This document shows positions 1 through 64,000 of a stretch of DNA of 64,000 bases, piece after piece; position 1 is the stretch's first letter, and each line of letters opens with the position of its first letter. A program made the translations under genes and the position numbers. Source of the DNA: Isurus oxyrinchus (lineage: Eukaryota). A model generated the notes under the pieces. The model saw only the letters and a program-made list of their open reading frames with translations. It searched no databases and was not told where the DNA came from. The stretch lies in the NCBI GenBank assembly GCA_026770705.1, contig JANJGN010000052.1, forward strand, positions 1,178,001-1,242,000, given 5' to 3'.

Positions 1-10910: not shown

Positions 10911-12980
10911 AGGTGAGGTGAGAGTGACTGCCTTTGACATCAAGGCTGCATTTGACCGAGTGTGGCCTCTAGGATCCTGGGCAAAATTGGAGTCAATGGG
11001 AATCAGGGGTGGTACGAAAGTATAATAATTTGCTTAATATTTTCCTGGTTTGTTGTAAACTAGGTTTATGGTTGTGAGTGTAGATGGGTCTGTCTGTGTG
11101 GTCTAATTACATCTGGAGTCAGGTAGACTGCAAGTTTGAGATTATCAAAAGAAGCTAGATGTAGAAATGTACTTGAAATGCTAATGAGAACACATGGAGG
11201 CTGTGTTAGCATGTAAGGTGTGAAGGGGTTGTTTAGATTTCAAAGGGATGTTGGTCTGTTTAGGACAAGCCCAATAAGCAAAGCTAAGGAGTTTTTTTTT
11301 AATTTTACCCAAACTTCATTGACAATATTGGCAACATGAAAGTTTATATTATGGGAAAGGTACAGTTCCAAAGAATTTACACATCAAAGAGAGAGAAACA
11401 TGTATAAAGGAGAATGAAAGGCTATGTTGGGGGCCATGTAAGATCTAACAGGAGTGTGTGAAACAGGCTTGAAGAAGCCTCCAGGCATTTGTGCATAAGT
11501 CTGTTATGTTCAGTAAATAAAGTTGGAGAAATCCATTTAGAATTCCAGTGTCAAGTGTGTGCTGTGTTAACTCGCTGGGTTTGTTTTTAATCTAAAATCT
11601 TATTTTGGATTGTTGCCTTAAACGGGCTCTGTAACTGGGAGTCAGGTTAATTAGGAATTTGAGAATTTATTTTAGCTGTAACTAACTGTGACATTATGTC
11701 TGTGCTTGAAATCTTTTATTTTGATAATAAATATCTTAATTGAATTTTTAAAATCTCTAAAGGTTGTGGTCAACTCATTACTCCTGAATTCAGTGCACGC
11801 TTCTTGTAATAAATACAAATTGCAAAACTATTGTGATAGCATGACCAATTTTCCCTTGTGGATTTGGAGCACCAAGCACACATCATCTGCCATGTCATGT
11901 CACAGGGAAAACTCTCCACGCGTTGGATTCATACCCAGCACAAAGGAAGGTGGTTGTGGTTGTTGGAGGTCAGTCATCTCAGTTCCAGGACATCACTGCA
12001 GGAGTTGCTCAGTGTAGTGTCCTAGGCCCAACCATCTTCAGCTGCTTCATCAATGACATTCATTCTATCAGATGGTCAGAATTATGGATGGTCGCTGATG
12101 ATTGCACAACGTTCAACATCATTCATGACTCATCAGATGCTGAAGCAGTCCATGTCCAAATGCAGCAAGACCTGGACAATATCCAGGCTTGGCCTGACAA
12201 GTGGCAAGTAACATTCATGCCACACAAGTGCCAGGCAATGACCATCTCCAAACAGAGAGAATATATCCATCTCCCCTTAATGTCTAATGGCATCACCATT
12301 GCTGAATCCCACACTATCAACACTCTGGGGGTTACCAATGACAAGAAACTGAACTGGACTAGCCATATAAACACTGTGACTATAAGAGCAGGCCAGAGCC
12401 TGGGAATCCTGTGGTAGTAACTCACCTCCTGACTCCCCAAAACCTGTCCACCAACATCAAGGCACAGGTCAGAAGTGATGGAATACTCTCCACTTTCCTA
12501 GATGTGTCCAGCTCCAACAACACTCAAGAAGCTCGACACCGTCCAGGACAAAGCAGCCCCGCTTGATTTGCGCCCCGTCCACAAACATTCTCTCCCTCTA
12601 CAACTGACGCACAGTGGCAGCAGTGTGTGTACCATCTACAAGATGCAACGCAGTGAGTCACCAAGCCTCCTTAGACAGCACCTTCCAAACACATGATCAC
12701 TACCATCTAGAAGGACAAAGGCAGCAGACACATGGGAACACCACCACCTGGAAGTTCCCCTCCAAGTCACTCACCATTCTGACTTGGAAATATATCACCA
12801 TTCCTTCACTGTCGCTGGGTCAGAATCCTGCAACTCCCTCCCAAACAGTTCTGTGGGTGTACATACACCACAGGGACTGCAGCAGCTCAAGAAGGCAGCT
12901 CACCCCCATATTCTCAAGGACAATTAGGGATGGGCAATAAATTCTGGCCTAGCCAGTGTCAGTGAATGAATACAAAAAAG
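10911..12980 (+). mobile_element. 5'-truncated CR1-clade LINE (RT to 3' tail) inserted in gene A 3' flank, interrupted by an LTR-like element
   Basis: Translates to GEVRVTAFDIKAAFDRVW, GVAQCSVLGPTIFSCFIND, VADD; tail gggatgggcaataaa...gaatgaatac. Confidence 0.9.
11010..11904. mobile_element. Solo-LTR-like insertion nested in the CR1 RT region
   Basis: LINE sequence ggaatcagggg|gggaaaactctcc is split by ~895 bp with TG...CA ends and internal AATAAA. TSD is ambiguous within a G run. Confidence 0.7.
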
Positions 12981-13389
12981 AAGCAATTAAAATGCCCTGA
13001 CATTTCTGTACATTTTTATCAAATTAAATACGTACTCTAGTGAATAATTCCATTCTCCAAGGCACCACTTCCTGTTGTCACATGCCCTTCTGATTATTTA
13101 AATTCCTGTGTCATTGGTAATGGAACATTCCCATGTAAACATGTCACACTGTAATTACAGCCTCCTGCCAGTGGTGGTGCTCTAGTGTCCTACCTTTGCT
13201 TCTCAGAGACTGGAGGAGCTGTATACTTTGTGTTTACAATATTAGTAACACTCAGGAGTGACCAGGGGGATTCTTTTGGCCAAGTTTACGATGTTGCTAA
13301 GATACAATGGCCCCCTGGGATTTTTCCTACTGCGTTTACAAGGTTGAATTGAAGAGATTTTTGAAGTGTCTGGCACAGTTTTATGAAGG

Positions 13390-13980
13390 TCCCCTCACAC
13401 CCAATCTGGAGTCACTGGGTTCAGTCCAGAACACCGCACCTCAGGGAAGATATATTGTCCTTGGAGGGGGTGCTGTGCAGAGTCACCAGAACGATCCCGG
13501 GGCTGAAAGGGTTAAATCCCGAGGACAGGTTGCACAGACCAGGCTTGTGTTCCCTCAAGTCTCAAAGATTAAGGGGTGATCTAATCGAGGGGTTTAAGAT
13601 GATTAAAGGATTCGGTGGGGTCGATAGAGAGAAACTATTTCCCCGGATGGTGGGGGTGAGGGTGGGGGTGGGGGTGGGGGTGTGGGGGTGGGGGTGGGGG
13701 TGGGGGTGAGGTGAGGAGGGGTCCAGAACAAGGGGGCAGAACATTAACATTGGAGCCAGGCCGTTCAGGGGGTGATGTCAGGAAGCACTTCTTCACACAA
13801 AGCGGGGGTGGAAATCTGGAACTCTCTCCCCCAGAAAAAGCTGTCGAGACTGGGAGGGGTCAATTGTAAATTTCAAAACTGAGATTGGGAGATTGTTGTT
13901 GGGTCGGGGGTTAAGGGTCACGGAACCGAGGCGGGTGGATGGGGTTAAGATACAGATCGGACGTCATCCAATCAAATGTT
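13390..13980 (+). mobile_element. CR1/L3 LINE 3' fragment (second family) with an internal (GGGGT)n tract
   Basis: Translates to SQRLRGDLIEGFKMIKG, typical of the CR1 ORF2 C-terminus. Confidence 0.8.
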
Positions 13981-14944
13981 AGGACGGTGAGTCTCAGGGA
14001 GGCTGGCCCAACCCCAGACGCAGCCGTCTCTGTGACCTGCTTCAACCCTGTTGGTCAGCAATGACAACATGAGTTGATGTTAGCCTGATATGTAGTGCAT
14101 GGAGGGATATTACTCTCCAGGGTGTGTGTGCATCACAGTGCTCATTCACATGTGTTCCATGTGCACCTACATCAGCTGTGTAGACATACAAGCCTCAATG
14201 CTGCATCTGGGGAATGTGCCATGTCTCACACCTTAGCTGCAGCACGACCCTTCCCTTGGAGCTCTGTGTGCTCGAGACATATTTTGTTATTTTTTCCTGC
14301 CGTCTCTGTGTCCCCCGACCCGGGAGTGAAAATCCGGCCTTAACTTCCACTTTCTAGTGTCTGAGACAAGAGGCAATGAGTGAGTGGGCTGACGGTCAGG
14401 ATTAATGCTGTTAATCTGTGTTTGAGGGGCTGTGAATTCTCGGGGGACTAGTTACTCTCTGAGCTGCAGCTTCCAATTCCTTATTTGATGCCGTGCATGT
14501 GGGGTTGGAAGATTATTTTTAAAACCACAGGCAGTTCACAGAAACCCACAGGAAACCCACAGAGAGACAGTCACCGGGAAACACACTCACTCCTTGTGGT
14601 TTCACCTTTTAACCACATCCTGTCTGTGTGGCTTAAATGTTAAACACACCGGCCACACTCAGGGAGGTTNNNNNNNNNNNNNNNNNNNNNNNNNNNNNNN
14701 NNNNNNNNNNNNNNNNNNNNNNNNNNNNNNNNNNNNNNNNNNNNNNNNNNNNNNNNNNNNNNNNNNNNNNNNNNNNNNNNNNNNNNNNNNNNNNNNNNNN
14801 NNNNNNNNNNNNNNNNNNNNNNNNNNNNNNNNNNNNNNNNNNNNNNNNNNNNNNNNNNNNNNNNCAGACAGACACACATACACACATACACACATACTTA
14901 CACACACACACTCACTCACACACAGGCAAACACACACACAAATA

Positions 14945-17115
14945 TCCTGACAGCAAACTGCGATTAAGAGCTTCCTACAACTTAACTAACAGACCAAAGA
15001 CATATTGAACTGTCTGAAAGTGACTTGTTTTTCAAAGAAATACAAGATTGTACACAGATCAAAAATGGCTGACACAAGTCATCTGATTGCTGATACTGTG
15101 AAGTTGATCACTTCTCTGGAAAGGTTCAAATGAATTGCAATGCAGACCTGTTGCATGGAAGTTCATGCCTGGTGTGTGTCAGGGTTCACTTCAAACAGGG
15201 ACACTCTTAAAAGGAAGGCATTAAAATGCAAAGTGCTGGACTTTGATCAGCTGTAGTTCTATCAAAACAGTAGGAACTGCTCACCAAGCGGATAATCATC
15301 AGCCATTCAAAACTCCCTGTGGAGGATACAATACCCCCATCTCCTGTTGATTTATATCTTGAAATGCATCAAATGTTTTGGAGATGCAAAGATAAAAAAT
15401 GGGAATACTTGGTCTATAACAATGAATGCAAAACATGCTGATTGAATTCCCTTCAGGAATATACAGACAGGAGTCAAACAAATGGTTCTGCCAAGCAGAT
15501 ATAAGAGAAAGGAGGAGGAAAAAGAAATATGACAGTCTTCCACAAACACTGCTGGAAAAGAGCAGAAATGACTTCTCCCTCCCTCTCGTTCTGTCCATCT
15601 CTGTCTCTCTCTCTGTCTCTCTCTGTCTCTCTCTGTCTGAAGCTAACAGACAGTCTTCAACAACGTGCAAGTCTGAGCCAGATGAAATACAGGAATCTGC
15701 TGAAAACCAACTAATTTAAAACAGCTTCAAACTTCACAGCCTAAGCTGCAGTACAAGCAAATGACTCTTAATTTTTTATTGGACTCTATAATTATTTTAC
15801 CTCTGATATCTGTGTGTATGTTTATGTGTGTGTCTGTGTGTGTGTGCCTGTGTGTCTGTTTGTGTGTGTGTGTGTGCCTGTCTGTGTGTGTGTGTGTTGT
15901 GTCTGTGTGAGCGTGTCTGTGTGTGTGCATTTGCCTGTGTGTGCGTGTCAGCCTGTCTGTGTGTGTGTCTGTGCACCTGTCTGTGTGAGTGTGTGTATGT
16001 GTGTGTAATTAAAAAATTAAAATGTGTCCCATTTTTATTATTTTTTCTCCAGTTAGGTAACTAATAAACTGACTCTTTCTTTGACTCAACCAAACATGGT
16101 TTAATTGGTTCATTCTTAACAACCAAAGACACTTGTTTTGCAAATTGCATTTGGGGGAAAATATATTTTAAACCCTTTCTTTCAACCAACCATAATTACC
16201 TGTTAAACCTCTTAACCTCATTACTACTGAATTCAAAGCCCACATCTCAAAACATACAAGTTGGAAATTAGTTGTGACAGTTGTTTCAAGTTTCCCTCCA
16301 GGATTTGAACAGCTCAGCATTTACCATCTGTTATGTCATAACAGAGCTTCCTTCAACTTAACCAACGAGCCAAAAATGTATTGAACTGTTTAAAGGAGAC
16401 CTGTTTTTTAAAAGTACAAGATTAGGCTCTGATCAAAAATGGCTGTCACGAGTCACCTGATTGCTGATACTGCAAACTTGATCACTTCTCTGGAAAGCTT
16501 CAAATGAATTGCACTACAGACATGTTGCATGAAAGTTCTCACTGAGGTGTGTCAGGGTCCACTTGAAACAGGGGTTCCCTTAAAAATGCAAAGCGCTGGA
16601 CTTTGATCACTGTAGGTCTATCAAGGTAATGGGAACTGCTCACCATGCAGATATTCATCAATCATTCAAAACCCCTTGTGGAGGATGAAATGCCTCCATC
16701 TCCTGTAGATTTATATCTTGAAAAGCATCAAATGTTTCAGAGATGCAAAGATCAAAAAAGGGATTACTTGGTCTGCAACTATGAATGCAAGACATGCTGA
16801 TCGAATTCCCTTTGGGAATATACAGACAGGAGTTTAACAACAGGTTCTGTCAAGCAGATATAAGAGAAAGTAGGAGGAAAAAGAAAGATGGCAGTCACTC
16901 AAAAACACTGCTGGAAAAAAGCAGAAATTCTCCCTCTCTCTCTCTTTCTGAAGCTAACAGAGCATCTTCAACAAAGTGCAAATCTGAATCAAATCACCAC
17001 CAGGATGACACAGGAAACCAATTAACTTTGAACAGATGCAAACGTCAACAATGTATTTCTCAAAGACAAGCAAAGGTATTAATCATATATTCTTTTACAT
17101 TGTTATTGGACTCTA
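14945..17115. mobile_element. Two tandem diverged copies of an ~0.8-kb LTR-like interspersed repeat (about 14945-15790 and 16344-17115)
   Basis: Shared blocks e.g. gatcaaaaatggctg, gcagatataagagaaag. Segment 16215-16343 resembles the 3' end of the 11010-11904 element. Copies recur at 53715-54570 and 56600-57390. Confidence 0.5.
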
Positions 17116-17599
17116 ANNNNNNNNNNNNNNNNNNNNNNNNNNNNNNNNNNNNNNNNNNNNNNNNNNNNNNNNNNNNNNNNNNNNNNNNNNNNNNNNNNNN
17201 NNNNNNNNNNNNNNNNNNNNNNNNNNNNNNNNNNNNNNNNNNNNNNNNNNNNNNNNNNNNNNNNNNNNNNNNNNNNNNNNNNNNNNNNNNNNNNNNNNNN
17301 NNNNNNNNNNNNNNNNNNNNNNNNNNNNNNNNNNNNNNNNNNNNNNNNNNNNNNNNNNNNNNNNNNNNNNNNNNNNNNNNNNNNNNNNNNNNNNNNNNNN
17401 NNNNNNNNNNNNNNNNNNCATCTTTATTATAAATGTTATTTAAAAATAGTGATCACACAAGCCTGGTTTCTAAGGAACTGAAACTGCAAACAATTTACAG
17501 CATAGTGAAACGTACAGGAATAATCTATTTTGAGCTGATGATATATAATTATACATGAGGCATGTTGCTAATTTCAAACATCATCTGAAATATGGCAGG

Positions 17600-18425
17600 T
17601 CTGACAGTGCAGCATTCCCTCAGTGCCCACCCTCTGACAGTGCAGCACTGCCTCATCACTGACCGTCTGACAGTGCAGCACTCTCTCAGTGCTCACCCTC
17701 TGACAGTGCAGCACTCCCGCATCACTGACCCTCTGACAGTGCAGCATTCCCTCAGTGCTCACCCTCCGACAGTGCAGCACTCCCTCATCACTGATCCTCT
17801 GACAATGCAGCATTCCCTCAGTACTGACCCTCTGACAGTGCAGCACTCCCTCAGTGCTCACCCTCTGACAGTGCAGCACTCCCTTAGCACTGACCGTCTG
17901 ACAGTGCAGCAATTCCTCAATGCTCACCCTCCAATAGTGCAGCACTCCCTCAGTACCGACCCTCTGGGAGTGCAGCACTCCCTCAGTACTGACCCTCTGG
18001 GAGTGCAGCAATCCCTCAGTGCTGACCCTCCGACAGTGCAGCACTCCCTCAGTACTGACCCTCTGACAGTGCAGCACTCCCTCAGTGCTCACCCTCTGAC
18101 AGTGCAGCACTCCCTCAGTGCTCACCCTCTGACAGTGCAGCACTCCCTCAGTGCTCACCCTCTGACAGTACAGCACTCCCTTAGCACTGACCGTCTGACA
18201 GTGCAGCAATTCCTCAACACTCACCCTCCATAAGTGCAGCACTCCCTCAGCACTGACCCTTTGACAGTGTGGCACTCCCTCAGTACTGACCCTCTGGGAG
18301 TGCAGCACTCCCTCAGTACCGACCCTCTGGGAGTGAAGCACTCCCTCAGTACTGACCCTCCGACAGTGAGCACTCCCTCAGTACTGATCTTCCAACAGTG
18401 CAGCACTCCCTCAGCACTCCCTCAC
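17600..18425 (-). repeat. 33-bp minisatellite array, reverse orientation
   Basis: (GACAGTGCAGCACTCCCTCAGTACTGACCCTCT)n. Confidence 0.95.
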
Positions 18426-19337
18426 TGGGGCGAGTCCATCCGCATTTTGAGCTGAAACCTTGAGATGGTCTCAAAATCCCAACCTTCCATCTCGGAGAGA
18501 GAGAGTGCGTTTGTGTGAGAGAGAGAGACAATGTATGTGTGAGAGACTGAGAGTGTGTATGTGTGAGGGAGCAAAAGAGAGTTAGAGTGTGTGTGCATGA
18601 GAGAGGGAGGTAGCTTGTGTGTGTGAGAGAGAGAGTGTGTGTGAGAGAAAGAGAACGTCTGTGAGAGTGAGAGAGAATTTATGTGTGAGAGAGAAAGATA
18701 GAGAGAATGTGCGTGTGAGATAGTGTGTGTGCAAAAGAGAGTGTGTGTCTGTGAGAGAGTGTTTGTGTATGTGAGAGTGAGAGTGAGTTTATCTGTGAGA
18801 GATAAAGATAATGAGAGAATGTGTGCGTGAGATAGTGCGTTTGTGAAAGAGCGTGTATGTGATAGTGTGTTTGTGTATGTGAGAGTGTGTGTGTGAGATC
18901 GTGTGTGTGTGTGTTTGAGAGAGGGTGTGTGTGTTTGCGAGAGAGGGAGATTGTGCATTTGAGAGAGGGAGTGAGAGAGAACATGTGTGTGAGAGAGTGT
19001 GTGTGTGTATGTGTGTGCGTGAAAGAGAAAGTGTTTGTGCAAAAGAGTGTGTNNNNNNNNNNNNNNNNNNNNNNNNNNNNNNNNNNNNNNNNNNNNNNNN
19101 NNNNNNNNNNNNNNNNNNNNNNNNNNNNNNNNNNNNNNNNNNNNNNNNNNNNNNNNNNNNNNNNNNNNNNNNNNNNNNNNNNNTGAGTTCACAGTTTCAC
19201 ACGTTGCTAGGGACCACTTTTCCTCCTCTCTGTCAGACTGTGTGTATCTGACAGCAGGTCAGGCAGAAATAGTCCAGAATGCACTGTGGTTTTGTAGCAT
19301 TGAAACAACGACATGAATTAAATGAGTGCTGCACCAA

Positions 19338-20762
19338 TATCAGTGTGTGGCAGAGAATGAACGTGGAGCGTTGGAGGGATTTATATCCATCTCTGTAGAA
19401 CGTGAGTTACACAGAATTGAACATTCTCTTGTTGTTAGCTCATGGGATGTGGGCATTGTTGACAAGGCCAGAAATTATTGCCCATCTGTAACTGCCCCTT
19501 GAGAAGGTGGTGGTGAGCTGCCTTCTTTAACCACTACATTCCCTGTGGTGTAGGTACACCCACAGTGCTGTTAGGGAGGGAGTTCCAGGATTTTGTCCCA
19601 GTGACGGTGAAGGAACGGCCGATGTGGTTCCAAGTCCCAGGGCAGACCACCACCTCAAGTTCACCTCCAAGTCACACACCATACTGACTTGGAACTGTCT
19701 TGGTGGAAGAGGTTAAGATTTTGGAAGGTACTGTCGAAGGAGCATTGGTGTGTTGCTGCAGCGCATCTTGTAGATGGTGCACACTGCTGCCATTGTGTGC
19801 CAGTGGTGGAGGGTATGAATGTTTATGCTGGTGGATGGGCTGTCGATCAAACAAGCTGCTCCTGGATGGTGTTGAGGTTCTTGAGTGTTGTTGGAGCTGC
19901 ACTTATTCAGGCAATTGGAGATTATTCCATCACACTCCTGACTTGTGCCTTGTTGATGGTGGACAGGCTTTGGAGAGTCAGGAGGTGAGTTACTCACCGC
20001 AGAGTTCCCAGCCTCTGACCCGCTCTTGTAGCCACATTATTTCCTGTTGCCAGGTGATTGCCAGGGCCAATAGCCTTTGCTGTATCCAGTATCATCAGCT
20101 GATTCCTGATGTCACGTGGAGTCAATCGAATTGTCTGAAAGCTGACATCTGTGATGCTGGGACCCTCTGGAGGAGGCCGAGATGGAGCATCCACTCAGCA
20201 CTTCTGGCTGAACATGGTTGCCAATGCTTCAGCCTTGTCGTTTGCACTGATGTGCTGAGCTCCCCCATCATTAAGGATGGGGATATTTGTGGAACATCCT
20301 CCTCCTGTTAGATCTTTAACTGTCCATCACCATTCATGACTGGATGTGGCAGGACTGCAGAGCTTAGATCTGACCCGTTAGTTGTGGGATCGTTTTGCTC
20401 TGTCTATAGCATGTTGTTTCCGCTGTTTGGTGTGTATGTAGTCCTGTGTGTCACCTCAGCAGCTTGGCACCTCTGTTATATGTGAATCCTCCTTATAGAA
20501 ACCTGCATGTACATGGATATTATCAATAAATATTACATAGATAAATGTTATTTGTATAGACCTTTCATGCATAGACAATATCACTTCACAAGTTCAGAAT
20601 TACTACATGTACATAGGGAACCATTCTCAAACTGTACCGGAGTCATTCATTGGCTGATTTTACAGGGCGAGATTCCAATGAATGGAAAGCAGGATTGCTT
20701 GGAGCTGGAATCTGTTTGAGTGTTGGACTGAGTGGATTCTTCATCTTCAAGTGTGTGAGAAA
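19338..20762 (+). pseudogene. Relic B: broken Ig exon (19338-19401) plus diverged TM exon (20666-20762)
   Basis: YQCVAENERGALEGFISISVE|gtgagt; ttttacag|RDSNEWKAGLLGAGICLSVGLSGFFIFKCVRK|gtaagt (97 nt, same phases as gene A TM); no upstream or cytoplasmic exons found. Confidence 0.8.
19440..20475 (-). mobile_element. Rearranged CR1 LINE fragments
   Basis: Reverse-complement match to the 11905-12980 and 31930-33890 LINE sequences. Confidence 0.85.
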
Positions 20763-21069
20763 GTAAGTGTGAAGGTTTAATTGGTTGTTTTCGAAAATGT
20801 TTTCTTCAACCTTCTCTCCTTATAGAAAGAACTTGCATTTCTATAGCACCTTTTACAATCCAAAACCCTTCACAGCCCCTGAAGAGCTTTGATGTTCAAT
20901 CAGTATTTTACATCTCATCCTACACTCCCTGTTTGACAACTCAGTCCTGTAACAGGCAGTGTTGACCCGGACCATAAGATACCTTGTGACCTACTGAGGA
21001 TGTGAAAGGTGCTATATAAATGAAAACCTTTCTTTTGTTAGTGAATGCAATCTCTTTCCTTTTTCCATG

Positions 21070-21330
21070 TTTCATTCACTCTCTCTTATCTCCACTAATG
21101 CTCGCCTTCTCATTCTCTCTCTCATTCACTCTCTCTCTTATCTCCACTAATGCTCTCCTTCTCATTCTCTCTCTCATTCACTCTCTCTCTTATCTCCACT
21201 AATTCTCTCCTTCTCATTCTCTCTCTCATTCACTCTCTCTCCTATCTCCGCTAATGCTCTCCTTCTCATTCTCTCTCTCATTCACTCTCTCTCCAATCTC
21301 CACTAATGCTCTCCTTCTCATTCTCTCTCT
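21070..21330. repeat. ~52-bp CT-rich tandem repeat, about 5 copies
   Basis: ctcattcactctctctcttatctccactaatgctctccttctcattctctct repeated. Confidence 0.85.
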
Positions 21331-21589
21331 CGTCCTCTTACACAATGTTCAGTATCTCACATTTTTAAGGAGCGCTGAGCAACATCTGCTCCTTCAGAAG
21401 ATCCACCTCAACACCTGGAGTGAGCAGTGAATTGCAACTCGCTCACCAACTGCTCAGCTTTACACAGGAATCACGTCACAGAGTCAGGACACAAAGGGTT
21501 AACAGTTTGTTTACAACACAACACTAAGGCCCTACGTTTCAGTGAAAGGGTTTTCACAATTGTTCCCCAATTCCTGATTTTACTCACAG

Positions 21590-21740
21590 TGACACATCAA
21601 CCCTTTCTCATTAAATACACAGAGGGAGCAGCACAGGAAGAGGTCATTCAGCCCAAGCAGAGCGTGTGGGCAGTTCCTCCCCAGGCGAGCAGTCGGACAG
21701 GTCCTGGGTAAGTAAGGGAACGATTGGAATTCACTTCCAT
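21590..21740 (+). promoter_or_regulatory. Putative promoter and non-coding exon 1, copy 1 (donor at 21708)
   Basis: Block conserved in three copies, each ~0.4 kb upstream of a leader exon; ends CCTGG|gtaagt; contains ETS/PU.1-like GGAA cores. Confidence 0.55.
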
Positions 21741-22150
21741 GACCAACACCATCCTTTGTTGATGTTGTGACTTTATAAAGACAGATTCCAATAACTGATG
21801 CCTTTGAAAGATTTCTACTGATTATTGAGATCTGGGTGTGAGGCTCAAGTCTGTTGTACAGAACATTTTTCTAGCTCAAGGGATGAGGGAAGAGCAGGGA
21901 CATGAGCTTTGGGGTGTCCTGAGCAGGTGAAAGGCGATATAGAAATGCAAGTCCTTCATTGTTTTACTTTCTTAAAGCCTTGTAACTCTCTGCAGAGCAC
22001 ATATCATCCCACAGAGAATGAAATTAGTCTGTGAAGACATTGTCTAAAAACAGTTCTGATCTCTCGAGAGGTGTCGGACAAGAGGTGAGGTCTCGTTAAC
22101 TCATTTCTCTTTCACAGCTTGAGAACCAATGAAATACCTGGGAGTGGACA

Positions 22151-22190
22151 ATGATCAGGAAATCTTACTTCCTCCTGTCACTTCTCCAAG
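22151..22190 (+). CDS. Signal-peptide exon, copy 1 (MIRKSYFLLSLLQ; exon 22118-22190)
   Basis: tttcacag acceptor, acaATG, CAAG|gtaata phase-1 donor. Confidence 0.7.
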
Positions 22191-22976
22191 GTAATATCAT
22201 TGTCAGCTCGGACAGATTTATGGCTAATAGTCTTTGTAAAACATAATTCTTATTGAGCTGTGATTGGGAACAGATTCAGCAGTGAGCCAGTGTACAATCT
22301 CACACCAAGTCCCATTCACCCATCACCCCTGTGCTCACTGATATACACTGACTCCCTGTCTGACAGCAGAATTGGAGGATAGCAGAGGACTTTGAGGTTT
22401 GCATGGTTGGAGGAGAAAGTGATTGGAGAAGAGGAATGGAGGGAATGGAAATTGAGGATGAGAGTCTTAAACTCGAGGCTCTGCTGGACTGGGAGCCAGT
22501 GCAGGTCAGCGAGTGGCAGAGGGTGTGAGGTGTTGAGTTGAGAAACAGTGATAAATACTGGGGGATGAAGTCTATCCTGATGCTTGGACGCCGATAGCAA
22601 AGGAATGAAATTTGTGTCTTTTGCTGATTTTAGTCAGAATTTCCCATGAAGACAACACAGCAGCTCCTAGAATAGACAGGCTGTTCAGTGTCACACTTCC
22701 TGTCCATTCTCACCTTGCTAGATACTTCAATAAGGGAGCAAGATAACTGAAAGAGAGAAGGAAGGTAAAACTGTCTGTGTGTAAAGGTGTCAATATTCAG
22801 TCTGTATATTTGTCTTTCTCTCGACACATGCAGAGCTCAGGCTAGAGGCGCTTTGTTAGTGTGTTTCACAGTGTCTGCTGGAGTAGGGTCAGTGCTGAGC
22901 TTGGGGACAAGTCAGTCTACAATGCTGCATCGGAATCAACAATACAACAATATGGGGTTTGGATCAGAAATAATCC

Positions 22977-23100
22977 CTTAGACAATGAGGATCCAAAGAG
23001 ATTCCTTGGACAATGAGGATCCAAAAAGATTCCTTAGACATGAGGATCCAAAGAGATTCCTTAGACAATGAGGATCCAAAGAGATTCCTTAGACAATGAA
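22977..23100. repeat. 28-bp tandem repeat (CTTAGACAATGAGGATCCAAAGAGATTC)n
   Basis: About 4 copies; longer paralogous array at 62603-62785. Confidence 0.9.
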
Positions 23101-23709
23101 CATACAAAGTGCACCAATGATAGTGAATCAGATTAGCCAATCAGCTGTGTTGAAGAGCAGACAGGAATGTTAGGCTAATTAGTGATTCATGACTGTGATA
23201 ATGGGGGGAGTTCTGACGGCTCCTAATCCATTGTCCTGTCTTGTAAATCAGCAACTTAATACTGACCCTCCAACAGTGCAGCACTCCCTCAGTACTGATC
23301 CTCCAACATTGCAGCACTCCCTGATTAATGTCCCTCTGACAGTGCAGCACTCCCTCAGTACTGACCCTGAAACAGTGGAGATCTCCCTCAGTACTGACCT
23401 TACAATAGTGCAACACTCGCTCAGTAATGACCATCCGACAGTGCAGCACTTGCTCAGTACTGACACTGGGGAGTTTCAGTCTACTCTGTGGGGCAGACGT
23501 CCCCTGAATCGGGTCTTGAATCCCACAACATTCTGACCCCCTGAATTTGGCTGTGAAACCCACTGACCCACAGGAGAAACTCCTGGTCAATGACTGTCCA
23601 CCTGTGAGCAGAAATATCACCACAGGGTCAGGACACAAAGTTCACCAACATCTCAAAACATGAGCTGCTCTGTCACTTTGATCCAACTTCCTCATTTTGT
23701 CTCACAGAG

Positions 23710-23860
23710 ACACATCAACCCTTTCTCACTAAATACACAGAGGGGGCAGCACAGGAAGAGGTCATTCAGCCCAAGCAGAGCGTGTGGGCAGTTCCTCCCC
23801 AGGCGAGCAGTCGGACAGGTCCTGGGTAAGTAACGGAACGATTGGAATTCACTTCCACGA
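23710..23860 (+). promoter_or_regulatory. Putative promoter and non-coding exon 1, copy 2 (donor at 23826)
   Basis: Near-identical to 21590-21740 and 60830-60980. Confidence 0.55.
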
Positions 23861-24275
23861 CCAACACCGTCCTTTGTTGATGTTGTGACTTTATAAAGAC
23901 AGATTCCAATGATTGATGCCTTTGAAAGATTTCTACTGGTTATTGACATCTGGATGTGAGTCTCAGGTCTGTTGTACAGAACATCTTTCTAGCTCAAGGG
24001 ATGAGGGAAGTGCAGAGACATGAGCTTTGGGGCATCCTGAGGAGGTGAAAGGTGCTATAGAAATGCAAATCCTTCATTGATTTTCTTTCTTAAAGCCTTG
24101 TAACTCTCTGCAGAGCACCTATCATCCCACAGAGAATCAAATTCTTCTGTGAAGATATTGTCTAAAAGCTGTTCTGATCTCTTGAAAGCTGTCGGACAAT
24201 AGGTGAAGTCTCATTAACTCCTTTCTATTTCACAGCTTGAGAGTGAGAAGTGGATGGACTATCTGGGAGTGGACA

Positions 24276-27200
24276 ATGATCGGGAAATCTTACTTCCTCC
24301 TGTCACTTCTCCAAGGTAATATCATCGTCAGTATGGACAGATTTATGTTTAACAGTTTTTGTAAAAGATCATTCTTATCTCTTTATCTCTGTAACGTCCT
24401 GCAACTCAACCAAACAGCTTCCCAGATCTCTGTGTTACTCCAATTCCGGCCTCTTGACCATCCCCCGATTCCCATCACTCCAATAGTGGCGGCCGTGCCT
24501 TCAGCTGCCTGGGGCCTGAGCTCTGGAATTCACTCCCTAAACCTCGGCGATGGAGGAGATCAGAGGGTTTCATTTTACTGAGAATCACCACGACCACATC
24601 ACAGCTGCAGTCAGAATAGACAGAGAGTCCAGCCCTCACACTTCCTGCACAGTTTCACCATAGCAACCACAATAAGGAAGTAAAATAACTGAAAGTTAAA
24701 CCGAAGCCAAACCAGTCGGTGTAGAGAGATGAGATGTTTACACAGTTTCCCTGTGTATCTTGTAGACACTGTGTTGGGTGGAAGACTGGCTTCAGTAAAC
24801 AGAGTCCTGAGGACCATGAGCCAATGTAGAATGAACTTGTCCACTCCTGTGTCCAGGATTCTCTTCCATCCATTGTGAAACCTTGGGGAGTTCCTTGTGT
24901 GTCCTGTAGATGGTCCACACAGCAGCCACTGTGCCCCAGTGATGGAGGGGGTGGATATCGAGTCTAGTGGATTGACAAACCATCCAGAGTTAAATATTGA
25001 TATTTATATTACCCTGTAACCCGGCTTCACGGTTCTGGTAAGTGCTGCGTTATAATTACTCAACAATTCACATCCAACACTCAATGGGAAATAACACTTA
25101 CTGTGACGTTTACATATTAACACAAAACACAGCTTATTATAACACACTGTCTGATTCTCAATAACCTGGTGATCGCTTCCAGTTCAGTCCTAAAGCAACC
25201 TCTAATACTCACTTTAATATCAATGATGAAAAGCATTAACTGTATTATCAGGTTATCCATTCCCATCAATCTCTCCTGTCCTGTTTAAAAGTCTGACGTA
25301 TCGATAAAAGAAAGATGTGCATTTCTGCAGCGCAATTTACCACCTCAGGAGGATCCAAATCCCTTCACAGCCAATGAAATTATTCCTGAATTGTAGTCAC
25401 AGATGTTAAACACAGCAGGCAGTTTGTGCACAGCAAGATCCAACAAACCACAATGTAATAAATCACCCAGATCACTGAGGAAATGAGAAGCCAGTGAACT
25501 CAAACCTCTGGTCTGATGAAGAGTCATACGGACTCGAAACGTTAACCCTGTCTTCCTCTCCACTGATACTGTCAGACCTGCTGAGTCTTTCCAGCAATTT
25601 TTGTTTTGGTTTCAGATTTCCAGCATCCGCAGTATTCTGCTTTTAACTCCAATCTCTGGTCTGAGCCTCTTCTCTCATCCAGTGTTCTCAATTCACATGT
25701 CTCGGAGTGAACGTGTATTAAGCTGAGAGACAGAAACACTACTGCCAAAGAGCAAGAAAATCTTTCCTGATCATTGTAACCTCTCAGTTCTGATATCATC
25801 CTTGTAAAAGTGCTTTCTCTTGTGGGACTGTGATTTCTATTTGAACTGATGCTTCACGTTATATTTCTCTAAAAGGATCCATTCTCTGTCTGTTAGATTT
25901 CACAGATAAACCCATGATATTCCCTGCGGAAATTATTGCAGGAAAGCCTGTGGATGTAAGCTGCACCTTCAACACAACGTGCAATGGAACAGCAGCACCT
26001 GTCTTAACCTGGGACACTCCCACTGACGTCCCTGGATCAGTCTCATACACTGTAACTCAGCATGGTGTCACTCTGACCTATACTTGTGTTGTGACCCTGA
26101 TTCCATCACTCAAACACCACGGACACACTCTCAGCTGCAGAGTGAGATATCCATCTGTTTCATCGGAGCGGACCCTCGTACTAACTGTGCAAGGTAATTA
26201 CATACACTTTCATTCTACATCAGCACTCCCTCAGCGCTGACCCTCTGACAGTGCAGCCCATTCTCAGTATCCACATTCTAAGGCCTCTCTAAGTGCTTCA
26301 AAGTCGATAGAAGTTAATTGATCTTTATTTGATTATTGCTGAATGAAGAGACAAGCTGTCTAAACTTTATATCTCGCACACACCATTCTCCATGGCAACA
26401 CCTCCACCTATCAGAGACCACTTGCCAACCAATCAGCACTCTCTTCCCATTAAGTATAAATTGTTGTTCACTTTCTGTTGGTAATCCTGTGAACGGGCTT
26501 CTTGATTCCTGCCCTGACATCTTAATGTCCCAATGAACAGAACAACTTCCAACAATGAGCTGTGGTTAGTGATTCCTCACATTACATCCAGGGACACTGG
26601 AGACTATCAGTGTGTGGCAGAGAATGAACATGGAGCAGTGGAGGGATTCATAACCATCACTGTGGAACGTGAGTGTACACAGACTTCAACATCTCTCGCA
26701 GATTCGAACACGACACAAACACCCTCAAACATACACATCTAAGTAGACACATGCAGACACACATATATGACCACACAGAAAGACACACTCACACACAAAC
26801 ACACTAACACACACTCCCCTGTGGGCTACCTGACCTCCCTCAGTACTGCCCTGGAGAGTTGGCCTGAATTCTGGGATTTGTGTTCCCATTCATATTTATG
26901 CAAGAATATGGAAATTACAAAGTCTATTACAGACAGTCAGATGCATAGAGACACTCACAGATACTCTCTGCCTCTCCAACTCTCTCTCTCCCTTTAAGAA
27001 GCTTCCTGAAAGCTCACCCTTCGAACAATCACCGGTCCCAAATCCTCCTTATCTGATTTGTGTGATTTTCTTTGTGTATTTGAGAGTAAGCGAGAGGTGG
27101 AGAGGTTTAGGAGGAGAATTCCTGTTGGTGAAAAGCTTACATCATGTTCTCACCTTTCCAGTGCCCATATTTTACATGATGTCCAATGTCCTTGTTCATA

Positions 27201-29275
27201 ATGGGAATTGCCTATGTAAACATCACGCTGTAGTTACAGTCTCCTACCAGTGGTGGCATTGTAGCACTTAATCCTTGTGTTTCCCAGCTTTTCAAGCAAC
27301 TCCACTTCCCAGTTTGCTCCACAAGCTGTGAGTTCATTGGAATTCAATTATTTCTCAAACGGTAGATTTGATGTCATTTTATTGAAAACTTCCTCAGTGC
27401 CTCCCTGAAGGGTTGACACTCTCTGGGAAGCAGGAATAGGCTGGATGTTGGGGAGTTCATCTTTTCCCAAAGAGTAGTGATCCTCGGGAATGTGCTGTCA
27501 GTGGGTGTGGTGGTTGCTGATTCTCTGTCGCCTTCAAGAGGGATCTGGAGTGGTTACTGACTGGGGGAGAGATCATGGAAACGGAGAATGATACAGCACA
27601 GGAGGAGGCCATTCAGTCCATTGTGCCTGTGCCAGGTCTTTCAATGTTCTATCCAATCAGATCCACTAACCACCATTCCAATTTGCCACCATCTTCCTCC
27701 TTTAAGTATTTATCCAATTTCCCTTTTGAAAGTTCCTATTGAATCTGCTTCCACCGCCCTTTCAGGCAGCACCTTCCAGATCACAACAACTCGCTCTGTC
27801 AAAACAAATTCTCCTCATCTCCCCCTTCGGTTCGTCAATCTGTGTCCCTCTGGTTACCGAGCCTCCTGCCCCTTAAGTACATTGATACTGTTCACCTCAA
27901 CCACTCCCTGTGGGAGCGAGTTCCACATTCTCCCCTCTCTCTGGGTAAAGATTGGAACTGTTTATTAAGTGAGGCCTGTAAGTCCGTGGTGGAGTCCATC
28001 TCGATCCTGCCCGATTCGTACACGCGTCCGAGATGGATTTCCACCCTGCACTAAACGTTTCCAGAATTTTCTACAGCACAATCCTGTACACAACGATTGG
28101 GAGAAACATTGGACAGGGAGTCCAACAGCACAATGATCCATTCTCACCAATGTTCCACGCTAAGGGGAAAGTTCCGATTGTCCACTCTTAGAGTGTTTAC
28201 AATGAAAACATTCATTCCACATTGAATCCCAGTGGATGGGTCAATATTACAGCAAATGTTGCAGTGATATGAAGCTTGATTGTTCAGCCAGAGTGAGAGA
28301 TTGAAAGCGGAGAGTCAGTGATGATTTCTTTCTGTGTGTTCTCTAGACAGTGGAGGAGAGATTCTGCACGTGATCCTGATCCTGGGAATACGAGCTGTGA
28401 TATTCCTTGTGGCTGTGGTTATCACTATCGCTGGAGTCTGTGTCTGGGAGAGACAAACAGTGAAAGCAAGTCGACAGACTGTTTGAAGCTTTGTACAGCA
28501 ACAATCTGGTCAGTCAGTGCGGACAAATAACGTGTGATGTTGGGTTAAGTTGTAATGAAACTGGTCAGTGTCCTGGTTAGAATCACCTTCGTATCAGAGA
28601 GGCATTCCAGCACAGTGGGAGCCCATTCAGCCCATTGAGTCCATGCTGTCTCTCTGTAGAGCAATCCACTCAGTCCCATTTCCCCCGCTCTATCCCCGTA
28701 TCCCTGCAAGTTTATTTCCCCTCAAGTGTCCAACCAATTTCCTTTTGAAATCATTCGTCTCCGCTTCCACCATCCTCGTAGGCAGCGAGTTCCAGCTCAT
28801 TACCACTCGCTGTGTAAAAAAGTTACTCCTCACATCCCCCCTCTGCCCAAAACCTTCAATCTGTGTCCCCCAGTCCTTGTCCCATCAGCTAATGGCAACA
28901 GCTTCTCTTTGTCTGCCTTATCTAAACCCATCATCATCTTGTACACCTCGATCAGATCCCCCCTCAATCTCCTTTGCTCCAAGGAGAACAACCCCAGCTT
29001 CTCCAACCCAACCTTGTAGCTAAAATCCCTAATCCCTGGACCCATTCTGCTCAATCTCCTCCCCACCCTCTCAAGGACCCTCACTTCCTTCCCAAAGTGA
29101 GGAGACCAGAACTGGACACAATACTCTAGTTGTCACCTAAACAGAGCTTTATAAATGTTCAGCATAACCTCCCTGTGTTTGTACTCAATCCCTCGATTTA
29201 TGAAAAGCTTATTCTTTCCATCAGCACAAACAGCAATTTCCAAGCAGACTCCCATCAGCAGACAGAGTGCAATGA
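24276..29275 (+). CDS. Gene C: activating-type Siglec-like receptor lacking its V-set domain (possibly a pseudogene); leader 24276-24315, C2 25897-26193, TM from 28347, probable last exon from 29225
   Basis: Leader MIGKSYFLLSLLQ, C2 exon and TM exon are all phase-1 compatible and open. V exon and Ig-repeat exon are deleted at their 5' ends. 3' UTR is homologous to gene A, with AATAAA near 29562. Confidence 0.6.
25007..25037 (+). pseudogene. Remnant of the gene C V-set exon (last 31 nt plus donor)
   Basis: Flanks match both sides of the intact V exon at 63545-63913; acceptor and ~340 nt of exon are missing. Confidence 0.9.
25510..25645 (+). mobile_element. Short interspersed repeat with a hammerhead-ribozyme-like core (Penelope-like element terminus)
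   Basis: CTGATGA-A-GAGTC-atacg-GACTC-GAAA-CGTTA; related partial copies near 30430-30525 (+) and 38890-38975 (-). Confidence 0.55.
25897..26193 (+). CDS. Gene C Siglec domain-2 C2-set exon
   Basis: tgttag|AT TTC ACA GAT AAA CCC...CAA G|gtaatt, 297 nt; VSC-x5-C-x4-P-x-LTW...HHGHTLSCRVRYP...ERTLVLTVQ matches the Siglec second-domain pattern. Confidence 0.88.
26516..26668 (+). pseudogene. 5'-truncated Ig repeat exon in gene C
   Basis: HLNVPMNRTTSNNELWLVIPHITSRDTGDYQC...TVE|gtgagt; nearly identical to gene A repeats; no acceptor or first Cys. Confidence 0.9.
28347..28486 (+). CDS. Gene C transmembrane exon with intramembrane Arg (SGGEILHVILILGIRAVIFLVAVVITIAGVCVWERQTVK)
   Basis: tgtgttctctag|AC AGT GGA... 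phase 1. Ends at a possible GC donor (AAA|gcaagt, 28465) or reads through to TGA 28484-28486. This frame is not in the ORF track. Confidence 0.8.
28590..29200 (-). mobile_element. CR1/L3 LINE 3' fragment
   Basis: LGLFSLEQRRLRGDLIEVYKMM...TRTGGHRLK on the minus strand. Confidence 0.85.
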
Positions 29276-29570
29276 AACATCGGCATGCCTGCTTCTTAAT
29301 GTACGGAGAGAAACCTGGAACGAGAGATTCTCCTTCTTCTCCTCAGCAAGCTGAAACTTTTCCTTATACCTGGTGCTCCCCAGTCCTGCTGTGTGGACAC
29401 ATCATAACCACGGCATTGTCTGGCTGTGTGCAGCCAACATGGTCGAATAGGAATGAACAGAAATGTGACATTGCTAAACTCTGTTCTCTGATTGGAATGT
29501 GCTTTCTGAATGCTGCACCTTTTTCATGCTGCAATAGATTGTAAGAAGCATTTGGGTTATGAATAAAATT
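29225..29570 (+). other. Probable gene C terminal exon (HKQQFPSRLPSADRVQ* if phase 0) and 3' UTR
   Basis: attctttccatcag acceptor; 29425-29570 aligns with gene A 3' UTR 10748-10900; AATAAA near 29562. Confidence 0.5.
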
Positions 29571-29909
29571 ACATTGATTAACACAAGTGATTAAAATGCT
29601 CAGGCTGTTCTGTAGATATTTAAAGATTAAAATTCTTGTTTTGCTGCAAAATACTTGGCTCAAAGACATTACTTCATATTGTCATGTTTTCCAATCAGAT
29701 GAATTCCTCTGTCCATCTTTATAATAGAAATTTCCAATGTAAACATGTCACATTGTAGCTGCACACACTTGCCAGTGGCTGGTGTGATATCAAAGCTGTC
29801 TTGCTGTCGAGAAACAGCGAGAAATATTCCTGTTGTGTGCATGAACTTCATGTTAGCATGAGACACAGGCATCAGATACAATTTTGTGCAATTTGTACAA
29901 TGTTCTTTA

Positions 29910-30430
29910 GACAGCGGAGCACTCCCTCAGTACTGACCCTCCAACAGTGCTGCACTCCCTCAGTTCAGACCCTCCTACAGTGCAGCACTCCCTCAGATCA
30001 GACCCTCCGACAATGCAGCACTCCCTCAGTTCAAACCCTCCGACAGTGCAGCACTCCCTCAGTTCAGACCCTCCGACTTTGCAGCACTCCCTCAGTTCAA
30101 ACCCTCAGACAGTGCAGCACTCCCTCAGTTCAGAACCTCCGACAGTGCAGCACTCTCTCAGTTCAGACCCTCCGACAGTGCAGCCCTCCCTCATTTCAGA
30201 CCCTCCGACAGTGCAGCACTCCCTCAGTTCAGGCCTCCGACAGTGCAGCACTCCTTCAGTTCAGACCCTCCGACAGTGCAGCACTCCCTCAGTTCAAACC
30301 CTCCGACAGTGCAGCTCTCCCTCTGTTCAGAGCCTCCGACAGTGCAGCACTCCCTCAGTTCAGACCCTCCGACAGTGCAGCACTCCCTCAGTACTGAACC
30401 TCCGACAGTGCCGCACTACCTCAGTACTTC
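29910..30430 (-). repeat. 33-bp minisatellite, variant unit (…CTCAGTTCAGACCCTCC…)
   Basis: Tandem gacagtgcagcactccctcagttcagaccctcc. Confidence 0.92.
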
Positions 30431-31549
30431 TCTGCCGATGCTGCCAGACCTGCTGAGTTTTTCCAGGTATTTCTGTTTCTGTTTCTGTTTTGGATTTCCA
30501 GCATCTGCAGTTGTTTTGATTTTAGTGCTGGGCAGTTCCTCAGCAAGGATTCGGGCCACAAAACATTGCGAGTGCTGTGGGTCTGCGCCACGATTTAGAG
30601 AGCTGTGCTTGGCATGCCTATTCTAGTCCCAGTCCAGTGTGGTGGGGACAGCCTGGCAGTCCTGGGTTGGTGGTGCCCAGCATGGTGTGCAGGACGTGGT
30701 CAGTCCCTCACACACGTCGGTCCTGGGGGTGGGTGGCTTGATACTAGGCCGCAGGTGGCACAATCCCAGTCAGGGGAGGCATCTGCAGCCGGTCAGTGGG
30801 GAGCAGGTAATATAGAGAGTAGGGGTGGGGGTGGGAATCGAGGGGGGCCGGTGGTCTCTGTAAGTCACAGTACAATGGGCCTCTAGTTGGAGAGAGGTCA
30901 GGTCTACATGGGGCATTGGGATGTCAACATCAGACAGTCTAGGGAGGAGGACTGGGATGTCAACCCCGAACACAATAAGATCAAGGATTAGAGAGGAAGG
31001 GAGGAGACTGATTGGAAGGAGGGGAATGTGCACATTATGCTCCTCCAGCACGATGGGAGGGACTGTGATGGTTACGGGGGTGGGGGGGGTGAAGTGGGAG
31101 GGGATAGACGCTTACCTGGTGGTATTGCCTCAGCCTCACCCTTTTTCAAGCTGATCCAATGTCGCAGTTGAAGAATAAGCTACAAAACAAATTGGCAGGG
31201 GAGGTCTCCCAGGGCCTGTGGGAGACATCACCCACTGCATCTTTGGCCTGTTTGAAGGGGCACCCGAACAATTCCGGCTTTTCCAAATGATGAGGAAGAC
31301 ACAGCTGCACCCCGAGTCCCCTACTGGGGATCCAGAAGGTTGCAATAGCGCTGCGAGGGACTCATGGGCTCCACAGTGACTCCCTAATTAGCGACTGGAA
31401 GGTTTATGTTCATTTATCTTTATTATCCGTTCATATTGAGCAATGGAGCTCCTGATCTGACACCTTTCTGTACCTCGTCCAATGCTTCTGTTATCAGGAC
31501 TTCCACATCGATGTGAAAGAGCCATGATGATAGCAGACAGTCGCACAAT

Positions 31550-31750
31550 GGGAATGGCACTAGGCCAGTGATCCAGAGGCCCAGGTGAATACTTTGGAGG
31601 TACGGGTTCAAATCCCACCACGGCAGCTGGAGGAATTTAGATTCGATTAATCAATAAATTTAATTGATTGATACATTTTTTTCTTATTCATTTCAGGGAT
31701 GTTGGTGTCGCTGACTAGGCCAGTATTTGTTGCCCATCCCCATTTGCCTT
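31550..31750. mobile_element. SINE head (tRNA-derived, box B GGTTCAAATCC) adjacent to a reversed CR1/SINE tail
   Basis: atccagaggccc...gggttcaaatcccaccacggcag; similar head at about 63005. Confidence 0.6.
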
Positions 31751-31929
31751 TGAGAACATATGGATATCTGAGTTAGGATCAGGAGTAGGTCACTCAGTCC
31801 CTCGAACCTGCTCCGCCATTCAGTAAGATCATGGCTGATCTGATTGTCACCTCAACCTCACATTCCTGCCTACCCCCAATGACCTTTCACCCCATTGTTA
31901 ATCAAGAATCTATCTAGCTCTGTGGAAGG

Positions 31930-33890
31930 GGAGCCAATCAATCGGGCTGCTTTGTCCTGGATGGTGTCAAGCTTCTTGAGTGTTGTTGGAGCTGCACTCA
32001 TCCAGGCATGTGGAGAGTATTCCATCACACTCCTGACTTGTGCGTTGTAGATGGTGGACAGGATTTGGGGAGTCAGGAGGTGAGTTACTGTCTGCAGGGT
32101 TCCCAGCCTCTGACCTGCTCTTGCAGCCACAGTGTTTATATGGCTGGTCCAGTTCAGTTTCTGCTCAATGGTAACTCCCAGGATGTTGATATTGGGGGAT
32201 TCAGTGATGGTAATGCCATTGAATGCCAAGGGCCGATGGTTATGAATGGTCTGTGGGATATTCTGGTACAAAATGTCAACACTCGGACTCCAGATGCAAT
32301 ATTCAAGTGGTTCCTTTATTAGGCATGTGGGGAGCAAACGCTGGGCAGTCCAGGCGCTTCTCCACCGAGGTTCAAATGAGCACAGTTTATATATTTTTTA
32401 CTCTCAGTTACAAGGTAATGGTATTAGTTAGACAAAGGCCACAGCACAATGACCCTCCGGTGGGCTGATAATTGTGTTCTTGTACAGTAATTACAGGGCA
32501 GAGACTGGCTATTGTCCTTTTGAGACAGCAAAGAATCTATGTTTGTTCGATACAAAAGGTTTCCGGAGGCTGACTGGATGTGGTTCAAGGCCATCGGACG
32601 GTGTGAAATAACCTTCCCCAATTCTTGTTTGAGTCACCCTGTGTCCTTGTGTGTGTGTCTCCCATTTCCTCATTGCAAATTTACAGCTGAGCCCTTTGTA
32701 CAGGTTTTTAGCTTTCACGTAAGGATGTGATTGTCTGTGTACGCTTTGTCACCCTAGCTGCTGGTCCTGGCTGGCTCTTTAAAATAAATCCAAATTTTCT
32801 GCGCCTTCAGTTAGATTCTCTCTTGTTGGAGCTGGTCATTGCCTGGCACTTGTGTGGCATGAATGTTACTTGTCACCTGTCAGCCCAAGCCTGGATGTTG
32901 TCCAGGTCTTGCTGCATTTGGACATAACTTGCTTCAGTATCTGAGGAGCCATGAATGATGCTGAACATTGTGCAAACATCAGCAAACATCCCCACTTCTG
33001 ACCTTATGATGGAAGGAAGGTCATTGATGAAGCAGTTGAAGATGTTTGAGCCTAGGACACTACCCTGAGTAACTCCTGCAGTGATGTCCTGGAACTGAGA
33101 TGATTGACCCCCAATAATCACAACCATCGTCCTTTGTGCTGGGTATGACTCCAAGCAGCGGAGAGTTTTCCCCCGATTCCCATTGACTCCAGTTTTGCTC
33201 GGGCTCCTTGTTTTGCCACACTCAGTCAAATGCTGCCTTGATGTCAAGGGCAGTCACTCTCACCTCACCTCTGGAGTTCAGCTCATTTGTGCATGTTTGA
33301 ACCAAGGCTGTAATGAGGCCAGGAGCTGAATGATCCTGGTGGAACACAAACTGAGCGTCAGTGAGCAGTATCTTGCTAAGCAGGTGCTGCTTGCAAGCGC
33401 TGTTGATGACCCCTTCCATCACTTTAGTAATGATCAAGAATAGACTGCTGGGCATTTGGCTGGGTTGGATTTGTCCTGCTTTTTGTGTACAGGACGTACC
33501 CCATAGCCGGGTAGTTGCCAGTGTTGCAGCTGTACTAGAAAATTCCAGAAAAGCTTGGCTAGGGGCGCAGCAAGTTCTGGAGCACAAGTCTTCAGTACTA
33601 TTGCCAGAATATTGTCAGGGCCTGGAGCCTTTGCAATATCCAGTGCCTTCAGCCCTTTCTTGATGTCACGTGGAATTAATCGAATTGGCTAAAGATTGGC
33701 ATCTCTGATGCTGGGGACCTCAGGAGGAGGCCGAGATGGATCAGCCACTCAGCACTTCTGGCTGAAGATTGTTGCGCATGCTTCAGTCTTGTCTTTTGCA
33801 CCGATGTGCTGGGCTCCTCCATCATTGAGGATGGGGATATTTGTGGAGCCTCCTCCTCCAGTGAGTTGTTTAATTGTCCACGACTGGATG
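31930..33890 (-). mobile_element. CR1 LINE ORF2 (RT) fragment interrupted by a solo LTR
   Basis: VALDIKAAFD-like motif, GVTQGSVLG, MFAD in minus-strand ORFs 33222-33587, 32873-33247 and 31870-32337. Confidence 0.9.
32243..32809 (-). mobile_element. 567-bp solo LTR with 4-bp TSD (GTTA)
   Basis: gtta|TGAA...TTCA|gtta splits the LINE motif gatggtta-gattctctc. On the minus strand TATATAAA (32386-32393) precedes AATAAA (32315-32320). Confidence 0.88.
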
Positions 33891-33899
33891 TGACATCTG

Positions 33900-34230
33900 G
33901 AATGCGAAGCTAGTCTCAGTAATGGTGACCATGAAACTAAGGCCAATTGTTGCAAAAACCCATCTGGGTCACTAATGCCCTTTGGGGAAGGAAACCTGCC
34001 GTCCTTACCCATTCTGGCCTACGTGTGACTCCTGACCCACAGCAATGTGGTTGACTCTTAACTGGCCCCTGAAATGGCCGAGCAAGCCACTGAGTTATAT
34101 CAAAACCCGCCACAGACCAGTCAAACCAGGTGAACTGCAGCACTTCGAAAAGGCAGCTCAGCACCCCCTTCTCAAGGGGTCAGTCAGGAACAGGTAACAA
34201 ACGCTGTCCACATCCCGTGAAAGAATTTTG
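33900..34230 (+). mobile_element. SINE body with CR1-like tail
   Basis: ggttcacta-type ...gaaggaaacctgccgtccttacc...tggcctacgtgtgactcc block shared with 63115-63280 and 7850-8050. Confidence 0.6.
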
Positions 34231-36357
34231 GTAAAAAGGTAGCCGTGTATCACCACCCACGGCCAGCGCCAACCCCCCCAACCCTACCTGATTGCACCAG
34301 TTTCAGATTACACCAGGTCAATGAACGGATAGAAACTCAAACCAATGAGATGAGCACAGAGAAGGATCAAGCCAGAGAGAGTTGGTGGGAAGAATTGGGA
34401 AAGCTACAAAAAAGGCAGAGCGGACACTAACACTATAACAAAGTAAAGACCAGAGGAGGAAGGAAGCAAGTGTGAAGAGGAATTGAGAGCAGAGCTGGTA
34501 GGCTGCTTGTTGAAGCCAAGGAACCTCCATAGGGCACACCCACAGTGCTTTTGGGGAGGGAGTTACATGATTTTGACCCAGGATCATCAAGTGTTGCACT
34601 GGCAGAGCCGTTAAAGTACTGACCCTCCGACTGTCCTGCCCCCCCGCCGGTACTGACCCTCCGACAGCTCGGTAATTTCTCAATTACGCCTGGTGGTCCT
34701 TTTAACTCAGAGCTGAGAGTCGCAGAGAATCGAGCAGACACCCTGAACTGACACTTGCAGTGCAAGTACTGGGAGCGCGCTGGTCATTATCATGCTGCTG
34801 TCTGTGGGATCTTACTGTGCGCCAATGGCTGATTCTTTTCCCACAGTACATCAGTGACCTCACATGAAAGAAAAAAAGCACTTGATTGTCTGCGAAACAC
34901 TTTGGGACGTCCTGATGTGTTGGAAGGCGCTAGAGAAATGCAAGTCCTCTTTGTCTTTCACTCGATCCTCTAAGGTGTCTGTTGATTAACCAGCCTCTCG
35001 GTGTATGATGTAGGCCTGGTTATAAACAGTTAGAAGGATCAAATATCAAAAGTGCTTTGGCTGACAGTCAAACCGATTGTGCATTCGGAGAGATTAGATA
35101 CGGTCTGCACACAATGACTCCAGTCTCTGGCACTGACTGCCGCTTGGGGTCTCCCTTCCACATAACACTCACAACTTGCATTTACACAGCGCCTCTGACA
35201 TTGCAAAATGTCCCAGCCCACATTACCGGAGCGTAAATCAGAGAGAAGTCTAACACTGAGTCACATATGGAGATATTAGGGATAGGTGACCAAAAGCTTG
35301 GTCAAAGATGTCAGTTTTTAAGGAGCGTCTTAAAGGAGAGAGAGAGAGAGAGGCAGAGAGGTTAAGGGAGGGTATTCCGGAGCTCAGGGCCCCAGGCAGC
35401 TGAAGGCACGGCCGCCAATGGTGGAGCGATGGGAATCAGGGGGACCCGGGAGATGCAGTAATGTCAGAGATTTTGGAGGAACATCGGGACCGGAGGAGGT
35501 GTTCTCCTGCTCCATATCTCTCTCTCTCTTCCTCTCATCCACTCCTCCTCTCCCTGTCTCTCTCTCTCCTACTCTTCCGCTCAATTGCCCTCTCTCCCAA
35601 TCTTTCTCTGATCTCTCCCTTTTCCTGTCTCTCTCCCTCTCTCTCCCCTGTCTCATTCTCCCACTCTGTATCTCTCCCTCTCTCTCACACTATTTTTGTA
35701 CCTTTCGCTCACTCTGTAACTCTCCCTTTCCTGTTAATTTCTCTCTCTTGGACAATCTCTCTTCCCTTTTCACTTTCCCTCACTCCGCATCTCTTCTTTA
35801 ATTTCTCCCTCTGTCACTCTCTCCCACCTATGTTCTTTCCCTTTCACCCCTCCCCGTCCCACTCTCTGTCTCTCTCTTCCAATCCCTCCCTCCCCCATTC
35901 CATCCCTCTCTCCGACTCTCGACTCCCAGCCTCTCTTTAACCCACTCCCAGGCTGGATCAGTCTCCCTCTCACTATTCCCGGCGTGGGTTACATTTAAAA
36001 TTCCTGTGGGGATATGTTCACTTCCTTGGAAATGCCTCTTCCCAGCTTTGCAAAAAAGTTGGGGGGGGCTCGATTTCAAACATGCCTCCTGAGTATAACC
36101 GAGACAGACTGCCACTGAAATCAGCTTGAAATCAGAAAACTTTCTGTGGAAGAAACGAGCAGGGAGAAACCTTAAAATAAGGAATGAATTTCCACCTACC
36201 GTGTCCGGGGAATCCACAGATTTCTCAATCGTCGAAGAACCGAAAGCAGTGTCAACCTGCAAAAAGAAAGAATTTATCAGGGAGAAAGTGAGAGGAGGAT
36301 TGAGGGAGAGGGAGAGAGAGAGAGAGAGGTACAGGAGAGAGAGGGGGAGGAGGACAG

Positions 36358-49898: not shown

Positions 49899-51970
49899 AG
49901 GTGAGGTGAGAGTGACTGCCTTTGACATCAAGTCTGCATTTGACCGAGTGTGGCATCTAGGATCCCGAGTAAAACTGGAGTCAATGGGAATCAGGGGTGG
50001 TACGAAAGTATAATAATTTGCTTAATATTTTCCTGGTTTGTTGTAAACTAGGTTTCTGGGTGTGAGTGTAGATGGGTCTGTCTGTGTGGTTTAATTACAT
50101 CTGGAGACAGGTACACTGCAAGTTTGAGATTATCAAAAGAAGCTAGATGTAGAAATGTACTTGAAATGCTAATGAGAACACATGGAGGCTGTGTTAGCAT
50201 GTAAGGTGTGAAGGGGCTGTTTAGATTTCAAAGGGATGTTGGTCTGTTTAGGACAAGCCCAATAAGCAAAGCTAAGGAGTTTTTTTTAATTTTACCCAAA
50301 CTTCATTGACAATATTGGCAACATGAAAGTTTATATTATGGGAAAGGTACAGCTCCAAAGAATTTACACATCAAAGAGAGAGAAACATGTATAAAGGAGA
50401 ATGAAAGGCTATGTTGGGGGCCATGTAAGATCTAACAGGAGTGTGTGAAACAGGCTTGAAGAAGCCTCCAGGCATTTGTGCATAAGTCTGTTATGTTCAG
50501 TAAATAAAGTTGGAGAAATCCATTTAGATTTCCAGTGTCAAGTGTGTGCTGTGTTAACTCGCTGGGTTTGTTTTTAATCTAAAATCTTATTTTGGACTGT
50601 TGCCTTAAACAGGCTCTGTAACTGGGAGTCAGGTTAATTAGGAATTTGAGAATATATTTTAGCTGTAACTAACCGTGGTATTATGTCTGTGCTTGAAATC
50701 TTTTATTTTTTTAATAAATATCTTAATTGAATTTTTAAAATCTCTAAAGGTTGTGGTCAACTCATTACTCCTGAATTCAGTGCACGCTTCTTGTAATAAA
50801 TACAAATTGCAAAACTATTGTGATAGCGTGACCAATTTTCCCTTGTGGATTTGGAGCACCAAGCACACATCATCTGCCATGTCATGTCACAGGGAAAACT
50901 CTCCACTCGTTGGATTCATACCAAGTACAAAGGAAGGTGGTTGTGGTTGTTGGAGGTCAGTCATTTCAGTTCCAGGACATCACTGCAGGAGTTGCTCAGC
51001 GTAGTGTCCTAGGCCCAACCATCTTCAGCTGCTTCATCAATGACATTCATTCTATCAGATGGTCAGAATTATGGAAGGTCGCTGATGATTGCACAACGTT
51101 CAACATCATTCATGACTCATCAGATGCTGAAGCAGTCCATGTCCAAATGCAGCAAGACCTGGACAATATCCAGGCTTGGCCTGACAAGTGGCAAGTAACA
51201 TTCATGCCACACAAGTGCCAGGCAATGACCATTTCCAACCAGAGAGAATATATCCATCTCCCCTTAATGTCCAATAGCATCACCATTGCTGAATCCCACA
51301 CTATCAACACTCTGGGGGTTACCAATGACTAGAAACTGAACTGGACTAGCCATATAAACACTGTGACTATAAGAGCAGGCCAGAGCCTGGGAATCCTGTG
51401 GTGAGTAACTCACCTCCTGACTCCCCAAAGCCTGTCCACCAACCTCAAGGCACAGGTCACAAGTGATGGAATACTCTCCACCTGCCTAGATGAGTGCAGC
51501 TCCAACAACACTCAAGAAGCTCGACACCGTCCAGGACAAAGCAGCCCCGCTTGATTTGCACCCCATCCACAAACATTCTCTCCCTCCACAACTGACGTAC
51601 AGCGGCAGCAGGGTGTGTACCATCTACAAGATGCAACGTAGAGATTCACCAAGCCTCCTTAGACAGCACCTTCCAAACACATGATCACTACCATCTCGAA
51701 GGACAAGGGCAGCAGACACATGGGAACACCACCACCTGGAAGTTCCCCTCGAAGTCACTCACCATCCTGACTTGGAAATATATCACCGTTCCTTCACTGT
51801 CGCTGGGTCAGAATCCTGCAACACCCTCCCAAACAGTTCTGTGGGTGTACATACACCACAGGGACTGCAGCAGCTCAAGAAGGCAGCTCACCCCCATATT
51901 CTCAAGGACAATTAGGGATGGGCAATAAATTCTGGCCTAGCCAGTGTCAGTGAATGAATACAAAAAAGAA
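49899..51970 (+). mobile_element. CR1 LINE with nested LTR-like element (49998-50891); duplicate of 10911-12980
   Basis: Same insertion points as in the gene A flank. Confidence 0.9.
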
Positions 51971-54582
51971 GCAATTAAAATGCCCTGACATTTCTGTACA
52001 GTTTTATCAAATTAAATACGTACTCTAGTGAATAATTCCATTCTCCAAGGCACCACTTCCTGTTGTCACATGCCCTTCTGATTATTTAAATTCCTGTGTC
52101 ATTGGTAATGGAACATTCCCATGTAAACATGTCACACTGTAATTACAGCCTCCTGCCAGTGGTGGTGCTCTAGTGTCCTAGTTTTGCTTCTCAGAGACTG
52201 GAGGATCTCAATACGTTGTGTTTACAATATGAGTAACGCTCAGGGGTGACCAGGGTGATTCTTTTGGCCAAGTTTACGATGTTGCTAAGATACAATGGCC
52301 CCGTAAGATTTTTCCTACTGCGTTTACAAGGTTGAATTGAAGAGATTTTTGAAGTGTCTGGCACAGTTTTATTAAGGTCCCCTCACATCCAATCTGGTGT
52401 CAATGGGTTCAGTTCTGGGTCCGGCACCTCAGGGAGGATATACTGTCCTTGGAGGGGGTGCTGTGCAGAGTCACCAGGATGATCCCGGGGCTGAAAGGGT
52501 TAAATCCCGAGGACAGGTTGCACGGACCAGGCTTGTGTTCCCTCGAGTCTCGAAGATTAAGGGGTGATCTAATCGAGGGGTTTAAGATGAGTCGTCTCTG
52601 TGACCTTCTTCAACCCTGTGAGTCAGCAATGACAACATGAGTTGATGTTAGCCTGATATGTAGTGCATGGAGGGATATTACTCTCCAGGGTGTGTGTGCA
52701 TCACAGTGCTCATTCACATGTGTTCCATGTGCACCTACATCAGCTGTGTAGACATACAAGCCTCAATGCTGCATCCGGGGAATGTGCCATGTCTCACACC
52801 TTAGCTGCAGCACGACCCTTCCCTTGGAGCTCTGTGTGCTCGAGACCTATTTTGTTATTTTTTCCTGCCGTCTCTGTGTCCCCCGACCCGGGAGTGAAAA
52901 TCCGGCCTTAACTTCCACTTTCTAGTGTCTGAGACAAGAGGCAATGAGTGAGTGGGCTGACGGTCAGGATTAATGCTGTTAATCTGTGTTTGAGGGGCTG
53001 TGAATTCTCGGGGGACTAGTTACTCTCTGAGCAGCAGCTTCCAAATCCTTATTTGATGCCGTGCATGTGGGGTTGGAAGATTCTTTTTAAAACCACAGGC
53101 AGTTCACAGAAACCCACAGGAAACCCACAGAGAGACAGTCACTGGGTAACACACTCAATCCTTGTGGTTTCACCTTTTAACCACATCCTGTCTGTGGCTT
53201 AAATGTTAAACACAGTGGCCATACGCAGGGAGGTTTCACTCTGTGAAGCGCTTGCTCTCTCTCTCACAAACACACACACAGACACACACACACAGACACA
53301 TACACAGACACACCCATACCCACATACTCACATACACAGACACACACACTCACTCACAAACACACACAGACACACACACACACATACACAAACACACATA
53401 CACACGCTCACACACATACACAAACACACATACACACGCTCACACACTTACAGACAGANNNNNNNNNNNNNNNNNNNNNNNNNNNNNNNNNNNNNNNNNN
53501 NNNNNNNNNNNNNNNNNNNNNNNNNNNNNNNNNNNNNNNNNNNNNNNNNNNNNNNNNNNNNNNNNNNNNNNNNNNNNNNNNNNNNNNNNNNNNNNNNNNN
53601 NNNNNNNNNNNNNNNNNNNNNNNNNNNNNNNNNAGACAGACACAAACACACTCACATTCTCACACACACACACAGACACTCACTTGCACACACACAAACA
53701 CACACCCAAAGACAATATCCTGACAGCAAACTGTGATTTAGAGCTTCCTACAACTTAACTAACTGACCAAAGATGTATTGAACTGTCTAAAAGTGACCTG
53801 TTTTGCAAAGAAATACAAGATTGTACACAGATCAAAAATGGCTGACACAAGTCATCTGATTGCTGGTACTGTGAAGTTGATCACTTCTCTGGAAAAGTTC
53901 AAATGAATTGCACTGCAGACCTGTTGCATGGAAGGTCACGCCTGGGGTGTGTCAGGGTTCACTGCAAACAGGGACACTCTTAAAAGGAAGGCATTAAAAT
54001 GCAAAGTGCTGGACTTTGAACAGCTGTAGTTCTATCAAAACAGTGGGAACTGCTCACCAAGCGGATAATCATCAGCCATTCAAAACCCCCTGTGGAGGAT
54101 GCAATACCCGCATCTCCTGTTGATTTATATCTTGAAATGCATCAAATGTTTTGGAGATGCAAAGATAAAAAACGTGAATACTTGGCCTTTAACAATGAAT
54201 GCAAAACATGCTGATTGAATTCCCTTCAGGAATATACAGACAGGAGTTTAACAAATGGTTCTGCCAAGCAGATATAAGAGAAAGGAGGAGGAAAAAGAAA
54301 TATGGCAGTCATCTAAAAACCCTGCTAGAAAAGAACAGAAATGATTTCTCCCTCTCTCCCTGTCTCTCTCTCTCTCTCTCTCGCACCTTCTTTCTCTCTG
54401 TCTGTCTGAAGCTAACAGAGTGTCTTCATTAATGTGCAAGTCTGAGCCAGATGAAATACAGGATTCTACAGCAAACCAACTAATTTAAAACAGCTTCAAA
54501 CTTCACAAACTATGCTGCAGTATAATAACTCTTTGATTTTTTTTTAATTGGGCTCCATAATTATTTTACCTCTGATATCCGT

Positions 54583-54624
<42 letters not shown>

Positions 54625-55289
54625 CTTCCTGTGTGAGCGTGTGTGTGTGTCTGTGCCTGTCTGTGTGTGGGTGTCAGTGTGGTGTGTGTCTGTGCTTGTC
54701 TGTGTTTGTGTGCGTTTGTGTGTGTATGCGTGTGCACCTGTGTGTCTGTGTGTGTGGGCCTGCGTGTGAGTGTGTGTATGTGTGCCTGTGTGTCTGTGTG
54801 TGTGGGCCTGTGTGTGAGCGTGTGTATGTGTGCCTGTGTGTGAGCGTGTGTATGTGTGCCTGTGTGTGAGCGTGTGTATGTGTGCCTGTGTGTGAGCGTG
54901 TGTATGTGTGTCTGTGTGTGAGCGAGTGTATGTGTGCCTGTGTGTGAGCGTGTGTCTGTGTGCCTGTGTGTGAGCGTGTGTATGACTTGTTGTGGAAATT
55001 GCATTTGGGGGAAACTATATTTTAAACCCTTTTTGCAACCAACCATGGGGGTTGAATAGAAAGGGAGCCAGTTCACTGCCCGTCACCCAGTTGTAACAAC
55101 ATTCACACACACACACACTCTCACACACACACTCTCACACACACACATTCACACACACCCACATCCACTTACCCACACACAAACACACACAAACAAAGAT
55201 AATGTCCCACTGACAGGAAACTGCGACTGAGTGACAGCATGTCAGGAATATATAATAATCTCCATAATGTTATTGGAATTTATTGTAAA

Positions 55290-56180
55290 ATAGAGTCCAT
55301 GTGTCTGTGTCCACATGTGTCTGTGATGTGTTTGTGTGAGACTTATTAGAATTAGAGGAAGCTGGTCTGGGTGTTTTGATGTGAGAAGAGAAGTTAGGTT
55401 TGAACTGTTTATTAGATAAACATGGGGAAGTTTTAGAATGTGAAGTGTAAAGGGGGCAATTTGCATTTTAAGTTAAACCAAACGAGATTGTTTTCAAAGA
55501 AGGAGAGAAATGTGTCACCGAGCCAGGTGAAGATAAGAAACAGTGTGTTTATTTTTGCCAAAGATTACTGGTAAAACTTAGGGCTATGAGAAATTTGTAT
55601 TATTACAAAGATAAAGTCCAAAGACATAGTGAAACAATGGGAATTTGCATTCAAAGGGGAAAATATGTATCAAGGAGTGAAGACTGTGTGTAAGGGTCGG
55701 TGTTTTTAAGATCTTACAATGATGAAAAGCCTTCAGCCTGCATGTACCAAGCTGCTGCCTCCAGGGACTGAAGTTAAGAGAATTCACTTTGAACTCAACT
55801 GTTCAGCGTATCGTTTACTGTTCCTGGGACATTTAAAATCTCTGTGTTTTACTGTTGCCTTAACAGAGATAACAGAGCGTCTTCAACAAAATGCAAATCT
55901 GAATCAAATAACCACCAGGATGCCACAGGTAACCAATTAACTTTGAACAGCTGCAAACTTCAGCAATCTACGCCTCAAAGACAAGCAAAGGTATTAATCA
56001 TATATTCTTTCAAATTTTTGTCGGACTCTAACTTTTTAATTCTGACGTGTGTAAATGGAAGTTAAATTAATTAAGGGATTTAGAAGTTATTATAGTAGTA
56101 ATTTATAGACAGATGTGTATGCTTAAAAATCATTTTTTCTTGTTAATCAATGTTTAATCTAGTTTTATAAAATCCTCTTA
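55290..56180. mobile_element. LTR-like element related to 11010-11904, interrupted by a foreign ~190-bp patch
   Basis: Shared blocks (gaatttgcattcaaag, aagccttcag, cttaaaaatc...ttaat); absent from the first duplicated block. Confidence 0.5.
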
Positions 56181-57669
56181 CACCGAAAAAAGGGTGAACA
56201 CTATTGTAAAGTGTTCTGGGACATCCAGAGACCATGCTGTACAGAAGAGATTTGACAGGAGCAGCAAGTGTTTTACTTACAGGAGAATGAGTCCCCAGGG
56301 TTGTAGAGTCAATCCTGTCAGATGAATGACTAACTGGAGACACTTCAGGGAGCTGATCTAATTCTGGAAATGTTCAGTTTACCAGGATCGGAATAGAGAT
56401 GATCTCCCTCTCCTGACTGTATCAGACAAGTGGTGAACCTGTTGAGGTGAACAGAATTACCTGTTAAACCTCTTAACCTCATTACTACTGAATTCAAAGC
56501 CCACATCTCAAAACATACAAGTTGGAAATTAGTTGTGACAGTTGTTTCAAGTTTCCCTCCAGGATTTGAACAGCTCAGCATTTACCATCTGTTATGTCAT
56601 AACAGAGCTTCCTTCAACTTAACCAACAAGCCAAAAATGTATTGAACTGTTTAAAGGAGACCTGTTTTTCAAAAGTACCAGATTAGGCTCTGATCAAAAA
56701 TGGCTGTCACGAGTCACCTGATTGCTGATACTGCAAACGTGATCACTTCTCTGGAAAGCTTCAAATGAATTGCACTACAGACATGTTGCATGAAGGTTCT
56801 CACTGAGATGTGTCAGGGTCCACTTGAAACTGGGACTCCCTTAAAAATGCAAAGTGCTGGGCTTTGATCACTGTAGGTCTATCAAGATAATGGGAACTGC
56901 TCACCATGCAGATATTCATCAATCATTCAAAACCCCTTGTGGAGGATGAAATGTCTCCATCTCCTGTTGATTTATATCTTGAAATGCATCAAATGTTTCA
57001 GAGATGCAAAGATCAAAAAATGGGATTACTTGGCCTATAGCAATGAATGCAAGACATGCTGATCGAATTCCCTTTGGGAATATACAGACAGGAGTTTAAC
57101 AACAGGTTCTGTCAAGCAGATATAAGAGAAAGTAGGAGGAAAAGGAAAGATGGCAGTCACCCAAAAACACTGCTGGAAAAGAGCAGAAATTCTCTCTCTC
57201 TCTCTCTCTCTTTCTGAAGCTAACAGAGCATCTTCAACAAGTCCAAATCTGAATCAAATCACCACAAGGATGCCACAGGAAACCAATCAACTTTGCAAAC
57301 TTCAACAATCTACACCTCGAAGACAAGCAAAGCTATCAATCATATATTCATTTAAATTTTTATTGGACTCTAACTTTTTATTTCTGACATGTGTGTGTGT
57401 GTGTGGCTGTCTCTCTGCCTGTCTGTGTGAGTATGAGTGTGTCTGCCTGCGCGAGCGTGTGTCAGTGTGAACATATGTGAGTGTGTGTGTGTGTCTGAGT
57501 GAGNNNNNNNNNNNNNNNNNNNNNNNNNNNNNNNNNNNNNNNNNNNNNNNNNNNNNNNNNNNNNNNNNNNNNNNNNNNNNNNNNNNNNNNNNNNNNNNNN
57601 NNNNNNNNNNNNNNNNNNNNNNNNNNNNNNNNNNNNNNNNNNNNNNNNNNNNNNNNNNNNNNNNNNNNN

Positions 57670-60440
57670 TATTGTTGCATCTTAATTATTAACATTATTT
57701 AAAAATAGTGATCACACAAGCCTGGTTTCTAAGGAAATGAAACTGCCAACAATTTACAGTAAAGTGAAACGTACAGGAATAATCTATTTATTTTGAGCTG
57801 ATGATATATAATTATACATGAGGCATGTTGTTAATTTCAAACATCATCTGAAATATGGCAGGTCTGACAGAGCAGCTTTCCCTCAGCGCTCACCCTCCGA
57901 CAGTGCAGCACTCCCTCAGTACTGACCCTCTGACAGTGCAGCACTCCCTCAGTACTGACCCTCCGACAGTTCAGCACTGTCTCAGTACTGACCCTTTGAT
58001 CGAGCAGGGTCTCCCTCAGTACTGACCTCCTGACAGTGCAGCACTCCCTCAGTACTCACCCTCTGACAGTGCAGCACTCCCTCAGCACTCCCTCACTGGG
58101 GAGAGTCCATCTGGTTTTGAGCTGTAACCTTGAGATGGTTTGAAAACCCCAACCTTCTGTCTTGGAGAGAGAGAGAGAGAGAGTGAGTGCGTGTGTGAGA
58201 AAGAGAGACAATGTGTGTGTGAGAGAGTGAGAGTGCGTATGTGTGCGAGAGAGAAGGATAGAGAGAAAGAGAAAATGTGTGAGAGAGCAAAGGAGTGTGT
58301 ACGCTTGAGAGAGGGAGGTAGCTTAATTGTGGAGAGAGAGAGTGTGTGTGAGAGAAAGGGAATGTTTGTGTTAGAGAGAGAACTTATGTGTGAGAGAGAA
58401 AGATAGAGAGAGAATCTGTGTGTGTTAGATAGTGTGTGTGTGAAAGAGAGAGTGTGTATGTGAGAGAGCGTGTGCGTGAGAGCGTGTGTGTGTGTGTTTG
58501 AGAGGGTGTATGTGTTTGAGAGAGGGAGTGTGCGAGAGAGGGTGTGCGTGTTTGAGAGGGAGTCTGTGTGTTTAAGAGAATGAACGAGAGAAAATGTGTG
58601 TATGTATGTGTGTGTGTGCGTGTGTGTGTGTGCGTAAGTGTGTGTATGTGTGTGTGTGTGCGTGTGCATTCTGACTGAGCTGAGTTCACAGTTTCACACG
58701 TTGCTAGGGACCACTTTTCCGCCTCTCTGTCAGACTGTGTGTATCTGACAGCAGGTCAGGCAGAAATAGTCCAGAATGCGTTGTGGTTTTGTAGCATTGA
58801 AACAACGACATGAACTAAATGAGTGCTGCACCAAATAAAGACATGGAGTGACCACACCAAAAAACCACGTGACTTCCCCAGTTTCACATCTCCCTCAAAC
58901 ACAGAAAAACTGGGTTAACACTGACCCTCCTCCCAGAGCCAGTTCACCTCGTGTCCGATGCAGTCAGGAGAGGAAGATCATCTCTCCTCCAATCCTGGTA
59001 AACTGAACATTTCCAGAATTAGATCAGCTCCCTGAAGTGTCTCCAGTTAGTCATTCATCTGACAGGATTGACTCTACAACCCTGGGGACTCATTCTCCTG
59101 TAAGTAAAACACTTGCTGCTCCTGTCAAATCTCTTCTGTACAGTATGGTCTCTGGATGTCCCAGAACACTTTACAGTTGAGTTCACCCTTTTTTCGAAGT
59201 GTGGTTACTGTTGTAATGTAGGAAACGCAGCAGCCAATTAGCGCACAGCAAGCTCCCACAAACAGCAATGTGATCATCTGTTTTTAGTGATGTTGGTTGA
59301 GGGATAAATATTGATCCCAGGACACCGGGGAGATCTCCCCCCTGCTCTTCCTCCAAATAGTGGCTGTGGGATCTTTCACACCCGCCCGAGAGGGCAGACG
59401 GGGGTCTCGGTTTAGTGTCTAATATTGGACTAATCTCCAGGCGAGGTTGGCTGGATGGATTATTGACAAGGTCCATTCACCCTGTAAAGAGTTTCTCTGG
59501 TTTGAAATACCCGATCAAACATCGAGTTGTGTGTCTAAACCTTGTGTTGAAAAGACACCTTTCCAGCTCTTCACCTGCCATTAGCTTGTTGAGTCTTCAC
59601 ACGCTCCGTCTGTCCGTGACCAACCCCTCTTAGCTCATCCTTTCCTTGTCGTACATCGAGCTGTTCATCCTGACGGGTTCCCTCCTTCCCAGTAACACTC
59701 CATCTCTGACATCAAACTAACTCCCAACACATTGATGAATTGTATGGATTCCAGCGTCAGTTGGTTCTGTCTGAGGCTGTTTCTCTGATCGGGGACCGAG
59801 CTGTTCTGAACGGACATTGTGTTCAGCAGTTCTTATTGCAGATCAGGCTGTTCAACCAATGCTGCTGTTCACTGAGGTGACTCCGATTCTACATTCACAC
59901 ATTAATGATCTCATGTCCAGCAGCAAACATCTGAATGAAGCCAGGTACAAGAAAAATCCCAGCTGCTTGATCCGACAGTTATCTGTTCAGGCATGGCCCC
60001 TTGTTCCAAATAACAAACATTATTTAAAAATAGTCATCACATGAGCCTGGTTAACAAGGAAATGAAACCATGAACAATTTGCAGTGAAGTGAAACGTACA
60101 GGACTAATCTATTTATATTGGGCTGATGATATAGAATTTTACACGAGGCATGTTGCTAATTTCAAACATCATCCGAAGTATGGCAGTTCTGACAGTGCAG
60201 CACTTCCTCAGTACTGACCCTTTGACAGTGCAGCACTCCCTCAGTACTGACCCTCTGACAGTGCAGCACTCCCTCAGTACTGACCCTCTGACAGTGCAGC
60301 ACTTCCTCAGTACTGACCCTTTGACAGTGCATCACACCCTCAGTACTGACCCTTTGACAGTGCAGCACTCCCCCAGTACTGACCCACTGACAGTGCAGCA
60401 GTCCCCCAGTACTGACCCACTGACAGTGCAGCACTCCCTT
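57670..60440 (+). repeat. Partner arm of the inverted duplication; 57670-58834 is also a direct duplicate of 17419-19337
   Basis: Sequence identity by inspection. Confidence 0.9.
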
Positions 60441-60539
60441 GGTACTGAATCCAGAGATACAAGGAAGAGACTGAAGAGCTGACGATTCAGCTGAATTAAA
60501 AAACAGAGGCAGTTACAGAATCACAACAAGTTTACAGAG

Positions 60540-60730
60540 CAGAAGGAGGCCATTCAGCCCCTTGAGCCTGTTACACAGGAACAGGAGAAACCATTCAGCC
60601 CCCTCGAACCTGTTACACAGGAACAGGAGGAGGCCATTCAGCCCCCTTGAGCCTGTTACACAGGAACAGGAGGAGGCCCATTCAGCCCCTCGAGCCTCTT
60701 ACACAGGAACAGGAAGAGGCAATTCAACCA
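60540..60730. repeat. ~42-bp tandem repeat (ACACAGGAACAGGAGGAGGCCATTCAGCCCCTCGAGCCTGTT), about 4 copies
   Basis: Direct inspection; resembles a reversed LINE/SINE tail. Confidence 0.85.
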
Positions 60731-60829
60731 CATTCTTGACACCAAAGGATTTACCAGTTTGCTTACAGTGGAAGACAAAGAGTTGGTTTCTCAAATTCAC
60801 ACAAACCAACTCACATTTTGACTCACAGA

Positions 60830-60980
60830 GACACATTCACCCTTTCTAATTAAACACACAGAGGGAGCAGCACAGGAAGAGGTCATTCAGCCCAAGCAGA
60901 GCGTGTGGGCAGTTCCTCCCCAGGCGAGCAGTCGGACAGGTCCTGGGTAACTAACGGAACGATTGGAATTCACTTCCACG
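60830..60980 (+). promoter_or_regulatory. Putative promoter and non-coding exon 1 of gene E (donor at 60947)
   Basis: Third copy of the conserved block upstream of a leader exon. Confidence 0.55.
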
Positions 60981-61379
60981 ACCAACACCGTCCTTTGTTG
61001 ATGTTCTGACTTTATAAAGAGAGATTCCAATGATTGATGCCTTTGAAAGATTTCTACTGATTATTGAGATCTGGGTGTGAGGCTCAAGTCTATTGTACAG
61101 AATATCTTTCTAGCTCAAGGGATGAGGAAAATGGGATGCCCTGAGCTGGTGAAAGGTGCTATAGAAATGCAAGCCCTTCATTGTTTTTCATTCTTAAAGC
61201 CTTTTAACTCTCTGCAGAACACCTATCATCCCACAGGGAATCAAATTAGTCTTTGAAGACATTGTCTAAAAGGAGTTCTGATCTCTCGAGATCTGTTGGT
61301 CAAGAGGTGAGGTCTCATTAACTCCTTTCTCTTTCAGAGTTTGAGAGTGAGAAGTGGATGGAATATCTGGGAGTGGACA

Positions 61380-61419
61380 ATGATCGGGAAATCTTACTTC
61401 GTCCTGTCACTTCTCCAAG
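61380..61419 (+). CDS. Gene E signal-peptide exon (MIGKSYFVLSLLQ; exon 61338-61419)
   Basis: Phase-1 donor CAAG|gtaata joins the V exon in frame, giving MIGKSYFVLSLLQVGLSQEW. Confidence 0.8.
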
Positions 61420-62602
61420 GTAATAACATCGTCAGCTTGGACAGATTTATGGTGAATAGTCTTTGTAAAAGAACATTCTTATTGAGCTCTGATAGGGAAC
61501 CGATTCAGCAGTGAGCCAGTGTACAAACTCACACCAAGTCCCATTCACCCATCACCCCTGTGCTCACTGATATACACTGACTCCCTGTCTGACAGCAGAA
61601 TTGGAGGACAGCAGAGGTCTTGCAGGGTTGTAGGGGCTGGAGGAGTGTACAGGGATAGGCAGGTTTGTAGCAGCTAGAGCAGAATCTTAAAATTCAGGTG
61701 CTGTCGGACGTTGGTCACTGAGCGATGGGGATTGATGGGTTGAGTAGAGAAGCAGAGATAAATACTGGCGGATGAAGCCTATCCTAATGCGAGGTCTCCA
61801 ATAGCAATGGCCTGAAATTTTTGTTCTTTGCTGCCTGTATTCAAAATTACCCATGAAGACAACACAGCAGCTCCTCGAATAGACAGGCTGTTCAGTGACA
61901 CACTTCCTGTCCATTCTCACCTTGCTATATACTTCAATAAGGGAGCAAGATAACTGGAAGAGAGAAGAAGATAAAGCCGTTTGTGTGTAAAGCTGTCAAA
62001 TATTCTGAGTTATCATGAGTGTCTCTGACCTGCTGCAGAGTTTAAATTTCACAGAATCTGAGCACTTTGCAGCTCAGAGAGAGACCATTGACTCACTGCC
62101 TGAAAGGGCGGTGGAAGCAGATTCAACAGGAACTTTCAGAAGGGGAACTGGATAAATACTTGAAGGGAAATTTGCAGGGATGTGCGAAAGGTGCTGGAGA
62201 GGAATTGGGAAAGAGCCAGCACATGCACGATGGGTCACATGAGCTCCTCCTGTGTTGTATCATTCAACAATCAGACAATTTAAGACCCTTGTCAGCAAAT
62301 CTTCAGAATCCTGCTGAATCACAGATGTTTTAGAAGTACAGGGAACAAGAAGTTTCTGGTAGCAGCGTTTCATGTGGGGCCCAGTTCAGTTTGAACAAAT
62401 AAACAACACCATCTTTGAAAGTCATGAACCCACCACAGCGGCACCTCCGACACATGCAGAGCTCAGGCTAGAGGCGCTTTGTTAGTGTGTGTCACAGGGT
62501 CTGCTGGAGTAGGGTCAGTGCTGAGCTTGGGGACAAGTCAGTCTACAATGCTGCATCGGAATCAACAATACAACAATATGGGGTTTGGATCAGAAATAAT
62601 CC

Positions 62603-62785
62603 ATTAGACAATGAGGATCCATAGATATTCCTTAGACAATGAGGATCCAAAGAGATTCCTTAGACAATGAGGATCCAAAGAGATTCCTCAGACAATGAGG
62701 ATCCAAAGAGATTCCTTAGACAATGAGGGTCCAAAGTGATTCCTCAAACAATAAGGATCCAAAGAGATTCCTTAGACAATGAAGA
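62603..62785. repeat. 28-bp tandem repeat, about 6.5 copies
   Basis: cttagacaatgaggatccaaagagattc. Confidence 0.9.
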
Positions 62786-63000
62786 TACAAAGTGCACCAA
62801 TCAGATTGAATCAGATTAGCCAATCAGCTGTGTTGAAGAGCAGACAGGAATGTTAGGCTAATTAGTGATTCATGACGGTGATAATGGGGGGAGTTCTGAG
62901 GGCTCCTAATCCATTGTCCTGTCTTGTAAATCAGCACTGAATGGATCTCAATGGGTGGGTCTTGTAGAGTCTGTGTTGGGTGGAAGACTGGCTTCACTAA

Positions 63001-63280
63001 GGGGAAGCGGCAGTAGAGAGGCATTGTCACTGGGCTAGTATTCCAGAGGCCCAGGGTGATGCTCTGGGGCCCTGGGTATGAATCCCATCACAGCAGATGA
63101 ATCGGATTAAAAAGCCTGGTTCACTGATCCCCTTCTGGGAAGGAAATCTCCACCCTTACCCAGTCTGGCCTACATGTCACTCCAAACCCACAGCAATACA
63201 ATTGATTCTTAAATGCCTCTGATGGACATGGGATGGGTAATAAATGCTGGGCACATCCCATGAACGGATAATTTGAAAAA
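63001..63280 (+). mobile_element. tRNA-head SINE with CR1-like tail in the gene E leader-V intron
   Basis: Head ggggaagcgg...gggtatgaatccc, tail gggatgggtaataaatgctgg; absent from the paralogous intron near 24790. Confidence 0.7.
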
Positions 63281-63544
63281 CACGTGACTTGGAGACACTG
63301 TGTTGGGTGGAAGACTGGTTTCACTAAACAGGGTCCTGACGACCATGAGCCAATGCAGAATGAACTTGTCCACTCCTGTGTCCAGGATTCTCTTCCATCC
63401 ATTGTGAAACCTTGGGGAGATCCCTGTGTGTCCTGTAGATGGTCCACACTGCAGCCACTGTGCCCCAGTGATGGAGGGGGTGGATATCGAGTCTAGTGGA
63501 TCGAAAAAACATCCAGAGTTAAATATTGATATTTCTCTCCCCAG

Positions 63545-63913
63545 TTGGACTGTCACAAGAGTGGAAAGGTGACACTCCACGAGAGGTGACAGCACAGGAA
63601 GATTCGTGTGTACAGATTCCATGTCATTACAGTTATCCATCACATTTGGAAAGCCGACCACGAGTCGGAGTCTGGTTTAATAACGAGAAACAGATTCCCT
63701 GGGCTCCCATAGCCTTTCACTCCAAGGATCACAGTCACGAGTTACCACGGTTCCACCATCGGACCCGGCTGTCTGGAGACCTGAAAGATGGCGACTGTTC
63801 CCTGATTATAAACAACATCAGACGGGAAGATGCAGGACCTTATTTTTTCAGGATAGAATTTGACAATGGTCCGAGCCATAACTATTACCCTGTAACCCAG
63901 CTTCATGTTTCTG
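63545..63913 (+). CDS. Gene E Siglec V-set (sialic-acid-binding) domain exon; gene continues beyond the window
   Basis: ccccag|TT GGA...TCT G|gtaagt, 369 nt, phase 1-1; CVQIPC-x-Y-x-YP, GD-x4-CSL-x-I, DAGPYFFRIE. Three-Cys pattern, no F-strand Cys and an F-strand Arg are Siglec signatures. Confidence 0.93.
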
Positions 63914-64000
63914 GTAAGTGCTGTGTTATAATTACTCAACAATTCACATTCAACACTCAATGGGAATTAACACAAACTGTGACGTTTACATATTAACACA

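What the first reader, a model, noticed from the sequence alone, without database searches (positions are those of the whole stretch)
28347..28486. Hidden activating-type TM exon with intramembrane arginine and tyrosine-free tail
Read in phase 1 from the acceptor at 28346, the exon gives ILHVILILGIRAVIFLVAVVITIAGVCVW; the ORF track shows only a different frame. An Arg in the outer half of the helix is the hallmark of ITAM-adaptor-coupled receptors (LILRA/PIR-A, FcalphaRI, GPVI, OSCAR, NKp46, Siglec-14). The tail is short and lacks Tyr whether it reads through (ERQTVKASRQTV*) or splices from AAA|gcaagt to 29225 (HKQQFPSRLPSADRVQ*).
Basis: partly seen in the sequence, partly recalled or inferred. 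Interest (0 to 1): 0.8.

Follow-up and report, generated by a model that had tools for sequence, protein, structure and literature searches.

The report
Shark activating-type Siglec membrane exon, V-less copy
This is a real, spliced and conserved shark exon that gives Siglec-like immune receptors a membrane anchor with a buried arginine and a 12-residue tail, the usual build of an activating receptor. It is already in public automatic annotation, and this gene copy has lost its sugar-binding domain.

Summary
Window 28349-28486 reads SGGE-ILHVILILGIRAVIFLVAVVITIAGVCVW-ERQTVKASRQTV* behind a good acceptor.

It is not a chance ORF. A 45-residue search of 1.84 billion proteins gave 9 shark receptors that all keep the Arg (best E 5e-13). 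Among 102 proteins fetched, 24 carry ILGIRA, and 23 of those have it at the C-terminus with 4-12-residue tails without Tyr.

Transcript contigs of 4 of 4 runs show the predicted GT..AG joint 26193>28347. The acceptor 29225 is used, but from a donor at 28508, after the stop. The tail is therefore the read-through one.

This copy is damaged. Its V-set exon and half of an Ig exon are deleted, so at best it encodes leader-C2-TM. The contigs cannot be assigned to this copy rather than to paralogues.

The same exon closes Siglec-like, CD22-like and CEACAM/SLAM-like shark receptors. The adaptor could not be tested.

The scan found this exon type before, at five other places in this genome. It is a new member of a known kind, of modest interest.

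The parts
24276..24315 (+). Leader exon, coding part. ATG at 24276, reads MIGKSYFLLSLLQ, then one base G (phase 1), with donor GT at 24316.
   Evidence: Read. It is identical to the N-termini of P0012 and P0091. P0101 residues 1-24 map to 24243-24314. An X1 loose end at 24315 runs on into a paralogue's V exon.
25007..25037 (+). 31-nt remnant of the 3' end of the V-set exon, with its donor. The rest of the exon and its acceptor are deleted.
   Evidence: 24759-25005 matches 63288-63534 (95%) and 25007-25124 matches 63883-64000 (93%), so 348 nt covering the acceptor and most of the V exon 63545-63913 are missing.
25897..26193 (+). C2-set Ig exon, phase 1 at both ends, open frame.
   Evidence: Pfam C2-set_2, E 2.7e-6. 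88-93% identical to Carcharodon proteins by tblastn. GT..AG joints at both ends in 4 of 4 runs.
26516..26668 (+). 3' half of an Ig (I-set type) exon. The 5' half and the acceptor are missing, and transcripts skip it.
   Evidence: Only 26516 onward matches the tandem Ig exons. P0035 residues 280-329 map to 26518-26667. An X2 loose end before 26516 carries the missing upstream part from a paralogue. The joint 26193>28347 skips this remnant.
28347..28508 (+). TM and tail exon, phase 1. The hydrophobic segment is 28361-28447, the Arg codon 28391-28393, the tail ERQTVKASRQTV, and the stop 28484-28486. The last 22 nt are 3'UTR.
   Evidence: sequence and frame; joints at both ends, and X5 record 23 spans 28345-28508 exactly. 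E 5e-13; 93.5% identical to Carcharodon proteins.
28509..29224 (+). Intron in the 3'UTR (GT..AG).
   Evidence: Joint 28507>29224 (cut +1) in X2. X6 shows 28492>29220 with 12 letters between. X5 record 24 begins 25 letters before 29220. Splice sites read.
29225..29585 (+). Terminal 3'UTR exon, with AATAAA at 29562. Its 3' part is homologous to the 3'UTR of the ITIM-bearing last exon of the inhibitory genes.
   Evidence: Contigs of X2, X5 and X6 lie on 29220-29469. Poly(A)-signal scan. 29422-29587 matches 10744-10912 (78.7%) and 49733-49900. The end coordinate is inferred from the poly(A) signal and was not observed.

Best explanation
Window 28347-28508 is a genuine terminal-coding exon of a shark Siglec-like gene cluster.

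What it encodes. It encodes a short stalk, one membrane helix with a single arginine about a third of the way in from the outside, and a 12-residue cytoplasmic tail. The tail has no tyrosine or other signalling motif.

How it probably works (inferred, not shown). By analogy with activating immunoreceptors, the buried Arg would pair with a membrane aspartate of a separate ITAM-bearing adaptor chain. That adaptor would both allow surface expression and carry the signal. The neighbouring genes, with an uncharged helix and an ITIM/ITSM tail, would be the inhibitory partners.

What is shown. The exon is spliced directly to the C2-set exon, and the exon with its Arg is conserved in three shark orders.

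This copy. It sits in a damaged gene. The sialic-acid-binding V-set exon and half of a downstream Ig exon are deleted. If transcribed, the gene can only give an in-frame leader-C2-TM(Arg) product that cannot bind sialic acid in the usual way. I take this copy to be a decaying or ligand-blind member of the family. I put the odds that it is itself expressed at about even.
For: Sequence, frame and splice sites.

Splicing. GT..AG joints 25037>25897 and 26193>28347 appear in 4 of 4 runs (3 samples, 3 studies, 2 organism labels). The 3'UTR joint 28508>29225 appears in X2.

Conservation. phmmer of the 45-residue exon peptide against 1.84e9 proteins gave 10 hits at E<=1e-3. Nine are shark Ig receptors that all carry ILGIRA in their C-terminal part (at the very end in 8; mid-protein in the fused model P0009), and one is a low-complexity repeat. 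Of 102 proteins fetched, 24 hold the motif. In 23 of those it is followed by a tail of 4-12 residues with no Tyr. The exception, P0009, is a fused gene model. P0015 of Carcharodon has the same 29-residue helix as the window. Annotated proteins show the same C2>TM junction ...VQDSGGE....

Family. The full-length relative P0092 matches CD33 (E 4e-26), MAG and Siglec-5/8/10 among solved structures.

Inhibitory partners in the window. There is an uncharged TM exon at 8124-8240 and 47335-47451. The tail exon 10446-10715 reads ...ILYANI...TEYTQI....

Damage to this copy. V exon deletion. Half Ig exon.
Against: No adaptor was identified or could be searched for, so coupling is inference.

All runs are short Logan contigs labelled 'RNA?' by guess. 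They were laid at 90% likeness, and only 21-30 letters lie on the shorter side of each joint.

Every contig on the C2 exon, in all four runs, differs from the window at 25948, 26086, 26091 and 26102. Three of these changes are non-synonymous, and two of them (26086 and 26091) restore residues shared by all the relatives compared. The 25948 residue (Pro) also occurs in P0101. The spliced contigs may therefore come from paralogues or other alleles, not from this copy.

The left side of the 25037>25897 joint is no longer than the V-exon remnant, so an intact-V paralogue explains it equally well.

No protein with exactly this copy's exons was among the 102 fetched.

A leader of 13 residues joined straight to the C2 domain may be a poor signal peptide. 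However, Carcharodon P0101 is annotated with just that junction.
Confidence: 0.78

Rival explanations
1. This copy is alive. It is transcribed and makes a V-less leader-C2-TM(Arg) protein with a role of its own, for example a ligand-blind partner that competes for the adaptor, or a receptor that uses the C2 domain.
For: All three coding exons are open and all splice sites are canonical. Skipping the deleted V exon keeps the frame. Carcharodon has annotated V-less relatives with the same leader>C2 junction (P0101, P0017). Intron contigs about 99% identical to the window exist in X1 and X2, for example 28046-28355 with 3 differences in 310. No difference inside the TM exon was among the 40 best-supported rows, though 275 rows were not shown.
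Against: No contig carries this copy's own C2 variants in any of the 4 runs. A joint 24315>25897 was not among the 15 listed. The TM exon peptide is identical in 9 of the 12 Carcharodon proteins that carry it, so TM-exon reads cannot be assigned to one copy. The deletions of the V exon and of half the Ig exon look like decay.
Confidence: 0.3
2. The buried Arg does not dock an ITAM adaptor. It serves something else, such as retention or degradation of unassembled chains, pairing with another membrane partner, or lipid contact.
For: No adaptor is shown. A 2014 survey reported no FcR-gamma chain in the shark genomes then available (PMC4016189, passages read).
Against: The full build is the standard one for adaptor-coupled receptors: one basic residue in the helix, a tail of 4-12 residues without Tyr, and inhibitory twins with ITIM/ITSM next door. 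The nine residues around the Arg are invariant across three ectodomain families, which fits one shared docking partner. That invariance is partly by selection, because the 24 proteins were picked by the motif. The 2014 survey predates the chromosome-level shark genomes, and its passages do not report on DAP12 or CD3-zeta in sharks.
Confidence: 0.1
3. The exon is used mainly as an alternative 3' end of the long upstream gene with the tandem Ig-exon array, giving a long activating isoform, and does not close the short gene that starts at 24276.
For: In other sharks the same exon follows Ig (I-set) exons in long proteins (P0002, P0003).
Against: The joints listed enter 28347 from the C2 exon at 26193. 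Two other TM-type exons (8124-8240, 20665-20763) and a tail exon lie between the array and this exon. I laid no reads upstream of 23650, so a long-range joint was not looked for.
Confidence: 0.07
4. It is a chance open frame and not an exon.
For: Short hydrophobic ORFs do occur by chance in microsatellite-rich DNA.
Against: E 5e-13 against 1.84e9 proteins. 93.5% identity to annotated Carcharodon protein ends. Exact GT..AG joints in 4 of 4 runs.
Confidence: 0.01

Closest known systems
Annotated shark proteins ending in the same exon, e.g. Carcharodon carcharias XP_041037067.1 (P0092, 'Siglec 7'), XP_041037232.1 (P0091), XP_041037190.1 (P0015, 'CD33-like'); Scyliorhinus torazame XP_072325011.1 (P0001); S. 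canicula P0012/P0013
   Same: The C2>TM junction, the Arg position and the helix are the same (29 of 29 residues with P0015; 93.5% over 46 residues with P0014/P0016/P0090-95/P0098). The 12-residue Tyr-free tail ends in RQTV.
   Different: Those proteins keep a V-set domain with the YFFRIEF arginine motif, which this copy has deleted. No fetched protein is identical to the window's exons. The S. canicula models end five residues after the helix.
Mammalian activating Siglecs that pair with DAP12 (Siglec-14, -15, -16, -H). This is recalled from general knowledge and comes from no call.
   Same: Siglec-type ectodomain (CD33 is the best solved match of P0092), one basic residue in the helix, a short tail without motifs, and inhibitory twins nearby.
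   Different: No sequence similarity of the helix to them was tested or found. The adaptor in sharks is unknown. Here one and the same exon also serves non-Siglec receptors.
[quoted passage not shown]
   Same: Paired activating and inhibitory Ig receptors exist in this clade, so the principle is in print.
   Different: MDIRs are CD300/TREM/pIgR-like, not Siglec-like. Their sequences were not compared here.
This is recalled.
   Same: An Arg in the outer part of the helix and a short tail.
   Different: As I recall, in those the Arg lies within the first few helix residues. Here it is the 11th of 29, which is closer to the depth usual for DAP12 partners. FcR-gamma was reported not found in sharks in 2014. 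Nothing here decides between adaptors.

Membership tests
Siglec (sialic acid-binding Ig-like lectin) | N-terminal V-set domain with the essential arginine on strand F | tested here: not met
   The V exon of this copy is deleted apart from 31 nt. The next gene (63545-63913) and relatives such as P0092 keep it with YFFRIEF.
Siglec (sialic acid-binding Ig-like lectin) | C2-set domain of Siglec type after the V domain | tested here: met
   Pfam C2-set_2, E 2.7e-6 on 25914-26195. The exon is 88-93% identical to shark 'Siglec' models, and their V+C2 part matches CD33 at E 4e-26.
Siglec (sialic acid-binding Ig-like lectin) | Binds sialic acid | not testable with these tools
   This needs glycan binding assays. 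It is not expected for this copy, which has no V domain.
Adaptor-coupled activating immunoreceptor | A single basic residue inside the membrane helix | tested here: met
   Arg at 28391-93 is the only charged residue in the 29-residue hydrophobic stretch. It is kept in 9 of 9 unselected relatives.
Adaptor-coupled activating immunoreceptor | Short cytoplasmic tail without ITIM, ITSM, ITAM or any Tyr | tested here: met
   The tail is 12 residues with no Tyr. 23 of 24 relatives have tails of 4-12 residues with no Tyr.
Adaptor-coupled activating immunoreceptor | Physical, charge-dependent association with an ITAM adaptor (DAP12, FcR-gamma, CD3-zeta) | not testable with these tools
No adaptor gene lies in the window. 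The one paper passage found reports no FcR-gamma in sharks.
Adaptor-coupled activating immunoreceptor | Inhibitory counterpart with a related ectodomain close by | tested here: met
   Genes with an uncharged TM exon (8124-8240, 47335-47451) and an ITIM/ITSM tail exon (10446-10715, 49435-49704) lie in the same window. Inhibitory relatives P0101 and P0017 share the C2 exon at about 90%.
Shark 'ILGIRA' membrane cassette (unnamed; a set of annotated shark proteins) | Helix with ILGIRAxIF...CV, placed at the C-terminus and entered in phase 1 | tested here: met
   The window matches every column that is invariant in the 24 proteins. The residue before S[GR]GE is D, Y or N in 18 of 20 cases, which fits a split codon ending in AC as in the window (inference).

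The most novel reading that the evidence does not exclude
The ILGIRA exon is a family-hopping signalling cassette. One phase-1 exon of about 46 codons has been grafted onto at least three unrelated Ig ectodomain types in sharks: Siglec-like, CD22-like and CEACAM/SLAM-like. It has stayed almost invariant across three shark orders because it docks one dedicated adaptor chain that nobody has yet identified. On this reading, V-less copies such as this one are expressed as ligand-blind competitors for that adaptor.
Probability: 0.25. Interest if true: 0.55.

Novelty: new member of a known kind. Interest (0 to 1): 0.28.

Why it matters
It shows that cartilaginous fish have the 'activating twin' build of Siglec-type receptors: a buried Arg, almost no tail, and inhibitory ITIM twins next door. 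The activating module is one conserved exon shared by several receptor families.

That makes the shark adaptor a concrete, testable target. A 2014 survey did not find FcR-gamma in sharks.

For this particular locus the value is mainly annotation. The exon is real, its tail is the read-through one, there is a 3'UTR intron, and the gene has lost its ligand-binding exon.

The proteins are already in RefSeq-type automatic annotation, and the scan has reported the same exon type elsewhere in this genome. The gain from this report is therefore small.

Tried and rejected
1. Paralogous TM exons inside the window. None was found: blastn and tblastn of the exon against the window gave only the self hit. 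Conservation therefore had to come from other species.

I could not compare introns or splice sites, measure dN/dS, or check whether the CD22-like and SLAM-like models are true genes or fused predictions. Protein-level agreement between species and pipelines is the only support: P0004, P0005 and P0011 come from two genera, and P0007 and P0010 from two genera.

3. Word-index search with only the 45-residue end of P0001. It gave 3 proteins from 5 candidates, which is too insensitive. The wider C2+TM region of P0012 gave 79.

4. Rays and skates. Among the 79 hits only one ray protein has an Arg in its helix (P0063, Hypanus sabinus). The phmmer search found no ray, skate or chimaera at E<=1e-3. 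I therefore do not claim conservation beyond sharks.

5. It was rejected. GCA AGT there codes for Ala-Ser of the conserved ...K(G/A)SRQTV end, and the observed donor is at 28508.

6. Species. No fetched protein matches any exon at 100%. The best matches are Carcharodon carcharias and Cetorhinus maximus at 88-97%. I call the source a lamniform-like shark and name no species.

7. Adaptor. No query sequence was available, and the notebook search for DAP12/ITAM adaptor notes gave only receptors with built-in ITAMs.

8. Literature. Searches found no paper on shark Siglecs with a charged helix or on shark DAP12. The library lacks most subscription journals. Supplements were closed; Supplementary file 9 of PMC8455134 lists Ig gene families including Siglecs and may bear on this.

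9. Look-up of earlier notes by sequence was blank.

Full report
THE OBSERVATION

An acceptor AG at 28345-46 follows a pyrimidine tract. From 28349 the frame reads SGGEILHVILILGIRAVIFLVAVVITIAGVCVWERQTVKASRQTV and stops at 28484-86. The single Arg (CGA, 28391-93) is the 11th of 29 hydrophobic residues.

With a 50-aa cut-off the mechanical ORF list shows this frame (28334..28486) next to the longer ORF in another frame (28318..28530). The exon is 'hidden' only at the default cut-off.

The segment is the most hydrophobic 23-residue window of all six frames apart from six C/V-rich low-complexity runs that I read as translated TG/CA-type microsatellite. It ranks 7th after overlaps are collapsed, out of 46,609 stop-free windows scored. 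It lies ahead of the two uncharged TM exons of the neighbouring genes. It has no second copy in the window.

THE SETTING

The window is a shark Siglec-type gene cluster with a large segmental duplication: 1-17,000 resembles 43,767-57,400. It holds:
- tandem arrays of near-identical Ig exons;
- uncharged TM exons at 8124-8240 and 47335-47451;
- ITIM/ITSM tail exons at 10446-10715 and 49435-49704, reading ...ILYANI...TEYTQI....

The gene that the finding belongs to has these parts:
- A leader exon with ATG at 24276, reading MIGKSYFLLSLLQ, ending in phase 1 at 24315. It is identical to the N-termini of P0012 and P0091.
- A V-set exon that is deleted. 24759-25005 and 25007-25124 match 63288-63534 and 63883-64000 of the next gene, so 348 nt covering the acceptor and all but 31 nt of the V exon are gone.
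- An intact C2-set exon at 25897-26193 (Pfam C2-set_2, E 2.7e-6).
- Only the 3' half of an Ig exon, from 26516.
- The TM exon of the finding.

The C2 exon ends in phase 1.

TRANSCRIPTS

The run search listed 21 runs, all kept as Logan contigs. Only one is on record as RNA, and the others are guesses. I laid X1 and X2 (organism A, one sample) and X5 and X6 (organism B) on 23650-29500 at 90% likeness.

Joints seen:
- 26191>28345 (cut +2, so 26193>28347; GT..AG; skips 2153 nt) in 4 of 4 runs, one contig each, with 21-30 letters on the shorter side. It skips the half Ig exon.
- 25036>25896 (cut +1; GT..AG) in 4 of 4 runs.
- 28507>29224 (cut +1; GT..AG) in X2. X6 has 28492>29220 with 12 letters between. 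X5 record 24 starts 25 letters before 29220. X5 record 23 covers exactly 28345-28508.

The exon therefore runs from 28347 to 28508. The stop at 28484-86 lies inside it, and an intron in the 3'UTR leads to a last exon from 29225, with AATAAA at 29562.

LIMITS OF THE TRANSCRIPT EVIDENCE

The contigs are short and the runs' RNA nature is a guess. The GT..AG joints speak for RNA.

Every contig on the C2 exon differs from the window at 25948, 26086, 26091 and 26102, in all four runs. Read by codon, these changes are Pro>Arg, Cys>Ser, Val>Leu and one silent change. The Ser and Leu states are those of all the relatives compared (P0001, P0012, P0091, P0092 and P0101). The Arg is shared by most of them, but P0101 carries the window's Pro.

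In X2 the C2 contig is less like the window (5 differences in 144) than intron contigs are (3 in 294; 0 in 151). The spliced contigs may therefore stem from paralogues.

The left side of the 25037>25897 joint is never longer than the 31-nt remnant. A paralogue with an intact V exon explains it as well.

In Carcharodon the TM-exon peptide is identical in 9 of the 12 proteins that carry it, so TM-exon reads cannot be assigned to one copy. No difference within the TM exon was among the 40 best-supported rows, but 275 rows were hidden.

I conclude that the exon type and this junction are used in mRNA. Expression of this very copy is open.

RELATIVES

I searched exon by exon and never joined exons into a model.

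The 45-residue peptide was scored against 1.84 billion representative proteins. There were 10 hits at E<=1e-3. One is a low-complexity repeat protein (P0008). The other nine are shark Ig-superfamily proteins from Scyliorhinus torazame, Chiloscyllium punctatum, C. plagiosum, Hemiscyllium ocellatum, Rhincodon typus and Mustelus asterias. All nine carry ILGIRA at the matching place. The best hit has E 5e-13 and 82% identity.

A second search used the C2+TM region of the S. canicula protein P0012. It covers proteins of 150-476 residues only and gave 79 hits at E<=1e-5. Cluster members were then added.

Of all 102 proteins held, 24 have the motif. They come from 8 species in three orders: Carcharhiniformes, Lamniformes and Orectolobiformes. 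In 23 of the 24 the helix is C-terminal, with a tail of 4-12 residues and no Tyr. The exception, P0009, runs on into the C2 exon of a next gene and is plainly a fused model.

The 24 were picked by the motif, so invariance of those six columns is circular. Outside the motif, positions +7 (I), +8 (F), +12 (V), +20 (C), +21 (V) and -5 (L) are also invariant.

The window's exons are closest to Carcharodon carcharias and Cetorhinus maximus proteins:
- TM exon: 93.5% identical;
- C2 exon: 88-93%;
- V exon of the next gene: 95%;
- Ig exon: 96.7%.

P0015 has the very same 29-residue helix as the window. No exon matches at 100%, so I name no species, and this copy's product is not among the proteins found.

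The conserved end ...K(G/A)SRQTV, with the same stop position in Carcharodon and S. torazame, shows that the read-through tail is the true one.

WHAT KIND OF RECEPTOR

The full-length relative P0092 (V, C2, TM with Arg) matches CD33 (E 4e-26), MAG, Siglec-5, -8, -10 and -7, sialoadhesin, Siglec-15 and CD22 among solved structures. It keeps YFFRIEF in its V domain.

The same TM exon also closes other architectures:
- CD22-like proteins with many Ig domains: P0004, P0005 and P0011;
- a one-domain protein: P0006;
- two proteins, P0007 and P0010, whose ectodomain matches CEA/CEACAM1, CD276, NCAM2 and CD2 but no Siglec at E<=0.01.

An earlier agent of this scan reported the same reuse. I reached it from my own search.

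The residue before S[GR]GE is D, Y or N in 18 of 20 proteins. That fits a split codon ending in AC, as in the window. This is inference.

MECHANISM

Shown:
- a spliced, conserved exon that encodes a helix with one Arg and a motif-free tail;
- inhibitory relatives with ITIM/ITSM tails in the same window.

Inferred from established knowledge of activating immunoreceptors (recalled): the Arg pairs with a membrane Asp of an ITAM adaptor, which is needed for surface expression and for signalling.

Which adaptor is used cannot be read from the sequence. As I recall, the depth of the Arg (11th of 29) is nearer to that of DAP12 partners than to the very N-terminal Arg of FcR-gamma partners. A 2014 survey reported no FcR-gamma in sharks (PMC4016189, passages read).

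THIS COPY

With the V exon gone, the only in-frame product is leader-C2-TM(Arg). Carcharodon has annotated V-less relatives with just that leader>C2 junction, although with inhibitory ends (P0101, P0017). Such products are therefore not absurd.

Even so, the two deletions and the lack of any contig with this copy's own C2 letters make decay the likelier reading.

The 3' part of the last exon (29422-29587) is 78.7% identical to the 3'UTR behind the ITIM exon of the inhibitory genes. This suggests that the activating gene type arose from an inhibitory one that gained the Arg exon with its own stop.

NOVELTY

The kind is well known in mammals (recalled). Activating/inhibitory Ig receptor families are in print for a skate (PMC3031540, passages read).

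For shark Siglecs with a charged helix I found no paper in searches.

The proteins themselves are in public automatic annotation. Notes of this scan describe the same exon type at five other places in this genome.

Verdict: a real feature, a new member of a known kind, of modest interest.

Noticed in passing
window 350-6830 and 44116-46810: Tandem arrays of near-identical Ig exons (…NLTWRHLNVPMNRT…GDYQCVAENEHGAVEG…) spaced about 1.0-1.3 kb apart. There are at least six copies in the first array and three in the second. An assembly gap (N run) interrupts the first array.
   Followed up: partly
window 1-17000 vs 43767-57400: Large segmental duplication (84-97% identity) that carries the Ig array, an uncharged TM exon (8124-8240 / 47335-47451) and an ITIM/ITSM tail exon (10446-10715 / 49435-49704). 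These look like two inhibitory Siglec-like genes flanking the activating-type copy.
   Followed up: partly
window 20562-20763 and 21617-21707 (also 60856-60946): A second type of uncharged TM exon (WKAGLLGAGI…FIFKCVRK type, matching P0033, P0035 and P0036 at 94-97%) and a cytoplasmic exon lie just upstream of the leader exon. A unit of about 700 bp that holds this cytoplasmic exon and a leader exon is repeated at 21567-22253, 23683-24378 and 60806-61482.
   Followed up: no
window 29422-29587 vs 10744-10912 and 49733-49900: The end of the activating gene's 3'UTR exon is 78.7% identical to the 3'UTR behind the ITIM exon of the inhibitory genes. The ITIM-coding part has no counterpart. This hints that the activating type derives from an inhibitory gene.
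   Followed up: partly
window 9230-10280, 17600-18418 (inverted), 29910-30428: Arrays of a satellite with a period of about 33 bp. They translate as open repeats (…QHSLSSDPPTV…) and give long spurious ORFs.
   Followed up: no
window 24243: Carcharodon P0101 starts 11 codons upstream of MIGKSYF. The matching codon in the window is GTG, so the start here is probably the ATG at 24276, as in the catshark models.
   Followed up: no
P0009 (Chiloscyllium plagiosum XP_043539248.1): This public model reads from the Arg helix straight into the C2 exon of a following gene. It looks like a fused prediction that skips the stop.
   Followed up: partly
P0063 (Hypanus sabinus, 292 aa): This is the only ray protein among the 79 C2-region hits with an Arg in its helix (…SLAVRGVLF…). 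It has a tail of about 8 residues that holds one Tyr. Homology of its helix to the shark cassette is not established.
   Followed up: partly
window 28509-29224: The intron lies wholly in the 3'UTR, about 22 nt behind the stop. That is close enough not to mark the mRNA for nonsense-mediated decay by the usual 50-55 nt rule (recalled).
   Followed up: no
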